From: an uncultured Candidatus Binatia bacterium
GTDB taxonomy: Bacteria; Desulfobacterota; Binatia; Bin18
Length of the DNA stretch: 64,000 bases
Assembly: GCA_965214605.1 (NCBI GenBank)
Contig: OZ243961.1
Span: forward strand, 2,272,001-2,336,000
Direction of reading: 5' to 3'
Part shown: piece after piece, positions 1 to 64,000 of the stretch
Numbering within the stretch: the stretch's first letter is position 1
Layout of the letters: the number at the start of each line of letters is the position of its first letter
Position numbers and translations under genes: made by a program
The notes under the pieces: model-generated
Told to the model about the DNA's origin: nothing
Database searches by the model: none
Seen by the model: the letters and a program-made list of their open reading frames with translations, nothing else

Positions 1-3000
1 GCTTTCCTTGCCGTTATTAATTGGAGCCTCCAACTCGAATTCAACTCCTTCCAGCGCTTGTCGCTGGAGATCGTGGTACAGGAGAGTCGTGGAACTTCGC
101 AGCCGTTCGGAACTAAATTGTGGTTGTCTTCCTGTCACCAGATACTCAAGCAATTCCGCCCCTACATGCCGATCCAGAAGACCGTGTTCGAATTTGTTCT
201 TGTAACTGCGCAGGCAACGGTAGCACGATGCGTCGCACCCTTCTGGACAAGCCTTCATCAACAGCAGCGCCCGTTCGAACAGTTCCTGGCCAAGATCGAC
301 GAGTTGCCTAGAAAATCCCGCTCCTCCGGGCAGCGTGTCGTAGAGAAATATCTCCGCCTCATGGCCTTTCTTCCCGCTTGGAGTCAAGGCCGGCCGAAAC
401 TCGGCCATCAGTTCTCCCGCCTCCGTCTCAAGGAGCCGGCAAGCCGCCGACACCAGCGCCTCACTAACAGTCCTCAGGGCAACGGCTGTTGAGGAATAAC
501 CGGGTCGTAAGTTCAGTGGAGGAGCAACACGCATCGAAAACAGCGCAATATCGGTGATGAAATCCGTGCCTAGGACAAGGTGCCGTGTCGGAGTGCCTTC
601 GCAGATCGTTCTGTTGTCCTCAGGGTAGGGTTTGCGGTGCGGCCCGTTAAGTTTCGGATCGTGATCGTAACCCGATTCAATCCGCCCGCATCTTGTGCAG
701 TAGACGTAGCCGTTCCTCTTCGGCCCAGTATTCGATACCAGAAGATGTTGTCGGGCCGTGAGTATGCGGATGCGGTCATTGACCGAAGTCCAGCCACCCG
801 CGTCGCCGGGTGTGCTCATGGTAAGCTTTGCACGGGTCGCATAGCTCGTTTCCGGCATGTCGTCGGGCGAAGTGACTTCTTCAACGTCCAAGGGGTGGGC
901 AAAACCTGGCGGACGCAGCCAGTAACGGCCGGGACCGAAAGTCCCCTCTCCGCCACAGGCTTCGCAGTCGCGCTTTTCGTTTCGATCCGCCTCGCCGATC
1001 TCAAACGTTCTCGCGAAACCACATTCAAGGCATTCCATATAAATGCGCCTCGAATCCCAGGCCTCCATCCTGGCATCCGGAAAGGCGGAATAGATTGCGC
1101 CGGACGTATAGCATTTGCCTGATATCCAAACCTGCTTGCCGGGTGCATACTGCGTCAGGGCAACCGCTAGGCTCTGGGACGGAGCAAACCGCATGATGGG
1201 GCGAAACCAAGACGAACGATCTTGGTCAAATACGTGAAAAGTGGCGACATCCGTCGGGAACGCGTAGCGGGGAAGCACCCCGCAATAGAGAAGCCGGTCG
1301 AGAAGCTTACCGGAATCCGAAACCTGCCGGGGTCGCTCCTCCTCCGGCTCCGGCGCATCCTCGGTCCGGCTGTCATCATCCGTTTGATTCTCCACGGCGG
1401 TTTCTTCAGAACCTAATCGGATCGCCTCGTCAACCGCTTTCAGGCAGTCTTCCTTCATCTTGAGAAGAAGGTTTTCTCGGTCCCCATCGGAAAGTTCATC
1501 GGGTATCCATGAGCGCACTCGCTCCTGCAAATGCTTCTCATATTCAGTCAGCCAGGCCTCGAAATCACCCCGATTCAGCGCCGCCTTGGAGCCATGGAAT
1601 TCAGAGACAGTGCCGAGCACAGCGAACAGATCGTGCCGCATTTGCGGATCGACTTCCGGAAGCCGATCCTGGTGATAATTCTGCAAGAGGAAGGCGCGGA
1701 TGTGACGGCGAACAATATCCGGGTTATCAAGGGTCAATTTGGGATCGACGACATCGCCGCGAATCATGCCGTCTGGTTCTGAAAAGTAATGTTCATCATG
1801 ACTGTCGGCACTACCGAACGCAACGACCGTAGCAACGGCGTTCCCACGGCGACCCGCCCGTCCGCTGCGTTGCTGGTAGTTCGCACGACTTGGCGGCATA
1901 TTCCGCAAGGCCACACCGGAAAGCGTGCCGATGTCAATACCGACCTCCATGGTCGTCGTACTCGAAAGTACATCGATAGCTGTCGATCCGACTCCCTCGC
2001 TCTCCAGTTGAATATCCTGAAAAAGCAGTTCGTTCTCTTCGGCCTTGGAGAAAACGTCATCATTTTGCGGCGCATTTAACTGAGCCGTGTGCTCGGCGGC
2101 GATGAGGGCCATGGGGCGACGTGGCGGGTTATCAAGCGCCGCTACGACGGGTTTGCGGTAGAATCCTTTGCGGGCCAAAAAGACCAGGTCCATATCTGGA
2201 TCTATACGCCGGACATCCTCCCTGCCACAATCGAGGCAATGTAGCAGTCCCGGCACCGGCCGGTGAACGGACTTGCAACTCGGGCAGTGAGCCCACCCGC
2301 CCTCGAAATGGAGAGACAATTCATTACCTCTGAGACGCATGTACCCGTTCCCGAAATCCTCCGTAAACATCTCCAGCAGTTTCGGAGACCATTGATTCCA
2401 GAAAATCTTCCGAGCCGCCTTGTCTGGAAGAACAGTATCCATGGCCCGAAATTTACCCTTCTGGCCTTTGACCTTCTGATTCCACCATGCTAGGGGCATG
2501 GCGTTCAGCCAGAAACCACGGCGCTGCCAGCAGCGCAGCCAGGCCCGCACAAGCCCCAACCGCGCCTCGGGAGTGTCCACAATTCCTGGAATCCCCGCCA
2601 GGTTTTCAAGGTCGGCGGTATGTTTGCCCCGTTCCCCAATTGAAGCTAGCGCAAGTGCCTCGAAACCAAGAAACCGATCCTGAATGGTTGTGACAATGTT
2701 GTCGAGCAAGGATTCCGGCGGGCTCTGGTGGTGAAATTCCATATATAGGGTTCCTAAGCCAGTTTCGTTTTTGGTCTGGCCGCTTTGGACTGCCTTTTCC
2801 ACGATGGCATCGGCCTTAAAGCTTTCGCCTGGTTTCATCTCAGGGCGAAGGCGTACATTCAACTCCTTCGACGCCAGCAAAACCGCGAGATAAAGATCAT
2901 CAAGACTCAGATTGGCACCGAAGGCGGGCACACCCTGAAGCCTGCGGTAACCATACGCAATTAGTGGGCGAAGCGAATCACGAACCGAATACATCTGGAG

Positions 3001-5310
3001 GTTGGGCGCAAGCCGGGCGGCGACTTGCCTCGAATCGGAAAAGGTCAGTACCTTGCGGCGCTGTAGAGGTGCAAAACGGGTAGGCTCCACGGGAGCCGGC
3101 GGCTGAATTTGAATCTGTTGCGCGACAAGCGCCTGGAAAGGCTGATCGCCTTTAGTCTGATGATCCTGCACGTAGGAGCGGCCAAACCGTGCCGTCTTGT
3201 TGCAAACTGCGCATCTGATGAATCGGCCACGCGCCTCAATTGTCCCAAATTCCTCATCGTCATCATCTTCCATCGAGGCGGCCACGCGGGATCCGTGGAC
3301 AAATACGGTCCGCACGCGCGAACCAAGCACTGGGGGGTTGAGGCGTCCCGTCTCAAGATCGTAGTCGGCGGGTTCAGCCATATCTTCGAGGGTCGGATTT
3401 TCGAGAAGTAGATCCAAGGCCAATAATGGTCCAATATCCCCATCAGCCATGTGGAGTTGCTGTCCCGGCTTGGACCAAAGCGCCGTCGGAACATCAATAT
3501 CATCGGTGTAGGCTTTCGCGTACGCCGTGCCGCAATTGCGGCACGTGTACAATTCCAGAACTCGCGCGCCGCACTCGCAGCGCTCACGAGGTTGACCGAA
3601 CATCTTGCCGCAGATACCGCCCTCGTAACCATCTTCGATTTCGGTGCAATTCGGGTCCATGCATACCCAGAGACCAGGTATTCCTCGGAAAAAATTATGA
3701 ATGCGACAGGGCAAAAGGCCGGGCGTGTCGGGCTCCGTCCGCGCTACACTTCCTAGAGCGATCAGGGCATTAACTGCACTATCAGTTCGTTCAGCAGACA
3801 CTGCCGGGAAAAGTTTCCCCCCGAGTTCCGTCAGTTGCAGCGCCTCCCTCATGGTTAGATTGACGAGTAGCCCCATTGGTCCATAATCCACAAGGGCGTA
3901 ATAAAGTGCGGCCTCAGATTTATCGACACCGGATACACCCCGGTAATCGAGAAGAGGCTGGATGGCGGCAATTCGCTGTGAATCCGTGTCCGCCTTGTAA
4001 TATTCCTCAAGATCGATCAACGAAAGAATTTCTGCATCCTCGCCCGTTCCGGGCGACTCATTGGTTATCAGGTCCAGCGAGCCAGTGATCGCCACAAACG
4101 TGTCTGCGGGAATTCCAGAGATTTGCGTGCCAAACTGCAAAACATATTCCTGGTCCCTGAAACTCGCAGTCGCGCAAATTACCTGCAGGCGCTCTACCGG
4201 AATGCCCAAGCGGTCACGCAGTCGTCTGAGAAGAAGACCGACTTCAGCGCCGGCAGCGCCTCTGTATAGATGAGCCTCGTCGAGAACTACCAGAAACTTT
4301 TCGTCAGGATTGCTCTCAAGCCATTCATGCGTTTTATCGAAAATGGATCGCTCGATAGGACGCATCAACATGTATTCCAGCATCGAATAGTTGGTCACCA
4401 GAATATCTGGGGGCGCCACTTGGACCTCGTGACGTGTAAGCAATTCAGAATCGTCCTGCAACGTGACAGCTCTCTGGAATTCGCCAGACTTTGGGTTTTG
4501 CCACCGGCTGTTTTTTTCACCCAGCCATGCAGCAACATCAGGCTTGGCTGGCCATTTGCCATGTTCTTTCAGGTCCTGTAAAAGATGCCATGCCTTGTTG
4601 CGTTCCTCAGGTTGCCCGGTTTGTGTGCGGCGTTGAATATCCGCGTAGAACTCGTCGAACGATTTGAGTTTCCTGGAGTCTTTCTCCCTGGTGCGGATGC
4701 CTGCATACGGCGTTCTGCTCGTATAACGGGCGAAGCGAGGCGGCCGGCCGGACCAGTCTTTGAACAGCTTTACAATCCTGGGGTCGCCGAACAGGCCCCG
4801 CAACCGCCCAAGTTGGTCGTTAACAAGGGCATTCATCGGATAAAGAATGAGTGCCCGCATGGCTGGTTGACAACCGAAGGAGGTAGGTTTGGTTTTCGCC
4901 TCATGAGCAAGTTTGCCCAAGATCGGCAACAGGAAGGACTCGGTCTTACCAGAACCCGTCCCCGTCATAATGACAAGACTTTTTCCATCGACAAGGCTGC
5001 CACGGATGGCGTCAGATTGATGCCTATATGGTGGGTCGTAAACAAGTTGCGGAAGCCCCTCCTCCTTAAGTGACACGGCCACATAAGCTTCAAGGGCTGC
5101 GGGTGGAAGGCCCTGCATCTTGCTAAAGTTCTCGCCGGTCTGATAACGAGGCGTCGATTCGAGATACGGGGCCTGATGGATCAGGCCGGGACGGTTGAGC
5201 AGTTCTTTCCGCCGAGCGATAAGAGACGGAGCGCTGATATGATAGGTGGCTTCGATATAGTCACTGAGCGAACCGTGAAGCTGCTCGATTGACTCCTGTA
5301 TCGTCTGCAT
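1..5310 (-). CDS. druE: DruE-like large DEAD/DEAH helicase with C-terminal DUF1998; 3' end lies outside the window (>1770 aa)
   Basis: Absent from the ORF track because there is no stop codon in the window. Manual translation from ATG 5310 gives MQTIQESIEQLHGSLSDYIEATYHIS...TGTGSGKTESF (Walker A) and YPMNALVNDQ. Near 150-350 it reads IFLYDTLPGGAGF...CPEGCDASCYRCLRSY (DUF1998 Cys motif). Frame is consistent at both ends. Confidence 0.88.
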   Translation of the reverse strand, partial: MQTIQESIEQLHGSLSDYIEATYHISAPSLIARRKELLNRPGLIHQAPYLESTPRYQTGENFSKMQGLPPAALEAYVAVSLKEEGLPQLVYDPPYRHQSDAIRGSLVDGKSLVIMTGTGSGKTESFLLPILGKLAHEAKTKPTSFGCQPAMRALILYPMNALVNDQLGRLRGLFGDPRIVKLFKDWSGRPPRFARYTSRTPYAGIRTREKDSRKLKSFDEFYADIQRRTQTGQPEERNKAWHLLQDLKEHGKWPAKPDVAAWLGEKNSRWQNPKSGEFQRAVTLQDDSELLTRHEVQVAPPDILVTNYSMLEYMLMRPIERSIFDKTHEWLESNPDEKFLVVLDEAHLYRGAAGAEVGLLLRRLRDRLGIPVERLQVICATASFRDQEYVLQFGTQISGIPADTFVAITGSLDLITNESPGTGEDAEILSLIDLEEYYKADTDSQRIAAIQPLLDYRGVSGVDKSEAALYYALVDYGPMGLLVNLTMREALQLTELGGKLFPAVSAERTDSAVNALIALGSVARTEPDTPGLLPCRIHNFFRGIPGLWVCMDPNCTEIEDGYEGGICGKMFGQPRERCECGARVLELYTCRNCGTAYAKAYTDDIDVPTALWSKPGQQLHMADGDIGPLLALDLLLENPTLEDMAEPADYDLETGRLNPPVLGSRVRTVFVHGSRVAASMEDDDDEEFGTIEARGRFIRCAVCNKTARFGRSYVQDHQTKGDQPFQALVAQQIQIQPPAPVEPTRFAPLQRRKVLTFSDSRQVAARLAPNLQMYSVRDSLRPLIAYGYRRLQGVPAFGANLSLDDLYLAVLLASKELNVRLRPEMKPGESFKADAIVEKAVQSGQTKNETGLGTLYMEFHHQSPPESLLDNIVTTIQDRFLGFEALALASIGERGKHTADLENLAGIPGIVDTPEARLGLVRAWLRCWQRRGFWLNAMPLAWWNQKVKGQKGKFRAMDTVLPDKAARKIFWNQWSPKLLEMFTEDFGNGYMRLRGNELSLHFEGGWAHCPSCKSVHRPVPGLLHCLDCGREDVRRIDPDMDLVFLARKGFYRKPVVAALDNPPRRPMALIAAEHTAQLNAPQNDDVFSKAEENELLFQDIQLESEGVGSTAIDVLSSTTTMEVGIDIGTLSGVALRNMPPSRANYQQRSGRAGRRGNAVATVVAFGSADSHDEHYFSEPDGMIRGDVVDPKLTLDNPDIVRRHIRAFLLQNYHQDRLPEVDPQMRHDLFAVLGTVSEFHGSKAALNRGDFEAWLTEYEKHLQERVRSWIPDELSDGDRENLLLKMKEDCLKAVDEAIRLGSEETAVENQTDDDSRTEDAPEPEEERPRQVSDSGKLLDRLLYCGVLPRYAFPTDVATFHVFDQDRSSWFRPIMRFAPSQSLAVALTQYAPGKQVWISGKCYTSGAIYSAFPDARMEAWDSRRIYMECLECGFARTFEIGEADRNEKRDCEACGGEGTFGPGRYWLRPPGFAHPLDVEEVTSPDDMPETSYATRAKLTMSTPGDAGGWTSVNDRIRILTARQHLLVSNTGPKRNGYVYCTRCGRIESGYDHDPKLNGPHRKPYPEDNRTICEGTPTRHLVLGTDFITDIALFSMRVAPPLNLRPGYSSTAVALRTVSEALVSAACRLLETEAGELMAEFRPALTPSGKKGHEAEIFLYDTLPGGAGFSRQLVDLGQELFERALLLMKACPEGCDASCYRCLRSYKNKFEHGLLDRHVGAELLEYLVTGRQPQFSSERLRSSTTLLYHDLQRQALEGVEFELEAPINNGKES

Positions 5311-5321
5311 TCCCGCTCCCT

Positions 5322-6404
5322 TTACCCCGCGTCATTCAGACGCGAGAGCCAAAGCCGTTCCTGAAGGAAACGTTCCTCGCTTTCCGCCGCCTTCGCCGGA
5401 AGCCAATACGACATCAGACTACGTTGCCGAGGCGCCGAAGCTCCAAAAATCATGAGACGCCGCTGCGACCACTCCGGCAAGGGCGCATAGAAATCCAGCC
5501 GGACACCATCACCATCATGCTTGCGCCGGTAGACCTGAGGGCTTTGGCGACAATGGTCAATTGCCATTTGCAGATGCCACGCTTCATCACAGCCACGCCA
5601 TCGGGATTTCTTGAGTGGCAGATCCAGAATCCGAACAACCGTTCCCGCCTTCAACTCGGCAAAGCACCAGATGGGCGCTCCATACTCTTGGGGGCGCCTC
5701 GCCACGAAGACGCCCGTCCGGTTTCCGGGGTGGCCCCAACGTCCGCGATAGTAGGTAACGGGTTGTTCAGGGTCCAGAACCTCTAGGTCATTGATAGCGC
5801 CGCTTGGCGGTTGCTCCAGAAGCCGTCGGGTAAACCGGCCCAAATGATCTCTGGGAGATTCCATTTTCGGACTTTTGAGCCATACATCCATGGTCAATTG
5901 TTGCAGTCCCAACTCACGCAACGCGCTGGGCAAATCCTCATCAGATTCAGGTGCAATCACTCGGGTCAAGCCATCATAGGTGATACGGGATGCCAGTGAT
6001 TGCGGCAGGTAAACATCCTGATCGGGAACAATACCAAGAAGAAAAATGTCTCCACGTGTCCTCAAGACAAAACTTGGCGGGGCGGCGAACACCCAAGTTC
6101 CCCTGACCTCGGGGTCAACAGCTGTGACGTCATGAAGTTCCAGAAAATCTCCCCCTATGATAAGGCCCTCGATTGCCGTGTCGACGCGTTCGGACAGATC
6201 TGTTCCGGCCGTGGAAAGGTGTTGAAGACTTTCGAGGAGGGATGCGCGCAGAGTGGTGCGGGAGCAGGGGCAATGGATACCCGCGCCACGCCGGAGCAAA
6301 GCGGCGAGCACAGTATCGTCCAGGGGGTTTTCCGGATCATTGGTCAGACCCAGCATTTGCCGGCATTCGGTGAGCACGTCAGCTTTCGTTACACGGGTAA
6401 TCAT
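5322..6404 (-). CDS. Druantia DruD-like protein (360 aa)
   Basis: Long ORF directly upstream of druE in the same operon; size and position fit DruD of type I Druantia. Confidence 0.65.
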   Translation of the reverse strand: MITRVTKADVLTECRQMLGLTNDPENPLDDTVLAALLRRGAGIHCPCSRTTLRASLLESLQHLSTAGTDLSERVDTAIEGLIIGGDFLELHDVTAVDPEVRGTWVFAAPPSFVLRTRGDIFLLGIVPDQDVYLPQSLASRITYDGLTRVIAPESDEDLPSALRELGLQQLTMDVWLKSPKMESPRDHLGRFTRRLLEQPPSGAINDLEVLDPEQPVTYYRGRWGHPGNRTGVFVARRPQEYGAPIWCFAELKAGTVVRILDLPLKKSRWRGCDEAWHLQMAIDHCRQSPQVYRRKHDGDGVRLDFYAPLPEWSQRRLMIFGASAPRQRSLMSYWLPAKAAESEERFLQERLWLSRLNDAG

Positions 6405-6413
6405 GGCTTCGGC

Positions 6414-9266
6414 CTAGAAGGGAGGGGACTCGGATTGGTCTTTACTCTGGATAGCGCACGCAAGGAAACGAGCTCCACGCAAAATCGCCCGGTTACCTCG
6501 AACCGCATCGAGCAATGTATCTAGTTCCTTGCCGAACATACGGGGAAGCAGGTGGGCCTCAGTGCCTAACCTAAGGGCGAAATCGGATAGCACCCGATCG
6601 GTACTCACGTCATATCTGGCTGCCAGTTCCGAATACCATCGTGACATTTCGGCAGAGTTGTAGACTGCTTGGCCACATTGTCGGCGTAGCACCGCAGAAA
6701 ATCCTGTGTACCGTCTCTGCACGTTCTTTAGGAGGTTGTCGAGAGCGTTCACGGAATCTGACGCGTTCCAGAATTCAACTTCCGCGCGTGCCCATTGTTG
6801 GCCACAGAGCTTTTCGTAGATGATTTTGAGCAAACCTTCCACGATTTGGTTCCGTCGAATGTTGACAAGAGGGCCGAACTGCCTAGCGTTATACCAATCT
6901 GCATAGAGACGTAACGAATCCGCCAATGCAACAGAATTGTCACGCAGTCCAGCAAAATCAGGAGTGATTCCGAGACCTTTGAGGCCGCTGGCTGTCAGAC
7001 CTGCACTGACGACCACCACGTCTCTGCAACCTCCCTGACTCGCCTGAACCAGCCCGCCAGGCGGTTCAATGGAAATCCCGGATAGTGCCCTTGTTGATGA
7101 GCGACGTTCTGCCTTGAGTGGATGGGTCATGCTGAAGAAAAGGACGTCAGGGGTGGACTCTTCCAAGCCGGTGTCGTCGATCAGTCTGGCGACAACATCG
7201 CCGCCACCGCGGCGAACAACCCAGCGCAGAGGGATCACGTCGTGTTCAAAATGGAACGAAAATCTGCCTAGCTCCTCTCCTACTATATCGAGTTGGCCAT
7301 TAGCGGCTTCGAGATAACGCCACGCGTTCTGTTCACGTTCCAGAAACCGGGCAAATCTTTCTCGCCACGCAGTCGAAAGGATCGGCAGTTCCATAGGGCC
7401 GCCAATCTGTTCCGATAGAATCTCGTTACCGTTTCTATTCTTGAGAGAGACGACTAACCTCACCGAACGACTTCCGGGACCCAGCACGGACAGACTCGCC
7501 TCGTTTCTCCAGAAAATATCCAGATTGGCGTCGTGAGGATCAAGTGTTGCAATCAGGCCACCGTGGGAGGCAACGCCGGGGGTCCATGGCTCAGGCTCTC
7601 GCACATAAAGATCGACGAAGCCCTCAGCCGCGGGTGTCGGAACAATAGAATCCAGAGCAGGGCTGCGGCGCGCTTTGATTGTAAGGGTGTGATTACCCGT
7701 CGGAAGCGGTGCGAGCCGTACGAAAATAGGATCGCCCAGTTCCCCTGCTTCGATTTCCTCCTCAACATCATCATTGAGGCAGAGCGTATATGTGTCTACG
7801 GGGTGATCGTGCATAACCCCGAAGCATGGCGCTTCAGTCGTGAGCCATTCGCTGTGTCCTTCACCATCCCACCCGCGGCCGGAAAGACCGGCAGGCCAGA
7901 TTCGGATTGTCCGCGCCACTTGCAGGTCGAGCCCCTTGAGCCATGCAGTATCCTCCACCGACACCTCAGAAGGCATCTCTAGCCGAAAGGCGTTTATGCC
8001 GGCACAATCTATGTGACAAGCAGTCATCCCAGGATATTGATCGGGCAACTTTCCGGTCGTGACGACAATATAGCTGCAATTGGGCCGAACGATGCGACCC
8101 GCAATTTCCCGAGCCAAGCCGTCGGTTCCAATGCGGAACAACCAGATCGGTCCGCGATTCAGGCGACATTCGGTTTCAAGAATATTGTCGATTCGTCCGT
8201 GAGGTCGCTCGAATTGCAAGAGTGGCTTTTCCGGGTCGGGCCAGGACCTCAGCACCCCTTTTCTGTTCCCAGAAAGCAGCCATCCAGCGGGTTTGAAATC
8301 ATCGGCTCCGTTAAGGCGACATCTGCTGCGCTTCAGAAAAGACTGAATGTCTGCACCTAGTGTGGCGACATTTCGGAACGACGGAATTTCCAACCGGACA
8401 GACCAGTTGCCCCCGCCCCTATAGCCCAGCATGATGCTAGGCCGCACGCCATATTGCAGCGCCTCCTGGTGCTGCGGAGTCCCGTGAGGAGCAGACGACC
8501 GGAACAATCCGCGGCCTATTCCTCTGAATCGATCCTTGACGAAACGACGTGTTTCCTTCAGCCATTCACGCGTGTTGCGAACCCTATCCAGATCTTCAAC
8601 GATCCGTTGAAGGGTCGGCGGATAAATTGGCTCGCTACCCTCGACCGATTCCTCTCCCAGAAGGGCCAGGACGATCCGCCCTGTCAGGGCCTCCTGCTGC
8701 AGAAACTTCTGGAAGCGAGTGGAAGCATGGTAGGCGTTTTCCCACAATAGCCGTCCGATATAGGCTGGTTCCAGCGTTGCCAGACTTGCGAGGCGGTAGC
8801 GCAGATCAAAAAGTGTTTTGGCAAACTGGATCTGCAGGTATTTCGGCAGAATTGCGTGGGTTATGGGTTTTGAGATGATGCTGAAATGATTAGCCCATCG
8901 GCCGGACGGAACTACGCCGTCGTAGGTGTTCTGGAATCTCGTGAACCAACGAGAAAGTTGATGCCGATCCTTAGCCTCCCATGCGGGTGTCTCCGCCTCG
9001 AACGACGGCCAATACTCGTCCCCTTTGTATTTGTAACCTTGCTCAGTAGCGTAGATTACCCAGAGAAGCCAGTGCGGCGACGCCGGGAGCCCAGCGTTAA
9101 GGCGGAAACGGAGCAACGATGAGACTTCGTCGATTTCTTCATCATTGAGACCATGTTCAAGAGCAAAAAGATGGAGCCCTGAATCCGTGCGGCTGCGGGC
9201 AAGGGATTCAAAGTGCCTTCCAACACGGTTCTGCCATTGTTCAAGAGAATTGGCAGGCTCGCCCAT
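6414..9266 (-). CDS. Large Druantia accessory protein (~950 aa), probably DruB and DruC in one ORF
   Basis: Single uninterrupted ORF between the druA-like and druD-like genes; ATG at 9266 (MGEPANS). Confidence 0.6.
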   Translation of the reverse strand: MGEPANSLEQWQNRVGRHFESLARSRTDSGLHLFALEHGLNDEEIDEVSSLLRFRLNAGLPASPHWLLWVIYATEQGYKYKGDEYWPSFEAETPAWEAKDRHQLSRWFTRFQNTYDGVVPSGRWANHFSIISKPITHAILPKYLQIQFAKTLFDLRYRLASLATLEPAYIGRLLWENAYHASTRFQKFLQQEALTGRIVLALLGEESVEGSEPIYPPTLQRIVEDLDRVRNTREWLKETRRFVKDRFRGIGRGLFRSSAPHGTPQHQEALQYGVRPSIMLGYRGGGNWSVRLEIPSFRNVATLGADIQSFLKRSRCRLNGADDFKPAGWLLSGNRKGVLRSWPDPEKPLLQFERPHGRIDNILETECRLNRGPIWLFRIGTDGLAREIAGRIVRPNCSYIVVTTGKLPDQYPGMTACHIDCAGINAFRLEMPSEVSVEDTAWLKGLDLQVARTIRIWPAGLSGRGWDGEGHSEWLTTEAPCFGVMHDHPVDTYTLCLNDDVEEEIEAGELGDPIFVRLAPLPTGNHTLTIKARRSPALDSIVPTPAAEGFVDLYVREPEPWTPGVASHGGLIATLDPHDANLDIFWRNEASLSVLGPGSRSVRLVVSLKNRNGNEILSEQIGGPMELPILSTAWRERFARFLEREQNAWRYLEAANGQLDIVGEELGRFSFHFEHDVIPLRWVVRRGGGDVVARLIDDTGLEESTPDVLFFSMTHPLKAERRSSTRALSGISIEPPGGLVQASQGGCRDVVVVSAGLTASGLKGLGITPDFAGLRDNSVALADSLRLYADWYNARQFGPLVNIRRNQIVEGLLKIIYEKLCGQQWARAEVEFWNASDSVNALDNLLKNVQRRYTGFSAVLRRQCGQAVYNSAEMSRWYSELAARYDVSTDRVLSDFALRLGTEAHLLPRMFGKELDTLLDAVRGNRAILRGARFLACAIQSKDQSESPPF

Positions 9267-9282
9267 ATTTTTTTCCTTAGCT

Positions 9283-10476
9283 TTACGGCTTGCCGGACGA
9301 CATTGTAAGATCACCTCTGATGCTGCGGTTCCGATTGCTCAACAGTTCGAGGAGGTCTTCACGTGTCCAGTTTCGGTATTCGGTCCGCCGCTGCGAACGC
9401 GGCAATATCCAGCGATCCAGTGCCAATTGAGATACCCCGCTGACATCAAGGAGCGATGAGAGGTCAGGATGCCCTTGGCCTGTACGGAGCAATTTCTTCG
9501 CGTTTGAGGCCAACAGGCAGAGGAAAACCTCCCGTTGAACCCCATGGCGTAGCAGATCTCCCTTGAATCCCAATTCCCTCAAAGCAGCCCGCATGGTACG
9601 CAAACGCCAATTTGGCCCACTCCCGAAGCGGTGAAGATCGGCATATGGATGTTCGATTTCGCGCAGATAGTTTCGTAATTCGGTGAACAACCTGTCGGGA
9701 ATATGAAAGTGACCCCATCCGGCGGTATAGCCAATAGACCTGAAATACTCGATGCCGTCCAGTTTCAGCCTGTTGTATACCGAGGAGCGACCCAAGGACG
9801 ACGATGTCGTGACAGCAAGAAGACGCGCCTCCTTCCTCTGCTGCGAAATGATGCCGGTCGTTCCTCCGTACGCACGTATGAAATCCTTGTATACTTCGCG
9901 AGTCCGAACCAGACAGGCAACCAGCTTGCCACCGAGCAAGGTGTTGTATGGTGGCAGGGATCCAAGAACATAGGCGTCCATGACATTGACGAGACGCGCC
10001 CTGCGGTCGTGGACGTTCCATTCGATGAGGTCGTCCCGCACAGAGAGGTTGAAAACTGGGTCTCCGATCGCAAGCAGCCCGAGCAATTTCTGATTGTTTC
10101 CGTCCCATACAAGATACCTGAGACGGCGGCCAAACCCGTTCGATACCGGAACAGACCATGTCAGAGACGCCAGCCTGAATAACTCGGACTGCCATGTGTC
10201 TGAAGATATTCTGTCGAGAACCGGCAAGATATTGTGCGGCTCGACCTCTTGGCCGGCAGCGAAATGTTTGAGTAATACCGGAGTACGTCGCGCCAAAAAC
10301 TCACGGTTCTTCTCTAGTAGATCACGCCTCTGCGATTCGTGAAGTGCACGTATGACATCCTTGCCGCTACCTTCAATTGCAAGGGCGCCTTCAGTCGTTT
10401 TATGAAACCCGATCTTACGGAGATGGCGACGAATTCTTCTCTTGAGAGTTGCTTTTCTAGAAGAAATATTGATGAC
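9283..10476 (-). CDS. druA: Druantia DruA (DUF4338-like) protein; start codon unclear
   Basis: Motifs WSVPVSNGFGRRLRYL, GDPVFNLSVRD, PPYNTLLGGKLVA and SSLGRSSVYNRL are typical of DruA. The frame stays open 60 codons upstream of TTG 10296, to a TAA at 10477-10479. Confidence 0.8.
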   Translation of the reverse strand, partial: VINISSRKATLKRRIRRHLRKIGFHKTTEGALAIEGSGKDVIRALHESQRRDLLEKNREFLARRTPVLLKHFAAGQEVEPHNILPVLDRISSDTWQSELFRLASLTWSVPVSNGFGRRLRYLVWDGNNQKLLGLLAIGDPVFNLSVRDDLIEWNVHDRRARLVNVMDAYVLGSLPPYNTLLGGKLVACLVRTREVYKDFIRAYGGTTGIISQQRKEARLLAVTTSSSLGRSSVYNRLKLDGIEYFRSIGYTAGWGHFHIPDRLFTELRNYLREIEHPYADLHRFGSGPNWRLRTMRAALRELGFKGDLLRHGVQREVFLCLLASNAKKLLRTGQGHPDLSSLLDVSGVSQLALDRWILPRSQRRTEYRNWTREDLLELLSNRNRSIRGDLTMSSGKP

Positions 10477-10673
10477 TTATTGTTTCAGGTGCTTCTCACT
10501 TAGTACTACAGTTGTAGTTTAAGCGATGACATGGATGTTGCTCTCATTTTAACGCGAAAGACCTCTGATATCGGCAGATTTTTCGTCCATTGGGGTAGCT
10601 GCGTATCTCCATTATCAGCGGTGCCAAGGCGGTAATTGTAAATTGCACTAAACAACGAAAACGGTCAGTCAGA

Positions 10674-11136
10674 ATGATTGAGCCTCCCTATTCATCGCAG
10701 GTTGGAAATCGAATATCCCTACCGGAGCACTTCGACGTGCCGGTTATTCTGGAGGACAGACGACCACTCGGCGCGGACGGCAGCGGTGGTTACGAATGCC
10801 GTGTCCGACTACCCGACAGAGCACTTGAGGAAGCAGTTATCTCTTCCGAGGAGGCCGAGGGCATTTTCGGCACCACAGCAGCAAAAGCGACCGGAAGAAC
10901 AATAACCCACCCTGTAGATCCCGAACGACTCAGACTCTTGGTCGAGTCCGTGCGCATCCGCCTCGCCCATGCCTACGATCGCCAATTCGCAGTCAGCCTC
11001 TCTGGTATCCGCACATTGCCCCACCAAATCAAGGCGGTCTATCGCAAGATGCTGCCGCAACCTCGATTGCGCTTCCTGCTCGTCAGCGATCCCGGTGCGG
11101 GCAAGATAATCATGGCGGGGCTTCTTGTCAAGGAAC
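10674..11136 (+). pseudogene. N-terminal fragment of an SNF2-family defence helicase (DrmD-like)
   Basis: LPHQIKAVYRKMLPQPRLRFLLVSDPGAGKIIMAGLLVKEL matches the LPHQ...LLADDPGAGKT motif with degenerate residues; it is truncated just after Walker A. Confidence 0.75.
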
Positions 11137-12993
11137 TCTTGCCACAGGGACGGCTGGCGCTGCCCGGCAACACCGCCGACAGGCAGCCCGCACTGCAAAA
11201 GAAACTGGAGCAAGCACAGGAGTAGGCAGGGACCTGGGCGTTAATCCAGACGCCGCCCTCGCAGGCCGGGAGTTGCAGCGTCGCTATGCTGAGGCTAAGG
11301 CGGGTGCCAACGTGGAGGTTGAGGCTTACAACCACCTAGCCAACTTTTTTCCCGCTGCTATGATGAGGGCACCTTCATATCACTGCGCCGCTATTCGGGC
11401 AGGGGCCAGTCAACCTATTTGATTTCTTACGATGAGATGGAGCTGCAGCGGGCCAATCCAGACCAGTATTGCGTCACGTCCACCAAAAACGATGCCTCCT
11501 ATGTCTTCATTGTGGCTGCGAGCGCGGTAAACTGCCGGATACGCGTTGAGACCGCGCAGGACGACGCAAAGCAGGAGAATGGGAAGGAAGTCACCGGCCG
11601 GCAGCGCCGTTTTGTGCTGTCCGAGAGCACGGGACCGGTCACCATTGACAACGACGAGCCTAGGCGTTCGCTGTGAGCATCGGTCATTGACTACAAGCGA
11701 GAAGAAAGTCTGGTCCAGCAGCAAGCAGCAGGAACGGCATCAACGAAACGGCGCGTAACCGGCGTCCTGAAAGCCCTACCCGCGGACTGGCCGGGTTCGC
11801 CCCAACCAATCGTAACCCCGAGCGTACAGCCTTAGACAAGCACCTTGTCACATACACCGTCAAGAACAGCTTTGACTCTTTCATTCACAAGACGGGGTTC
11901 TGCAGCACGAGTTGGACCCGTGCCTGAAGCCCGAGGTGTTGGATTAAATGATCTACAACAGATCGACGTTGGCCAGCCGGCTTCTTGATCGAACTTCGAG
12001 AAGCCGCGCGATTAGCATTGATAAGAGGGAGTGAGATTTGTCTCCTCTTCTAGTTTTGCTACAGAACATTGAACTCGGACAGGCTACCAAAACCGTCGCC
12101 GTGAAGATGGCCGAACCGACCGAGGTAAAGGTGGCGCCTATCATACGCTCCAATGGGATTTCTAAACTCAAAGAGCATATCGTCCTCGCCAAACCGTCAG
12201 GACTTTAGGACTTTCAAATCGAAAAAGTACCAAAGGAGCGGTCGGATGCTGAATACAATCTGCTCCTTACCAGTATGTCACGGCCACAAGGCAAAACGAG
12301 CGAAAGGATATCGTCGGAAACTCGAACAGAACGGATATCGATGTGAAAATTGCCGACAGTCTGTGTCAGAAGATATTCCTACGTCCAGTCAAATACTTTC
12401 TGAAAATGGTTCCCGCTCCAGCAAATCAATTCTCGGAAGTATGAGAACGCTTGCGTACTGTTCGCCCTGTCGCCACAACTGCGAAAGCTTTGGCCGACGA
12501 AAAAGGCAAAGTTCTCCTACCACCTGTTTCACTATTGCGCCTCCTCAGCAAGGTCTGTACCTTATGAAGGCAGAGTATGATCAAGAGGGAGAACACCCCC
12601 GCATCCCTCTTCTGTTGGCGATGACTATCTTACCGGAAACACCTAATCGGACTGGCCGCTTCGGTGAGTTGGTTTGTGATGACTTCCTTGGCACTACAAC
12701 CACTACGGCAGCTCAAAAGATGGGCGGAAAGTGGCTTAGGAGTCGAGTCGGCTCCCTTCTTTGACAATCTTCCACTCCCACAGATGAAATTGGCGCTCCT
12801 TGGTGAAAGAGGCAAGGACAATGACCACGAAATTCTGACACTGATCGAATGCGTCCCACGACACGAATACTCTTTGGAAGATCTCTGCAAGGACCTAGCT
12901 GGGATCTTTGATAACGCTCTAATCGCTTATTTCATTGAGGGGGTAAATGAGGCCCCAATATCCCAGAGGCGAGTCAGAAAGCTGGTGAAGTGA
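11137..12993 (+). pseudogene. Decayed type III R-M Mod DNA methyltransferase with several frameshifts, stops and deletions
   Basis: Fragments in shifting frames: AYNHLANFF/RCYDEGTFISLRRY, ANPDQYCV, KHLVTYTVKNSFDSFIHK, GELVCDDFLGTTTTTAAQKMGGKW (degenerate FxGSGTT) and GVESAPFFDNLPLPQMK. Confidence 0.7.
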
Positions 12994-13246
12994 CGATGAA
13001 AGCCGTCCAGAGTGTGCGGTGGCTTTGAGGGGGCGGCAACCCATCTGCGCTAGGCAGCGGATCAGATAAACACGAGGTAATATGCAAAGTCGCTTACGGA
13101 CAGTATCCGTGCTGTTGAATCCGTGGCGCGCCTGATTAGTCCGGAAGCGAGCAGCCCCCCCACCGCAACGTCCTCACCCGGGGCAGTTCCGCTGGCTCTC
13201 AGTTTATCGCTCAGTGAGACGGCTGGGCGGCTCGGTGTTTAGCATC

Positions 13247-13275
13247 GGATTCGAACCTGCGGCCGCTGGCGTGTA
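13247..13275 (-). other. tRNA 3'-half-like fragment (possible att scar)
   Basis: The minus strand reads TACAC-GCCAG-CGGCC-GCAGG-TTCGAAT-CC, which fits anticodon loop, stem, variable loop and T-arm geometry. No complete tRNA is present. Confidence 0.35.
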
Positions 13276-13388
13276 TTTCCCGAACGAGTCCGCCCTCCTC
13301 AAGCAGACAATCGGACACGTCTTGCAAGCCGGTCCTCACGCCGACGTTTACAAAGCCCTCGAAATAGGCTGATATGCCTCAGTGAGGA

Positions 13389-14462
13389 ATGTTCATGATC
13401 CAAGACGATAGCTATGAGCTGGAAGATCAGACCGATCTGACTGAGTTTTACTTTGACCAGGGCGTGACCGACGGACTGCCGGTTGTTCCTCCAACCGAAA
13501 ATCGGATGCGCGCGATGCTGGCAGCCACCAGACAGTCTCTCGCTGAGGTCATTGCCGCGGTGCCGCCGAACTACGCCGACGCTACGGTTGAGAAGATCGC
13601 CGTCAACGCCGTCATGGCGGGCTGTAAACCGGCCTACCTGCCAGTTGTGATTGCCGGTGTCCGTGCCATGTGTGATGAACGGGCGAATCTGCACGGGGTG
13701 CAGGGGACAACACATACCGCCACGCCCCTTTTTATTATCAATGGTCCGATTCGTCGGCAGCTCGACATCAACTGCGCCACCGGTGTGTTTGGCTCAGGCT
13801 GGCGGGCGAACGCTACGATTGGTCGGGCGCTGCGGCTTATTATGGTCAATATCGGCGGTGCCCAGCCCGGAGAAATCGACAAGTCGGCCATGGGCCACCC
13901 TGGCAAGTACACCTATTGCATCGGCGAGTATGAGGAGGCGAGTCCATGGGAACCGCTGCACGTTGAGCAGGGTTATGAGAAACAGCAAAGCACAATCAGC
14001 GTGTATTGCTGCGACGCTCCCCAGTGCATCAGCAACCACGGCAGTCGGACCGCCCGAGGTATCCTAGGAACGATTGGGGCCAGCATGAGCGTTGGCTGGA
14101 GCGACAAGACCTATCTGTCGAACAATCATTTAGTGATCATTGGTCCCGAGCACGCAAAAACCATTGCCGCCGGCGGCTTGGATAAACGGGGAGTGAAACG
14201 TTTTCTCTATGAAAATGTCCGCCGGCCGCTGCGTGAGCTGCTGCCCGGTCCGGACGGCAGCGAGGGCCTTCGCCGCGAACAGTTGCCCGGTTGGCTTGAT
14301 GCAGACAACGCGGCCGCGCTGATTCCAAAAGTCGTGGCCCCGGAAAATATTGTTGTCGCCGTTGCCGGGGGAACCGCCGGGCGCTTCTCGCTCCACATGT
14401 GCGGCTGGGGAGGTGGCGCAGGCAGCAGCCAACTTGTCACCGTCCCGATTACCGAAGACTGA
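13389..14462 (+). CDS. Conserved uncharacterised protein usually paired with UGSC (seleno)proteins
   Basis: 357 aa with TDGLPVVPPT, ATVEKIAVNAVMAGC and RANATIGRALRL motifs; co-operonic with the UGSC gene. Confidence 0.75.
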   Translation: MFMIQDDSYELEDQTDLTEFYFDQGVTDGLPVVPPTENRMRAMLAATRQSLAEVIAAVPPNYADATVEKIAVNAVMAGCKPAYLPVVIAGVRAMCDERANLHGVQGTTHTATPLFIINGPIRRQLDINCATGVFGSGWRANATIGRALRLIMVNIGGAQPGEIDKSAMGHPGKYTYCIGEYEEASPWEPLHVEQGYEKQQSTISVYCCDAPQCISNHGSRTARGILGTIGASMSVGWSDKTYLSNNHLVIIGPEHAKTIAAGGLDKRGVKRFLYENVRRPLRELLPGPDGSEGLRREQLPGWLDADNAAALIPKVVAPENIVVAVAGGTAGRFSLHMCGWGGGAGSSQLVTVPITED

Positions 14463-14485
14463 TTGACAAACAGGAGGAAGAGACC

Positions 14486-15025
14486 ATGGCCAAACTCTAC
14501 AACCCAACCGCAGCTCCAGTGTCCACGAGCGCCTCACTGGCTGCCCGCATCCCAGACTTGCGGAACAAGACGATTGGTTTGCTCGATATCAGCAAAGCCA
14601 AGGGGGATTTTTTTCTTGACCGACTCGCCGAGCGGCTTGAACAACAGTTTCACCCGGCTGAGATCATTCGACGCGTGAAACCAACGTTTGCCCGTCCCGC
14701 ACCAGCAGACACACGCCAAGAACTGGCCCAAAAATGTCATCTGATCATCGAAGCCTTGGCCGATTGAGGGTCGTGTACAACGTGCAGTGTGCACGACGGA
14801 ATCTTTTTTGAGAAAGCTGGTATCCCCTCAGCAGTCTTTGCCACTACCGAGTTTCGCAACGCGGCACGTGCCCAGGCCAAGGCCCTGGGTCTCCCCGATT
14901 TTGAGGTCATTTTGGTTGAGCATCCCATTCAGCCTCTGACTGTGGATGAGGTCTATGGGCGGGCTGAGGCGGTATTTGAACAGCTGGTCGCAAAACTGAC
15001 CGGCAAGGTGCTCTTCGGCCGGTAG
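14486..15025 (+). CDS. UGSC-family selenoprotein (179 aa; in-frame TGA at 14765-14767 read as Sec)
   Basis: RBS AGGAGG precedes ATG 14486. Two same-frame ORFs are joined across the TGA to give ...EALAD-U-GSCTTCSVHD..., and a stem-loop lies immediately 3' of the TGA. Confidence 0.85.
14770..14797 (+). promoter_or_regulatory. Putative bacterial SECIS-like hairpin
   Basis: GTCGTGTACA-[ACGTGCAG]-TGTGCACGAC forms a 10-bp stem (one G-U pair) beginning 3 nt after the TGA. Confidence 0.7.
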
Positions 15026-15083
15026 ACCGCGGGCTGAGGACCCGCGCCCTAGGGACGACCGACAGTCGCGCCTCTGCCTAACA

Positions 15084-16112
15084 TCACTCCAGCCCTGCAT
15101 CGGCGATTTTCAGCAGTTGCTTACCTAAATTCTTGCCCTCGAACAAACGCAAAAACGTGCGCGGGGCGTTGGCAAAGCCCTCTTGAATATCCTCCTGATG
15201 CACGAGCTGTCCGCTGTCCAGCCACGCGTTCAGCTCCTGTACCGCCTCGGCAAAACGGGGATAATAATCGACCAGGATAAAGCCCTCCATGCGCGCCCGC
15301 TGAAGAATCAAATTGAAATAGTTTTTAGGGCCGGGCTGGAGCTCTTCGTCGTTGTAACGAGAAATACCGCCGCACAGAACGATACGGGCCTTCATCGCAA
15401 TCCGGGCCAGCACCGCATCCAGAATCTCACCACCAACATTGTCAAAAAAGAGGTGGATACCGTCCGGACACAGCTCTCGCAGTCGGGCGGCAACGTCTTC
15501 GGATTTGTAATCAATGGCCGCATCAAAATGTGCCTCATTAGTCAGCCAGGCACCCTTGTCCGGTCCGCCGGCAATGCCAATCACCCGGCAGCCCTTGATT
15601 CTGGCGATCTGTCCGGCAATAGAGCCGGTAGCCCCAGCCGCTCCGGATACGACACACGTCTCACCCTCCTTGGGTTGACCAATATCGAGCACCCCAAAAT
15701 AGGCGGTCAGACCGGTGATACCCAGCACGCCGAGGGGAGCGGTGAGCGATGCTCCTGCAGGAATCTTCGACGCCGGCATCAGGCCGCCCTTCCCGGTAGT
15801 GACGGCGTATTCTTGCCAGCCGAATCCGCCCTGCACGCAGTCTCCGGACTGATAATCAGGATGTTTGGAAGCGATCACCTGTCCGGTAGTGACGGCCCGC
15901 ATGACTTCGCCGATTTGGACCGGCGGAATATAACTGGGCCGGTCATCCATCCAGCCCCGCATAGCCGGTTCAAAGGCAATATAGCAGTTACGAACGAGAA
16001 ACTGGCCGTCTTCCAGTTCTGGAATGGGCGTCTCGTGATACTGAAAATCGGACTCTTTAACCATGCCCTGGGGGCGGGCTGCCAACAGCCATTGGCCGTT
16101 CATAGGTGCCAT
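15084..16112 (-). CDS. NADP-dependent oxidoreductase (prostaglandin reductase/CurA-like, MDR family)
   Basis: LAARPQG, VVSGAAGATGS and FFDNVGG motifs; RBS AGGAGG before ATG 16112. Confidence 0.9.
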   Translation of the reverse strand: MAPMNGQWLLAARPQGMVKESDFQYHETPIPELEDGQFLVRNCYIAFEPAMRGWMDDRPSYIPPVQIGEVMRAVTTGQVIASKHPDYQSGDCVQGGFGWQEYAVTTGKGGLMPASKIPAGASLTAPLGVLGITGLTAYFGVLDIGQPKEGETCVVSGAAGATGSIAGQIARIKGCRVIGIAGGPDKGAWLTNEAHFDAAIDYKSEDVAARLRELCPDGIHLFFDNVGGEILDAVLARIAMKARIVLCGGISRYNDEELQPGPKNYFNLILQRARMEGFILVDYYPRFAEAVQELNAWLDSGQLVHQEDIQEGFANAPRTFLRLFEGKNLGKQLLKIADAGLE

Positions 16113-16123
16113 ACAAATCCTCC

Positions 16124-16981
16124 TTACTCGGTGTGGCTGAAGTATGCGCGGATGATACGGGCAACTTCTTGCGGCTTTTCCATGGGTAGAAAATGGCTGG
16201 TGCCTGGAACGGTTACGAGCTTTCCTTGGGGAATCCTCTGGGCGACCTTTTCCGCCACCAGAAACAGGGGAGGGTCGGTCCGTTCCCCCCGGAGAACCAG
16301 AGCTGGACAATCGACTTGATCAAGCTGCGAGTAGATGTCTGCCAGGGGAGATTGGGCAAACACGTGGGCTTCGACTTCGACCGGGCACTTCAGTTGAACG
16401 TGCCCGTTTGGCAAATCGACAGTCCCGTAGTTGACATAATCCCATAAAACCTCGCGCTGCCAGTCGGAAAAGGCGGCTTTTGTCCGATAGACGTCAAATA
16501 ATTGCCGGCGTGAGTCCCACACCTCACGCCGGCGCAGCGTCTGCTCAACAAGAGGCTGGTTGTTTGTAGACATCCGCTCCACAAAGGGCGGCTCGTGCGG
16601 AAAGGTCACCGGCTCAAGCAGGACTAAGCCTTGCATCTGGCCGGGATGGGTCGCCGCGTAGCCCGCCAGAAGGGCCGCCCCGCCGGAATGGCCAAGCCCG
16701 TAAAAATCGTGGAGCTGCAGAACAGCAATTACCGCTGCGACATCCCGGGCCATATCTTGCCAGTGAGAGTCTCCTAAGACCGGCTTCTCGCTGTCGCCCT
16801 GACCGCGCAAATCGAGGGTGTACACATGGTAGGCGCCTTCAAGATTCCGGATTAACTTCTGGTAGACCCAGCCGAGAAACCCGTTAGCATGCACCAGCAG
16901 CGCATCCGGCCCACCGCCACCCCAGTCGGCGACGTGGAGTTTGACTCCGTCCACATCAATGAATCGGCTGCGGGGTTTCAT
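16124..16981 (-). CDS. Alpha/beta-fold hydrolase
   Basis: HANGF, DLRGQG, GHSGG nucleophile elbow and C-terminal HF. Confidence 0.88.
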   Translation of the reverse strand: MKPRSRFIDVDGVKLHVADWGGGGPDALLVHANGFLGWVYQKLIRNLEGAYHVYTLDLRGQGDSEKPVLGDSHWQDMARDVAAVIAVLQLHDFYGLGHSGGAALLAGYAATHPGQMQGLVLLEPVTFPHEPPFVERMSTNNQPLVEQTLRRREVWDSRRQLFDVYRTKAAFSDWQREVLWDYVNYGTVDLPNGHVQLKCPVEVEAHVFAQSPLADIYSQLDQVDCPALVLRGERTDPPLFLVAEKVAQRIPQGKLVTVPGTSHFLPMEKPQEVARIIRAYFSHTE

Positions 16982-17197
16982 AGCGTTCTGGTGTAAACCA
17001 CATAGGGGTATTTGTCTAGCAACGTGAATGATGTTCTTCTGAATCGATGCAGAGAGCGTTGTCTACTCTAGAGAGCCACCTTGTCGAGAAGAGATCACCG
17101 TTGACCGCAAGCCGAGGCGTGTGTCCCTTGCACATGCCCTCCGACCTTTAGTAAAAGCCTAATACGTCTAGAATGATCCTACTAAGGAGGACTGCTT

Positions 17198-17584
17198 ATG
17201 AGTGTCCAAGAGATCGAAGCTCTCACCACGGAGTTCTTTGGCGCCTTTAGCCGCAACGATATGGCTGCGGCGGCCAACCTGCTGTCCGACGACCTTGAGG
17301 TTATTGACCATGTCCCCTATCGGTTTGAGGGCAAACAGCAGTTTGTCGACTTCTTGGCCGGTGCCATGGCCGGAATTGAGTCGGGGACGTTTGGCTGTCG
17401 CCAACTGTCGTGCCGAGTGTTTCATGACAACGGCGCAGTGGCCAACGCCTACGACACCTTTTCGGGCGTGGGCAGAGACGGCAAACCCATAAACACGCAC
17501 GGCCGCACCACCCTGGTGTTTGCCAAAGAGAGCGGCCAGTGGAAAATTGTCAGCTGCCACTTCTCGCCGCTGCCAAGCCACTAA
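17198..17584 (+). CDS. SnoaL/NTF2-like protein, copy 1
   Basis: 128 aa ending RTTLVF...WKIVSCHFS; RBS AAGGAGG. Confidence 0.85.
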   Translation: MSVQEIEALTTEFFGAFSRNDMAAAANLLSDDLEVIDHVPYRFEGKQQFVDFLAGAMAGIESGTFGCRQLSCRVFHDNGAVANAYDTFSGVGRDGKPINTHGRTTLVFAKESGQWKIVSCHFSPLPSH

Positions 17585-17597
17585 AGGAGGACCGCCC

Positions 17598-17981
17598 ATG
17601 AGTGCAGAAATTGAGGCTCTGGCCAACGAATTTTTCGCGGCCTTCAGCAGAAACGATCTCCAGGCCGCCATAGATCTGCTGTCCGACGACCTTGAGGTTA
17701 TTGACCATGTGCCCTACCGGTTCGATAACAAGCAGCAGTTTGTCGAGTTTCTCCAGGGTGCGATGGCCGCCATCGAGTCCAACACCTCCGGCCTGCGTCA
17801 AGCGTCGTGCCGGGTGTTTAACGACAGTCTCGCCGTTGTCAACGGCTACGATACTTTCAGCGGAGTGACAAAAGGTGGGCAGGCCCAGAGCCAGAACGGT
17901 CGGACCACGCTGGTGTTTGCCAAAGAGGGCGCTCAGTGGAAGATTGTCAGCTGTCATTTCTCGCCGCTGCCGAGCCACTAG
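17598..17981 (+). CDS. SnoaL/NTF2-like protein, copy 2 (tandem paralogue)
   Basis: RBS AAGGAGG and ATG at 17598; strongly similar to copy 1. Confidence 0.85.
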   Translation: MSAEIEALANEFFAAFSRNDLQAAIDLLSDDLEVIDHVPYRFDNKQQFVEFLQGAMAAIESNTSGLRQASCRVFNDSLAVVNGYDTFSGVTKGGQAQSQNGRTTLVFAKEGAQWKIVSCHFSPLPSH

Positions 17982-18004
17982 GCGCGGCGCGGAAGAAATC
18001 TCCT

Positions 18005-18032
18005 AGTTCCCTCCCATTATGGGGAGGGAACT
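18005..18032. repeat. GC-rich inverted repeat (REP-like element or terminator)
   Basis: AGTTCCCTCCC-ATTATG-GGGAGGGAACT lies just after the SnoaL pair. Confidence 0.5.
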
Positions 18033-18349
18033 GCAACCTTCCTCCCCCAGCCTGCTTGCCGCCCGCTCTTGGTGTGGCACCGCTCGATGGACGAATGTAA
18101 GCAACACCTCAAAGCCCCGGCCCGACACGTCTGGGCGTGGCTGAACGTTCCTCAGTACGTAGTCAGTCTGAACGTCTTTCACCGTTCGGTTCGCTTTCTA
18201 GACAAGGTCCCGCGCAGAGGCACCACCATCTTCATTCAGCGCTGCTTCATCGCGGCCTGGATTCTTTACGCTGAGAACGCACGATTACAACCGCCTGCGC
18301 CGCGTCCGAGTAATGAGGACAGCTCCCAAGCTCCAGAAAGGACACCTCA

Positions 18350-19198
18350 ATGACTCATCCGGTCCGTTTCGGCATCCAAACCCCACAGCAGAACAGCAAC
18401 GGCTGGCACGACATGCTGGCCGTGTGGCAGGAAGTTGAGAGACTTGGCTTTGATACAGCCTGGGTATTTGACCATTTTTTACCAATTTTTTCCGATCCAA
18501 GCGGCCCCTGCATGGAAGGGTGGACCGCCCTGTCGGCCCTGGCCATGGCCACCGAACGGATCCGGCTCGGCGTCATGGTCACCGGCAACACATACCGACA
18601 CCCGGCCGTGCTAGCGAAAACTGCCGCGACCGTCGATATCATCAGCCACGGACGTCTCATCTTCGGCATCGGTGGCGGCTGGTTTGAGCGCGAGCACGCG
18701 GCCTTCGGCATCTCATTTCCCGGTATCGGCGAACGTTTAGAGCGGCTTGAGGAGTCGCTGACCCTCATCAAGCAGCTGTGGACCCAGGACACCACGAGCT
18801 ACACGGGGCGTTACTACCAACTACACAAGGCGCCGTTTTTACCCAAACCGGTTCAAACCCCCCATCCGCCTATCCTGGTTGGCGCCTCGGGCGAACGGGT
18901 GGCCCTCGGCATTGTCGCCCGCCACGCCGACATGTGGAACAGCTTTGGTCCACCGGCGCTGTTCCGGCATAAAATCGCCCGTCTGGACGAGCACTGCCAA
19001 CGCATTGGGCGTGATCCGGACACGATCGAAAAGTCGGTTTTGGTGACCGGCATGTTTACACCCGACCAAGCCCGGCAAAAGGTCGAGGACTATGTGGACG
19101 CCGGGGTTACGCATATTATCTTTTCGGTTGAAACCGCCCAGGATATTGAAGCGGTTCGGACGTTTGCTCGGGACGTCATGCCAGCGTTCCGATCTTAA
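18350..19198 (+). CDS. LLM-class (probably F420-dependent) oxidoreductase
   Basis: WVFDHF, TGNTYRHPAVLAK and PKPVQTPHPPI motifs. Confidence 0.88.
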   Translation: MTHPVRFGIQTPQQNSNGWHDMLAVWQEVERLGFDTAWVFDHFLPIFSDPSGPCMEGWTALSALAMATERIRLGVMVTGNTYRHPAVLAKTAATVDIISHGRLIFGIGGGWFEREHAAFGISFPGIGERLERLEESLTLIKQLWTQDTTSYTGRYYQLHKAPFLPKPVQTPHPPILVGASGERVALGIVARHADMWNSFGPPALFRHKIARLDEHCQRIGRDPDTIEKSVLVTGMFTPDQARQKVEDYVDAGVTHIIFSVETAQDIEAVRTFARDVMPAFRS

Positions 19199-19253
19199 AA
19201 CGGCGCCGCATTTTTGTCTGCCTTATCATTCAGGAAAAAGGAGGAGGCGCACA

Positions 19254-19475
19254 ATGGACACAAAAGATATTATCGTTGCTAAACTGGCCGAGTGGTCTCT
19301 GGAGCTGAGCGATGACGAAATTGAGCAGCTCGTGGAACCGTACGAAACCCTGCTGCGTTGGCGCGGGACGGTGGAGGACATGCTCCGAGCCCGGCCCATT
19401 GCGGACGGCATGCAGTTTCCCGAGAGCGAACCCCTGCTGATCCACGCCCTTGACAAGAAAGGGGGTGTCCAATGA
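19254..19475 (+). CDS. Small acidic protein coupled to the amidase (GatC/AtzG-like partner?)
   Basis: RBS GGAGGAGG and ATG at 19254; the stop overlaps the amidase start (ATGA). Confidence 0.65.
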   Translation: MDTKDIIVAKLAEWSLELSDDEIEQLVEPYETLLRWRGTVEDMLRARPIADGMQFPESEPLLIHALDKKGGVQ

Positions 19476-20872
19476 GCACGGCTCAAGACCTGACCTACCT
19501 GTCGATCGCCGAGCTGTCGGGCCGAATTCAAAACAAGGACATTTCCCCGGTCGAGGTGGTTCAGGCCACGCTGGCTCGGATAGATCGGATCGAGTCGCAG
19601 CTCAACTCCTTCAACGCGGTCTTCACCGATCAAGCCCTGGCCGAGGCTCGCCAAGCCGAGGCAGACATCGGGCGCGGAGACTACCGGGGCCCTTTACACG
19701 GCATTCCAATCGGCATTAAAGACATCTACGAATACGGACCGACGACCTGTGGGTCAGAGTCCCTAGCCGATTACGTCGCTGAGCAGGACTGCACCTCGGT
19801 GGCCAAACTCAAACAGGCCGGGGCTATCGTGGTGGGAAAAACGGCGACCTATGAGTTTGCCTACGGCCTCCCCACCACCCAGTCGTATTTTAAACCGACC
19901 CGCAATCCGTGGAGTCTGGACCATGATGCCGGAGGCTCCAGTAGCGGTACGGCAGCCTCGACCGCTGCTGGCCTAGCCTACGCTGGGATGGGCTCGTGTA
20001 CTGGCGGATCGATCCGCTGGCCGGCTCAAGTCTGCGGGATTGTCGGGCTGAAGGCAACCTATGGGCGGGTCAGCCGGGCAGGCGTATACCCCTTGTCATG
20101 GAGTCTCGACCATACCGGCCCGCTGACCCGCACGGTGACCGACGCGGCACTGATGCTCCAGGCTTGCGCCGGCTATGATCCGCTCGACCCTGCTTCGGCC
20201 CGTGTCGCAGTGCCCGATTTCACGATCAAGCTAGGCCAAGACATCAAGGGCATGCGGATTGGTCTACTTCGGTCACTCTACGAGGACAGCTGCGATCCAA
20301 AACTGCTCGGCCCGTATAACGAGGCGCTGAAGAAGTTTGAAGAACTCGGGGCACAGGTTCTCGACCTGCCATCGATCAGCTTAGCCCAGATGCAGGCTAT
20401 TGAGTGGCCGGGTTTATTCGCCGACTGTGCGACGATTCATGTCAATAACGTGCGCCATACAGGCAACAAGTACAACCCGCACGCTAAGCTGTATGTCGCC
20501 TACGGACTGCTGGTCAGCGGAGCACAATACTTGATGGGTGCCCAGGCTCGAGCCCAGGTACGGGACGACTTGATCAGCGCACTTGAGGCCGACGTTGACG
20601 TGCTCATGCTGCCGACCTCGGGTTTTCAGGTCAATACCATTCAGGAGACCTCACCGGGACCCAGTATTGTGTCAAGCTCCTTCTCAGTGTACACCCCGCT
20701 CTTTAACTTCACCGGGCTGCCGGCCATTCAGATACCGTGTGGTTTTGACACCGATGGGCTCCCGGTCGGATTCCAGATTGCCGGCCTGCCCTTTGATGAA
20801 GCAACCATCTGTCAGGTGGGCTATGCCTACGAGCAGGCCACGGACTGGCATACGCGGCATCCGAACCTGTAA
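19472..20872 (+). CDS. Amidase-signature family amidase
   Basis: GPLHGIPIGIKD, GGSSSG and TGGSIRWPA motifs (Lys-cisSer-Ser triad). Confidence 0.92.
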   Translation: MSTAQDLTYLSIAELSGRIQNKDISPVEVVQATLARIDRIESQLNSFNAVFTDQALAEARQAEADIGRGDYRGPLHGIPIGIKDIYEYGPTTCGSESLADYVAEQDCTSVAKLKQAGAIVVGKTATYEFAYGLPTTQSYFKPTRNPWSLDHDAGGSSSGTAASTAAGLAYAGMGSCTGGSIRWPAQVCGIVGLKATYGRVSRAGVYPLSWSLDHTGPLTRTVTDAALMLQACAGYDPLDPASARVAVPDFTIKLGQDIKGMRIGLLRSLYEDSCDPKLLGPYNEALKKFEELGAQVLDLPSISLAQMQAIEWPGLFADCATIHVNNVRHTGNKYNPHAKLYVAYGLLVSGAQYLMGAQARAQVRDDLISALEADVDVLMLPTSGFQVNTIQETSPGPSIVSSSFSVYTPLFNFTGLPAIQIPCGFDTDGLPVGFQIAGLPFDEATICQVGYAYEQATDWHTRHPNL

Positions 20873-20942
20873 GGCGAGCGGGTGCTACCCTTCCCCTCTG
20901 AATCCTGGTAACTAGGGATCTTAGGAGGAAGGAGGAAGTCGG

Positions 20943-21704
20943 ATGGCAGAGATACTGAAAGACAAGGTGGCACTCATCACTGGCGGGAGTTCGGGCATTG
21001 GCCGGGCGACTGCTCTCGCCTGCGCCCGGGAGGGCGCCAAGGTGGCGGTCGCCGACATCGTTGGACCGGGCGGCCAAGAGACCGTGCGACTGATCAAAGA
21101 GGCCGGTGGTGAGGCTATTTTTATCCAAGCTGATATGACCAAAGCGCATGAGTTACAAGCCATGGTCAACACCGTCGTCGAGACCTACGGCCGACTCGAC
21201 TGCGCCCATAACAATGCCGGGATCGAGGGCGCGCTGGGCAAGACCGCGGTCTATGATGAGGCAGCCTGGGATCAGGTCATCGCCATCAACCTGACTGGCG
21301 TGTGGCTGTGCATGAAATACGAAATTCCGGCCATGCTCAAAAACGGCGGCGGGGCGATTGTCAACACCGCCTCGGCCGCCGGTCTATTGGGCGTGCCGAA
21401 TATGCCCGCCTATGCAGCCAGCAAACACGGCGTGGTGGGCCTGACCAAAACGGCCGCCCTGGAGTACGCCAAGTCTGGAATCCGGGTCAACGCGGTGTGC
21501 CCAGGTATTATTCAGACGCCGATGGTGGCGCGGCTGACCGGCGAGCGGCCAGACATGTTCGAAAAAATCGCCACCGCAGAACCGATCGGGCGGGTCGGCA
21601 AACCGGAGGAGATTGCCGAGGCAGTGGTCTGGCTGTGTTCGGACGCCGCCTCTTTTGTGACCGGCTATGGCATGTCGGTCGACGGCGGTATTGTGGCGCA
21701 GTAA
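20943..21704 (+). CDS. SDR-family oxidoreductase
   Basis: TGGSSGIG, NNAG and YAASK motifs. Confidence 0.92.
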   Translation: MAEILKDKVALITGGSSGIGRATALACAREGAKVAVADIVGPGGQETVRLIKEAGGEAIFIQADMTKAHELQAMVNTVVETYGRLDCAHNNAGIEGALGKTAVYDEAAWDQVIAINLTGVWLCMKYEIPAMLKNGGGAIVNTASAAGLLGVPNMPAYAASKHGVVGLTKTAALEYAKSGIRVNAVCPGIIQTPMVARLTGERPDMFEKIATAEPIGRVGKPEEIAEAVVWLCSDAASFVTGYGMSVDGGIVAQ

Positions 21705-21789
21705 AGATAAAGAAAGATAAAGAAAGATAGCGGTGATAACCTTTCGGCTTTAGCAAAGGCTCAGCGTTCTCTTTTTTGAGGAGGCACCC

Positions 21790-22683
21790 ATGCGATACGG
21801 CTTACACGTAGGCGGCGGCGCGGTCATGGGCAAGAATTCGGCTGCACGGCAGATTGGCGAGCTCGCTGAGGAACTTGGCTACGACGGCATTGTGACCGGT
21901 GACCATATCACCATTCCCAAAGAGATCGGCTCAACCTATCCATATACCAAGCTGGCCGAGTCAATGGGATACAACCCGTACGCGGTGTTCACCACCATGG
22001 ATTGGCTAGACGCCTTTACGGTGCTCGGCCTATTAGTGCCGGTAACAAAGACAGTCCGCTTAGGAACGAGTGTCACGATCGTCCCCTATCGCCATCCTCT
22101 TGATATGGCTCGAGTGGTGGCCAGTCTAGATGTGGCTTCCGGCGGACGGATCATTTTTGGTGCCGGAGTCGGTTGGATGCGCGAAGAGTTTGAGCTGCTC
22201 GGCGTCCCCTATGAGGAGCGCGCCTCGCGCACGCGTGAATATCTGCGTGTCATGCAAGAGGTTTGGACCAAGGACATCCCCCGCTTTAACGGCAAATACG
22301 TCCAGGTCGACAAAGAGCTGCACTTCGCTCCCAAGCCGATCCAAAAGCCCCATCCGACAATTTGGGTCGGTGGAGAATCGACACCAGCTTTAAAACGGGT
22401 GGTGGAATTTGGCTCGGGCTGGCATATCGGCCCGGTCGACATTGAAGATATCAGGCCCCGCTTTGATGAGCTGAGGAGGCTGATGGAAGCCGCGGGTCGC
22501 AGTTACGATGAGCTAGAGATTACCTGGATGGTCGATAATGCGCGCACCGATGCGGCCGCAATTCGGGCCTATCAGGACCTTGGGGTGCACGGCTTATACG
22601 TAACCGCCGCTACTGCCGATCCGGACGAGATGTGCGCGATCATGCGGGATTTTCCGAAGAAAGTACAGGATACGGTGGGCTGA
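21790..22683 (+). CDS. LLM-class F420-dependent oxidoreductase
   Basis: GDHI, PYRHP, GVGWMREEF and PKPIQKPHP motifs. Confidence 0.88.
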   Translation: MRYGLHVGGGAVMGKNSAARQIGELAEELGYDGIVTGDHITIPKEIGSTYPYTKLAESMGYNPYAVFTTMDWLDAFTVLGLLVPVTKTVRLGTSVTIVPYRHPLDMARVVASLDVASGGRIIFGAGVGWMREEFELLGVPYEERASRTREYLRVMQEVWTKDIPRFNGKYVQVDKELHFAPKPIQKPHPTIWVGGESTPALKRVVEFGSGWHIGPVDIEDIRPRFDELRRLMEAAGRSYDELEITWMVDNARTDAAAIRAYQDLGVHGLYVTAATADPDEMCAIMRDFPKKVQDTVG

Positions 22684-23103
22684 TAACCCCGAGCCGGCCA
22701 AAGAACGGCTCGCCACAAAACGGAACCTTGAAAAACTTGAAGAGCGCCCGAGCTCTCGTATCCGAGAGCTCGCATATAAACTTGCATTTCGTCTCGGCAC
22801 CATGATGGTTATCGTGGTGGGCTTGGTTGCACCTCCGGTCACCATCCTCTGAGTCTGAACGATATAGCTGCCGAGCCCGGTCACCCCTCGTCCTGCTTCG
22901 GCCAGTAAGCGATCTCCCCCCTAGTCCTTCGAGCGCCAGGCCCCGCAGAGCTGATCTAGCATCAGCCGTCCGAGCTGCTAGGTGAGCGCAACTAAAGATT
23001 TCTTCCCAGGGGGTATCCCAACCGACTCAGATATGCTTGACAGTTCAAAGCAGTAAGCAGAATAATCTGTCGCCAAGCCTCATCCAATTGAAAAAGGGGA
23101 AGT

Positions 23104-24339
23104 ATGCCTTTCCAGTTGCGCTACAGTATTGACGATCAGGATATCACGGTGGTCGCCATCGGCTTGTTTGTCGCACCAAACAAAATGTTACTGGAACTGA
23201 TGCGTTTAGGCGTTCGAGTGGTACTGGTCGAACCGATTATAGGCGCCCACAAGAGCCGTGGCCTGCCCGACCGGGATCGCGGTCCACTCAGCCGGGACGG
23301 CCTCAGCATTCCGTGGCACATGCTCCACCGTGGCATGCAGTCCCTAGCGGTTGATCTGCACCAAGAGGCAGGGCGGCGGTTGGTGCTCGATTTGATCAAG
23401 GCAACCCACGTTCTGGTCAGCAACTGGCCGCCGCGTATGGCTCCCTGGCTTGAATACGGGCACTTGGTCGAGCACTGCGGTCCGGAGGTCATCAAGATTC
23501 AGTTCGACGGAGGGCATAACGGCCGGGTGGCTAACGATTACTCCATGCAGGGGGCGACCGGTCTGGCCCATGCGACCGGAGAACCCCATGGTCGGCCGCT
23601 GACCATTCCTGTGGCATTCTTTGACATGGTCACCGGGCTGCACGGCCTGAACGCCTTTCATGTCGGCCTGCGGCGTTTAGCCGAAACCGGCCGGGGTGAT
23701 TGTTACAGGATCGCGCTTGAGCAGGTCGCCTTTCAGACGCTAGCCGAGCTGGGGTGGTATGCCCAGGCCGAGACCACGGGCGAGCGCCGTGAGCCGATTG
23801 GAGACAATCTGCTCGACGCCGTCCACGGGCACTATGCGACACGAGACGGAAAATTCATCACCCTCAACCTAATTGGCGACAGCGTGTTGCGCAAACTGCG
23901 CGAGGCAACCGGCATGACGACCCTGGCCTATGATACCCAAGGTCACGAGATCCACGGCGATCACGCCCGATACTTGGTCGTCGAAGAAATCAAAAAACAT
24001 ATTGCAGACTGGATTGGTGCGCGCTCACAGGATGAAGCGCTGGACATCCTGCAACAGGCCGGCTTGGTCTCCGAGCCGTGTCGGGACAGCGTAGAGGCTG
24101 AAGAATATACCCACCAACTCCCCTGCTTTCACGCCGTTGACGATCCCGACCTGGGCCCGATATGGATACCCGGACCGGTCATTGAAGCGCGGGATTTGGA
24201 GCCGGTCGAGCTGTCGAGGGCTCCTCATCCGGGCGAGCATACGTATGAAATTCTTGAGAGCGTTCTGGGCCTCAGCAAGTTCGCCGTTGCCAAGCTGGAA
24301 CGACAGGGGCTCGTCGCCGGGCCGGGGCCGACCAGCTAA
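23104..24339 (+). CDS. Divergent class III CoA-transferase (CaiB/BaiF; mesaconyl-CoA C1-C4 transferase-like)
   Basis: SLAVDL, DYSMQGATG, FFD (catalytic Asp position) and APHPGEHT motifs; a TTGACA promoter candidate lies at 23037. Confidence 0.7.
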   Translation: MPFQLRYSIDDQDITVVAIGLFVAPNKMLLELMRLGVRVVLVEPIIGAHKSRGLPDRDRGPLSRDGLSIPWHMLHRGMQSLAVDLHQEAGRRLVLDLIKATHVLVSNWPPRMAPWLEYGHLVEHCGPEVIKIQFDGGHNGRVANDYSMQGATGLAHATGEPHGRPLTIPVAFFDMVTGLHGLNAFHVGLRRLAETGRGDCYRIALEQVAFQTLAELGWYAQAETTGERREPIGDNLLDAVHGHYATRDGKFITLNLIGDSVLRKLREATGMTTLAYDTQGHEIHGDHARYLVVEEIKKHIADWIGARSQDEALDILQQAGLVSEPCRDSVEAEEYTHQLPCFHAVDDPDLGPIWIPGPVIEARDLEPVELSRAPHPGEHTYEILESVLGLSKFAVAKLERQGLVAGPGPTS

Positions 24340-24513
24340 GCCGGGCCCTGCACGCTATGTCAATTCGATAATATCCGCCGGATACAAGAAGGTCGTTTCA
24401 GGACATTACATACAGTCTTGACCAGACCCTCTTTGACCTCCCGTTTTCGTCTTGGCGGCGAAATTAAGACCTTCGCACGACTTTGCAACCATCCGCCCGG
24501 CATAGCGGCCGTT

Positions 24514-24528
24514 TGGCACCTTTTTTGC
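24514..24528 (+). promoter_or_regulatory. Sigma54 -24/-12 promoter consensus
   Basis: TGGCAC-CTTTT-TTGC is an exact match to TGGCAC-N5-TTGC. Confidence 0.6.
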
Positions 24529-24539
24529 CAGAATAATAG

Positions 24540-24625
24540 AGTATTGTTTCAGGTGTCCCCCAGAGCAACGCTCCGGTCCCTCCTCGGGGCGTTGCACCAA
24601 GCCCCCATCCCCCCGGGGGCTTTTT
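24540..24625 (+). ncRNA. Candidate small RNA (~85 nt) with an anti-SD loop and Rho-independent terminator
   Basis: An 11-bp stem at 24565-24595 carries the loop GTCCCTCCT and is followed by the hairpin AAGCCCCC...GGGGGCTT plus a U-tract. Confidence 0.5.
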
Positions 24626-24675
24626 CATGCCCCTGTCATCAGATACTGTGCTTGGCCCTGTCGGAAACCGCTGCC

Positions 24676-25209
24676 ATGGTCACACCCACACCAAACCGCC
24701 CTCCTTTGAGATGGATTGTCCCCCTGAGCGCCGCCATCAGCCTGTTTCTGCTGTGGTTGATCTATTGGAAACCGGCCGCCACCACCCAGGCGGGATGGAT
24801 CACAGTTCTGCCTGCCACAAATGCCCTGTGTAATGGACTGAGCGCGTGCTGTTTGATTGCGGGATTTTTGAATATTCGACGCGGCAGGCGGACTGCTCAC
24901 ATCCGCTGTATGCTTGGCGCGGTGCTGTGTTCAGTTCTGTTTCTGACCGGCTATATTGTCTACCACCATTTTCACGGCGATACGCCGTTTCCGGGTCAGG
25001 GCCTTGTTCGACCGATCTACTTCACCATTCTCATCAGCCACATTGTCCTGTCTATCGTCGTCCTCCCCATGGTATTGACAACGCTCTACTACGCCGGAAC
25101 AGGCCAATACCAAACCCACCGGAGGCTGGCCCGCTATACCTTACCCCTCTGGCTGTACGTCTCGGTAACCGGCGTAGCCGTGTTTTTCTTTTTGCACGCC
25201 TACACCTAG
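24676..25209 (+). CDS. DUF420-family membrane protein
   Basis: LPATNA, YFTILISHIVL and PLWLYVSVTGV motifs. Confidence 0.85.
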   Translation: MVTPTPNRPPLRWIVPLSAAISLFLLWLIYWKPAATTQAGWITVLPATNALCNGLSACCLIAGFLNIRRGRRTAHIRCMLGAVLCSVLFLTGYIVYHHFHGDTPFPGQGLVRPIYFTILISHIVLSIVVLPMVLTTLYYAGTGQYQTHRRLARYTLPLWLYVSVTGVAVFFFLHAYT

Positions 25210-25351
25210 CTCGGGCTGCACCGGCGTGACAAGCAGCGAAGCAGTCCAACACATGTCAACAATCACGAGCCGTTGTCTTCATCCTCACGGTTTGGGATGA
25301 TCAGGCAACGTAGGAGTTGCCAAGCCCCACGAAAACGGCCAAGATGAGGCC

Positions 25352-25936
25352 ATGCGGATTGGTTTGCTCACAGACACCCACCTGCCGAGCACAATCCAGC
25401 ACTTATGGGACGAAGTCAAAGACGTCTTTGCCGGGGCGGACCTGATTCTGCACGGCGGCGACATTGTAACACCCCGGGTGCTGGACTGGCTCGAACAGAT
25501 CGCCCCGACCCTGGCTGCGGAGGGCAATAACGACAGCAGCGGTTGGCAGGACCCCCGCATGAAGACCATTCAGTGGCTCGATCTTGAGGGCTGGCGGGTA
25601 GCCCTGATCCACGATATGGAGCCCGAGGATCGCCCGATTGCGCACCTGAGAGAGGTCTACCTTAAGGGCAAACACGCCGACATTCTTATTACCGGCCACA
25701 CCCACTATGAGCGTTTGGACTATCGGGACGGGGTGCTGCAAATCAATACCGGCAGTGCCACCCACCCGCATCTGTGGTCAACCCGGCTGGGGACGGTTGG
25801 TCTGCTCGACCTGGCACCGGGTAAAATCACGGCTCAGGTCATCAAGCTCGGCGACAGCCCAAACCTCCCCAATCCGGGCCGGGAATTGTTTTTCGACCTC
25901 CAGGCGTATCAGGCCCGGCGGGCGGCGCAGCAGTAG
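25352..25936 (+). CDS. Calcineurin-like metallophosphoesterase (YfcE-like)
   Basis: DTH, HGGD, GNND and GHTH motifs. Confidence 0.9.
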   Translation: MRIGLLTDTHLPSTIQHLWDEVKDVFAGADLILHGGDIVTPRVLDWLEQIAPTLAAEGNNDSSGWQDPRMKTIQWLDLEGWRVALIHDMEPEDRPIAHLREVYLKGKHADILITGHTHYERLDYRDGVLQINTGSATHPHLWSTRLGTVGLLDLAPGKITAQVIKLGDSPNLPNPGRELFFDLQAYQARRAAQQ

Positions 25937-25949
25937 CGCCCCATTCATC

Positions 25950-26640
25950 AGTCCCGCTCAAATCAGAATAGCTGCGGCAAGCTGCTCCAACTCAGCAGCG
26001 CCTCATCCCCCTCGGTGTGAGTCAGCCGGACCGTCACCTGATCAGCCCCGGCCCGTTCCAAGACATCCAATTCCTTAACCCGTCCGAAATTCTACCGGCA
26101 TACCGAAGGCAACGATTTCCAGCGTCCGTGGATCGCGTTCCGCCTGCTCGGCCAAGGTAGTAAGGTGCCGCTCGCCCAGCAGCGGTCTCCTCTACCGTGA
26201 CCCGAGCCGGAATCCAACTGTCGCCCCGGTCGGCGCGTTGGAAGACCTTGGCATCCATGCTGCCCAACAACACAGGCGGATGGGGTTTCTGGACTGGTTT
26301 GGGGAAACAGCGCACTGGTGGAAACCGATAATAGCGCCCTTGATAACTAGACTCCTCCTGTGTCCACAGTTGCTGCATGGTCCGGACGGCACCCCCGGTC
26401 TGCGTCCAGCGGCGCGGGAAGTCCACCCCCCATGATCTCGGCCTCTTCTCTAAGCCGGCCAGCTCCGATACCGAACAGAAATCGACCGCCGGAACACGCG
26501 TCAAGCGTTGCCACCCGCTTCGCCAGTAGCATGAGGGTTGTGCTCCGGCACCCAGAACGAGGCAAAGCCCAAGGTCTCGGCCCGCTGAGCGAGAACCGCC
26601 GGATCGGTTGAATAGTCAGTCGCAAAGACAACGACTTTCA
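25950..26640 (-). pseudogene. Frameshifted LLM/F420 oxidoreductase remnant
   Basis: LAKRVATLDACSGGRFLFGIGAG and FPKPVQKPHPP occur in different frames. Confidence 0.75.
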
Positions 26641-26646
26641 TCCAAA

Positions 26647-27096
26647 TCAGTGTCTATGCGGGAGCGGCTCAATACCAGTCTGTCCGCCAAAGCACGGCAA
26701 GTCGTCTCCGAACGTTATCCACTCAGCCCGATCCGAAAAATAATAGTGCGCCTCCGGCTGGCGGTCGATCTTATCGTGTAGGTTGGCCAAGACGATATCA
26801 ACCACATCCGGGTGATGGTTTGATATGCAGAACATGGTGCTGCCGCACACTCGGCAGAACGAGCGGCGCCCATGGTCTGAAGAGGAGTAGACAGTCAGCC
26901 GTTCTTCACCGTCCACGAATCGGAACTGAGAATCCTTGACCGCAATCCAGGTCACATAGCCCGCTCCGTGAATGCGCCGACACATCGAGCAGTGACAGTG
27001 TCCACAGAACAGGGTTGGTAGACTGACTTCAAACCTAACCGCCCCACAGAAACACGATCCTCTGACCGGCCTACTCTCTTCGTCGGTTTCACCCAT
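26647..27096 (-). CDS. GFA/CENP-V family Zn protein
   Basis: GSCFCGAV, CHCSMCRR and FCRVCGS motifs. Confidence 0.88.
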   Translation of the reverse strand: MGETDEESRPVRGSCFCGAVRFEVSLPTLFCGHCHCSMCRRIHGAGYVTWIAVKDSQFRFVDGEERLTVYSSSDHGRRSFCRVCGSTMFCISNHHPDVVDIVLANLHDKIDRQPEAHYYFSDRAEWITFGDDLPCFGGQTGIEPLPHRH

Positions 27097-27196
27097 GATT
27101 TTCTCCTTAATGAGACAAAGGATGATCATAGATCATCGTCGTTCACCTTGTCACCGTCTCCGTGTACCCTGGATTCGAAGTGTTCGGCAAGCCTCG

Positions 27197-27967
27197 TCAA
27201 AACCACACGCGTACCCCGGCGACAAAGGCCAACGTATCCACGGCCGCTCCCGCCCGACGGGCAAGAGCGGCGGTCTTCCCAATTCTACGCAGCCAGGAAA
27301 CACCTAGATAAGGGGCAAACTCGCGCCGGATTTCAAAACGAAGGCGTAAGCCCCATTCGATATTGTTTAGTCCCGCACCAATGTCGAATTGTTCCATATC
27401 TTGGGCGGCCAAGTCCAGCTCAAGGCGCGTTTGAGCGATCAGGCGTTGGGTTAGAAGTAAGTCGTATTTTCCGGTGAACCGGATGGAGACGTCTCCGTCG
27501 TCACTTACAAAGAACGCTGGTTCCGCCTCAATCCAGTACGGGGTATGTCCCTCGGCACTGAGCGTCAGAAAGGTTTGCGACCGCTCAGGCTCCTCACCAT
27601 AGTGCTGGTCATAGCGAACACCGGCCCGGAGATCCCAAAAAGGACTGACTAAGCGACTGTAGAGCAACTGGACCTCCGCTTCTCCGCTGCTGTCTTCCGA
27701 CAGCTCGGATTCCCCCTCGGTTTTTATCCAGAACTTGTGATAGTCTCTTCCCACCCATCCCTCAACGTTCCAGTTCAGGGTTTCCATCCCATTGCCGCCA
27801 CGGTATTCAAGCTGATCAAACAGCAGAAAGCTGAACACCCGGTCGCCCATTCCCGGCTTCGGCCAGTCCGGTGGAGCGGCAAGCGCGCAAACCGGCTGAA
27901 ACGAAACCACCGCATAGACAAAGGCCGGGATCAACCAAGAAGAGGGCTTTGTGTACCTCTGCCTCAT
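27197..27967 (-). CDS. copB: Copper resistance protein B
   Basis: DQLEY, SPFWDL and RREFAPYLGVSW...GVRVWF motifs; coupled to copA. Confidence 0.88.
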   Translation of the reverse strand: MRQRYTKPSSWLIPAFVYAVVSFQPVCALAAPPDWPKPGMGDRVFSFLLFDQLEYRGGNGMETLNWNVEGWVGRDYHKFWIKTEGESELSEDSSGEAEVQLLYSRLVSPFWDLRAGVRYDQHYGEEPERSQTFLTLSAEGHTPYWIEAEPAFFVSDDGDVSIRFTGKYDLLLTQRLIAQTRLELDLAAQDMEQFDIGAGLNNIEWGLRLRFEIRREFAPYLGVSWLRRIGKTAALARRAGAAVDTLAFVAGVRVWF

Positions 27968-29712
27968 CCCTCTGCCTCCACAGGAGCCGGAGATACCGAG
28001 ACAAGCCGGAACATGCCCGCCTCCATGTGATACAGCAGGTGACAGTGGAACGCCCACAGGCCAGGGGCGTCAACCGTGATATCAACGGACATGCGTTCGG
28101 CCGGTTTCACGCTCAGCGTGTGTTTTTTGGGTTTGTAGAGTCCGGCCCCATTCTCAAGCTCCATCCACATCCCGTGCAGGTGTATCGGATGGTCCATCAT
28201 GGTGTCGTTCACCAAGGTGAGACGAACCCGCTCGCCGTAGTCGAGGGGAATCGGCCGGGTGACCTCAGCGAAGGTCTTGCCATTAAAGGACCACATATAG
28301 CGCTCCATATTTCCGGTCAGATGCAGTTCCAGCTCTCGTCCCGGGAGCCGCTCAGTACCAGAGGTGAGGCTGTGCAGATCGCTGTAGGTAAGGACGCGGT
28401 GGCCGGTCTTTTCAAGTCCAATCCCAGGCTCGCTGAGCCGACTGCGTGGCACCCGTGCAACCATAGCCGCCCCCGGCCCGTGATGGTCCGGGCCATGCGC
28501 CCTGCCGACATGATGGGCATGAGTCGTATGGGGCAGGTGAGCTGATCCAACCTGTTTTCGATAAGTGTGGGCTCGGGATTGAGCGCCATCATGCCCCATA
28601 TCCGCCATAGTCCGTAGCGGCCGTGACCTACGGGCCGGTAAGGCTGCCGTCATGCCCCGACGTGGGGCAAGAAGTCCACACGCATAGCCGCTGCGGTCCA
28701 TAGTCTCGGCAAAAATCGTATAAGCATGATTATCGCGTGGCTCGACAAGCGCGTCATATGTCTCCGCTGGAGCGATACGAAACTCGTCTACCGTGACGGG
28801 CTTCACATTCTGACCATCAGCCTGAATCACCTGCAGCGCCAGCCCCGGTATTCGTACGTCGAAGTAGGTCATGGCCGCGCTATTGATGAACCGTAGCCGG
28901 ACTCGCTCACCAGGCTGAAACAGGGCGGTCCAATTGGCGGACGGCGGCAGGCCATTCATGAGATAGGTGTAGGTGTAGCCGGTCACATCAGCGATATCGG
29001 TTGGGTCCATTCGCATTCGGCCCCACATCAGGCGGTTGGCCAGGGGCGCCTTCCAGCCCTTCTGCGCAGACTCGCGCAGGAAGTTGAGGCCAGTTTGTCG
29101 CTGAAAGTTATAGTAGGTACTGTGCTTTTTGAGCTTTGCCAGGACTCGACGCGGGTCTTCGAAGGTCCAGTCGGACAGCAGCACGATATAGTCACGTTCA
29201 TAGCTGAACGGTTCCGGTTCAACTGGATCAATAATCAGCGGGGCATAGACGCCGGACTGTTCCTGAAGGCCCGAGTGACTGTGATACCAGTAGGTGCCGC
29301 TCTGCCTGACTTGGTAGCGGTAGGTAAACGTCTGGCCAGGGTGGATTCCAGCAAAACTCACTCCAGGCACGCCGTCCATACCGGCTGGGACCAACAGCCC
29401 ATGCCAGTGGAGCGCACTCACTTCTTGGAGTTCGTTGGTGACCCGCAGGATGGCGGTTTGGCCCTCACGCAAGCGAACCAGAGGACCGGGAATAGAACCG
29501 TTTATGGTCGTCGCCACCGCCCTGCGTCCGTCAATGGTTAAGGGTTTGTTCTGAATACACAGATCTATGACAGCTGGGTCGGTCAAGTCACCGGCGCGTG
29601 GTACGGATGGCTGACTTTGCCAGGCATAGGCGGGGACAAGCTGCTCAAGTCCCAGGCCCACGCCAAGCACAGCCGCATCCTGCAGGAAACGCCGTCTTGT
29701 CAATAGATTCAC
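27964..29712 (-). CDS. copA: Copper-resistance multicopper oxidase (Tat-exported)
   Basis: TRRRFL Tat motif, HWHG, WYHSH, HPIHLHG and HCHLLYHM. Confidence 0.93.
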   Translation of the reverse strand: MNLLTRRRFLQDAAVLGVGLGLEQLVPAYAWQSQPSVPRAGDLTDPAVIDLCIQNKPLTIDGRRAVATTINGSIPGPLVRLREGQTAILRVTNELQEVSALHWHGLLVPAGMDGVPGVSFAGIHPGQTFTYRYQVRQSGTYWYHSHSGLQEQSGVYAPLIIDPVEPEPFSYERDYIVLLSDWTFEDPRRVLAKLKKHSTYYNFQRQTGLNFLRESAQKGWKAPLANRLMWGRMRMDPTDIADVTGYTYTYLMNGLPPSANWTALFQPGERVRLRFINSAAMTYFDVRIPGLALQVIQADGQNVKPVTVDEFRIAPAETYDALVEPRDNHAYTIFAETMDRSGYACGLLAPRRGMTAALPARRSRPLRTMADMGHDGAQSRAHTYRKQVGSAHLPHTTHAHHVGRAHGPDHHGPGAAMVARVPRSRLSEPGIGLEKTGHRVLTYSDLHSLTSGTERLPGRELELHLTGNMERYMWSFNGKTFAEVTRPIPLDYGERVRLTLVNDTMMDHPIHLHGMWMELENGAGLYKPKKHTLSVKPAERMSVDITVDAPGLWAFHCHLLYHMEAGMFRLVSVSPAPVEAEG

Positions 29713-29761
29713 TGTCGGTCTCCCTTTTGGAGAGCCATCCGACGGCCCTCTCCGAGGACTA

Positions 29762-32700
29762 GATCTATCCCCGCGTGTACGGGGAACCGCGCTGTAAGGC
29801 GTCTACCAACCCGGTCGGCTGAATCTATCCCCGCGTGTACGGGGGAACCGTCTGACCGGAGACCAGATTGCGCCGGGAAATCGGTCTATCCCCGCGTGTA
29901 CGGGGGAACCTAAGGAACATATAGTGGCAACAAGGCGGGACGGGGTCTATCCCCGCGTGTACGGGGGAACCATTTCATCACCCCGATAGAGGAGTCGAAC
30001 TATGGGTCTATCCCCGCGTGTACGGGGGAACCCTCGTAGTACGCGCGGTAGGCCTCGGTCAGCTGGGTCTATCCCCGCGTGTACGGGGGAACCCTGTCCT
30101 GTTAGCGCTATGAGTCTCTTCTTTAGGGTCTATCCCCGCGTGTACGGGGGAACCGCCCCATCCCTCCTGCTGTGCGGCTTCAATAAAGGTCTATCCCCGC
30201 GTGTACGGGGGAACCAACGCGAGGACAACGGTGACCACTACTATATCAGGTCTATCCCCGCGTGTACGGGGGAACCAAGGCCCCTCTCCGGGTGAATGTC
30301 TGGATCTGCGGTCTATCCCCGCGTGTACGGGGGAACCCACTAACCATCCACACACACCTGGGCTGGATCGGGTCTATCCCCGCGTGTACGGGGGAACCTG
30401 TTGGTTGTTTTTCGTGTTCGCCATGACTCTGGGTCTATCCCCGCGTGTACGGGGGAACCGTCACCGTTCTTCGATTGATTGTTAGTCCTTAGGGTCTATC
30501 CCCGCGTGTACGGGGGAACCGTATCGGACACCTCAACAGTCAGATCATAAAGAGGTCTATCCCCGCGTGTACGGGGGAACCCGCACATGGACATAGAGAT
30601 AAGAGCAGTTGCCAGGTCTATCCCCGCGTGTACGGGGGAACCCTTGGAACAGCGAGGAAATAAACAATCTGTCAGGGTCTATCCCCGCGTGTACGGGGGA
30701 ACCCTGCTCACTCCCTGTCCCGCGCTCACTCCCTGGGGTCTATCCCCGCGTGTACGGGGGAACCAGACTCTAAGAGGAACCCGTACTCAGATAGCAAGGT
30801 CTATCCCCGCGTGTACGGGGGAACCGTGTTGACACATCCTCTCCAGGATATACGATATGGTCTATCCCCGCGTGTACGGGGGAACCTCATCTTCTTTTGT
30901 TGGGACATAAAGAAGATAAGGTCTATCCCCGCGTGTACGGGGGAACCTCCTTTCCGGTACTGGAGAGGCCCCCCTAGCGAGGTCTATCCCCGCGTGTACG
31001 GGGGAACCTGGTGGTGTAGTCGCTCTGTAAAAAAATCCCAAGGTCTATCCCCGCGTGTACGGGGGAACCGCCCGGACAGTGCAATCCTGAACATGATCGT
31101 AGGGTCTATCCCCGCGTGTACGGGGGAACCCTGGCCGAGGTGCTCATAATCCTCTCATGATGAGGTCTATCCCCGCGTGTACGGGGGAACCATGCGAGAA
31201 CCATTTATAGCCAAGCGAAAAAGAGGTCTATCCCCGCGTGTACGGGGGAACCCCGGAGGTCGACCGTGAGCTGTTCCTCGAGGGGGGTCTATCCCCGCGT
31301 GTACGGGGGAACCCCAAATCGACATTCCCCCCGGCGGTGAAGCTGAGGTCTATCCCCGCGTGTACGGGGGAACCCAAATAGACGTCGCGTTGGCAGTATT
31401 CCCCAAAGGTCTATCCCCGCGTGTACGGGGGAACCTTGGGCATACGACGCACCGAACACCCGGTATTCGGTCTATCCCCGCGTGTACGGGGGAACCCGAT
31501 ATATCGTCGAAACGATCGGTTCTTCGAGGGGTCTATCCCCGCGTGTACGGGGGAACCTCCCGCCGTTGGTGGAGCTGCCGCCCCGCATGAGGTCTATCCC
31601 CGCGTGTACGGGGGAACCTCTGTAGCCCTCTTCGAATAGCTCCTTTTCAAAGGTCTATCCCCGCGTGTACGGGGGAACCTCGAAAAACAAGAGCCAGCTT
31701 TTTAAAGATCTGGGTCTATCCCCGCGTGTACGGGGGAACCGGCCAGGCGGGCAGGCGGGCAGGCTGTGTCAAAGGTCTATCCCCGCGTGTACGGGGGAAC
31801 CCTGGCCGAGGTGCTCATAATCCTCTCATGATGAGGTCTATCCCCGCGTGTACGGGGGAACCCCAGCGCGACAAGCCTTTTTTTCAACTGAATAGGGTCT
31901 ATCCCCGCGTGTACGGGGGAACCCGACACGGTTCAACTTGACTTCGGTCTACATGTGGTCTATCCCCGCGTGTACGGGGGAACCTTTATCAACAGGAAGC
32001 GATTTTACGGCATTAGCGGTCTATCCCCGCGTGTACGGGGGAACCCGGCCGCTCGGGGTCCTGAAAAAACGCAGGCAAGGTCTATCCCCGCGTGTACGGG
32101 GGAACCAGTGCGGGGCTCCCCTTGGCGGTGGAGGTGACGGGTCTATCCCCGCGTGTACGGGGGAACCTCCAGGATGGGATCCGAGATAGATCTGATCTGG
32201 GGTCTATCCCCGCGTGTACGGGGGAACCGGATTATGCGCTGAACACGCCAGACGCTACACCGGTCTATCCCCGCGTGTACGGGGGAACCACTCAAACATA
32301 GAAGCCTTCTCATGAACATCCAGGTCTATCCCCGCGTGTACGGGGGAACCTTTGTAAAGATTTTTATGAGGGGAGAAATAAACGGTCTATCCCCGCGTGT
32401 ACGGGGGAACCTTGCTGGTGTCCAGGCGAATCGGTGCGCCGTCAGGTCTATCCCCGCGTGTACGGGGGAACCCGCTTCAACCCGGACCGTAAAGGGCCGG
32501 AGTTGGGTCTATCCCCGCGTGTACGGGGGAACCCAATATCGACCCCCTCGGCAGTCGTGTCAAAGGGGTCTATCCCCGCGTGTACGGGGGAACCCTGGAA
32601 AGTGCAGACCAAGGCAGGAACCAGGCAGGTCTATCCCCGCGTGTACGGGGGAACCTCGTGCCTGAGATAGGCCAGGATCTCGTCCCGGGGTCTATCCCCG

Positions 32701-35667
32701 CGTGTACGGGGGAACCGGCGGCAGTGAGTTTGACCCGCGTGAGGGGGAGGGTCTATCCCCGCGTGTACGGGGGAACCCAGATGTTATCGCCTTTTGTTCC
32801 TGTTCCCACGGGTCTATCCCCGCGTGTACGGGGGAACCGCCATCGCTGCGGGGCAAAACCGGGCCTTCAGCGGTCTATCCCCGCGTGTACGGGGGAACCG
32901 CAAAATGACTTTCCACCTCACGGGATGGGAGCGGTCTATCCCCGCGTGTACGGGGGAACCGCCTACAACGGCCACACGCGCACTTTTCTCACGGGTCTAT
33001 CCCCGCGTGTACGGGGGAACCGGCGGGAGTTTGCGGGTTGTTTTAGGCATCTGAGGTCTATCCCCGCGTGTACGGGGGAACCAACTGCTGCTGGTCGTGA
33101 TACCGCTCATGGCAAGGTCTATCCCCGCGTGTACGGGGGAACCATATCGGTGGAGCTCCTGGAGCTTTTCATACGAGGTCTATCCCCGCGTGTACGGGGG
33201 AACCGATCCCCCTCGATTTGGATACCGAAATATCGACGGTCTATCCCCGCGTGTACGGGGGAACCTGTGTCACCACCCCGTCTTCCGGGGTCAAAATAGG
33301 TCTATCCCCGCGTGTACGGGGGAACCGTGGACCTGCGGGTCCACAGTGCCGAGCGCGGCGGTCTATCCCCGCGTGTACGGGGGAACCGTCACGGCAGGCG
33401 GCGCGGCCTACCCGGCGCGCGGTCTATCCCCGCGTGTACGGGGGAACCCGTGACCCACTCGTCGCTGTGTCCACGGATCAAGGTCTATCCCCGCGTGTAC
33501 GGGGGAACCATGTTTTTCCGCTTTTCCCCGGACCATATTTGCGGTCTATCCCCGCGTGTACGGGGGAACCTGTTTTGTCCCGGACCATATTTGCTCACGC
33601 AGGGGTCTATCCCCGCGTGTACGGGGGAACCCTTGTGTCGCAAGAGCTTAAGCAGTCTATTGCAGGTCTATCCCCGCGTGTACGGGGGAACCGTCCATGC
33701 CGTGCAAGTAATGCGGAGTCCGTAAGGTCTATCCCCGCGTGTACGGGGGAACCCTGGTGGGTGGACGTAGGGGTCTAGCGGCCTCCGGTCTATCCCCGCG
33801 TGTACGGGGGAACCGACTGGACCCCAGAGGAGAAGGCCAAGGTCCGCGGTCTATCCCCGCGTGTACGGGGGAACCCTGGACGGCCGTGGGGCTGGACGGC
33901 CGTGGGGCGGTCTATCCCCGCGTGTACGGGGGAACCCGGGCGGGGATCGTCAGCAGGAAGCTTAGTCTGGGTCTATCCCCGCGTGTACGGGGGAACCGAG
34001 GTCGCGGTGAGCGACGTCCCCTGGAGGCGGGGTCTATCCCCGCGTGTACGGGGGAACCGAAATGACCGGGCGTTGAAGGCCCGGACGTCGGGGTCTATCC
34101 CCGCGTGTACGGGGGAACCCCTCTTTGCGCCACACGTTACTCTATAAAGGCAGGTCTATCCCCGCGTGTACGGGGGAACCGCCGGCGCGGGCGGCTATAC
34201 GCCCGAGGAGGCGGGTCTATCCCCGCGTGTACGGGGGAACCTTCGCCAGGGCTTGGTTGACGAACAGCAGCGTGGGTCTATCCCCGCGTGTACGGGGGAA
34301 CCGTCGGGCGGGACGATCCCCAACTCGCGGAGGTAGGTCTATCCCCGCGTGTACGGGGGAACCCGTCTAGCTGCGTGCGGCCGGTATAGCTCAAGCGGTC
34401 TATCCCCGCGTGTACGGGGGAACCGGCACTTAGCATAGAAAACGACACGCGTCATACATCCCCGCGTGTCATAGAAGGTAGGTCTATCCCCGCGTGTACG
34501 GGGGAACCTCTGGTGTCGATATGCGCACGATTGCGAAATCGGGTCTATCCCCGCGTGTACGGGGGAACCTATATACGCTGCTCTGTCCCCCGCGTCAACC
34601 CCGGTCTATCCCCGCGTGTACGGGGGAACCTTCGGGTTGTAGAACAACGTAGTGTAATCCTTCGGTCTATCCCCGCGTGTACGGGGGAACCCGCTACCGT
34701 CCATGCGTGTCGGCCGCTAAGGGCGGTCTATCCCCGCGTGTACGGGGGAACCTTGGGTACGACGGGGCGCGTCGCCCCGTGCGTGGGTCTATCCCCGCGT
34801 GTACGGGGGAACCCGACTGGTTCCAGCGCGTCAAAGAGCGGCCCGAGGTCTATCCCCGCGTGTACGGGGGAACCCCTGTGCAAGAAAGAATGCCAAAACG
34901 ACATCAAGGTCTATCCCCGCGTGTACGGGGGAACCCCAGACAGTGGGTCTGGACACGAGGACACATGAGGTCTATCCCCGCGTGTACGGGGGAACCAGCA
35001 TCGGGAGGAGCTCGAGGTCGAGCCGGTCCGGTCTATCCCCGCGTGTACGGGGGAACCGATGCGTCGCCAGGATGGTACAGGACAGAAGAAGGTCTATCCC
35101 CGCGTGTACGGGGGAACCCCCGGCTCACCCTCCCGGCTCCAGCCCGGCTCCGGTCTATCCCCGCGTGTACGGGGGAACCTTGGGTTGTATGGACACCAAG
35201 TGTCAGCAAATAGGTCTATCCCCGCGTGTACGGGGGAACCCAGGAGACTCTATATATGACTCACGCTATTCAGGGTCTATCCCCGCGTGTACGGGGGAAC
35301 CCATGGAGTACATCAAGGAGCATGCATAAAATATGGTCTATCCCCGCGTGTACGGGGGAACCCGGCACTGATCCCACAGCTCTATATAAGAGAAAGGTCT
35401 ATCCCCGCGTGTACGGGGGAACCATTTTATTTGTCTTTTTTTATTCCAAAGGGTAAGGTCTATCCCCGCGTGTACGGGGGAACCATATGAGGTACATCAC
35501 ACCACATGTATAAAGTAGGTCTATCCCCGCGTGTACGGGGGAACCCTATCACGAACTTAGTGCTTTTATTTTTAAAAAGGTCTATCCCCGCGTGTACGGG
35601 GGAACCGGCGCTCTCCAGGACCGCCCCTTTCTTGGGCGGGGTCTATCCCCGCGTGTACGGGGGAACC
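29762..35667 (-). CRISPR. Type I-E CRISPR array: 97 repeats and 96 spacers; repeat GGTTCCCCCGTACACGCGGGGATAGACC (28 nt), 33-nt spacers
   Basis: GGTCTATCCCCGCGTGTACGGGGGAACC recurs on + with a 61-nt period. The degenerate repeats at 29762 and 29822 mark the trailer, and the leader abuts cas2. Repeats were counted by hand. Confidence 0.99.
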
Positions 35668-35743
35668 TCCTGATTTTATTACACTTTTTTCACCCTGTGT
35701 CTACCGTCGCGTGTGTAGAGACGCGATTTAGGTTGTCAAAGAG
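35668..35743 (-). promoter_or_regulatory. CRISPR leader
   Basis: Short, partly AT-rich segment between the cas2 stop and the first intact repeat. Confidence 0.75.
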
Positions 35744-36049
35744 CTAAGTATCCTGACGCGGGCAGATTCGTCTGGAGAGAATGATACCCTCCTGATCCAC
35801 CAACTCGACGGGAGGCGTGCCGAGGACGCGCACGGCTTGCCCACCTGGTTCATGCGAGTCCTGCCACGTCATGATGATAGATCCTCCCCCAAGCTCCAAG
35901 AACCATTCTGAGATCACCGTCCAGATTTGCTTTCGCACACGGGAGGAAAGCGTTGGAGAGGTGTATATTCCGGGAGCGATCTCAAGCATACACGAAGCAA
36001 GAAACCCGCGGATCCGCGGGGCAACATCACGAGTGACTACTACTGTCAT
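35744..36049 (-). CDS. cas2: Cas2, type I-E
   Basis: MTVVVTRDVAPRIRGFLASCMLEIAPGIY. Confidence 0.93.
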   Translation of the reverse strand: MTVVVTRDVAPRIRGFLASCMLEIAPGIYTSPTLSSRVRKQIWTVISEWFLELGGGSIIMTWQDSHEPGGQAVRVLGTPPVELVDQEGIILSRRICPRQDT

Positions 36050-36908
36050 CGTTGTCAATCAACTGAATGATCCGGTCAATCATCTTTGAGATGATTTTCG
36101 TCTGTCTGAATCGTCGCCCGGCCAGCCGTCTGACATGCCGTTCAAGCGGGATATGGCCGTTGGCATAATACTGGCTGACTGCCTCAAAAGCGACCGGGAT
36201 AGTGACTTCGGTTCGGTAGAGGTCTGCTATGTCCAGGCAAAAGGCGATGGAAGCGTCCTCGTGGATAAAGCCCAGCGGGGGCAAGGTTCCGGTTGCTGCT
36301 ACGGCGACAATGGCCGCGGCTTCCGTAGCAGTGGCCGCGTGGTTGATAGCCTGGTTGGGGTCGTCGGCTATTTCCGGGTGCTGACGGTCATAGCGCCGTC
36401 CGTGCCAGTCAATGCCATAGCGCTCAGCCAGCAGTTGGTAGGATTTCTTCATCCGCGCCCCTTCGATACCGCGCATGATGGTGATGTCCTGTTCGGGCAG
36501 GACCTCGCCTAAACGCCAGGCATACATTCGGCGTGCGATCCGTAGCCGCACCCGTCGGTCGTTCCAGAGTTTCGCCTGACGGCGTGCCCTTCGTGAGTCG
36601 TTCGGACCAAAGGGCTGGGCGCTGTACATGCGCACCCCATCTTCTCCAACGGCCACGAGGCCGGTTCCGTGTCGGGCCAGCAGCCGGAAAACGTCGTGGC
36701 TGACGGTCGAGCCAGGCCCGAGCAGGATGAATGAGATGTTCTGAAACGGGATAGCATAATTTCCAGCCTGCATGTCTGCAGATCCTGCGGTGCGAAAACA
36801 CAACGTCCCATCCTCTACAGTAAGATTTCCTCGCGACAGCCACAACAAGCCGTGGCGGTCAGCGTGGGGCACTCGGGCCGCCTCCAGCCCTAATCTGCCT
36901 TTCAGCAA
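36027..36908 (-). CDS. cas1: Cas1, type I-E
   Basis: LLGPGSTVSH, RGIEGAR and LGFIHE...DIADLY motifs. Confidence 0.95.
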   Translation of the reverse strand: MLKGRLGLEAARVPHADRHGLLWLSRGNLTVEDGTLCFRTAGSADMQAGNYAIPFQNISFILLGPGSTVSHDVFRLLARHGTGLVAVGEDGVRMYSAQPFGPNDSRRARRQAKLWNDRRVRLRIARRMYAWRLGEVLPEQDITIMRGIEGARMKKSYQLLAERYGIDWHGRRYDRQHPEIADDPNQAINHAATATEAAAIVAVAATGTLPPLGFIHEDASIAFCLDIADLYRTEVTIPVAFEAVSQYYANGHIPLERHVRRLAGRRFRQTKIISKMIDRIIQLIDNDDSSSHS

Positions 36909-36956
36909 TTTTCTCTCCTGAAGCGCGTCCTATATTGGGGCGGGATAAACGTTGCT

Positions 36957-37688
36957 CTAGTTAGCGGTAACGCCGGCGGGCCGCAGGAGCAGCATCCCAT
37001 ACCCATAGGCGCGGTGCCGTCCAATGCCTTGAGCCAGTAGATTGGCGAAGGCGTCAGCGTCGGTAATGATGAGCGTGCCCCGCATGATCGCGTCTGGCCC
37101 TTCGCTGTAGCGAGCGTGACGCTTGCGCAAGGCACGAGTACGCTGAAAGGAGTACAGGGTGGCGCTTTCCAGCTGGGCGCCGCCCCGTCGTCGGAACTGT
37201 TCCGTTAGCCAATCGGCATAGACCTCCTCACGGCTACGCGGCATTTCTCCCTTTAGATGCTGAACTGCTTCCGATAAAAAAATATCGCATTCCTTGCCCG
37301 GACGGCAAGTGGAGTTGCGGGAGAGGCGCACGATAGGACGCACGCGCGTTTCAAAGCCCAAGCGCTTTCCGACCTGCCACCTTGACGGCATCGGCTTGCT
37401 GTTGAGGCCAGCGGCGGGGATGATAAGGGCTTGTAGCGGGTCGGCGTAGACGCTTGCCGCCTCGCGCAGGGTCTCGGCGTCAGCGCATCCATAACCGTAG
37501 AGGACGCCGCGGGATTGAGCGCGGCCGATTATCAGGCGAAAGGGTTGGGGCGCTGGCTTGCCGAACATTTCCCTGAGAAGGCAGTGCATGGCGTGATCGC
37601 TATCCTGTAAGTCCTTTAAACCCGTCCAGCGTCGGAAGTTTCGCATGTCCATGTCGGCTCGTATCATGTGGAGTAATGCCGTAGTCAT
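36957..37688 (-). CDS. cas6e: Cas6e (Cse3/CasE)
   Basis: C-terminal G-rich loop GIGRHRAYGYGMLLL. Confidence 0.93.
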   Translation of the reverse strand: MTTALLHMIRADMDMRNFRRWTGLKDLQDSDHAMHCLLREMFGKPAPQPFRLIIGRAQSRGVLYGYGCADAETLREAASVYADPLQALIIPAAGLNSKPMPSRWQVGKRLGFETRVRPIVRLSRNSTCRPGKECDIFLSEAVQHLKGEMPRSREEVYADWLTEQFRRRGGAQLESATLYSFQRTRALRKRHARYSEGPDAIMRGTLIITDADAFANLLAQGIGRHRAYGYGMLLLRPAGVTAN

Positions 37689-37697
37689 ACTATCTCC

Positions 37698-38417
37698 TTA
37701 CTTACCCCCTATCATCCCTTCGCACACCAGCCTCCCGCCGCCGTGCAGGCCAGAGAGCCAGTCGCGCCGGTCGGTAAGCATGTAGCTCCGACTGGGGACA
37801 ATCTCTGCTGTGCCTTCAGCGTCAGGCCATAGGAGTTGCCGGGAGGGTGGTTCATTCGACTCATCCGGCTCAGCGGCTAGTAGGGCGGCCAGGGCGGTCT
37901 CGCCGTCGCTGAAACCACCAAACAGGGGCGCTGACGGCAGGCACGATTTACGTCCGATGAACAGCGGACGCGCCGGCTCCTGCAGCGCCTCGGCCAAGTC
38001 ATCCAGTGTCGGCGCGTCCGTTGCCAATGCTAGGCGCATGGCAACGCTGACACGCATATCAGCGAAGTAGTCACGATAGCGCAGATGGGGCGCGTCATAG
38101 GTATTCGGACCGCCGGCTCGGCCTTCGGGCTGTCCGCGTGTAGTCCACGCCTTGTCGCCAGCCCCGAGTTGCGCCGTCTGAAAGTCGGTCAGACGTGCCC
38201 CGCCAGCCGGCTCCCGGTCAATGCGGACGGCGAAAACCAGCCGGTCTTGCAGGCGCTGATGCTGCTCCCGCTCAATGCGCCGCCAGCCTAAGGCATTAGC
38301 GAACAGACCCGTCAGCATGGACGCTGCTGGAAACCGGCGGATGACCCCATAATTATCGATTGCCTCGCCGCCAAAGGCCATGAGGGGGCTTTCCAGGTTC
38401 AGAATCAAGTGCCGCAT
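37698..38417 (-). CDS. cas5e: Cas5e (CasD)
   Basis: PLMAFGG, LFANALG and PLFIGRKSCLPS motifs; normal length with no HNH extension. Confidence 0.93.
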   Translation of the reverse strand: MRHLILNLESPLMAFGGEAIDNYGVIRRFPAASMLTGLFANALGWRRIEREQHQRLQDRLVFAVRIDREPAGGARLTDFQTAQLGAGDKAWTTRGQPEGRAGGPNTYDAPHLRYRDYFADMRVSVAMRLALATDAPTLDDLAEALQEPARPLFIGRKSCLPSAPLFGGFSDGETALAALLAAEPDESNEPPSRQLLWPDAEGTAEIVPSRSYMLTDRRDWLSGLHGGGRLVCEGMIGGK

Positions 38418-38419
38418 GG

Positions 38420-39589
38420 TTAGCCACCGTTACGAACCGCGTCCGCGGCCCAGCTCGCGAGGTCGTCGAGGCAGACGCGCTTGGCGCCGGGGAGCTCGCA
38501 GTCCTCAACTGTCATGACACATCGGTTTTCCCGCGCTCCATATGCGGCGTCCAGCTTGCCCAGATGTGCGGACAGAGAAGCCGTTGCCGCTGCGATCTGG
38601 GCCTGAGCGGGAGTACGGAAGGCGTTAGCCAGGCTGCGCGGCTGGCGTGTGCCAGCCTCAATTAGCATCAGGTCGGCACAGCTATAGGGGGCGGTAGAGC
38701 CCAGCTTTGCCCCAGGCGACACCGTAGCAATAATATGAACCAGATGCTCAAGAACTTTGCCGGTCAACGTTTTGTCCGCATTCTCCCATTCGTTGGCGGC
38801 ACAGCCCTCCAGATTAGAAACCAACCCTGGTACGTCTACAACCACATAGCCGTAAAACAGCCCTGCGGTCAGTTCCATATCGCCGATGTGGGCCGCGCCA
38901 GGGTCTTCATCCTCGCTCTGAAGGTCGTCCACCACCGAGAAATAATCGCTTTCGCTCTCTTCCTGATGCACGGTGAAGGCATGGGCGACATGAATAGCAG
39001 CATCAATGTTCGCGCCGGGGTCAGAAGTCACCATCCGGCCAAACATCGCGCCTTCCAGTCCGCCGGGTAGGCGCGCCTGCTCTCGAAAAGCGCGGAAGTT
39101 GTTGCCCTCGCCTTGGCGCCCCTTGAAAAGCTCATCTGCTGCCTTTTTTGCCGCGTCGGCATTATTGGCATGTTCGGTGCAGATAGCCTCTGCCTTTTTC
39201 CGGAGATACTCCACTTCAGGCAGACCGAGTAGGAGGGGCTGTCGCGCGCTTTCGGACGTCCCACTAGACCCGTACACGCCGACGTTGAAAGCGTTTTCGA
39301 CTGCTTCAAGAACGTCGTCAGCGATGCCGCCGGCCGTGCGTAATGGCTGCATCACCTTTCGCTCAACGACATTCCGGGAGCGTACTGCTTCCTGCGCGCC
39401 GGCAATGTTACGGAGGGAGAATTCATCATCTGCCACCCGCCAGTGTCGCTTGAGACACTGGGACGATATGCGGGTCCGCACCGTGCCGCCAAAGGGCATC
39501 CGCTTAGCGAGGCCGCTGTCATCACGGTTCAGCAGTGCCGCTGGGTAGGAATGCAGGGTGTGGATCTGTAGAAAACGTGCTTTGGTCAT
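38420..39589 (-). CDS. cas7e: Cas7e (Cse4/CasC)
   Basis: LNRDDSGLAKR, RISSQCLKR, FGRM and DYFSVVDD motifs. Confidence 0.95.
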   Translation of the reverse strand: MTKARFLQIHTLHSYPAALLNRDDSGLAKRMPFGGTVRTRISSQCLKRHWRVADDEFSLRNIAGAQEAVRSRNVVERKVMQPLRTAGGIADDVLEAVENAFNVGVYGSSGTSESARQPLLLGLPEVEYLRKKAEAICTEHANNADAAKKAADELFKGRQGEGNNFRAFREQARLPGGLEGAMFGRMVTSDPGANIDAAIHVAHAFTVHQEESESDYFSVVDDLQSEDEDPGAAHIGDMELTAGLFYGYVVVDVPGLVSNLEGCAANEWENADKTLTGKVLEHLVHIIATVSPGAKLGSTAPYSCADLMLIEAGTRQPRSLANAFRTPAQAQIAAATASLSAHLGKLDAAYGARENRCVMTVEDCELPGAKRVCLDDLASWAADAVRNGG

Positions 39590-39616
39590 TGTCAATCTCC
39601 TTGTGCTGGTAGTGCG

Positions 39617-40540
39617 CTAGTTTGTTGATGGTTGGGAGCTGAGCCGTTCTGCCTGATAGTAGGCGCGGGCGATACGGCGGCGTGCTTCTTCAGCCTGTTC
39701 TTCGTTGTACCCATCGTTCAGAATGAAGTATGCCATTTCATGCCAGTCGAAGACTTGGTTGGCGGAGGCCAACATTCGGAACAGCCGTGCCAGCAGTACA
39801 TACAGCATCGGTCCCCGAGCCGTTAGCAGTCGGTTCAGGCGTGTCTCGCTGTAGAAGGCGGTTGTCCGCTTGGTTTCACCGCCGAGGAACAGCGCTCTCC
39901 CAATCCTGGTTTTATTATGAGCGGAGCGTCTGTCCGCGGTGCCGGTCATCAGCGCGATACCGTGCATGATGAGCGCCCATTTGCGGTCGAAGGTACGATT
40001 GTCATAGCGTGGCAGCAGCCGCCAGAAGGCTGTTGCATCGGGGGTGTCCGGGGCCATCCGTCGTAATTCAGCTAGCTCCCTGCTGGACAAGTCACCGATA
40101 TCCCGGACAAGTTCGCATACAATAGCCGTAAGGGTAGGTCGAGGAGGCAGCCAGGGAGTGCTACGGACGACCTTGGACGACGGCTCGATAATCTGTCCGG
40201 TCTTATCTGGAGGACCGTCCCTTAAGATCTTCTCAATAGAGTTCCAATCTTTAGGACGCCAAACAAAGGTGGGGACTTGATGGGCAAAATCCTCCAGAAA
40301 CTCTTTCTGCTCATTAGACAGGCCGCCGTCGTCTGTTTTGAGTTCCGCAGCGATCATTGTACGGCGTCCATTTTTGTCCCTGTAGCGCAAGATCAAATCT
40401 GGGAACCCGCGTGGAATTGGTGCTTCCTTATAAGCATAAGCGCGGTCGGGAATATGGAATGGAGACCAGCCGTGGGATTTCGCTTCGGCTTCCACGGCTC
40501 GCTGGAACTCCCATTCATTCTTGAACGTAATCTCTGACAT
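39617..40540 (-). CDS. cas11: Cas11/Cse2 (CasB) fused to an N-terminal VRR-NUC (PD-(D/E)XK) nuclease domain
   Basis: The N-terminal ~107 aa read EWEFQ...GW..FH...GFPDL...AELKT..G.LS.EQ...VWRPKDW. After a Pro-rich linker, the C-terminal part carries Cse2 motifs LAELRR, FWRLL, SETRLNRLL, DW and RRRIARAYY. Confidence 0.88.
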   Translation of the reverse strand: MSEITFKNEWEFQRAVEAEAKSHGWSPFHIPDRAYAYKEAPIPRGFPDLILRYRDKNGRRTMIAAELKTDDGGLSNEQKEFLEDFAHQVPTFVWRPKDWNSIEKILRDGPPDKTGQIIEPSSKVVRSTPWLPPRPTLTAIVCELVRDIGDLSSRELAELRRMAPDTPDATAFWRLLPRYDNRTFDRKWALIMHGIALMTGTADRRSAHNKTRIGRALFLGGETKRTTAFYSETRLNRLLTARGPMLYVLLARLFRMLASANQVFDWHEMAYFILNDGYNEEQAEEARRRIARAYYQAERLSSQPSTN

Positions 40541-40542
40541 AA

Positions 40543-42099
40543 TCACTCCTCCTCGGTGTCGAACAGAAATGGCAGCCCCTTCGGCCCGCGCAGTCGCCCC
40601 TCAAATAGTCTCTCAGCGTTGGCATGGGCGCGGTAGCGGTGAATGGCGGGGCAGGGCAGGGCAGCCGTGGCGTCGCGGAGGACGCGGCGAGCGTGATCAA
40701 CTACCCCGTCTTTGCGGTTCATCAGCCAGGCCTCTCGGATGTGCTTGCGTTCAGTGTTCTCGGCCTCAAACTCGGTCTGTAGATCGTCAAAGAACCGGAC
40801 GTCAACGATTGCGTCGAGCTTGTCTCCCCAAGGATTGGCCAACCCTCGCTGCTCAGAGCTGGTATTGTTGCCCTCACCACGAGCGGCAAATGTTGCAATG
40901 GCGTGGCGCAAAATGCGCTGGACAATAGCAATCTGAGCAATACGGTCTTTGGCAATGTCGCCCAATTCCTGAGCCAGCATCCCAGAGCGCAGCATAGCTG
41001 TTCTGGCCTTGCTCCTGATGGGGATAATGCGTTCGTGATAGCCTTCGGTTTTGCCTTGGCCCCGCACCATTGCCCGGGCGACAAGCTGCATCGTTGCTGA
41101 GGAGCGCTGTTCGGCCTGTGTTGGCTGTAGCAAGAGCGGATGTTCCCATGAGGTCAGATATTCCGTAATCCGCTTGTAGGTAAAGCCGCCGGCGGGCAGA
41201 GTCAGGGCTTTCTCTTCTTTCGGGTTGATGGGGGTCCACGGGTCGCCCAGTCTGCCTTTGTGGTCTTTCGCCTCAATGCGCTCTGCTTTGGAACTTGCCC
41301 TGACCGCGCTGAGCTTGAGCTTGCCGTCCGCCCCGAAGCACAAGCGGATACGCCGGCAAATCTCGATGTAGTGGGAGGCCAGTTGGTTCGGCAGCAACTT
41401 TTCCGTTTTGGTCCCATTCCAGGGAAGGGTCCACAGTAGGCCGATATCGCCATCGGTCGTTGAAGGACTGCTCAGCAGTATCATGATATCGCGCCGTGCG
41501 TGCGCACCCGGTCGTGTGGACGGCGTCAGTGTGAAGGCCGGTCGGCTGCCGAATCCGCCATTCATCCGCGAGATTCCGTAATTGCCGGCCCCGCTGAATC
41601 CCTGCATCGTTTGCAGAGTAATTAGCGCAAACAGCCAGGAGTCCATGCTTGCCTCAGTCGCCACGGTCGATTTGAGGTCGTGGTTCTTAGATGTGACCAG
41701 CATGTCCAGCTCGTCGGGTGTTGCGATGGGGGTCTTGTAGTCTTTGGCCTTGTCTTCTGAGGAGGTCGGTGGCTGCATGAAGGCGGGAAGGCTGAAGTCG
41801 TCCACCACCAGCTGCCAGGGCTCGTCGCCCGGAGAGTCAGGCGTCAGCCCACGGATCAAGCTAGTCCATTCTGTCGCATCTACTGGTGGTTCACTAAGAC
41901 CGGCCCGGCGTATTGCCATCGTGCCGAGTTGGACGAAAAAGGCGTGGCAGGCGTGTCGTTGGTGGGGACGTAGTACGGGAAAAGCGTCTAGTTCATCCCG
42001 CATCAACGCGGTGTAGACTTCCGGCAACGACGCCTCTCTGCCTGAGCCGCTGCCTGCCGTATCAATCCGAATCAACGGTTCTGTGAGAATGTTGAACAT
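40543..42099 (-). CDS. cas8e: Cas8e (Cse1/CasA); possible in-frame N-terminal extension to 42234/42240
   Basis: MFNILTEPLI, LRPHQRHA, TPDELDML and GAGNYGISRMNGG motifs; first gene of the Cascade operon. Confidence 0.9.
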   Translation of the reverse strand: MFNILTEPLIRIDTAGSGSGREASLPEVYTALMRDELDAFPVLRPHQRHACHAFFVQLGTMAIRRAGLSEPPVDATEWTSLIRGLTPDSPGDEPWQLVVDDFSLPAFMQPPTSSEDKAKDYKTPIATPDELDMLVTSKNHDLKSTVATEASMDSWLFALITLQTMQGFSGAGNYGISRMNGGFGSRPAFTLTPSTRPGAHARRDIMILLSSPSTTDGDIGLLWTLPWNGTKTEKLLPNQLASHYIEICRRIRLCFGADGKLKLSAVRASSKAERIEAKDHKGRLGDPWTPINPKEEKALTLPAGGFTYKRITEYLTSWEHPLLLQPTQAEQRSSATMQLVARAMVRGQGKTEGYHERIIPIRSKARTAMLRSGMLAQELGDIAKDRIAQIAIVQRILRHAIATFAARGEGNNTSSEQRGLANPWGDKLDAIVDVRFFDDLQTEFEAENTERKHIREAWLMNRKDGVVDHARRVLRDATAALPCPAIHRYRAHANAERLFEGRLRGPKGLPFLFDTEEE

Positions 42100-42297
42100 G
42101 GGCCTTAACCTCTCTCTCAAGTGCCTCTGGTCAGAAGCATCTCCGTGTTGTATTTCTACCCGTGTGGTCCCAAGTTGGGTCTGCAACGTCAGGGATGGGG
42201 GAGGACGGGCTGCAGCTTGAACAGCATCTGTCATAATCATTCCTCCTAGAATCTTGCGAGAATATTTTGTCGCACTATTCTCTATTTAGCAACGCAA

Positions 42298-42326
42298 AGA
42301 TTAGAGAAAGAAGTTTTATTTGTCAA
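42298..42326 (-). promoter_or_regulatory. Sigma70 promoter of the Cascade operon
   Basis: TTGACA (42326-42321), a 17-nt spacer and TAATCT (42303-42298). Confidence 0.75.
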
Positions 42327-42335
42327 TCCCCATCC

Positions 42336-42424
42336 ATCCTACCCCGCAGCACGGGGATAGACCGCTTTGCGTTGCGAGGTGAACTCTCCGCGCTAAAGTT
42401 TCCCCGCAAACGCGGGGGCAGTGT
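42336..42424 (+). ncRNA. CRISPR-like regulatory mini-array (degenerate repeat, 33-nt spacer, degenerate repeat)
   Basis: ATCCTACCCCGCAGCACGGGGATAGACC / GCTTTGCGTTGCGAGGTGAACTCTCCGCGCTAA / AGTTTCCCCGCAAACGCGGGGGCAGTGT; the spacer seed matches 42299-42289. Confidence 0.8.
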
Positions 42425-42466
42425 TCTGTTGGTGGTTTTGTCTAGGTGGCTTAGGGCTGGTGTTGC

Positions 42467-45136
42467 TCATCGTATCCGCCCTAGACCTAGGCGGCCATAG
42501 TGGAACTGTGCGTTGCCGACCTGAAAGATAAAACCGTCGTCTGTCAACTCAGGCGCGACCGGCTCTTCACTAGCTAAGTTGCGGGCCAGATGGTGGGGAA
42601 TCGTTATTTGGGAGATTGTTTCGCGGCTGAAGGGGCTGATCGGTGCCGGCTCCAACTCAACCGTTATACCCTCGTCGCCCAGCCGAGTCCGTATTTTCTC
42701 CTCCAGGGATCCAAAAATCACTTCCTGGTTGTCTACAAAAAAGGATTTATCACGCCGGACGACCGCACTCCGGGCAGTCAGACCCTCGGCAAGTTCGGTC
42801 CCCTTTAGCGTAGTAGCGTGAACCCGCCAGGCGTCTCCCAACTCTGCGGTGATGGCCTCCAGTGTCTCAATGTGGGTTGTTCGTTCGACCAGTTCTCGGT
42901 TCATCTCCGGGATGCGCCATAGACTGGCGCGCTTCGCATGATCTACAATCAGCCGCCTCGTGGCCTCCAGGACACGCAGGTCCTCATACACATGACCGTG
43001 CGGCCCCAGGCCATTCCGACCCGAACCTTTTGCCAGCAGGGGCGAGAGGTCCGTGTCGGTCGGCAGGAGCACGATGCAGATCGGTGTCTCATATCCGGCC
43101 GGCCGGTCAGGCCGTTGGTGTCGGTGTAAGCGGCCAATCCGCTGAAGCAGCACATCCATTGGGCACAGATCGGTTATGAGAAGGTCGGCGTCTATATCGA
43201 GAGATTGCTCCAGCGTCTGGGTGCCCACGACAACGCGTCCGCCGGGACGGCGGTTTTTGCCAAGCTGCTCCTCAACCGCTCTATCTAGTTGGAGACGGTC
43301 GCCAGCGGCGAACCGGCCGTGGTGGAGCGTGAAAACGTCCCCGCAGGCATACAGCAAACCACGTTCGTCGGACGGGACGCTTTTTTCCAGTGTTTGCTGG
43401 GTGTCGACCGCGTGACCGACCGTGTTGCGAATGACCAGAGCTTTTGCGCCGGCGCGGGCCGCGTGCAGGCTGCGTTCCGCGACCTGAGCGAAGTCATCCA
43501 TGGCCGCGGAGGCTTCAATTCGTACTGTTTTTTCTTTTCCATTGTGAGCGACAGCGACCATACGCTCACCGCCGTTCGCCTGGATTGTGACCGCGGGGTA
43601 GGGTGCTCTGATTGCCTCGCTGAGAGGGGGCATGTCTTGCAAACCGGCAAAATAGCGACGACGGGCCACAGAACCTAGTGTGGCCGACATCAACACCGCG
43701 TAGCCACCGGCGCTGATATGGGCGTCAAGCAGAGTCTTGAGAATACTGCTCATATAGGGGTCGGAGGCGTGTACTTCGTCCACTACCAGCAGACTGCGTG
43801 CTAGGCAGGCGGCGCGCAGATGGGCGTGTTTCACTTTGAGGGCTGCCATCATGGCCTGATCTACGGTGCCCACGGCAATTTGCGCCGCCAAGTAGCGTTT
43901 GGCGCTTTCTGCGGCCCACCGGCGTTTTTCGGTGGCGACGTCGGGATGATCGTCCCACCAGACCTCATAGTTTGGGAGATGTTTGCCTCCGGCATCTCCG
44001 GCCCGTACATAGCCGGGGACCGCTAAGACGGGCTCCGGACCGGTGTCTCTGGGAAACAGATTTGTGATGAATCGCACAACGCGCCCGTGCATCTGGCTGG
44101 CGGCCGCGCGAGTCGGTAGGGCAAAGTACAGTCCATCCACCAGTTCGGCCCGGTACATATGGGCAAAGCGCCACAAGGCAGCCTCAGTTTTGCCGGAGCC
44201 GGTTTCAGACTCGATGATGACCAGCCGCTCGTCCGTCGGGACCGCTTTTGCCGACCGCTGGATAGGATTGGGCGTTGCGTTGGGGATGCTGAACAGGTCG
44301 CCAAAATCCGGCAGGGCTGCCAGCTGGCGAAAGATCTTTCGCTGGCTTTTCAGATTCAACCCGATGTCCGAAACCGCACGGAGGGCGTTTTGTCGCGCGG
44401 TGTTGATGTAGTCGTTGCGTGACTCGGCGCAAAACGGAAAATTGCGTTCGTCAGAGCCAATCCAGTCGGCCAGCATGCATAGGCCCAGGAACATATGTTG
44501 GAAGGCAGGAGTGGATGGCAGGAGTGGCGTGTTGGACGTGAAGGCGGACGGGAACCATTGTCGCACGAGGTGGCTGATGCGCTCCACGCAGGCCTGGGGG
44601 TGTAACTCGCCAAAGGCGCGCCATGCTGAAGGGTTGGGTTGCCGCGTGTCCTCCAGTTGCAGGGGGAGGCCGTGATGCGACAGCGCAGCGATGAACAACC
44701 CGCAGACGGTCTCGCCGTCCTTATCGTCCCAGGTCAACAAATCATCCCACCAGCCCAGCGCGTCAAAAAACCAGGCGGATGTTTTTTCATCCTTGTTGTT
44801 CAGGATGGGCGTCAGATCGGCTATGTGGCCGGCGCGGGGTGGCGTTTTCTTGTACGCCGGCGCATCCGTGGGATGCCAGATGCGCGTCTGAAAGCCGACG
44901 TTGACCTTGCCGATATCGTGGAGAGCGGCAAATACTGCCAGCCGCGCCTCGGTTGCGCTGTCTATGACCTCCAGCCCGCCGGCCTGTGCCAGGCGTTGCC
45001 TGATGGTCGGCTGCGCCAGCAGTGTCTCGAAGCAGGCACCGACATCGGCCATGTGGTGCTCCAATAGATGAATGCGGCGCGGGTTGTCCCGGTCCGATTT
45101 TGCCCAGAATGCCCTGGTATATGCCGCGGCTGTCAT
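42467..45136 (-). CDS. cas3: Cas3 (HD nuclease plus SF2 helicase)
   Basis: HDIGK, LADW, ETGSGKTE, DEVH, QSLDID and QRIGRLHRH motifs are all intact. Confidence 0.96.
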   Translation of the reverse strand: MTAAAYTRAFWAKSDRDNPRRIHLLEHHMADVGACFETLLAQPTIRQRLAQAGGLEVIDSATEARLAVFAALHDIGKVNVGFQTRIWHPTDAPAYKKTPPRAGHIADLTPILNNKDEKTSAWFFDALGWWDDLLTWDDKDGETVCGLFIAALSHHGLPLQLEDTRQPNPSAWRAFGELHPQACVERISHLVRQWFPSAFTSNTPLLPSTPAFQHMFLGLCMLADWIGSDERNFPFCAESRNDYINTARQNALRAVSDIGLNLKSQRKIFRQLAALPDFGDLFSIPNATPNPIQRSAKAVPTDERLVIIESETGSGKTEAALWRFAHMYRAELVDGLYFALPTRAAASQMHGRVVRFITNLFPRDTGPEPVLAVPGYVRAGDAGGKHLPNYEVWWDDHPDVATEKRRWAAESAKRYLAAQIAVGTVDQAMMAALKVKHAHLRAACLARSLLVVDEVHASDPYMSSILKTLLDAHISAGGYAVLMSATLGSVARRRYFAGLQDMPPLSEAIRAPYPAVTIQANGGERMVAVAHNGKEKTVRIEASAAMDDFAQVAERSLHAARAGAKALVIRNTVGHAVDTQQTLEKSVPSDERGLLYACGDVFTLHHGRFAAGDRLQLDRAVEEQLGKNRRPGGRVVVGTQTLEQSLDIDADLLITDLCPMDVLLQRIGRLHRHQRPDRPAGYETPICIVLLPTDTDLSPLLAKGSGRNGLGPHGHVYEDLRVLEATRRLIVDHAKRASLWRIPEMNRELVERTTHIETLEAITAELGDAWRVHATTLKGTELAEGLTARSAVVRRDKSFFVDNQEVIFGSLEEKIRTRLGDEGITVELEPAPISPFSRETISQITIPHHLARNLASEEPVAPELTDDGFIFQVGNAQFHYGRLGLGRIR

Positions 45137-45172
45137 TGTCCCTCCGATTCTCTCTTCGCGATGTCCGTGTCT

Positions 45173-46423
45173 TTACAACCTGCCCGCTTCCCGCAGCTCC
45201 CTGACCCGCTCTTCTTGAAGAATCGTCCCGTCTTGGTAGAGGCAGCTAATCTGTTCTTCGCTGTAGTCCAGGTAGTGGTGGAGGATCTCCTCGTTGTGTT
45301 CCCCTAAAAAGGCCGCCCGAAAGGGAATTCCGACCTCGGCGTTGGACAGGTGGAAGGGCGATTTGGCAATTGGGGTCGGCCCCAACAGCGGATGCGGCAC
45401 GTCCTGAAAAAAGTCGCGGGTTTGAAGCTGGGGATGTTCAACGGCGGCCGGGACGTCGAGAATCGGAGCGGATGGAACCCGGGCTTCCGCCAAGATTTTC
45501 AGCGGTGTTTCATCATCCTCAAAGCTTTGCAGCCAGTCCTCAATATGTTTTCGGACCTCGGGCCGACGCCGACAGCGCTCAATCTGCGTGGCGTAGCGCG
45601 GGTCGGTTGCCAACTCGGACTTGCCCATGGCCTCGACCAGCGGCGGCCATTGGTGCTCGGCAACGGCAAAGACGATATAGCCGCGTTTCGCCTTATAGAC
45701 GCCGTAGGGACAGATATTAAAAAAATCGCCGCCAAAACGGTGGGGTCGAACAGCCCCCTGACTCATCAGGAAAAGCGGAAAATTAATGTAGTCGAGATAG
45801 ACTAAGGATTCAAGCTGAGAGATATCAATGTACTGGCCCTCTCCGCTCATAGCGCGGTGGAACAGAGCCGCGCAGATTCCCAGGGCGCCGTGAATCCCGG
45901 CGTTTGGATCGCCGAAATAATTGCCGACATAGGTCGGCGGGCCGTCGGGTTCGCCTGTCATAGCCATCACTCCGCTTTGAGCTTGGGCTATAATATCGAA
46001 GCTGGTGTGCCGCGCATACGGGCCGTCCTGTCCGTAGCCCGACACCGAACACATGATAAGACGGGGATTCAGAGTTTTGAGCGAGTCATAGTCGAGGCCG
46101 TATTTCGCCATTACTCCAGGACTATAGTTTTCCACCGCCACATCAACCCGACGAACCAACTCGCGTACAATTTCGAGTGCCTTAGGCTTTTTGAAATCCA
46201 CACACAGACTTTTTTTACCTGCACAGGCGGACAGGAACAGTGCGCTTTGGCCGTGTTCGACAAGGTGGATCTTGCGTCCTAGGTCGCCGTCGGGCGCCCG
46301 TTCGATTTTGATCACCGCCGCCCCTAGGTCGGCCAATACACGGGTGGCCGAGGGGCCGGCTAGATACTGGGTGAAGTCGAGTACGGTCACGCCGGCCAAC
46401 AGCTGCGTGGCGGCATGTGTCAT
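45173..46423 (-). CDS. CaiB/BaiF class III CoA-transferase
   Basis: LAGP, GKKS, ENYSPG and SGYGQDGP motifs. Confidence 0.9.
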   Translation of the reverse strand: MTHAATQLLAGVTVLDFTQYLAGPSATRVLADLGAAVIKIERAPDGDLGRKIHLVEHGQSALFLSACAGKKSLCVDFKKPKALEIVRELVRRVDVAVENYSPGVMAKYGLDYDSLKTLNPRLIMCSVSGYGQDGPYARHTSFDIIAQAQSGVMAMTGEPDGPPTYVGNYFGDPNAGIHGALGICAALFHRAMSGEGQYIDISQLESLVYLDYINFPLFLMSQGAVRPHRFGGDFFNICPYGVYKAKRGYIVFAVAEHQWPPLVEAMGKSELATDPRYATQIERCRRRPEVRKHIEDWLQSFEDDETPLKILAEARVPSAPILDVPAAVEHPQLQTRDFFQDVPHPLLGPTPIAKSPFHLSNAEVGIPFRAAFLGEHNEEILHHYLDYSEEQISCLYQDGTILQEERVRELREAGRL

Positions 46424-46570
46424 AGAGCCTCCTTCCTTGCCTGGTGTCGCTTCTTCCTACTAAATCTGGGCTGCAGCGGCAAGTTTGGCGGGAGATTTTT
46501 AACAGAGCAATCGGTTGACTTTTGGCGCCCATGCATTTGAATAAGGACACGGGAGAGGAGGAACACGACT

Positions 46571-47551
46571 ATGCTGATTCGTTCTTGGCGCGGCTGGGAG
46601 ATGCCGCAGCGCCTCGCCACTCCGGAAGACGTGTATTTCAACCGACGCAGATTTCTCCAAGCCCTGGGGCTTACCGGCCTGAGCGCGCTCGGCCTCGGAG
46701 GGGTGAGCCTGGCCGAAGGCCAGACCGCCGCCGAGCTAGGTGCTCTTCGGGGCCTGCCCGAGCCCGGTCCGACCGCTGATCTCTATCCGGCAAAACGCTC
46801 GGAGCGCTATACCCTGGACCGACCGTTGACCAGAGAAATCGTGGCCGCCACGTATAATAATTTCTATGAGTTTTCGTCCCGCAAAGAACACGTCGCCCGC
46901 TTGGTGTCCAATTTTCAAACCCGACCATGGCAAATCGAGGTGACGGGGCTGGTCAAGAAACCGCAAGTTCTGGATATTGATGAGCTCGTCCGCCGCATGC
47001 CGCTTGAAGAGCGCTTGTACCGCCACCGGTGCGTCGAAGCCTGGTCCATGGCTGTCCCCTGGACAGGTTTTCCAATCAAGGCATTTATCGATTTGGTTGA
47101 ACCCCTGTCCTCGGCAAAATTCATCCGCATGCTGACCTTCAATAACGCCGACCAGGCTCCAGGGATGCGGGATACGAGCTACCCCTGGCCGTATTTTGAG
47201 GGCTTGAGCCTGGCCGAGGCAACGAACGAGCTGTCACTTTTCGTGACCGGCATCTACGGCCACGAGTTGACCAAGCAGCACGGCGCTCCGATTCGCCTCG
47301 TCGTGCCCTGGAAGTATGGCTACAAGAGTATCAAGTCGATTGTTCGGATCGAGTTTACCGCCACCGAACCCGGTACGTTTTGGTCCTCCCTCATTCCGTG
47401 GGAGTACGATTTTATGGCCAACGTCAACCCGGCGGTACCCCATCCTCGCTGGTCCCAGGCATATGAGCGGGTGATCGGCACTGACGAACGCAGGCCAACC
47501 CTACCGTATAACGGGTATGCAGAGTTTGTGGCTGGTTTGTATCGGGCCTAA
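46571..47551 (+). CDS. msrP: Protein-methionine-sulfoxide reductase catalytic subunit
   Basis: Tat RRRFL, YNNFYEF, RCVEAWSM and RLVVPWKYGYKSIKSI motifs. Confidence 0.92.
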   Translation: MLIRSWRGWEMPQRLATPEDVYFNRRRFLQALGLTGLSALGLGGVSLAEGQTAAELGALRGLPEPGPTADLYPAKRSERYTLDRPLTREIVAATYNNFYEFSSRKEHVARLVSNFQTRPWQIEVTGLVKKPQVLDIDELVRRMPLEERLYRHRCVEAWSMAVPWTGFPIKAFIDLVEPLSSAKFIRMLTFNNADQAPGMRDTSYPWPYFEGLSLAEATNELSLFVTGIYGHELTKQHGAPIRLVVPWKYGYKSIKSIVRIEFTATEPGTFWSSLIPWEYDFMANVNPAVPHPRWSQAYERVIGTDERRPTLPYNGYAEFVAGLYRA

Positions 47552-48605
47552 CAGGACCCCCCGTGCCTTGAGCTGGGCGGGGGCCGCCCTGCTGGCGGTG
47601 TGCTCCGCCTGCGCCGTCCCGCCCGATCGCACGCCTGAGGTCGCGGCCGATCCTGCCTCCCTGTACGCCTACCACGGAAAACCCGGAGCCTGGTTTACGC
47701 CCTGGCGGCGGCGGGACGTTTCTTTTTTCGACATCCTGCGTTGGAGCGTGTCACGCAACGCCTATACTGGTGAGCGGCGGAACCCACCCGCCGTGCCCCG
47801 GGTCGAAAATGACGGGAGTTCCCTGGCCGCAGCGGAAAAGACAGCCGCGCTCACCTGGGTGGGACACTCCACCTTTGCCGTCCACGATCGGGCCGACGTC
47901 TTTCTGACCGATCCGCACTTTGGTCAGCGCGCCTTCCTCCCCAAGCGTCATCATCCACCCGGAATCCCGATTCAGGCCGTTCCCGCCGACGCCTTTGCCG
48001 TTGTGTCGCACAACCACTACGACCACCTTGACGCCTATAGCGTTGAGACCCTGCCGCCGTCGGTCCACTGGTTTGTTCCGATGGGCTTGGCCGAGTGGTT
48101 TCGTGACCGGGGTCGCCCGAATGTGGTCGAGCTTGACTGGTGGCAAACCGTCCGGCACGGCCGCTGGACAATCAGCTGCGTGCCCTCCCAACACTGGTCG
48201 CTGCGTATCGGTCAAGCGCAGAACTCGACCCTATGGTGTGCTTGGGTGATTGCCTCGGACGAACGCCGCTATTTTTTTGGTGGGGATACGGGCTATTTTC
48301 ACGGCTTTCGCGAAATCGTCCTGCGCTACGGTCCGATTGACGTGGCACTGCTCCCGATCGGCGCCTATGAACCGCGCTGGTTTATGCGCTACTCGCACAT
48401 GAATCCGGCCGAAGCCTATCAGGCGTTTCTGGATTTAGAGGCGCGCTGGATGATTCCGTGTCACTGGGGAACGTTTGATCTGACCGATGAGCCGTATGAC
48501 GAAGCCCCGCGCGAGTTGCGCCGGGTGGTCCGGGCCGCGGGGGCGTCGCTCGATCCCATCAAGATTATGGCGATCGGAGAGCGCTGGCAGGTGCCCGAAG
48601 AGTAG
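47517..48605 (+). CDS. MBL-fold metallohydrolase (NAPE-PLD/RomA-like, possible lipoprotein); start uncertain
   Basis: WVGHST, SHNHYDHLD, GDTGY, PIGAYEPRW and HWGTF motifs. Confidence 0.88.
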   Translation: MQSLWLVCIGPNRTPRALSWAGAALLAVCSACAVPPDRTPEVAADPASLYAYHGKPGAWFTPWRRRDVSFFDILRWSVSRNAYTGERRNPPAVPRVENDGSSLAAAEKTAALTWVGHSTFAVHDRADVFLTDPHFGQRAFLPKRHHPPGIPIQAVPADAFAVVSHNHYDHLDAYSVETLPPSVHWFVPMGLAEWFRDRGRPNVVELDWWQTVRHGRWTISCVPSQHWSLRIGQAQNSTLWCAWVIASDERRYFFGGDTGYFHGFREIVLRYGPIDVALLPIGAYEPRWFMRYSHMNPAEAYQAFLDLEARWMIPCHWGTFDLTDEPYDEAPRELRRVVRAAGASLDPIKIMAIGERWQVPEE

Positions 48606-48634
48606 GGGACTCCCCCGCAGCCCTCGGTCCGGGT

Positions 48635-49582
48635 CTATTGGGCGAAGGCCTCGATCGCGTTCCGCACCGCGTCCCCGTAGCTCTGGCCACCGACCGGCGA
48701 CGGATTAAAAATCGGCATCTGAATACCGGCTTCTTGAAAAACGGCCAGTCGCTCACGGCAGCGGGCCGGCGGACCGATCAGGCACAGCTCATCGGCCATT
48801 TTCTCCGACACAAAGCCGCTGCCGTCATTCTTGAGCAGGCCGGCCGCCTCGTCCTCATAGCCGCTGTCGTGGAAGAGTTTGTTATAGAACGGGAGGGTGC
48901 CGTAGAACATCAGGCTCTGTTTGGCCGTCTCCATCGCCGTGTCCATATCGTCATGAATACAAGTGATGAGACCGGTCGTCACATCCACCTCAGAGATCGA
49001 CCGGCCAGCCTTGGCCACGCCTTTTTCCAGCGCGGCTAGGGTGGTTGGAAGCCGGCCGGTAGGACACAGGTAGAGCATGACCCCGTCGGCCATCTCGCCG
49101 CTGAGTTGGACCGTACCCAGGGCCAACGCACCAATATAGATCGGCACGCCATAGCTCGCCGCCCGCGGTTGCATCGCCATCCCCGGGATTTCTTTGCCGG
49201 CCGCCACGTCGCGCAGCGCACCGATATAATTGCGCAGAAAAGTCCGTGGTTTTTCCATTTTCTCCTGATACACGCCCTCAACAATAGGCCGATGGCTTAC
49301 CCCGAGCCCGAGAATCAAGCGCCCTTTTGAGGTATCGTCAATGGCGACTGCGGTCTGGGCGCACAGGGCGGGATGGCGCAGATAAATATTGGCGATCCAG
49401 GTGCCGACCTTAATCTTTGAGGTTGCTTGGGCCATAATCTGGCAGTTCATCAGGGAGTCATTCATAAACTCCGGCGAAAAAATTGCCTCAAACCCGGCTG
49501 CCTCGGCGTGACGTGCCAAATCTCGCAGCTCGTTAAAGGTGAGGCCCGACATATTGGCAGCAACAATTCCTAGTCTTGCCAT
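48635..49582 (-). CDS. LLM-class flavin/F420-dependent oxidoreductase (Mer-like)
   Basis: IANIYLRHP and GRLILGLGVSH motifs; RBS AAGGAG. Confidence 0.85.
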   Translation of the reverse strand: MARLGIVAANMSGLTFNELRDLARHAEAAGFEAIFSPEFMNDSLMNCQIMAQATSKIKVGTWIANIYLRHPALCAQTAVAIDDTSKGRLILGLGVSHRPIVEGVYQEKMEKPRTFLRNYIGALRDVAAGKEIPGMAMQPRAASYGVPIYIGALALGTVQLSGEMADGVMLYLCPTGRLPTTLAALEKGVAKAGRSISEVDVTTGLITCIHDDMDTAMETAKQSLMFYGTLPFYNKLFHDSGYEDEAAGLLKNDGSGFVSEKMADELCLIGPPARCRERLAVFQEAGIQMPIFNPSPVGGQSYGDAVRNAIEAFAQ

Positions 49583-49897
49583 AAATCTGTTCTCCTTATT
49601 TGAGAGAGCGCATGCTCGGGTCAGTACACCACACTCTTGACGCGTCTGCAATGTTGTGGGTGGAGGGCTTGGGCGGTTTGTCCTTACGCTTTCGCGCCGG
49701 CGTGGTCGAAATCAGACCGAACACGTGTAGTCGGGACGAGAGTTGCCCAAACGTTTCACGCTTGGGGTGAGGCGTTGACAAGTCTAGCAATCCCGAGGGC
49801 GCTTCTGGTCTCGATAATCTATTGATTGATGTAGGACTTTTTAGTAATTGGTCTCAATGATTATTGGATGCTGGGCGAGGTACAAAGGGGAGCAGAT

Positions 49898-50239
49898 ATG
49901 GCAGCAGGGGTCGCGAGTTTGCAGAAACAGGCCGCCCGAGTCCTGGCAAGCTTAGAAAAAGAGATTGCGAAAAAAGAGAAGGAAATAGCCGCTCTGCGGG
50001 AAGAGGCCGATCTCTGCGTGCTCATCTTGGGAAAGCAAACTCCTAAAGCTTCAGCCAAAGGCGCGCCTCGGAAACGGATCGATTGGGCAGCAGTTCTCAA
50101 CGGCTTACCAGATCAGTTTAGCACCAAAGATGTGATTGCAAAGGTCGATAAGTCCGCGGCCGCGGTCTACACGCAGCTGTACCAGATGGCAAAGACGGGC
50201 CGGCTGAAGCGGACCAAGGACGGATACGAGAAGGTGTAG
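49898..50239 (+). CDS. Small basic coiled-coil plus winged-helix-like protein (possible DNA-binding protein)
   Basis: Heptad LEKEIAKKEKEIAALREE, a Lys-rich linker and C-terminal FSTKDV...VYTQLYQMAKTGRLKR..DGY. Confidence 0.6.
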   Translation: MAAGVASLQKQAARVLASLEKEIAKKEKEIAALREEADLCVLILGKQTPKASAKGAPRKRIDWAAVLNGLPDQFSTKDVIAKVDKSAAAVYTQLYQMAKTGRLKRTKDGYEKV

Positions 50240-50255
50240 AGGAGCCTTCATCCCG

Positions 50256-51528
50256 ATGCTGACAACAGCGCTGTCAGACGCATGAGTAGGTATCGTATAG
50301 TTCTCTGGTTGAAGTTGAAGTTGCTGTCGTCTCTGGTCTCGTTCATGTATGAGTTTTCCGCACAGGAAATTCCGATCACCCTTGTCCCGGCCGATACTCA
50401 GGAAAGAAGGCATGGGCGATACTCCCCCTATTGCACGCGGCCTCCTCACCGTCGCCGGCTCCTTGATCAACCGCAGTGCCGCCTGCCCAGAGAATTGTCC
50501 CTGGACGGCTAGGTGGGGCAGGTTCGGGAGATTGTGCCCTTCGCGCTAGTGGCCAAGGAGAGCGTCCTCAAGGGAGGATTCGTTCCGCAAGAGAATCCGG
50601 CTGAGGTGATGTGGTAGTGAGTGAGAACGTCACGGTGTTCGGCAGACCAAGCCTTGGGGACGCGTCTGTGTTACGCAAGCACCAGGACGACCCCGTTCCG
50701 GAATCGGTCAATCGCCAGGGAGACTTTGTCCTCCCCTCCGGCGATAAGACCGATTGTTCCAATGCCGGTATGCTGGCTCGACGCCCGCCGACGATCCTGC
50801 CCGATAGGACTCTGGCCGAGACCCCCATCAAAATCCAGCGTGCTGCCAGTCGCACGAACGGCAACGCTCTGCATGCAACACGCCCCCTTCGCTGGCCAGC
50901 CTACAGGATTGCCGGTGCCCCGACGGGGGGACGTGCGATTCCTAAACCGGGTGAGGGCTCACTGGCCTGGCCCGGGGTGCTCTTTCTCGATGCCCTCCCG
51001 GGATTTCGCAAAAAGGGTTTGGCAGTTTTCCACTCCCTCCTAGAAGACACACGGGCGACAATCGCGCGGCCGCTGGACTCGGTTTCCTCCCCGACACACA
51101 TTCTGTTGGTGGCCGATATCCTCCACCTTCGACCCTATCGGGCCAGGGCGTTCAGGCCGCTGCGAGATCGTGTGGACATGCAGGCCGAGGGCCCGGCCGT
51201 GCAATATAGAGAGCCGAGCCGAGGGAGGACGGCTGAAAACCCGACAACGTTCCGAGTGCGGGCGAACTGTGTCCGACAGGTCAAGCTCACGCGCTTCTCC
51301 GGGCGACGGGTGTTCTGCAAGGCGCCCGTGACGAGGCGGAACCTCCGGCGGTTTTGCCAACCCGGTGAGAGCGGTGGTGCAAAGCTCCTAGAGAATGCCA
51401 TGGCCCGGCTTGGACTGAGCCCCCAGGCATCTCCTCAGATTCTGAAAGTCGCCCGCACCCTTCCGACGGGCGAGGAACACCTTGACGGAGCGCGCCTAGG
51501 TGCAAACGATTCAGGAGCGTGCGCATGA
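50256..51528 (+). pseudogene. comM: Decayed YifB/ComM-family Mg-chelatase-like ATPase
   Basis: PKPGEGSLAWPGVLFLDALPGF (canonical PGEISLAH.GVLFLDELPEF), LRDRVD and ILKVART; the 5' part has stops and frameshifts. Confidence 0.78.
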
Positions 51529-51580
51529 TGGGCAGGAAGGGCGCGGTTTACCGTCCCCGGTTCCGTATGGATGGAGCATC

Positions 51581-52303
51581 GTGCTGATTAACATTGATAA
51601 CGTCAAACGCCGACAGCTAGAGATTAAGACCGAGGTGGCCGCCCTGCGCGCCCACCTGCGCGTGTCTGAAGCACCAGACCAGCGCACCAGATTGGAAGAG
51701 CTGAAGGCCCTGGCCGATTTTCTGCGTACGCTCTCCCTGGTTCACGCCCGGCTTGATCGGGGAGAGCCGAAGAATCTGGCCGAAATAGCCGAGTATCGTC
51801 CTCCGGATAGCGAGCGGCTGTATATCTTTTCTGGCGATCCACGCCCCTTTCTGTCATGGCGAGCCCTCCTTGAAGTCTGTCTGGTTGCCGGTCCGAGTGC
51901 GGAGGGCAAACTGCCCGCGCTGTACTATCTCTACCACGCCCCCCAAGGCGCGTTGGCCGTCATGGCCGGTGTCCGCTCCCTGCCGCGCGATTACCTCGTG
52001 GCGGAAGAGGCCGGGTCGGCCGCTTCGCCGTTTTCAGCCAGGGATTTACTCAGCACCTTTTGTGTGTATCCGCAACGGGTCGGCAGCAACGCGTTTGTGT
52101 TTCGCAGTTTTCCTATCTGGCTGCCCGAGCAATTATCGGCCGAGCGTCTAGAGGAGGCTGTGTTTCAGTTTTTCCGGGAGAATTTTTCTGATACCCGGCC
52201 TGCTCTGCTGTGGGATCATCCCAATTTTCACCGCGTCGCTGAACTCATGCGGATGGGATGGTGGAAGAGGCTGAACGGGAAAGCCTCCATCGAAAACACA
52301 TAA
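51581..52303 (+). CDS. Hypothetical protein (~240 aa)
   Basis: Open ORF with GGAG before GTG 51581 and a terminator downstream; no family recognised. Confidence 0.6.
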   Translation: MLINIDNVKRRQLEIKTEVAALRAHLRVSEAPDQRTRLEELKALADFLRTLSLVHARLDRGEPKNLAEIAEYRPPDSERLYIFSGDPRPFLSWRALLEVCLVAGPSAEGKLPALYYLYHAPQGALAVMAGVRSLPRDYLVAEEAGSAASPFSARDLLSTFCVYPQRVGSNAFVFRSFPIWLPEQLSAERLEEAVFQFFRENFSDTRPALLWDHPNFHRVAELMRMGWWKRLNGKASIENT

Positions 52304-52304
52304 A

Positions 52305-52339
52305 AAGGCCGCAGCCTATAGAGAGAGGGCTGCGGCCTT
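52305..52339. terminator. Probably bidirectional Rho-independent terminator
   Basis: AAGGCCGCAGCC...GGCTGCGGCCTT between convergent genes. Confidence 0.7.
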
Positions 52340-52359
52340 GGTGTCTTTGCGAACTGTCC

Positions 52360-53655
52360 CTAGGCGGCCTTGAGGTCAGGGACGACGGGGTCGCGTTTGC
52401 CGGAGGCCGGCAGCGGACGGGTGCCGGGCATCTGTTCAAACGGACCGGGCAGGTCGAACTCTTTGGCCATCTCACGCATGGCCGGCAGGACTTCCTCGCC
52501 CAGCAGCCGGAGACAGGTCTTGCGCTCCTCAAAGGTCATCGGGCCGTGGTGGTACCAGACGCCGAAGATGCCCGGCCGCAGCTGTTCGAGCATTGTGCGG
52601 AGTCTGGCAATAACGGTCTTGGGCGTTCCGGCGATGATCAGGCCGGCTTCTTTGGCATTCTTGTAATTCTCGCCAATGCTGTCCAAGACTTCCTGAACGT
52701 TGACGTTCCCCTCCGTCTGCCGAATGATTTCGGTCCCGGTCCGGGGATCGACTAGAGCCTGGGCTAAACGCTTGGTCGCCGCTTTCGAGTTGTAGCCCGG
52801 AGGGAACATCCACTCGGGCCGGGCAAATGAGCCAAACCCGCCGCCAAACACAAAGCCGCGTCCCAAGCGTTCGGCTTCTTCCTCTGTCTCGGCCACAACC
52901 ACGTTCTGGAGATACCCGAAGTTCTCTGGACCGGCCTGGTAGCCCTGCTGCTCGGCCACGTCGGCGTACAGATTGACCATCTCAATCGTCGGTTCCAGAT
53001 TGGTGCCCAGCGCAACGTAGGGATAACGATGTTGGGCCGACCACACCACGGTTTCGGGACTGACCAAGCCGGGGATCCACTGTTGGGGCACCGGCTTTTG
53101 GATCGGCAGCTGCCAGGGGTTGACAAAGCGATAGTGGAAGTGCTTGCCCTCGTAGCGCCACGGGCCGGGTTTGGTCCAGGCCTGATTGATGAAGTCGTGG
53201 GCTTCGTTAAAGCGCTCACGGTTGTAGGCCGGGTTGATGTTGTTGGCGATCTGCTCGCTCCCCGCCCCGCGCACCCAACCGGGCACTAAACGCCCGCCCG
53301 AGATCATGTCGATGGTGGCCAACTCTTCGGCCAAACGCAGAGGGTCGCCCACGGGCAAGGGGTTGCCGAGTAGGACGATTTTGACCCGCTTGGTGATGCG
53401 GGCCAGAATTGCGGCTTCGACGTCCATCACACCACCGCCGCAAAAGGGCGTTTGGTGGTGTTCGTTGAGCATCACCCCATCAAAACCGAGTTCTTCGGCG
53501 TAGATCCGCTCATCAAGATATTCGTTCATGAGCTGACCGCCGCGTTCGGCATCGAAAACTGTGTTCGGGATACCAAAATAGCTCGGGCCGTTTTTGATGA
53601 TGTCTTCTTCCGGGACATCGACATACTCCCGTTCCGAGAAGGACATAATATGCAT
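52360..53655 (-). CDS. LLM-class flavin-dependent oxidoreductase
   Basis: LNEHH, LAEELATID and PIQKP motifs. Confidence 0.88.
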   Translation of the reverse strand: MHIMSFSEREYVDVPEEDIIKNGPSYFGIPNTVFDAERGGQLMNEYLDERIYAEELGFDGVMLNEHHQTPFCGGGVMDVEAAILARITKRVKIVLLGNPLPVGDPLRLAEELATIDMISGGRLVPGWVRGAGSEQIANNINPAYNRERFNEAHDFINQAWTKPGPWRYEGKHFHYRFVNPWQLPIQKPVPQQWIPGLVSPETVVWSAQHRYPYVALGTNLEPTIEMVNLYADVAEQQGYQAGPENFGYLQNVVVAETEEEAERLGRGFVFGGGFGSFARPEWMFPPGYNSKAATKRLAQALVDPRTGTEIIRQTEGNVNVQEVLDSIGENYKNAKEAGLIIAGTPKTVIARLRTMLEQLRPGIFGVWYHHGPMTFEERKTCLRLLGEEVLPAMREMAKEFDLPGPFEQMPGTRPLPASGKRDPVVPDLKAA

Positions 53656-54031
53656 ACCACTTCCTCCTTTGCTGTCTGGAATGGCTCTTCCTTAGCACCA
53701 AATGGACGGCAATGATAGGCGTGGCTGGTACAGAGCTCCGATCTTTTCGGATCTCAGGCCGGGTGCGCAGCAATTTCCCGGCGAGATAAGGCTAGACGGC
53801 GCCCCCACCGCCCCAGGGGGCAGAGAGGCGGAGCACCGTTCATAGAGCCGGGCAACCGGAAAAGTCGGATCGAGACATCTCGTCGCAGAAGGGCTGCCCC
53901 TGGTGGTGCTCCAGCGGGGAGGGCAAGGAGGGGAGCCGTTTGCGGTGATTCCGGGAACAGCGACATATTCCCGCGCCGAGCAGGACCTCCTTAGGAGGTA
54001 TAATCGCTGCCTGCTTTGCGGTGTGGAGCCC

Positions 54032-54691
54032 TCATTGGACCGTAAACCGCTCCTGCATCCGCTCCCACCAGGCGTGGAGACCGGCTGCATGGTCAAACAG
54101 CGGCTCGTCGCTGACTCTGGTCACGAAGGTGAAGGTTCCGAACAGACAGATATCGGCATAGCTGAAGGCGCCGAAAAAATACGCCTGACCGGCCAGCGTG
54201 GCGTTCAGATCGGCCAAGACTTTTTGCAGTTGAGGGCGGAACTCGTCCCGTCTGGCCGCGATGTCTTCAAGCCGCGCGCCAAAGCGCGGCTCCCGCGACT
54301 GGCGGAAGTAGTGGCGGTCGCCCGGCTCAATTTTGGCAAAGATATCGTTGACAACAACCGGGAGCAGGGCCGGGTGAACGGTATTGTCCACGTACAGATT
54401 AAAAAAGCGGCAGGCTTCCTTGTGTCCCAGAGCGGGAAAAATCTTGGGCTCGGCCTGCCGTTCCTCAAGATCACACGCAATCGTCCATGAGTCGGACACG
54501 ACCGTGCCGTCGTCGTGCTTGATGACCGGGACGCGGTCTTGGCCGGAGAAGGCAAGCTTTTGCTTTTCCGTAAAACGCACCGTCTGGGTTGTGTAGGGGA
54601 GGTTTTTGTAGCCTAAGACGGCCTTGGTCCGCGTACAAAACGGACTAAAGCGCAGATCGTTCGCACCAACGAGATCGTACAGTTCAATCAT
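54032..54691 (-). CDS. Glutathione S-transferase family protein (LigE/beta-etherase-like)
   Basis: FSPFC, VPV, DSWTIA and SYAD motifs. Confidence 0.82.
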   Translation of the reverse strand: MIELYDLVGANDLRFSPFCTRTKAVLGYKNLPYTTQTVRFTEKQKLAFSGQDRVPVIKHDDGTVVSDSWTIACDLEERQAEPKIFPALGHKEACRFFNLYVDNTVHPALLPVVVNDIFAKIEPGDRHYFRQSREPRFGARLEDIAARRDEFRPQLQKVLADLNATLAGQAYFFGAFSYADICLFGTFTFVTRVSDEPLFDHAAGLHAWWERMQERFTVQ

Positions 54692-54804
54692 GGTCGGCTC
54701 CCTCCGCGGTCATACCTACACGGCCTTTCCCATAGCTCTTATTTTTTGTCAAGCCGTCTGCTAGGTATGGAACAGTACCCCTAGGGTGACAAGGAGGAGA
54801 GACG

Positions 54805-55479
54805 ATGTGTGGCCGCTACGCCTTGACGTCAGACGCAGAACGCCTTGAGGAACGCTTTGGGTGTTCCCTGTCCGGCGTCTCCTACTCTCCCCGCTATAAC
54901 ATCGCCCCTAGCCAGTCGGTTTTGGCCCTGATCAACGCGGCCGACAATACCGAACGGCGGGCGGGCTTTTTGCGCTGGGGGCTGATTCCGCCGTGGGCCA
55001 AAGACCCATCGGTCGGGGCCAAGATGATCAATGCTCGGTCTGAGACGGTGACGGAAAAGCCCAGCTTTAAGCACGCCTTGCGCAGGCGTCGGTGTTTGAT
55101 TGTCGCGGACGGATTTTACGAGTGGAAAAAAGACGGCTCGACCAAGACCCCGCTGTATATCAGCCTGCGCTCGGGCGAGCCGTTTGCCTTTGCCGGGTTG
55201 TGGGAAAAATGGGCCGCCGAGTCCGGCGAAGCGATCTATTCGTGTACGATTCTTACCACCAGCCCTAACGCGCTGACGGCGCCTATTCACCACCGCATGC
55301 CGGTGATCTTACCGTCTGAGGCCGAGACGCTGTGGTTGGACCGGACCGTTCAGGAGCCCGACTCGGTGCTTCCCCTGCTTACGTCCTATCCAGCCGAGGC
55401 AATGAGAGCCTTCGCCGTGTCGGCGTTTGTCAACTCTCCCCGCAACGAGAGCCCCGAGTGCCTGAGGCCGCTGGACTAA
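54805..55479 (+). CDS. SOS response-associated peptidase (SRAP; YedK/HMCES family)
   Basis: MCGRY, RYNIAP, NARSET, GFYEW and HHRMP motifs. Confidence 0.93.
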   Translation: MCGRYALTSDAERLEERFGCSLSGVSYSPRYNIAPSQSVLALINAADNTERRAGFLRWGLIPPWAKDPSVGAKMINARSETVTEKPSFKHALRRRRCLIVADGFYEWKKDGSTKTPLYISLRSGEPFAFAGLWEKWAAESGEAIYSCTILTTSPNALTAPIHHRMPVILPSEAETLWLDRTVQEPDSVLPLLTSYPAEAMRAFAVSAFVNSPRNESPECLRPLD

Positions 55480-55496
55480 ATCCTCTCTCTCAGGGT

Positions 55497-56291
55497 TCAT
55501 GTCCCAAATTCAGGCGGGCGTTTTTCCAAAAACGCCCGCATCCCCTCTCGGGCATCGGCGGACAGAAAAAGTTCGGCCTGGCTGTCATGCTCATAGCTGA
55601 GGATTGCCTCTAGGTCGGCGTCGGCTCCAAGGTACACTCCGCGTTTGATATACGCCAGGGTCTGGGGCGGCCCGGCGGCCACCCGCCGGGCAAAATCGAG
55701 GGCGTCGGTCCGAAAACTCTCGTACGGATAGATCCGATTTAGCAAACCTAGCCGAAGGGCCTCGGCGGCATCAATCCGCTCGCCGATCATCATCAACTCC
55801 AGGGCTTTGGCCGTTCCAACCAGGCGGGGTAATGACGAGAAACCCGCCCAGTCCGGGACGAGCCCGATTTTGACAAAGCTCTCGGCAAAGCGGGCGGTGT
55901 CGGAGCCTAAACGGAGGTCGCAGCCCAGAGCGAGATTCATCCCCGCCCCGGCAGCCGCGCCGTTCACCGCCGCAATGACCGGCTTGGCCATGCGGCGGAT
56001 GAGCCGTATGATCTTGCCGCCAACACCCATCCGTTCTTTGATCACGGCGTCGTTGTCGTCGGCTTGGAGTTTGGCCATACTAGCGATATCACCTCCGGCG
56101 CAGAAGGCTCGGCCCGCGCCGGTAAGCATCACGCACCGCACCGCACTGTCGTCGGCCGCCCGTTCCAGCGTGGCTAAGAGTTCCTCGCGCATCGTCCCCT
56201 CAAAGGCGTTCAACACCTCCGGGCGATTGAGGGTAATAAGTGCAACGCGCTCCGACACGTGAGTCACAATTCGGTTTGTCGCCATACGCAT
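55497..56291 (-). CDS. Enoyl-CoA hydratase/isomerase family protein
   Basis: FCAGGDI, AAVNGAAAGAG and EGMRAFLEKR motifs. Confidence 0.9.
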   Translation of the reverse strand: MRMATNRIVTHVSERVALITLNRPEVLNAFEGTMREELLATLERAADDSAVRCVMLTGAGRAFCAGGDIASMAKLQADDNDAVIKERMGVGGKIIRLIRRMAKPVIAAVNGAAAGAGMNLALGCDLRLGSDTARFAESFVKIGLVPDWAGFSSLPRLVGTAKALELMMIGERIDAAEALRLGLLNRIYPYESFRTDALDFARRVAAGPPQTLAYIKRGVYLGADADLEAILSYEHDSQAELFLSADAREGMRAFLEKRPPEFGT

Positions 56292-57594
56292 CTCTCCTTA
56301 ACATAAATCTCATTTTTTGCTCGGCGGATTGAGCAATGCTGTGCTATCTCTTACGGTGTGGGTGTCAAGCCCTTCCGTAAACCGTCCGGCCACCTCGGCC
56401 ACTTTCGTTCTGCCGCTTCTTGCCCTCTCTGAGCCAGAGATGATCCAGGGTATGGCTCGTCATGCCAACGCCACTGCCCGTAGCGCGACAGGCAGCCGGA
56501 CGTGTCGACCTCCGGCACGCTTCGGCAGGCCTGTCCTCTGATCCGTTCTGCTCCAGCTTGCTGATATGTTGGAGGAATGTCACCCGATCTAACTCTCACC
56601 CTTCCTCGCCCCTCTGTCTAGCGAGCTCTCGGGCTTGAGCGAGTCGCGGGGCTGCCTCTCCTTCTTTTGCATGGCAGACCAAGAGAGGAGGGGCCCAAGG
56701 CATAGAGCAACGCATTGCCGGCTCTGAGCACGTCTTTCCTCTGTGAGACGGACAAAGCCATTTTTAATCGAAAGAGTCTTCCCCACATCCTTATTCACAC
56801 AAGCAAGCGTATCCTCAAAGAGCCGCTGGAAGTTCTGGAGGAGGTTCAAATTTCCGGCGCTTTCTCTGGTGTCCCTCTTTTGCTAGACGGTTTCGGCGCG
56901 GGGGCAAGTCCCCTCATCGACCCGCCCATTCACTTCACCATCTCTGCGTCCTCATCTGCTGTTCGTGGTGCATAGGGCGCAGAGGTCTCCGCTCATCTGC
57001 TTGGCGCCTCTCAGTACAGAAGCAGGACAACGAGAACAGGGCCGACTTGGAGCGGGCCAGGGCTTGTGGACGGTTTCTGACAGATAGCCCAGACTTTAAT
57101 GGCGTAAAAGACCTGCTAGTCCCGGAGGTTGAAGAGGCAACCGCCGGAGCAGGCCGGCCCGCCCCCTTCAGTGGGAGCGGTGGACTTTTTGCTATTGATG
57201 GCCCGGGGCCGGTGCGGTTTTTTGAGGGCGCGTTGCCACCGGAGGACTGAGACCTCAGGACATTGTCCCCGACCTCTTCGTTGGCTCTTCCCTAAAGACA
57301 GTGGCGCCACCCCCTCCGAGGGAGCGGCGTTGGCCTTCAGTGGAGCGGATGGATCGCGGTCAGGTGTGATGACACGCTGGAGTTTCTCGTTGGCACCCCG
57401 TAGAGATGGTCTTCTCTACGGGGCGAAGTCTCGGAACGAAGGGCCGGCCCTTGGCCACTTTTGATAATCCTCATCCGCATCAAGGGGCACGCTCCGGCGC
57501 TTGTATATGATGGGGATTTGCCCCCGAGCAAAACACAACGGGCTCAAAAAATTATCTTGAGGCCAAAAGGGGATCCTCTTGCCGCACGGCGGTG

Positions 57595-58962
57595 TCAGGC
57601 AGGGAGACAGGCGGCCAGGTGAATCAGGGCTCGGACCGCTGTTGCGTCCCGCGTTTCTAAGGTCTCAACAGCCTGGATACAGCGCTCGGTCTCTTCTTGA
57701 TTCAGCCGGGTCTGCAGGCAGGTGCGCACCTTAAGGAGGTGGTCCTCGCGTTCCAGCGGCGGCAGACCCCAACAGCCTTGAGGACCAGTGCAGCGGGCGT
57801 GTAGGCGGCTGCCGTCCTTGAGGGTCAGCCTGGTCTCAACCCACATCTTTTCCAACTGGCCGGGAATGGTGTCTGATTGTACAAGGCTGATTTTGGGCAG
57901 CAGCGTCTGCATGTCAGACCCGAACCGGCGTTCATCCGAAAAGGAGTCGATCGTGACCGCTCCGTCCAACAGCGCCGTGGCCAGCGTGTATTGAAAGCTA
58001 AATTTGCCGTCCAGGCCGCTCTGTGGAGCGGGCCGGTCGACATACGGCATGACCGGGGTGGTGAGCTCGACGGACGCAATGGCGGCGGGGGTGTCGAGCT
58101 GGCGATGCAGCTCCAGCCCGGTGCTAATCGCAAAATGGGTCGCGTACTGGCTGGGAAACAGTTTGATGACAAAGCCCGGATCGACCAGGCGATACGGATG
58201 ACCAAAGTCTAACAGTTTTTCCGTATCAAAGCCCTCAGCAAAGAAAACCTCGATATAGCCATTGGGTGCCTCGAAAATCTCGGTATTGGCGCTAAAGCCA
58301 CGCCGAGCCAACAGGGCGGCGTCGAGCCCGGCGGCCGCTGCCCAGCCGCAGTGGGTGGCCTTGGTCATAGTGCCAACGTTGGCCATGATTCCACCCGCCC
58401 GAGAGGCAGCCGTGCCCAGGGCGTGGCCGAGCTGGCGTTGATCGAGTCCCAGGACATGGGCGGCGGCCACGGCTGAACCCATGACACCCACAACTCCCGG
58501 TGGATGGTACTTGAGCTGGGCCGGGGTGTGTTGGTGTGAGGCCAGACGAATGCGCCCTTGGATTTCGCAGCCTTTGGCAAAGGCGGCAATCAGAGTGCGT
58601 CCGTCCGCCCGCTCGGTTTCGGCCAGGGCTAAGATAGTCGGCAGGGTCGGGGAAGTGGCGTGGGTGGGCGGACTCCACATTGGCTCGTAGTCGAGCACGT
58701 GCATAGCCGTACCGTTGACGGACGCGGCTGACACCGGAGAGGTTTTGAAACCCGCTCCGAGGACGCTTGAAACCGGCCTCCCGCCCAGGCTCTTCGCATG
58801 CGCCGCCGCAATCCGTGGCCCGTCCTCTAGTGAGCCGGCCACGGCCACCGCAATCCCGTCCAGCATAATCCGCTTAGCGACCGTCACGACCGCCGCCGGC
58901 AGGTTCTCAAAGTGGGTCTGAGTCAGGATGTGACACAGGTGTTGAGTGACAGGCGTTCCCAC
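57595..58962 (-). CDS. MmgE/PrpD family protein (cis-aconitate decarboxylase/IRG1-like)
   Basis: HVLDY...TH, HPPGVVG, TKATH and KFSFQY motifs; GTG start at 58962. Confidence 0.85.
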   Translation of the reverse strand: MGTPVTQHLCHILTQTHFENLPAAVVTVAKRIMLDGIAVAVAGSLEDGPRIAAAHAKSLGGRPVSSVLGAGFKTSPVSAASVNGTAMHVLDYEPMWSPPTHATSPTLPTILALAETERADGRTLIAAFAKGCEIQGRIRLASHQHTPAQLKYHPPGVVGVMGSAVAAAHVLGLDQRQLGHALGTAASRAGGIMANVGTMTKATHCGWAAAAGLDAALLARRGFSANTEIFEAPNGYIEVFFAEGFDTEKLLDFGHPYRLVDPGFVIKLFPSQYATHFAISTGLELHRQLDTPAAIASVELTTPVMPYVDRPAPQSGLDGKFSFQYTLATALLDGAVTIDSFSDERRFGSDMQTLLPKISLVQSDTIPGQLEKMWVETRLTLKDGSRLHARCTGPQGCWGLPPLEREDHLLKVRTCLQTRLNQEETERCIQAVETLETRDATAVRALIHLAACLPA

Positions 58963-58973
58963 GCGTTGCCTTT

Positions 58974-59837
58974 TTAGAGAAACCGTTTTTGCAGCGTCTC
59001 GACTTCGGGCGTGCCGATAATGTGTTCGCGTTCGGCAAACGATACCATTTCGTCGACGAGAGCGGCGGTAGTGCCGTCTTGGCGAATGGCCGCGGCCGCG
59101 CGCTGCATAGCGTGAATGGCGGCCCGCTGCAAATCTGAGGGGACGATCATGATCCGGTAGCCCAAGGTGGCGAGTCGCTCGGCCGCTACCAGCGGCGTTT
59201 TCCCGCCCCAAAACATATTGATCAGCAGTGGAGTCTGAACGGCCTGGGCAATGCGTTCAATCTCTTCGAGTGACTGTGGGGCCTCGACAAAGACCATGTC
59301 CGCTCCGGCCTCGGCATAGGCCCTCCCCCGTTCGACCGCCGCCTCAAGGCCACTGACGGCTCTTGCGTCAGTGCGGGCAATAATGAGCAGGTGTTCACGG
59401 GCCTCAAGTGCGGCTCGAATTTTTTGGCACATCTCGTGAGTGCCGATAATCTCCTTGCCCTCGTAGTGACCGCAGCGCTTGGGTTCGACCTGATCTTCGA
59501 TATGGGCGGCGGCAGCACCGGCCTGTTCACAGGCGCGGACGGTCCGCACGACGTTGACCGCGTTGCCGTAGCCGGTATCGGCGTCCATGATGAGCGGCAG
59601 TCGGGTCACCGCGCGAATCTCTTCCAGCCGCTTGAGCATTTCGGTCTGGGTCACCAGGCCTAGGTCAGGATAGCCCATGCTGCGCGAGATCGCCCCGCCG
59701 CTGATGTACAAGGCTTCAAATCCCGCGGCCTCGGCAATCCGCGCCGACAGGCCGTCGTAGACACCGGGAGCGGTGAGGAGGGCGCCGCGGTTGAGGAGGG
59801 CTCGGAGCTGGTTTGGACCTTGGGTGGCTTGGAGCAT
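58974..59837 (-). CDS. Isocitrate lyase/PEP mutase family lyase (PrpB-like)
   Basis: DADTGYG, IEDQ..PKRCGH and ARTDA motifs. Confidence 0.9.
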   Translation of the reverse strand: MLQATQGPNQLRALLNRGALLTAPGVYDGLSARIAEAAGFEALYISGGAISRSMGYPDLGLVTQTEMLKRLEEIRAVTRLPLIMDADTGYGNAVNVVRTVRACEQAGAAAAHIEDQVEPKRCGHYEGKEIIGTHEMCQKIRAALEAREHLLIIARTDARAVSGLEAAVERGRAYAEAGADMVFVEAPQSLEEIERIAQAVQTPLLINMFWGGKTPLVAAERLATLGYRIMIVPSDLQRAAIHAMQRAAAAIRQDGTTAALVDEMVSFAEREHIIGTPEVETLQKRFL

Positions 59838-59839
59838 GT

Positions 59840-61348
59840 TTATTCTCGATGCTCCCGGGCAAACCGCGCCGCGTGCACCCCAGCCAGCCGGCCAAAGACC
59901 GCCCCGCGCATGAGGCCGGCTCCACCCGGATAGTTGTGATAGAAAAATCCGCCCGTCATCTCACCGGTGGCGAACAGACCCGGAATCGGTCGCTCGAGCT
60001 GGTCGACGACCACGGCGTCGGTGTTAATCCGAATCCCGCCAAACGTGAAGGTAATGCCCAGGCTGACCGCATAGGCACAAAACGGCGGCGTCTCAATGCG
60101 GGTGGCCCAGTTGGTTTTGTCGGGCTGTAGGCCCACGGTGTGTTTGCCGTCCAGAATGTCGGGGTTAAAATCGCCGTCTTGAACCGCCGCGTTATAGGCC
60201 TCAAGCGTCGCGAGGAAGCTGGCTTTGCGAAAGCCGAGCGCGCTGTAGCGCTGCTCGATCCGGTCGGCCAGGGCGGACAGGCTGTCGGCCACCACCGGCG
60301 TGCCGGTATTATAGCGCGTCTCCAACAGCGGTGTGGTTGTTTGGTCAAAGACCTGAAAAATGGTCGCCCGAGGCTGGCCCAAAATCTCTCGACCCATTTT
60401 GGCGTAGGTATACAGATTCAAATCCTCGCCCTCGTCAACAAAGCGTTCGCCCTCAAGATTGATCATGATTGAGAAGGGATACGACAGCCGGTTGGTCTTG
60501 TCGGTCAGCCGCAGCTCGCCGTAGCTCGGCGCGTCTGCGTCAATTGGCGTGGCGTGACAGCCGGCCCATTCGCCGTAACTCTGGGCACCGATGTCGAGTG
60601 CCTGTCGGATCATTTCGCCAGTATTAAAGCGCGTGCCGCGCACCTTGACCAGACTCCAGGGCGGGCCCAGGTAAGCCGTTCGCATCTCGGGGCTGGCCTG
60701 AAACCCGCCGCTGGCCAGCACCAGCGCCCGGCAGGCCAGGGTGCGGAGGCCGTCGGGTCCCCGCACCTCAAGACCGCAAATCCGTCCGCCTGAGGTGGTG
60801 ACAATACGTCCGGCCTGGGTCTCATATCGCACCGGAATATCGGCCTCGTCGGCCAGCCGAAAGAGCGTGCTCGATAGCAATACGCCCTCGCCTTTGGCCC
60901 GGAGCGCCCCACCTCGCGACAGCTTGACCTTTGAGGAGCCGGCGCTCGTGACCGCTCCCACCGCCCGGCTGAATTCCCAGCCCACTCCCAGGTCGGCCAT
61001 CCAGCGGACGGTGTCATAGGAACGATCGACCAAGGTTCGACTCAGCGCTGGATCGGTCCGGCCCCCGGTCACTCGCTCTAAATCCCGCAGATAGTCTTCG
61101 CGGGTGTATGGATCGAGCGACACGGTGCTGGGATCATCGTTTTCTCGTACCACCGCGATCAGCTCTTCGAGACTGTTATAGACGCAGCGAAACACACCGC
61201 CGGTGAAGCGCGTGTTGCCTCCACGCAGTTTCTTGGTGGCCTTCTCGAGCACGACGACCCGGGCGCCTTCGGCGCGGGCGGCCAGCGCCGCGGTAAAAGC
61301 CGCGTTGCCCGCCCCGACCACGATGACATCGAACGCTTCATGTGACAC
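59840..61348 (-). CDS. tcuA: FAD-dependent tricarballylate dehydrogenase-like protein
   Basis: GAGNAA, RGGNTRF, RFVDEG, ITFTFGG and NYPGGAGL motifs. Confidence 0.82.
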   Translation of the reverse strand: MSHEAFDVIVVGAGNAAFTAALAARAEGARVVVLEKATKKLRGGNTRFTGGVFRCVYNSLEELIAVVRENDDPSTVSLDPYTREDYLRDLERVTGGRTDPALSRTLVDRSYDTVRWMADLGVGWEFSRAVGAVTSAGSSKVKLSRGGALRAKGEGVLLSSTLFRLADEADIPVRYETQAGRIVTTSGGRICGLEVRGPDGLRTLACRALVLASGGFQASPEMRTAYLGPPWSLVKVRGTRFNTGEMIRQALDIGAQSYGEWAGCHATPIDADAPSYGELRLTDKTNRLSYPFSIMINLEGERFVDEGEDLNLYTYAKMGREILGQPRATIFQVFDQTTTPLLETRYNTGTPVVADSLSALADRIEQRYSALGFRKASFLATLEAYNAAVQDGDFNPDILDGKHTVGLQPDKTNWATRIETPPFCAYAVSLGITFTFGGIRINTDAVVVDQLERPIPGLFATGEMTGGFFYHNYPGGAGLMRGAVFGRLAGVHAARFAREHRE

Positions 61349-61737
61349 GGGCTCCTCCTTAAACTTATCGGCCGAGGTCTGGTGAGGCAGTCCGCAAAAC
61401 GCCAGCCTCCCCCGGCCAACTACACCTTTTGCGGCTTTGCATCAACAACGCGCCTGGCCGCTCACCAGACAGGGGACGCAACGTATCTGAGAAGGCCCAC
61501 GTGAGGATGTGGTTCGGCTAGAGCTCTAACCCCGGCCGAACTGCCAGTCTCAGACGTGGAAAAATACGGGCGGCCGCCACTATCCGTAGGGCGTCACGGT
61601 TGCGCGAAGCGCACGGAGAGCCGCTGCCGGGACTAACCAACAGATAGTGAGGTTCGAAAGGCTTGACCCACTAGGGCCGAGTAGCGTACAGGATAAGAGA
61701 GTGACTGCAGTCAAACACAAAAGTAAGGAGGGTTGTT

Positions 61738-62229
61738 ATGGCACGACCGAGAGGAATGTCCCATGTAGCGCTGTGTGCCCGTGACTTTGACCGCTCGCTG
61801 CATTTCTACCGTGATCTGCTCGGCTTTAAAGTTGCCCAGGAGGGCACCAACGTTGAGGGGCGGGACGAGGATCAGGGCATTTATCGCGTCAAAAATCGTA
61901 AGATTCGATTTGCCACCCTGCGTTATGGCCGGGCAAAAAAGGGACCGTACGGCATGACGGAAGACGCTCCGATTGTGGTTCTCATCGCCCCGGAAGGAAA
62001 GCCGCCGACCGGGCGCAGCATCAAGGTTGATCAGGTTGGCATCTCACACATCGGCTTTTGGGTCAAAGGGCTCAACGCAATGTACAAAGACCTCACGGCC
62101 AAAGGGGTCAAATTTGCCGCCGCGCCGCACGTCTTGGCCAAGACCAAAGAGGGCACCATCCGCAGCGCGTTTGCTGAGGATCCGGACGGCATTCTCATCC
62201 AACTCGACGAGATGGTCCCGGCCAAATAA
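61738..62229 (+). CDS. VOC/glyoxalase family protein
   Basis: HVAL...FYRDLLG, HIGF and DPDGILIQL motifs. Confidence 0.85.
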   Translation: MARPRGMSHVALCARDFDRSLHFYRDLLGFKVAQEGTNVEGRDEDQGIYRVKNRKIRFATLRYGRAKKGPYGMTEDAPIVVLIAPEGKPPTGRSIKVDQVGISHIGFWVKGLNAMYKDLTAKGVKFAAAPHVLAKTKEGTIRSAFAEDPDGILIQLDEMVPAK

Positions 62230-62235
62230 CACGCC

Positions 62236-63000
62236 CTAGCTCGCGCCTTCAGGGGTGCCGGTCCGGATTGCGCGGGCTCGGGCTTCCATCTCTTGCGCCT
62301 CGGCCTCGCGCTCCATCTTTCTCAGCAGCCCGGCATAGACCTCCAACGCGGCCGCCACCGCCGGGTGCTTTAGCCCCAGCGTTTCTTCTCTGATTGTCAG
62401 TGCCCGCTGAAAAACCGCCTCGGCCTCTGGATAGCGCCCCTGGCCGCAGTAGGTTTCCCCGAGGCCGACGAGACTGCTGGCGACGGACGGATGGTGGGGG
62501 CCAAAGGCGTCTTCCCTGATGTCCAAGGAGCGCTTAAACAGCGCCTCGGCCTCGGTATAGTGGCTCTGGTCGCCGTAAATTGCCGCCAGGTTGTTGAGGC
62601 TGTTGGTGAGACTCATGTGGCGCGAGCCGTGAAGATTCTCTTTGATCGCCAGGGAGCGCTTGATGAGGGCTTCGGCCTCCTCGTACAGACTCCGGTCCCG
62701 ACACAGCGAGGCCAGGTTGTTGAGGCTCTGAGCGACGAGCAGGTGGGTGGGATCGAGCAGCGCTTCTCGAATGGCCAAGGCGCGTCGATACAGGGGCTCG
62801 GCCTGGTCGTATTTCTTCTGGTTGTGATACAGATTGGCCAGATTGTTCAGGATTAGGGCCAGGTGCAGGTCTCCCTCGCCGGAATTTTCCATCTCTTTGA
62901 GGGCGGCCAGAAAGAGTTTCTCGGCTTCGGCGTAACGGCCCTGCAGGTAGAGCTGGGTCGCGGCGTGATTGTTGGTCTCCCAGCGCGAATCGTCGCTCAT
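62236..63000 (-). CDS. Tetratricopeptide repeat protein (42-aa kinesin-light-chain-type repeats)
   Basis: Repeated SLNNLA.LY..Q..Y.EAE.L..RAL.IRE...G..HP. Confidence 0.9.
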   Translation of the reverse strand: MSDDSRWETNNHAATQLYLQGRYAEAEKLFLAALKEMENSGEGDLHLALILNNLANLYHNQKKYDQAEPLYRRALAIREALLDPTHLLVAQSLNNLASLCRDRSLYEEAEALIKRSLAIKENLHGSRHMSLTNSLNNLAAIYGDQSHYTEAEALFKRSLDIREDAFGPHHPSVASSLVGLGETYCGQGRYPEAEAVFQRALTIREETLGLKHPAVAAALEVYAGLLRKMEREAEAQEMEARARAIRTGTPEGAS

Positions 63001-63499
63001 GATCTCATCCCTCTATGCTATCAACCCGTTGCGTATACCGAGGCCGAACTGATCGTCCGGCCGGGTGCCATAAAATTCATGAAAAAATACTAGCCTGAGT
63101 AGGCGGGCAGGGCTAGTTGCTTCCACCGTCATGCAGGACAGGCGGTAGAGGCGGTTCATGTACAGCGTGTGCAAGGGCCGACCGCCGGCAGAAATGGGGG
63201 GAGCGGGAAACGGGGCGGGACAGGGAGGTTGAGGCGGCCCGTGTATCATCTTCCCATGCAAAACGGGACACGGCCGCCGACCCGATCCGTTGGCTCTGCC
63301 CGGGAGCGGTAGGATGGAGCAGGAGGCGCGGATACAGGTGGGGCTGCTATAGTGCCAAGGAGAATCTCGGCCCCCGCACCGCCCCGTCATACGTAGATTC
63401 CCGGGCCTGTGTCTTGGGTTCTTGGTTGTGGCTTCCTCATTGACTCGTCATGCTTGAGGGCGACGGGGCCGACCTGTCCGGCATTGGCGTGGTCTCAAG

Positions 63500-63900
63500 C
63501 TGAGAGTCTGAGGTCACGGGAACCGTCTTCCCGATTCCGAAGTCCGGGCCGCGCCTAGTTTGGCTGTCGAACGCCGCCCGCGCGATCATCGACGCCATCC
63601 CGCACTATAGCCCCGATTGCCCCTTCGTGTTTGCGGCCCGGCCCGCCACGCGCACAGCGACAACGTCGAATACCAATGGCACCGCATCTGCACTGCCCGG
63701 ATTGCGGATTCATGACCTGTGGAACTCCTAGGCCTCGAGTGTCGCCGTGAACGGCGTCGCCATGGTGATCATCGCAAAATTGCTAGGCCATGCCCTGATC
63801 AAGATCACCAAGTGTTGTACCCATCTGTCCGACCAGTCCGTTGCGGACGCCGCGGACCGGGAGGCAGGGCGCATCCATGGGGCCCTGGCCGGAACCGGAG
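63500..63900 (+). pseudogene. C-terminal remnant of a tyrosine recombinase/integrase
   Basis: PGLRIHDLWNS*ASS (HDLRH decayed) and IAKLLGHA...TKCCTH (catalytic Tyr lost). Confidence 0.75.
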
Positions 63901-63908
63901 GGCGGAGC

Positions 63909-64000
63909 ATGCCCAGGGTTGACCTCACGGCGCGGGTCGTCCGAGAGAGCAGCTCCTGCGATAAGGACACCATCCTGTTCGACCGGGCCACACCCGGCTT
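63909..64000 (+). mobile_element. Start of a second integrase-like ORF (arm-DNA-binding N-terminus), truncated by the window end
   Basis: MPRVDLTARVVRE...DTILFDRATPG resembles the N-termini of arm-binding integrases. Confidence 0.5.

What the first reader, a model, noticed from the sequence alone, without database searches (positions are those of the whole stretch)
39617..40540. Type I-E Cascade whose Cas11 subunit carries a fused VRR-NUC nuclease, with Cas3 retained
Seen in sequence: the gene in the cse2 slot encodes 307 aa rather than the usual ~160-200. Its first ~107 aa resemble a phage-type VRR-NUC PD-(D/E)XK domain with intact catalytic residues (E..FQ, GFPD, ELK, EQ, VWRP.DW). A Pro-rich linker joins this in frame to a recognisable Cse2. 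The gene has its own RBS overlapping the cas8e 3' end, and there is no ATG or GTG in the linker, so the fusion appears obligatory. Established: I-E Cascade holds two Cas11 copies that contact the displaced strand of the R-loop. Stand-alone VRR-NUC proteins are dimeric junction resolvases, and FAN1's VRR-NUC cuts flaps. The nuclease-armed Cascades I know of use HNH on Cas5 or Cas8 and lack Cas3. Inference: the Cas11 dimer could place a dimeric structure-specific nuclease at the R-loop. That could give Cas3-independent RNA-guided cleavage or nicking, a backup against anti-Cas3 Acrs, or prespacer generation feeding the large array. I know of no described Cas11-VRR-NUC system.
Basis: partly seen in the sequence, partly recalled or inferred. 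Interest (0 to 1): 0.95.

Follow-up and report, generated by a model that had tools for sequence, protein, structure and literature searches.

The report
CRISPR Cascade subunit fused to nuclease
This is a complete type I-E CRISPR system whose small Cascade subunit (Cas11) carries an extra, apparently active DNA-cutting domain; the rare variant is already catalogued as I-E3, but what the extra nuclease does is still unknown.

Summary
On the minus strand, 40540..39617 encodes a 307-aa protein: an N-terminal VRR-NUC PD-(D/E)XK domain (aa 1-108) with an intact E-PD-ExK-Q motif, a conserved Pro-rich linker, and a Cse2/Cas11 domain. It sits in a complete I-E locus: cas3, cas8e, cas11, cas7, cas5, cas6, cas1, cas2 and a 96-repeat array.

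The fusion is not an assembly artefact. It occurs in 31 of 80 related loci, and contigs from other studies span it without differences.

The novelty claim fails. Altae-Tran 2023 reported the fusion, and Makarova 2025 named it variant I-E3 and left the nuclease's role open.

New here:
- The nuclease domain is under strong purifying selection (dN/dS 0.05-0.17).
- It is predicted to form the same homodimer as solved VRR-Nuc resolvases.
- Cas3 in fused loci keeps its HD and helicase motifs.
- The fused cas11 behaves as a swappable cassette: 19 state changes on the Cas7 tree against 4 on its own tree.
- In this window the break against the nearest unfused locus covers exactly codons 1-154.

Most likely the two Cas11 copies in Cascade carry a dimeric, structure-selective nuclease that acts on the R-loop alongside Cas3. 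This is inferred, not shown.

The parts
42467..45136 (-). cas3 (889 aa), with HD nuclease and SF2 helicase
   Evidence: Pfam: Cas3_HD E 3.4e-31, Cas3-like_C_2 E 1.5e-30, DEAD E 1.2e-9. TIGR01587 E 1.1e-56. Aligns to solved Cas3 4q2c at E 3e-52. Motifs HDIGK, SHHG, ADWIGS, GSGKTEA and DEVHA are present.
40543..42240 (-). cas8e/cse1 (565 aa)
   Evidence: Pfam CRISPR_Cse1 E 5.6e-11. TIGR02547 E 1.6e-19, 70.2 bits against a 70.05-bit cut-off.
40546..40554 (-). Shine-Dalgarno sequence GAGGAGGAG for cas11, inside the 3' end of cas8e
   Evidence: Read directly from the sequence. The cas8e stop TGA is at 40543-40545 and the cas11 ATG at 40538-40540.
39617..40540 (-). Fused cas11 (307 aa): VRR-NUC, linker, Cse2. 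This is the signature gene of variant I-E3.
   Evidence: AlphaFold2 model of the whole protein: pLDDT 91.3, pTM 0.78.
40217..40540 (-). VRR-NUC PD-(D/E)XK domain, aa 1-108, with E9, P47-D48, E66-x-K68 and Q78
   Evidence: [quoted passage not shown] BFVD fold hits to phage VRR-NUC proteins, best E 1.1e-6. PDB 4qbn_A VRR_NUC: TM 0.54 by query length, 0.69 by target length. Motif residues invariant in 32 of 32 sequences. dN/dS 0.05-0.17.
40133..40216 (-). Conserved Pro-rich linker, aa 109-136 (GPPDKTGQIIEPS...WLPPRPT)
   Evidence: G109, P110, P111, G115, S121 and L131 are invariant, and I117, I118, P120, P132 and P133 nearly invariant, in the 17 closest fusions. Block pLDDT 81-94. No in-frame start codon.
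39617..40132 (-). Cse2/Cas11 helical domain, aa 137-307, plus stop codon
   Evidence: Pfam and NCBIfam matches. Foldseek against E. coli Cascade Cse2 5h9e_B: E 1.2e-4, TM 0.77 by target length.
40079..40557 (-). Segment with no DNA similarity to the nearest unfused locus (L006). It covers cas11 codons 1-154 and is the swapped nuclease cassette.
   Evidence: blastn of the window against L006 gives 76-77% identity up to 40558 and again from 40078. L006 has 146 bp in place of these 479 bp.
38420..39595 (-). cas7/cse4 (longest ORF; the true start may be the ATG a few codons downstream)
   Evidence: Pfam Cas_CT1975 E 9.3e-97. TIGR01869 E 7.8e-90.
37698..38417 (-). cas5e
   Evidence: TIGR01868 E 4e-54.
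36957..37688 (-). cas6e/cse3
   Evidence: Pfam CRISPR_assoc E 5.3e-28. TIGR01907 E 6.1e-15.
36027..36908 (-). cas1e
   Evidence: TIGR03638 E 4e-87.
35744..36058 (-). cas2 (104 aa ORF). Assigned by position and by tblastn matches at the same position in related loci. Not scanned against a family library.
   Evidence: ORF. Homologues found downstream of cas1 in the related loci.
29822..35667 (-). CRISPR array: 96 repeats of 28 nt, with 94 spacers of 33 nt and one 56-nt interval. The leader end is next to cas2.
   Evidence: 96 matches against 0 expected by chance. The terminal repeat at 29822 has 2 mismatches. Spacer lengths.

Best explanation
This locus is an intact member of the catalogued variant I-E3. 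[quoted passage not shown]

Shown here:
- The fusion is real, obligatory and conserved.
- Its catalytic residues are under strong purifying selection.
- Cas3 stays intact alongside it.

Inferred:
- I-E Cascade holds two Cas11 copies (established knowledge). Each complex would therefore carry two VRR-NUC domains.
- These would pair through the beta-sheet and alpha-2 interface seen in stand-alone VRR-Nuc resolvases.
- That would place a dimeric, structure-selective nuclease on the belly of Cascade, next to the displaced strand and the fork-like ends of the R-loop.
- After R-loop formation it would nick or cut the target. This would add to Cas3 shredding and could partly stand in for it.
- The domain is an optional plug-in. 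It is exchanged between otherwise near-identical I-E loci by recombination at the cas8e/cas11 boundary and within or after cas11. This is the pattern expected of an arms-race accessory.
For: Identity:
- Cse2 at E 1.4e-11 and 6.5e-15; fold TM 0.77 by target length to E. coli Cse2.
- For the N-domain: phrog_93 at E 3.8e-7; top BFVD hits are phage VRR-NUC proteins, best E 1.1e-6 at 36% identity; PDB hits are all PD-(D/E)XK nucleases, including 4qbn_A and 4qbl VRR_NUC and the resolvase Hjc.
- The predicted topology and the E-PD-ExK plus Q motif match what Pennell 2014 describes (PMC4103454, sections 9-10 read).

Constraint on the nuclease:
- G45, F46, P47, D48, L49, E66, L67, K68 and Q78 are invariant in 32 of 32 sequences.
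- E9, D48, E66, K68 and Q78 are at least 90% conserved in 47 fusions.
- N-domain dN/dS is 0.05-0.17 in 11 of 12 pairs. The twelfth pair had dS = 0.

The fusion is real:
- 31 of 80 loci carry it.
- Single contigs in runs X2 and X5 (study P2) cover 39400-40660 with 0 differences, and a contig in X7 (study P4) covers 39995-40229.
- There is no internal start codon.
- It is the only Cse2 and the only VRR_NUC match in this genome.

Dimer: ipSAE 0.66 against a best control of 0.00. The mark was reached by 20 of 30 solved pairs and 1 of 23 single chains. The runs agree in at least 90% of contacts, and partner pLDDT is 85. The interface uses beta-1, beta-2, beta-3 and alpha-2.

Cas3 is kept:
- Found in 26 of 31 fused loci, and elsewhere in the genome for 3 of the other 5.
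- HD, Walker A and DEVH/DEAH motifs are intact in 25 of 25 fused-locus Cas3 sequences, window included.

Cassette behaviour:
- 19 state changes on the Cas7 tree, at least 8 of them forced by starred branches, against 4 on the Cse2 tree.
- Three fused/unfused locus pairs are 83-89% identical on both sides of cas11, with no similarity inside it.
- The window and L006 break exactly at codons 1-154.
- P0003 and P0070 are 97% identical over their C-terminal 158 aa, with unrelated N-termini.
Against: - No biochemical or genetic data exist for any I-E3 system in the papers found.
- The Pfam VRR_NUC score is below the curated cut-off. Only 24 of 47 fusions match at E <= 0.01.
- Sequence profiles against the PDB gave only E 0.15 to the VRR-NUC entry 4qbl. 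PDB fold E-values are marginal, 0.015-0.13.
- The dimer prediction may reflect memory of solved VRR-Nuc dimers. It also says nothing about geometry inside Cascade.
- I could not place the N-terminus of Cas11 relative to the R-loop.
- Closely related loci do without the domain, so it is not needed for basic I-E function.
- Two perfect self-matching spacers are tolerated in this genome. That could mean weak or silent interference, although their flanks are not AAG-like.
- A few divergent family members have lost PD/ExK, for example P0146 and P0160.
Confidence: 0.5

Rival explanations
1. The nuclease serves spacer acquisition. It would be a Cascade-borne analogue of Cas4, also a PD-(D/E)XK nuclease, which I-E systems lack (recalled knowledge). 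It would cut target DNA into prespacer substrates during primed adaptation.
For: The locus keeps cas1 and cas2 and has a very large array of 96 repeats. The nuclease is of the same superfamily as Cas4 (PDB fold hits include the Cas4-family proteins 9iac and 9iab at weak E 0.4-0.7).
Against: The domain is fused to an interference subunit, not to Cas1 or Cas2. The catalytic motif is intact in fused loci with no cas1 or cas2 within the held flanks: L008, L013, L025, L027 and L062. The fold is closest to VRR-NUC and Hjc resolvases rather than RecB-like Cas4.
Confidence: 0.15
2. The nuclease is target-activated and collateral. Once Cascade binds a target, the VRR-NUC dimer is released to cut branched DNA (forks, junctions) in trans. 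This would stall phage replication or cause abortive infection.
For: Stand-alone VRR-Nuc enzymes cut four-way junctions and forks (PMC4103454, section 10). The VRR-Nuc toxin TseV3 cuts splayed arms and causes double-strand breaks (PMC9635880, abstract only). Collateral activity was reported for the Cas5-HNH type I system (PMC10910872, passage).
Against: Nothing in the sequence points to an activation switch. A trans-acting junction nuclease would be toxic, yet no immunity gene lies in the locus.
Confidence: 0.15
3. The domain is no longer catalytic in its role. It would serve as a DNA-binding or dimerisation module that stabilises the Cas11 pair or the R-loop.
For: E. coli Cas11 is dispensable for silencing and plasmid interference (PMC12235044, abstract only), so small-subunit changes can be modulatory. 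Some divergent members (P0146, P0160, and the second copy in P0132) lack catalytic residues.
Against: All catalytic residues, including the VRR-specific Q, are invariant in 32 of 32 species representatives. dN/dS is as low as for the Cse2 domain. Binding alone would not require E-PD-ExK.
Confidence: 0.1
4. The fusion is an assembly chimera or a gene-calling artefact, and only an unfused Cas11 is made.
For: None was found. The window comes from a metagenome-type assembly, which is the only reason to ask.
Against: The same architecture occurs in 31 independent genome loci and in 101 of 120 listed protein clusters. Contigs from other studies span the junction with 0 differences. There is no internal start codon with a ribosome-binding site. 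dN/dS shows the N-domain evolves as coding sequence.
Confidence: 0.01

Closest known systems
Type I-E variant I-E3, with a PD-(D/E)xK nuclease fused to Cas11 (Altae-Tran et al. 2023, Science; Makarova et al. 2025, Nat Microbiol)
   Same: The defining architecture is the same: an I-E locus with a VRR-NUC/PD-(D/E)xK domain fused to Cas11. Cas3 is present with an apparently active HD domain, as the 2025 paper notes for some members.
   Different: Nothing essential differs; this locus is a member. The papers give no mechanism. The subfamily structure, cassette exchange, selection analysis and dimer prediction reported here were not in the passages I read. I could not open their supplements or Zenodo data, which may list this locus or similar analyses.
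HNH-armed Cascades: I-E2 (Cas5-HNH) and I-F4 (Cas8-HNH)
   Same: A stand-alone mobile nuclease domain is grafted onto a Cascade subunit of a type I system (PMC10910872 and PMC12669027 passages).
   Different: The nuclease superfamily differs (HNH against PD-(D/E)XK), and so does the carrier subunit (Cas5 or Cas8 against Cas11, which is present in two copies). Those variants typically lack Cas3. Here Cas3 is present and intact in 26 of 31 fused loci and in the window.
Stand-alone bacterial and phage VRR-Nuc proteins (psNUC, stNUC, saNUC; PDB 4qbl, 4qbn)
   Same: [quoted passage not shown]
   Different: Those are free ~100-145 aa dimers that resolve Holliday junctions. Here the domain is tethered by a conserved Pro-rich linker to a Cascade subunit, so substrate choice should be set by the crRNA-guided complex. 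Sequence similarity is low: Pfam is below its cut-off, and identity to the PDB entries is 17-22%.
FAN1 VRR-NUC domain
   Same: It is the same domain family, and the VRR-NUC is embedded in a larger protein that directs it to a DNA structure (PMC4103454 abstract).
   Different: FAN1's domain is monomeric because an insertion blocks the dimer face, and it cuts 5' flaps. The domain here has no such insertion in the model and is predicted to dimerise.
Canonical type I-E Cascade-Cas3 (E. coli, Thermobifida fusca)
   Same: Gene order and content, the 28/29-nt repeat type and the Cse2 fold are the same.
   Different: Cas11 is 307 aa instead of the 150-179 aa of solved Cse2 chains (target lengths). It carries a nuclease at its N-terminus.

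Membership tests
Type I-E CRISPR-Cas | Signature genes cas8e (cse1) and cas11 (cse2), together with cas7e, cas5e, cas6e, cas3, cas1e and cas2 | tested here: met
   All are matched by I-E-specific NCBIfam or Pfam models except cas2. cas2 is assigned by position and by tblastn matches in related loci.
Type I-E CRISPR-Cas | An adjacent CRISPR array with I-E type repeats, a palindromic CCCCGCG...CGGGG core and a period of about 61 nt | tested here: met
   96 repeats with a 61-nt period at 29822-35667. The resemblance to the E. coli repeat is recalled, not computed.
Variant I-E3 (Makarova 2025) | A PD-(D/E)xK nuclease fused to Cas11 in an I-E locus | tested here: met
   A single 307-aa ORF with both domains. 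The definition comes from the PMC12669027 passage.
VRR-NUC (PF08774) | Pfam model score above the gathering threshold | tested here: not met
   20.1 bits against a 23.8-bit cut-off, E 6.8e-4, covering only model positions 62-105. 24 of 47 relatives match at E <= 0.01, best 4.3e-5.
VRR-NUC (PF08774) | [quoted passage not shown] | tested here: met
   Model elements H9-22, E25-27, E49-54, E60-67, H76-86, E91-94 and H96-108, plus a short extra helix at 32-35. BFVD VRR-NUC hits reach E 1.1e-6. PDB 4qbn_A gives TM 0.69 by target length, and Hjc 2wcz a probability of 0.97.
VRR-NUC (PF08774) | The E-PD-ExK catalytic motif plus the conserved Q that bonds the lysine | tested here: met
   E9, P47-D48, E66-L67-K68 and Q78 are invariant or nearly so. 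The motif definition comes from PMC4103454, section 9.
VRR-NUC (PF08774) | Metal-dependent, structure-selective nuclease activity | not testable with these tools
   This needs biochemistry.
Dimeric stand-alone VRR-Nuc resolvases | A homodimer through the central beta-sheets and alpha-2 | tested here: inconclusive
   The prediction passes: ipSAE 0.66 against a best control of 0.00. The mark was reached by 20 of 30 solved pairs and 1 of 23 single chains. Runs agree in at least 90% of contacts, and partner pLDDT is 85. The interface residues lie in beta-1 to beta-3 and alpha-2. It is a model and may be remembered from 4qbl and 4qbn.
Cse2/Cas11 (PF09485, TIGR02548) | Family model score above the cut-off, and the helical Cse2 fold | tested here: met
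   45.4 bits against 24.6 and 55.6 bits against 28.5. Foldseek to 5h9e_B gives E 1.2e-4 and TM 0.77 by target length.
HNH-Cascade (I-E2) | An HNH domain in Cas5 and loss of cas3 | tested here: not met
   Cas5 (239 aa) matches only Cas5 models, and cas3 is present.

The most novel reading that the evidence does not exclude
The VRR-NUC-Cas11 module is a horizontally exchanged plug-in. It would give I-E Cascade its own Cas3-independent, structure-specific cut at the R-loop, for example at the fork-like R-loop ends, yielding a defined break. It would be kept as a balanced polymorphism because it defeats phage inhibitors of Cas3. In Cascade-only loci where no I-E Cas3 match was found in the genome (L025, L008) it would be the sole effector nuclease.
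Probability: 0.25. Interest if true: 0.8.

Novelty: new member of a known kind. Interest (0 to 1): 0.5.

Why it matters
The 2025 CRISPR classification states that the role of the I-E3 nuclease is undetermined, so this is an open question.

This locus is a clean, complete example for testing it. It has an intact Cas3, an adaptation module, a 95-spacer array, and a single cas11 in the genome.

If the Cas11-borne nuclease cuts R-loops by itself, it would be a second route to RNA-guided DNA cleavage within a Cas3 system. The others are the HNH Cascades. It could also be a compact, programmable nickase or cutter.

The cassette-like exchange of cas11 alleles found here suggests the small subunit is a hotspot of arms-race evolution in type I-E systems. 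That idea can be tested with anti-CRISPR proteins.

Tried and rejected
- **Sequence searches against the PDB.** The single protein gave nothing. The full-length profile gave only chance hits such as the glucocorticoid receptor at E >= 0.07. The N-domain profile gave de novo TIM-barrel repeats, judged spurious, and 4qbl at E 0.15.
- **Stand-alone relatives of the N-domain.** The word-indexed search returned 5 proteins. Two to three are truncated fusions, and two are ~121-aa stand-alone VRR-like proteins at 38-40% identity. This is too few to trace an origin.
- **N-only hits in the representative search.** On reading, these looked like truncated or frameshifted fusions rather than split genes.
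- **Suspected internal stop in L005.** It was only the natural stop codon.
- **Is loss of Cas3 tied to the fusion? Rejected.**
  - No cas3 was found in the held flanks of 5 of 31 fused loci and 6 of 49 unfused loci; of those 6, L056 is a 4.5-kb contig and L066 begins at its contig end just upstream of cas11.
  - 3 of the 5 fused cases have cas3 elsewhere in the genome.
  - The unfused Cascade-only loci L073, L075, L077 and L078 also gave no I-E cas3 match with this query.
- **Self-targets as prophage or anti-CRISPR markers. Rejected.** The two perfect matches lie in a TonB-dependent receptor gene and in a small ORF beside pyrF.
- **Expression.** No RNA holder was listed for this stretch, so nothing can be said about expression.
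- **Parts of X6 and X7 without cover.** These are not evidence of anything.
- **Supplements.** The supplements of PMC10910872 (Data S2, Fig. S12-14) and the Zenodo data of PMC12669027 could not be opened. They may list this locus or give counts.
- **Papers read only in part.** PMC9635880 and PMC12235044 were read as abstracts only.
Full report
**Observation.** The reported interval holds one gene on the minus strand, from ATG at 40540 to a stop ending at 39617, encoding 307 aa.
- It is preceded by GAGGAGGAG at 40546-40554, inside the end of cas8e, whose TGA stop is at 40543-40545.
- Pfam and NCBIfam place a Cse2/Cas11 domain at about aa 152-297 (E 1.4e-11 and 6.5e-15).
- The N-terminal part matches Pfam VRR_NUC only below the curated cut-off: 20.1 against 23.8 bits, E 6.8e-4, aa 44-88.
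- It matches the phage family phrog_93 'endonuclease' better, at E 3.8e-7 over aa 7-99.
- No in-frame ATG, GTG or TTG lies between codons 63 and 150, so an unfused Cas11 cannot easily be made from this gene.

**Locus.** All genes are on the minus strand:
- cas3, 42467-45136
- cas8e, 40543-42240
- the fused cas11
- cas7, 38420-39595
- cas5, 37698-38417
- cas6, 36957-37688
- cas1, 36027-36908
- cas2, 35744-36058

An array of 96 repeats follows at 29822-35667, with its degenerate terminal repeat at the far end. Cas3 aligns to a solved Cas3 at E 3e-52 and shows HDIGK, HHG, GSGKT and DEVH. This genome holds only this one Cse2 match and this one VRR_NUC match.

**Is the N-domain a VRR-NUC?**
- An AlphaFold2 model of the whole protein, built from 47 fusions, is confident: pLDDT 91.3, pTM 0.78. 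Its C-half matches E. coli Cascade Cse2 (5h9e_B, E 1.2e-4, TM 0.77 by target length).
- The N-domain was modelled alone from 32 sequences, with pLDDT 85.8. [quoted passage not shown]
- Against the PDB its best hits are all PD-(D/E)XK nucleases, with marginal E-values: the SPARDA nuclease at 0.015, Hjc at 0.03, and VRR_NUC 4qbn_A at 0.077 with TM 0.69 by target length.
- Against predicted viral structures the top hits are phage VRR-NUC proteins. The best is E 1.1e-6 at 36% identity, and four hits have E <= 0.001.
[quoted passage not shown] PD, ExK and Q are invariant in 32 of 32 species representatives.
- Pairwise dN/dS for the N-domain is 0.05-0.17 in 11 of 12 close pairs; the twelfth had dS = 0. 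The Cse2 domain gives 0.00-0.20.

I conclude that this is a VRR-NUC-type nuclease kept catalytically competent by selection. It is divergent enough to fall below Pfam's threshold.

**Is the fusion real and conserved?**
- The word-indexed search found 772 relatives. Of the 120 clusters listed, 101 are 285-362 aa and cover at least 79% of the query. The other 19 are 194-208-aa unfused Cse2 proteins that match only the C-half.
- The exhaustive search found 1326 hits at E <= 0.001, including about 19 fused clusters at 50% identity among the 150 listed.
- In one-genome-per-species contigs, 97 relatives were found and 80 kept. Of these, 31 carry the N-domain: 20 from Dehalococcoidia, SAR202 or other Chloroflexota, 5 from Caldilineaceae, 4 from Binatia, 1 from Entotheonella and 1 from Thermodesulfobacteriota.
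- Contigs from two other studies span the gene or its domain junction with no differences: X2 and X5 cover 39400-40660, and X7 covers 39995-40229.

An assembly chimera is excluded.

**What is already in print.**
- Four full-text searches that combined VRR-NUC or VRR with Cas11, Cse2, Cascade or CRISPR returned one relevant paper. Altae-Tran et al. 2023 state the fusion in one sentence and show it in Fig. 6A (passages read).
- A further search led to Makarova et al. 2025. They name the variant I-E3, note that some members keep Cas3 with an apparently active HD domain, and say the role of the nuclease 'remains to be determined' (passage read).
- I found no experimental study.
- Supplements were closed.

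**Cas3 is kept, not replaced.**
- tblastn with the window's proteins finds cas3 in 26 of 31 fused loci and 43 of 49 unfused loci.
- Of the five fused loci without it, L011 has cas3 about 14 kb upstream, and the genomes of L013 and L062 carry it on another contig. For L008 nothing was found, and for L025 only a weak 79-residue match.
- Four unfused Cascade-only loci likewise gave no I-E cas3 match, so loss of Cas3 is not tied to the fusion.
- HD, HHG, ADWxGS, Walker A and DEVH/DEAH motifs are intact in 25 of 25 Cas3 sequences from fused loci (window included) and in 43 of 43 from unfused loci.

**The fused cas11 behaves as an exchangeable cassette.**
- On a Cas7 tree of 81 loci, the fused/unfused label needs 19 changes. 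At least 8 are forced by well-supported branches, and the mean for shuffled labels is about 25.
- On the tree of the Cse2 domain itself the label needs only 4 changes, and 26 of 32 fusions form one clade with 100% support.
- I call that clade subfamily B. Its N-domains read RGRGFPDLVM.
- The window, L001-L005 and the closest database proteins form subfamily A. Its members read IPxGFPDLxLRYRD and carry a GPPDxTGxIIEPS linker. Their Cse2 domains nest among unfused ones.
- Three fused/unfused locus pairs (L027/L042, L020/L060, L018/L047) are 83-89% identical in DNA through cas3-cas8e, and again from the end of cas11 or the start of cas7 onward. They show no detectable similarity across cas11.
- The window is collinear with the unfused Binatia locus L006 at 76-77% identity, except for 40079-40557. 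That stretch is exactly cas11 codons 1-154 (nuclease, linker and first Cse2 helix), against 146 bp in L006.
- P0003 (fused) and P0070 (unfused) are 97% identical over their last 158 residues, starting at the same ELRRM motif, and have unrelated N-termini.
- Within the window's genus, the other genomes with a match carry unfused Cse2, up to 73% identical. The fused form reappears in another genus of the family.

The trees are quick-mode trees (LG+G4, SH-aLRT only). The locus sample was drawn by similarity to the fusion. No rows were dropped.

**Dimer.** Two copies of the N-domain, with the 32-sequence alignment, gave ipSAE 0.66 (runs 0.66, 0.68, 0.66) against a best control of 0.00.
- The mark was reached by 20 of 30 proteins solved as pairs and by 1 of 23 solved as single chains.
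- The runs agree in at least 90% of contacts, and partner pLDDT is 85.
- The symmetric interface uses residues 26-31, 52, 54, 60, 62 and 81-89, among others. These lie in beta-1, beta-2, beta-3 and alpha-2. This is the mode Pennell et al. describe for the solved dimers, so the pass may be from memory.
- One database protein (P0132) has two tandem VRR-NUC copies before Cse2, and the second copy lacks PD, ExK and Q. This is a weak hint that a paired domain is the working unit.

**Mechanism.** The steps that are shown are the conserved, selected, obligatory fusion and the intact Cas3 beside it. The rest is inferred.
- I-E Cascade contains two Cas11 subunits that line the belly and contact the displaced strand. 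This is established knowledge, recalled.
- Stand-alone VRR-Nuc enzymes are dimers that cut four-way junctions and, more weakly, forks.
- TseV3 cuts splayed arms (abstract only).
- An R-loop offers two fork-like ends and a displaced single strand.
- The most economical reading is a Cascade-borne dimeric nuclease that nicks or cuts the target after R-loop formation, alongside Cas3.
- The patchy, cassette-like distribution fits an optional accessory under fluctuating selection. Counter-defence against Cas3 inhibitors is one candidate, but nothing here tests it.
- Rivals are an adaptation role, a collateral nuclease and a non-catalytic role. They are listed with their tests.

**Verdict.** The kind of system was reported in 2023 and named I-E3 in 2025. 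Its interest lies in the open functional question and in the allele-exchange pattern found here, not in discovery of the architecture.

Noticed in passing
window 29911-29943 and 32534-32566 (spacers 2 and 45, counted from the leader-distal end): Two spacers match this genome's own chromosome perfectly, 33 of 33 nt, at G000:C1:3218149-3218181 and 3170433-3170465. The targets lie inside a small ORF beside pyrF and inside a TonB-dependent receptor gene, not in a prophage. The 5' flanks (CC|C and CG|C) are not AAG-like, and one mimics the repeat end. A third spacer (33693-33725) matches 26 of 27 nt at C1:1689177.
   Followed up: partly
window 34425-34480: One 56-nt interval breaks the regular 61-nt period. 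It contains a decayed repeat core (ATCCCCGCGTGT). One spacer also occurs twice: 94 of the 95 are unique.
   Followed up: no
L025 (about 8367-13909) and L008 (about 5424-11294): These are Cascade-only I-E3 loci (cas8e, fused cas11, cas7, cas5, cas6), each followed directly by its own array. L025 has 2 repeats and 1 spacer; in L008 the pattern search found 8 adjacent repeat pairs, which I read as a run of 9 repeats. Neither has cas1, cas2 or cas3 nearby, and no I-E cas3 match was found in either genome. L025 sits beside ligA. The catalytic motif is intact in both.
   Followed up: partly
L013 and L068 (same genome, G042): One genome carries two related I-E Cascades. One is a complete unfused locus with cas3, cas1-2 and a very large array. 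The other is a Cascade-only fused locus. Their Cas7 proteins are sisters with 99% support.
   Followed up: no
P0132 (459 aa, database protein): This protein has two VRR-NUC domains in tandem before Cse2. The first has GFPD, ELK and Q. The second is degenerate (DFPR, SLR, no Q). It may be a built-in pseudo-dimer.
   Followed up: no
P0143, P0145, P0161 and others (721-804 aa): Some proteins of 721-804 aa match the Cse2 domain only at their C-terminal end. They look like Cas8e-Cas11 fusions, but this was not checked.
   Followed up: no
window 40128 (run X6) and 40626-40662 (runs X2, X5): A low-depth contig in X6 matches 40128-40311 and then runs on into unlike, low-complexity sequence. The break is at the boundary between the linker and the first Cse2 helix. 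In X2 and X5 a 32-43-nt piece at 40626-40662, in the 3' part of cas8e, has a several-fold higher depth and branching ends. Either may be strain variation or an assembly-graph artefact.
   Followed up: no
L027 13690-15976: In this fused locus the CRISPR array follows cas6 directly. cas3 is present, but no cas1 or cas2 was found in the held 20.5 kb.
   Followed up: no

Follow-up and report, generated by a model that had tools for sequence, protein, structure and literature searches.

A natural guide that matches its target only in part can turn a CRISPR effector against its own gene: this is how the long-form tracrRNA (tracr-L) represses the promoter of cas9. In the type I-E system of S. enterica, the crRNA-like RNA CreR represses the PcasA promoter about 8.6-fold (bioRxiv 10.1101/2023.03.10.532045). 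Shmakov et al. (bioRxiv 10.1101/2023.03.03.530964) describe type I-E mini-arrays that lie between cas3 and cas8, run against the direction of cas3 and have a PAM-flanked target in the promoter of cas8; by their account, some 19% of the type I-E loci of bacteria have such a regulatory mini-array. Here, we examine a window of 64,000 nucleotides (the whole stretch of DNA that was analysed) from an uncultured Candidatus Binatia bacterium, and we consider it likely that the element found between its cas3 and cas8e genes is a CreR-type (crRNA-like, crlRNA) autoregulatory mini-array of the type I-E system. Its product is very probably a guide RNA with which Cascade is held at the promoter of its own genes.

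The host locus is a type I-E locus in which cas3, cas8e, cse2, cas7, cas5, cas6e, cas1e and cas2 are all recognized with NCBIfam/Pfam, and in which the 28/29-nt repeats end with an ...AUA[AG]ACC handle. Its cas genes and its main array are all on the minus strand. The cas3 gene (42467..45136), which encodes an HD nuclease and a helicase, is followed by cas8e (cse1; 40543..42240), which comes first after the targeted promoter, then by a cse2/cas11 gene (39617..40546) whose product carries an N-terminal VRR-NUC (PD-(D/E)xK) domain, and by cas7 (38420-39595), cas5 (37698-38417), cas6e (36957-37688), cas1 (36027-36908) and cas2 (35744-36058). The main CRISPR array (29762..35667) contains 97 repeats of 28 nt, which read GGTTCCCCCGTACACGCGGGGATAGACC on the minus strand, and 96 spacers, 94 of which are 33 nt long. 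A gap of 226 nt in the annotation of the cas operon is explained by the mini-array.

The mini-array sits in this gap, 43 nt beyond the cas3 stop codon and on the strand opposite to the cas genes. The first-pass annotation had claimed two degenerate repeats with CCCCG...CGGGG hairpins around a 33-nt spacer, and this can be confirmed base for base: on the plus strand, a first repeat (psiR1, 42336..42363, ATCCTACCCCGCAGCACGGGGATAGACC) and a second one (psiR2, 42397..42424, AGTTTCCCCGCAAACGCGGGGGCAGTGT) flank a spacer-like sequence of 33 nt (psiS, 42364..42396). The handle that the first repeat was said to retain is there as well, as the final 12 of 12 nt of psiR1 are those of the canonical repeat (CGGGGATAGACC), for an overall identity of 16/28, while psiR2 agrees with 17 of its first 21 nt (19/28 overall). 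The CCCCG/CGGGG hairpin is predicted in both, with folding energies of -11.0 kcal/mol for psiR1 and -13.3 kcal/mol for psiR2, the value also obtained for the canonical repeat. In psiR1, a 5-bp stem, indicated by the fold and by its covariation in relatives, precedes the 5' handle AUAGACC(G); in psiR2, a stem of 6-7 bp with a tetraloop would be the source of the 3' handle. The first nucleotide of psiS is the counterpart of PAM position -1, nucleotides 2-12 form the seed (CTTTGCGTTGC), and the remainder is predicted to fold into an internal hairpin. This is the layout of a CreR: within a cas locus, two repeat-like sequences enclose a single spacer-like one, with the 5'-handle bases upstream and the hairpin and 3' handle downstream. 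In type I-E systems, Cas6e cleaves at the 3' base of the repeat stem. Combined with the fold, this rule predicts a crRNA-like RNA of 61 nt (42357..42417, plus strand), made of a handle of 8 nt, a guide of 32 nt and a 3' hairpin of 21 nt. Among the features that count against the CreR-type reading is the altered size of the psiR1 hairpin, whose stem is 1 bp shorter and whose loop is 1 nt longer than in the canonical repeat (15 instead of 16 nt in total); in a phage type I-E array, the deletion of 1 nt from the loop was described to impair Cas6 processing (bioRxiv 10.1101/2024.10.29.618823). No Rfam family was matched in 42150-42550, where the sole hit was a chance U5 (E 0.63). We also considered an adaptive CRISPR array, which would show identical repeats, a leader and spacer turnover; this candidate was rejected, the repeats being degenerate and the spacer seed being conserved across genera.

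The target of this guide lies in the promoter of the Cascade operon. The claim that spacer nucleotides 2-12 match the minus strand at 42299-42289 is correct, the seed being the reverse complement of 42289-42299 over 11/11 positions, and so is the claim that this protospacer-like site is preceded by AAT and overlaps the -10 box of a TTGACA-17-TAATCT promoter. On the minus strand, this putative cas8e promoter (42298..42326) has its TTGACA at 42326-42321 and, after 17 nt, its TAATCT at 42303-42298, so that the AAT PAM (42302-42300) is within the -10 hexamer. A consensus promoter scan of 42100-42600 returned no site on either strand; the cas8e promoter was not listed because TAATCT agrees with TATAAT at just 3/6 positions, a low agreement that also speaks against the CreR-type reading. 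In the relatives described below, TTGACA-like -35 elements in the sense of the cas genes cluster beside psiR1, with 33 occurrences within three 10-nt bins over 46 loci. In the 4.37-Mb genome, the 12-mer CGGGGATAGACC is found a single time apart from CRISPR arrays, at the mini-array, and of the 11 genome-wide occurrences of the seed with position 6 left free, the promoter site is the only one with AA at -3/-2. No further AA-N seed site was found in the genome, and the three other sites made of CCG followed by the seed are located in unrelated sequence. A chance origin of the seed-promoter match is very unlikely. As in CreR, a PAM-flanked site in an effector cas promoter is matched by the 5' (seed) portion of the spacer.

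The promoter that would drive the mini-array itself is less clear-cut. A divergent promoter had been proposed, and its two hexamers are indeed present on the plus strand (42254..42281), with TTGCGA at 42254 and TATTCT at 42276 separated by 16 nt. This candidate is weak (8/12 consensus positions), it and the cas8e promoter point towards each other instead of being divergent, and its position is not conserved in relatives. A looser scan of 26 loci gave just weak candidates at variable places, and none in 9/26; likewise, position-binned counts over 46 loci showed no peak of sigma-70-like promoters in the sense of the mini-array, whereas the -35 elements in the sense of the cas genes form a clear one. 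That no mini-array promoter was found at a consistent place is a further point against the CreR-type reading. Of the 5 sequencing runs listed with this sequence, none is recorded as RNA, which speaks neither for nor against a transcript.

The comparison with related type I-E loci strongly supports the CreR-type reading. The set contains 46 mini-arrays, the first 26 being completed by 20 that were found by profile and not picked by their target. The nhmmer profile was built from the upstream halves only, because canonical arrays would otherwise have dominated the matches, and it was searched in 80 loci fetched with Cas7. It matched 44/80 loci, always on the strand opposite to the cas genes and directly upstream of cas8e. 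G020 and G025, which are more distant and have a different architecture, depart from this antisense placement and are not among these matches. Several rows were dropped from the set: L086, G007 and L078 for redundancy (same spacer as L085, same sequence as L060 and same locus as G004, respectively), G021 as a decayed locus with no site, G031 where contig C771 stops before the promoter, G020 and G025 for their architecture, and L054 and L074 as partial profile matches. Conservation of the spacer-promoter pairing had been suggested as a check, and the pairing is conserved: despite very different spacers, 35 of the 46 mini-arrays have a nearby cognate site in the cas sense, and 11/46 are without one by the criterion used, which counts against the reading; these counts overstate independence since the loci are related. 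With no more than one mismatch allowed in 10 seed positions, 22 of the first 26 have a cognate AA-N site, and the same criterion is satisfied by only 12 of 650 non-cognate spacer/locus pairs. When no PAM constraint was imposed on the 20 further mini-arrays, 13 had a cognate site, with AA-N at 13/13.

The seed and its target change together. With the window as reference (seed CTTTGCGTTGC, target AAT-CTTTGCGTTGC), G034, from the same genus, has positions 1 and 6 altered on both sides and a mismatch at position 10 (seed TTTTGTGTTGC, target AAT-TTTTGTGTTTC), and G007, from another genus, has positions 7, 8 and 10 altered on both sides (seed and target CTTTGCACTAC, again after AAT). G037 pairs the seed CCTTGCACTAC with the target AAT-CCTTGTACTAC, and in G004 the unrelated seed TCTTACGGTAC faces AAA-TCTTAGGGTAC. 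The guide/target pair is thus kept by covariation, with compensatory changes in G034, G007 and G037, as one would find for a CreR. The stem of psiR1 behaves likewise, an exact complementary 5' arm being found in 36/46 mini-arrays and in 2/46 in a control window, and variant 3' arms being compensated in 9/10 cases, which lends indirect support to an RNA that is expressed and matured by Cas6e. These observations bear on the idea that the element is a functionless remnant, either a decaying CRISPR array or a duplicated repeat, whose seed match is a coincidence. The degeneracy of the repeats (16/28 and 19/28 identity), a mini-array promoter that the scans did not find and the 11/46 relatives without target site would all fit such a remnant, yet decay would hardly conserve strand and position in 44/80 loci across phyla, nor produce the spacer/target covariation, the large excess of cognate over non-cognate matches, AA-N at 35/35 targets, a periodic match profile and the covariation of the psiR1 stem. 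We regard a remnant as extremely improbable.

The targets share one PAM class, and their pairing has the pattern of Cascade. The 35 cognate targets, found without PAM constraint, are preceded by AAT (23), AAC (8), AAG (3) or AAA (1), and are thus all AA-N. Over these 35 sites, matches number 34-35 at positions 1-5, 8 at position 6, 30-35 at positions 7-11, 3 at position 12, 19-30 at positions 13-17, 10 at position 18 and 4-13 at later positions; positions 6 and 12-32 played no part in the selection of the sites. Judged from these alignments, the profile is the 5+1 rhythm of Cascade, in which segments 1-5, 7-11 and 13-17 pair and positions 6 and 12 do not, and such a periodicity argues for Cascade binding only. 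As for the immune spacers, the first-pass annotation had taken AAT as the PAM class implied by the main array. Among the 96 spacers, the first nucleotide, the counterpart of PAM position -1, is T in 39, C in 33, G in 21 and A in 3, partly in line with this claim, but an independent PAM could not be read from any real protospacer. The main array had no match in the phage collection; against the own genome, it gave two perfect self-matches (sp51 and sp94), neither with AA-N, one 30/33 match to contig C2 beside AT-C, and a hit to a spacer of a different array; and 2291 spacers of the clade, compared with all collected DNA, added nothing new on protospacers. Since these searches yielded no independent PAM, AA-N is drawn only from the first base of the spacers and from the regulatory targets, another point against the CreR-type reading. 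Of the 2291 acquired clade spacers only 24% begin with T, compared with AAT at 23/35 regulatory targets.

Two other functions can be weighed against this pattern. The guide could serve immunity and direct cleavage or priming at its self site, leading to autoimmunity or genome editing rather than repression, and the window does encode an intact Cas3 and a VRR-NUC nuclease fused to Cas11. However, pairing is confined to 11 nt in the window and seldom exceeds 17 nt in relatives, and a spacer/target pair that is stably inherited across genera is incompatible with cutting; we find a cleaving guide barely conceivable. Alternatively, the RNA could act mainly without targeting DNA, as a decoy for Cas6e or Cascade, as an antisense to cas3 read-through, or through hairpins that end the cas3 transcript. 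Its position 43 nt after the cas3 stop on the other strand would suit such roles, as would its strong hairpins and unusually structured spacers, but none of them needs a PAM-flanked, covarying seed match to a promoter with the periodicity of Cascade, and a program scan of the locus found no terminator-like site. We hold these roles to be very unlikely.

A more specific alternative is a CreTA-like addiction module with the element as its CreA part, in which the RNA would mainly repress an adjacent small toxin gene and thereby guard the cas genes. The architecture is the same as that of creA as described, toxin-antitoxin genes are generally enriched between mini-arrays and cas genes (bioRxiv 10.1101/2023.03.03.530964), and the targeted promoter of some relatives is followed by additional genes, a DUF3800 gene in G002 and a small ORF in G025. 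In the window, however, just ~50-57 nt without any ORF separate the targeted -10 box from the cas8e start, a length that leaves hardly any room for a toxin RNA, and the only AA-N seed site of the genome is the one in the cas8e promoter. The targeted promoter of the window has no toxin gene under it, and the element fits a stand-alone CreR; a CreTA-like module seems to us highly improbable.

The conserved position, the AA-N motif at 35/35 targets, the 5+1 rhythm with its 6-nt periodicity and the covariation of both the spacer/target pair and the stem therefore lead us to the CreR/crlRNA-type autorepressor, a seed-only guide of Cascade to its own promoter, as the first-pass annotation had proposed. 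Such an autorepressor would work as follows. The plus strand of the mini-array would be transcribed and Cas6e would cleave after the stems of psiR1 and psiR2, releasing an RNA of ~61 nt with an AUAGACC+G handle and a 3' hairpin, which would be loaded into Cascade. The complex would recognize the AAT PAM within the cas8e -10 box and open an 11-bp seed R-loop with the plus strand at 42289-42299, where it would obstruct RNA polymerase at the -10/+1 region and so decrease the transcription of cas8e, cas11, cas7, cas5 and cas6e, and probably of cas1 and cas2 too. Because pairing ends past the seed, the R-loop presumably could not lock, Cas3 would not be licensed and the chromosome would stay uncut. 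The net effect would be a negative feedback, relaxed whenever the 96 canonical crRNAs or an inhibitor divert Cascade.

The clade also presents side features in AAT enrichment, unusually structured spacers and the VRR-NUC-Cas11 fusion. It had been suggested that the match is short in order to keep the fused nuclease from cutting self DNA, and this finds no support: mini-arrays occur both with and without the fusion, and the extension of the match does not separate VRR-NUC loci (n=8, mean 5.4) from the others (n=27, mean 7.1; p=0.11). The internal hairpin of the spacers has a mean z of -1.5 in mini-arrays compared with 0.03 in immune spacers, and a term search of the main text of bioRxiv 10.1101/2023.03.03.530964 and 10.1101/2023.03.10.532045 returned no description of it. 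A speculative and rather doubtful extension of the CreR-type reading is that the guide of this clade acts as a sensor that is weak by design, only binds and is secured by three separate locks: pairing may be restricted to two or three 5-nt segments, the favoured AAT PAM might permit binding while licensing nucleases poorly, and the spacer hairpin could both lower Cascade loading, so that immune crRNAs win, and oppose the extension of the R-loop. If true, these locks would matter most where Cascade itself bears a nuclease, such as the VRR-NUC-Cas11 of the window, and the natural self-target would offer a handle on the trigger of this uncharacterized nuclease.

The published crRNA-like autorepression circuit would in this way extend to uncultivated bacteria among which a type I-E lineage is shared horizontally; the related loci, about half of which carry the element, come from taxa including Binatia, Dehalococcoidia/Chloroflexota, Caldilineaceae, Entotheonella and Nitrospira, and they may already be tabulated in the two papers on mini-arrays (bioRxiv 10.1101/2023.03.03.530964 and 10.1101/2023.03.10.532045). 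The 46 loci amount to a natural mutational scan of what type I-E Cascade would require to bind without cleaving, namely an AA-N PAM and pairing at positions 1-5, 7-11 and 13-17, with positions 6 and 12 indifferent. The AAT bias, the structured spacers and the coexistence with a VRR-NUC-Cas11 Cascade are accompanying leads.

Among known systems, the autorepression of cas9 by tracr-L follows a similar logic, but in a class 2 system with another RNA and another protein. The CreTA of the Haloarcula hispanica type I-B system is described as a crRNA-like RNA whose seed-only match turns Cascade into a repressor, as proposed here; its main target is a toxin RNA gene, whereas the window has no toxin candidate. 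The phage Cracr arrays (bioRxiv 10.1101/2024.10.29.618823) agree in RNA design and in target class, the casA promoter, but are reported on phages or plasmids, where they silence host immunity, while the window element belongs to the cas operon of the host and is conserved vertically together with its target. With the S. enterica CreR, as presented in its report (bioRxiv 10.1101/2023.03.10.532045), the window element shares a mini-CRISPR with two pseudo-repeats inside a type I-E cas locus, the 5'-handle bases kept by psiR1 and the 3'-handle bases by psiR2, a spacer that partly matches a PAM-flanked site in the casA/cas8e promoter, and no toxin partner. It differs by its match of 11 nt instead of 15 consecutive nt, by its AAT instead of AAG PAM, by a site in the -10/+1 region, ~50 nt from the start codon, instead of ~140 bp upstream, and by the VRR-NUC-Cas11 fusion of its Cascade; the Cascade-dependent autorepression demonstrated for CreR is what we propose for the window. 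Closest in placement are the type I-E/I-F1 mini-arrays described by Shmakov et al. (bioRxiv 10.1101/2023.03.03.530964), which likewise lie in a long intergenic region between cas3 and cas8, have the orientation opposite to that of cas3, target the cas8 promoter next to a PAM, have their seed beside the better-conserved repeat and tolerate sixth-position mismatches, while the clade studied here stands apart by a much higher share of loci with the element (44/80 profile matches), AAT-biased PAMs and structured spacers. The mini-array of the window is a new example of a mechanism already published for type I-E systems, including its antisense placement between cas3 and cas8.

A complete type I-E CRISPR-Cas locus, annotated with NCBIfam and Pfam, lies on the minus strand of the window and consists of cas3 (42467-45136), cas8e (40543-42240), cse2/cas11 (39617-40546), cas7 (38420-39595), cas5 (37698-38417), cas6e (36957-37688), cas1 (36027-36908), cas2 (35744-36058) and a main array of 97 repeats (29762-35667; repeat in the cas direction, GGTTCCCCCGTACACGCGGGGATAGACC). 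The spacers of this array are 33 nt long in 94 of 96 cases. In E. coli, the first spacer base is position -1 of the PAM. Here, the first base is T in 39, C in 33, G in 21 and A in 3 of the 96 immune spacers, and C in 973, G in 710, T in 553 and A in 55 of 2291 spacers of the clade. Because of these counts, the first spacer base is best read as PAM position -1, and the effective handle is therefore 8 nt long and the guide 32 nt.

Between cas3 and cas8e, a gap of 226 nt contains a mini-array on the plus strand, just as the first-pass annotation had described it: a first degenerate repeat (psiR1, 42336-42363), a 33-nt spacer-like sequence (psiS, 42364-42396) and a second degenerate repeat (psiR2, 42397-42424). 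The last 12 nt of psiR1 are those of the canonical repeat, psiR2 keeps 17 of the canonical repeat's first 21 nt, and the repeat hairpin folds in both, that of psiR1 being 1 nt shorter overall than the canonical one. The halves that are kept are exactly what one mature crRNA requires, psiR1 supplying the 5' handle and psiR2 the 3' hairpin. In the 4.37-Mb genome, the 12-mer CGGGGATAGACC occurs only once outside CRISPR arrays, in the mini-array, and no 21-mer outside the arrays other than psiR2 reaches 17/21 identity to the 5' part of the repeat.

The proposed match at the cas8e promoter is also borne out by the sequence. Guide positions 1-11 (CTTTGCGTTGC) are identical to 42299-42289 of the minus strand, immediately preceded by AAT (42302-42300), and this site overlaps the -10 box of a putative promoter, TTGACA (42326-42321) - 17 nt - TAATCT (42303-42298); the start of cas8e, with its GGAGG ribosome-binding site, follows about 50-57 nt further downstream. 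When position 6 may be any base, the seed has 11 sites on both strands of the genome, about 8 being expected by chance according to our own arithmetic; AA at -3/-2 is present at a single one of the 11, which is on the strand needed and 65 nt away from the spacer. The divergent promoter suggested for the RNA, TTGCGA-16-TATTCT, is a weak candidate: it agrees with the consensus at 8 of 12 positions, is directed at the cas8e promoter, not away from it, and has no conserved counterpart among relatives. A consensus promoter scan of either strand of the window's mini-array region listed none.

Compensatory changes of seed and target are found in close relatives. The window's seed CTTTGCGTTGC faces AAT-CTTTGCGTTGC; in G034, a genome of the same genus, TTTTGTGTTGC faces AAT-TTTTGTGTTTC, and in G007, of another genus, CTTTGCACTAC faces AAT-CTTTGCACTAC. 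The corresponding pairs are CTTTGCACTAC and AAC-CTTTGTACTAC in G002, CCTTGCACTAC and AAT-CCTTGTACTAC in G037, and TCTTACGGTAC and AAA-TCTTAGGGTAC in G004. For 20 further mini-arrays, newly found by a profile and picked without any knowledge of targets, we looked up to 300 nt away for sites without imposing a PAM, a cognate site being one with at most one mismatch in ten scored seed positions. Such a site was present for 13 of the 20, and AA-N (AA followed by any base at -1) preceded all 13. Overall, 35 of 46 mini-arrays have a cognate site, with AAT at 23, AAC at 8, AAG at 3 and AAA at 1 of the 35 targets. As a control on the first 26 mini-arrays, 22/26 cognate pairs passed the same threshold vs 12/650 non-cognate pairs, the latter presumably deriving from related seeds. 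A search for true protospacers gave no confirmation of the AA-N PAM.

The most telling result is the per-position match profile over the 35 sites, for which positions 6 and 12-32 had played no part in site selection. Matches number 34-35 at each of guide positions 1-5, 8 at position 6, 30-35 at positions 7-11, 30, 25, 19, 20 and 20 at positions 13-17, 10 at position 18 and 4-13 at positions 19-32, where chance would give about 9. This profile has the 5+1 periodicity of Cascade-guided pairing, where each sixth base flips out, and the same sixth-base pattern is reported for type I mini-arrays in the main text of Shmakov et al. (bioRxiv 10.1101/2023.03.03.530964). At position 12, only 3 of 35 match where chance alone would give roughly 9, and a mismatch there may be favoured, beyond being merely tolerated.

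Two further features point the same way. The psiR1 stem is kept by covariation, which would agree with Cas6e processing: it has an exact complementary arm in 36/46 mini-arrays vs 2/46 in a control window, and where the 3' arm is altered, a matching 5' arm is found in 9 of 10 loci. TTGACA-like -35 boxes in the cas sense cluster beside psiR1 (33 in three 10-nt bins vs 0-8 in each other bin), the window's own TTGACA lies within this peak, and the target starts 0-11 nt past a TAnnnT -10 box in most loci. The peak thus fits a real promoter in the cas sense.

The best reading of the mini-array is a loop of the CreR type, in which a crRNA-like RNA guides Cascade to repress a promoter. Cas6e would cleave a plus-strand RNA, leaving about 61 nt (42357-42417) to be loaded into Cascade, which would recognise AAT, pair over 11 nt with 42289-42299 of the plus strand and cover the -10/+1 region of the promoter of the Cascade operon; the short R-loop would leave Cas3 unlicensed. 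The comparative data support this binding geometry, and we infer transcription, processing, repression and the lack of cleavage from the type I-E CreR of S. enterica. According to the main text of Liu et al. (bioRxiv 10.1101/2023.03.10.532045), that CreR, which responded both to an anti-CRISPR protein and to the load of crRNAs, cut PcasA activity about 8.6-fold. Covariation, AA-N and the 5+1 profile constitute strong comparative evidence for the autoregulatory reading first put forward, and we hold it quite probable that the mini-array is an RNA gene for an autorepressor that guides Cascade.

The first-pass annotation had also linked the short seed match to a fused nuclease. The cse2/cas11 ORF encodes 309 aa, of which the N-terminal ~115 aa give a sub-threshold VRR-NUC match (Pfam E 6.8e-4), contain a PD...ELK motif (FPD...AELK) and would form a VRR-NUC or PD-(D/E)xK-like domain. 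The same domain precedes the Cse2 domain in 24/102 locus entries, duplicates among them; Cas3 is kept alongside the fusion. Altae-Tran et al. 2023 mention a type I-E VRR-NUC-Cas11 fusion in a single sentence, beyond which we found no characterisation of it. The data speak neither for nor against the proposed link: the fusion is present in 11 of the 46 mini-array loci and absent from the others, and the match extension does not differ significantly (5.4 matched positions with the fusion vs 7.1 without, p=0.11).

A DNA search recovered the element in 7 of 55 genomes of the family, the window's own included. Of the 56 genomes of the order, 17 have a Cas8e homologue, and motif scans found mini-arrays in 10 of these 17 and none in G005, G012, G010, G027, G026, G018 and G024, in which cas3 abuts cas8e, the gap is filled by other genes or a repeat-flanked insertion, or cas3 is not upstream. 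The gaps of G012, G010 and G027 correspond to loci L037, L040 and L041: L037 and L040 contain sequence common to L038, apparently coding on the opposite strand, and a stretch of the gap in L040 and in L041 is enclosed by inverted copies of GGTAGTGTCTCACTTTG..., resembling a small transposable insertion.

A Cas7 search with one genome per species gave 80 loci (65-79% Cas7 identity to the window), mostly from MAGs titled Dehalococcoidia or Chloroflexota, the rest titled SAR202, Caldilineaceae, Binatia, Entotheonella or Nitrospira. Since Cas7 is up to 79% identical in Dehalococcoidia, Chloroflexota, Caldilineaceae, Entotheonella and Nitrospira MAGs, this suggests that the whole locus, mini-array included, spread horizontally across phyla. 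By a motif heuristic, 21 of the 80 loci have an isolated antisense mini-array, 17 of these with a cognate site, and a profile trained on 26 mini-arrays matched in 44, always opposite to the cas strand and 2.3-3.1 kb upstream of cas7, that is, just upstream of cas8e.

In G002, a DUF3800 gene (L015:7128-7901; Pfam E 2.6e-16) is inserted ahead of cas8e, behind the targeted promoter, and the same is seen in G037 and G021. The mini-array would co-regulate this gene, which agrees with the published proposal that crlRNAs control cargo genes. A more distant type I-E variant (L045 of G020 and L046 of G025; Cas8e about 40% identical) has its mini-array on the cas strand directly before cas8e (e.g. L046:5730-6040). 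Its seed (GTGGTGTCCGA) matches a site on that strand which is flanked by AAT and follows a promoter about 170 nt upstream, with a small ORF in between, and the operon transcript may carry its own repressor guide.

The main array deserves a few remarks of its own. Spacers sp51 (32534-32566) and sp94 (29911-29943) match their own chromosome perfectly (G000:C1:3170433-3170465 and G000:C1:3218149-3218181) without an AA-N flank, which may explain why these self-matches are tolerated. Spacer sp92 (30033-30065) matches C2, a 1.2-kb contig of the same assembly, at 30/33 positions with flank AT-C; two of the three mismatches fall in the seed, and C2 may be an escaping mobile element. Spacer sp32 (33693-33725) resembles spacers of a second, different array (G000:C1 about 1688600-1689200; 37-nt repeat of the GTTTCAATCCCC...GGTTTAAAC type); two systems seem to hold memory of one target. 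Outside the window, from G000:C1:2534815 onward, a small array has at least 3 perfect type I-E repeats and then degenerate ones; the first spacer of this array recurs in near-identical form at C1:2606567.

Judged against main-text passages of the two preprints, three traits may be new. One is the high prevalence of mini-arrays in this lineage, the type I-E figure in Shmakov et al. being about 19% of bacterial loci. Another is the AAT bias of the targets, with T at -1 in 23/35 vs 24% T as first base of acquired spacers (binomial p 2e-7, relatedness ignored). The third is an unusually structured psiS: mean folding energy is -8.97 kcal/mol vs -6.70 kcal/mol for immune spacers, and mean z against shuffles is -1.5 (32 full-length psiS) vs 0.03 (150 immune spacers; p=3e-11), that of the window being -1.22. 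Term searches of the main text of both preprints turned up no such spacer hairpin. The hairpin sequences vary between loci (window psiS and those of 45 related mini-arrays); in the window psiS, the 3' end folds back to pair with the seed, and the hairpin may affect loading, stability or R-loop extension.

The class itself is already published. The main text of Shmakov et al. describes type I-E mini-arrays in long cas3-cas8 gaps, opposite to cas3, with a seed adjoining the better-conserved repeat and a PAM-flanked target in the cas8 promoter, sixth-position mismatches being tolerated, and Liu et al. demonstrated function in S. enterica. The window element shares every sequence-level trait of this family.
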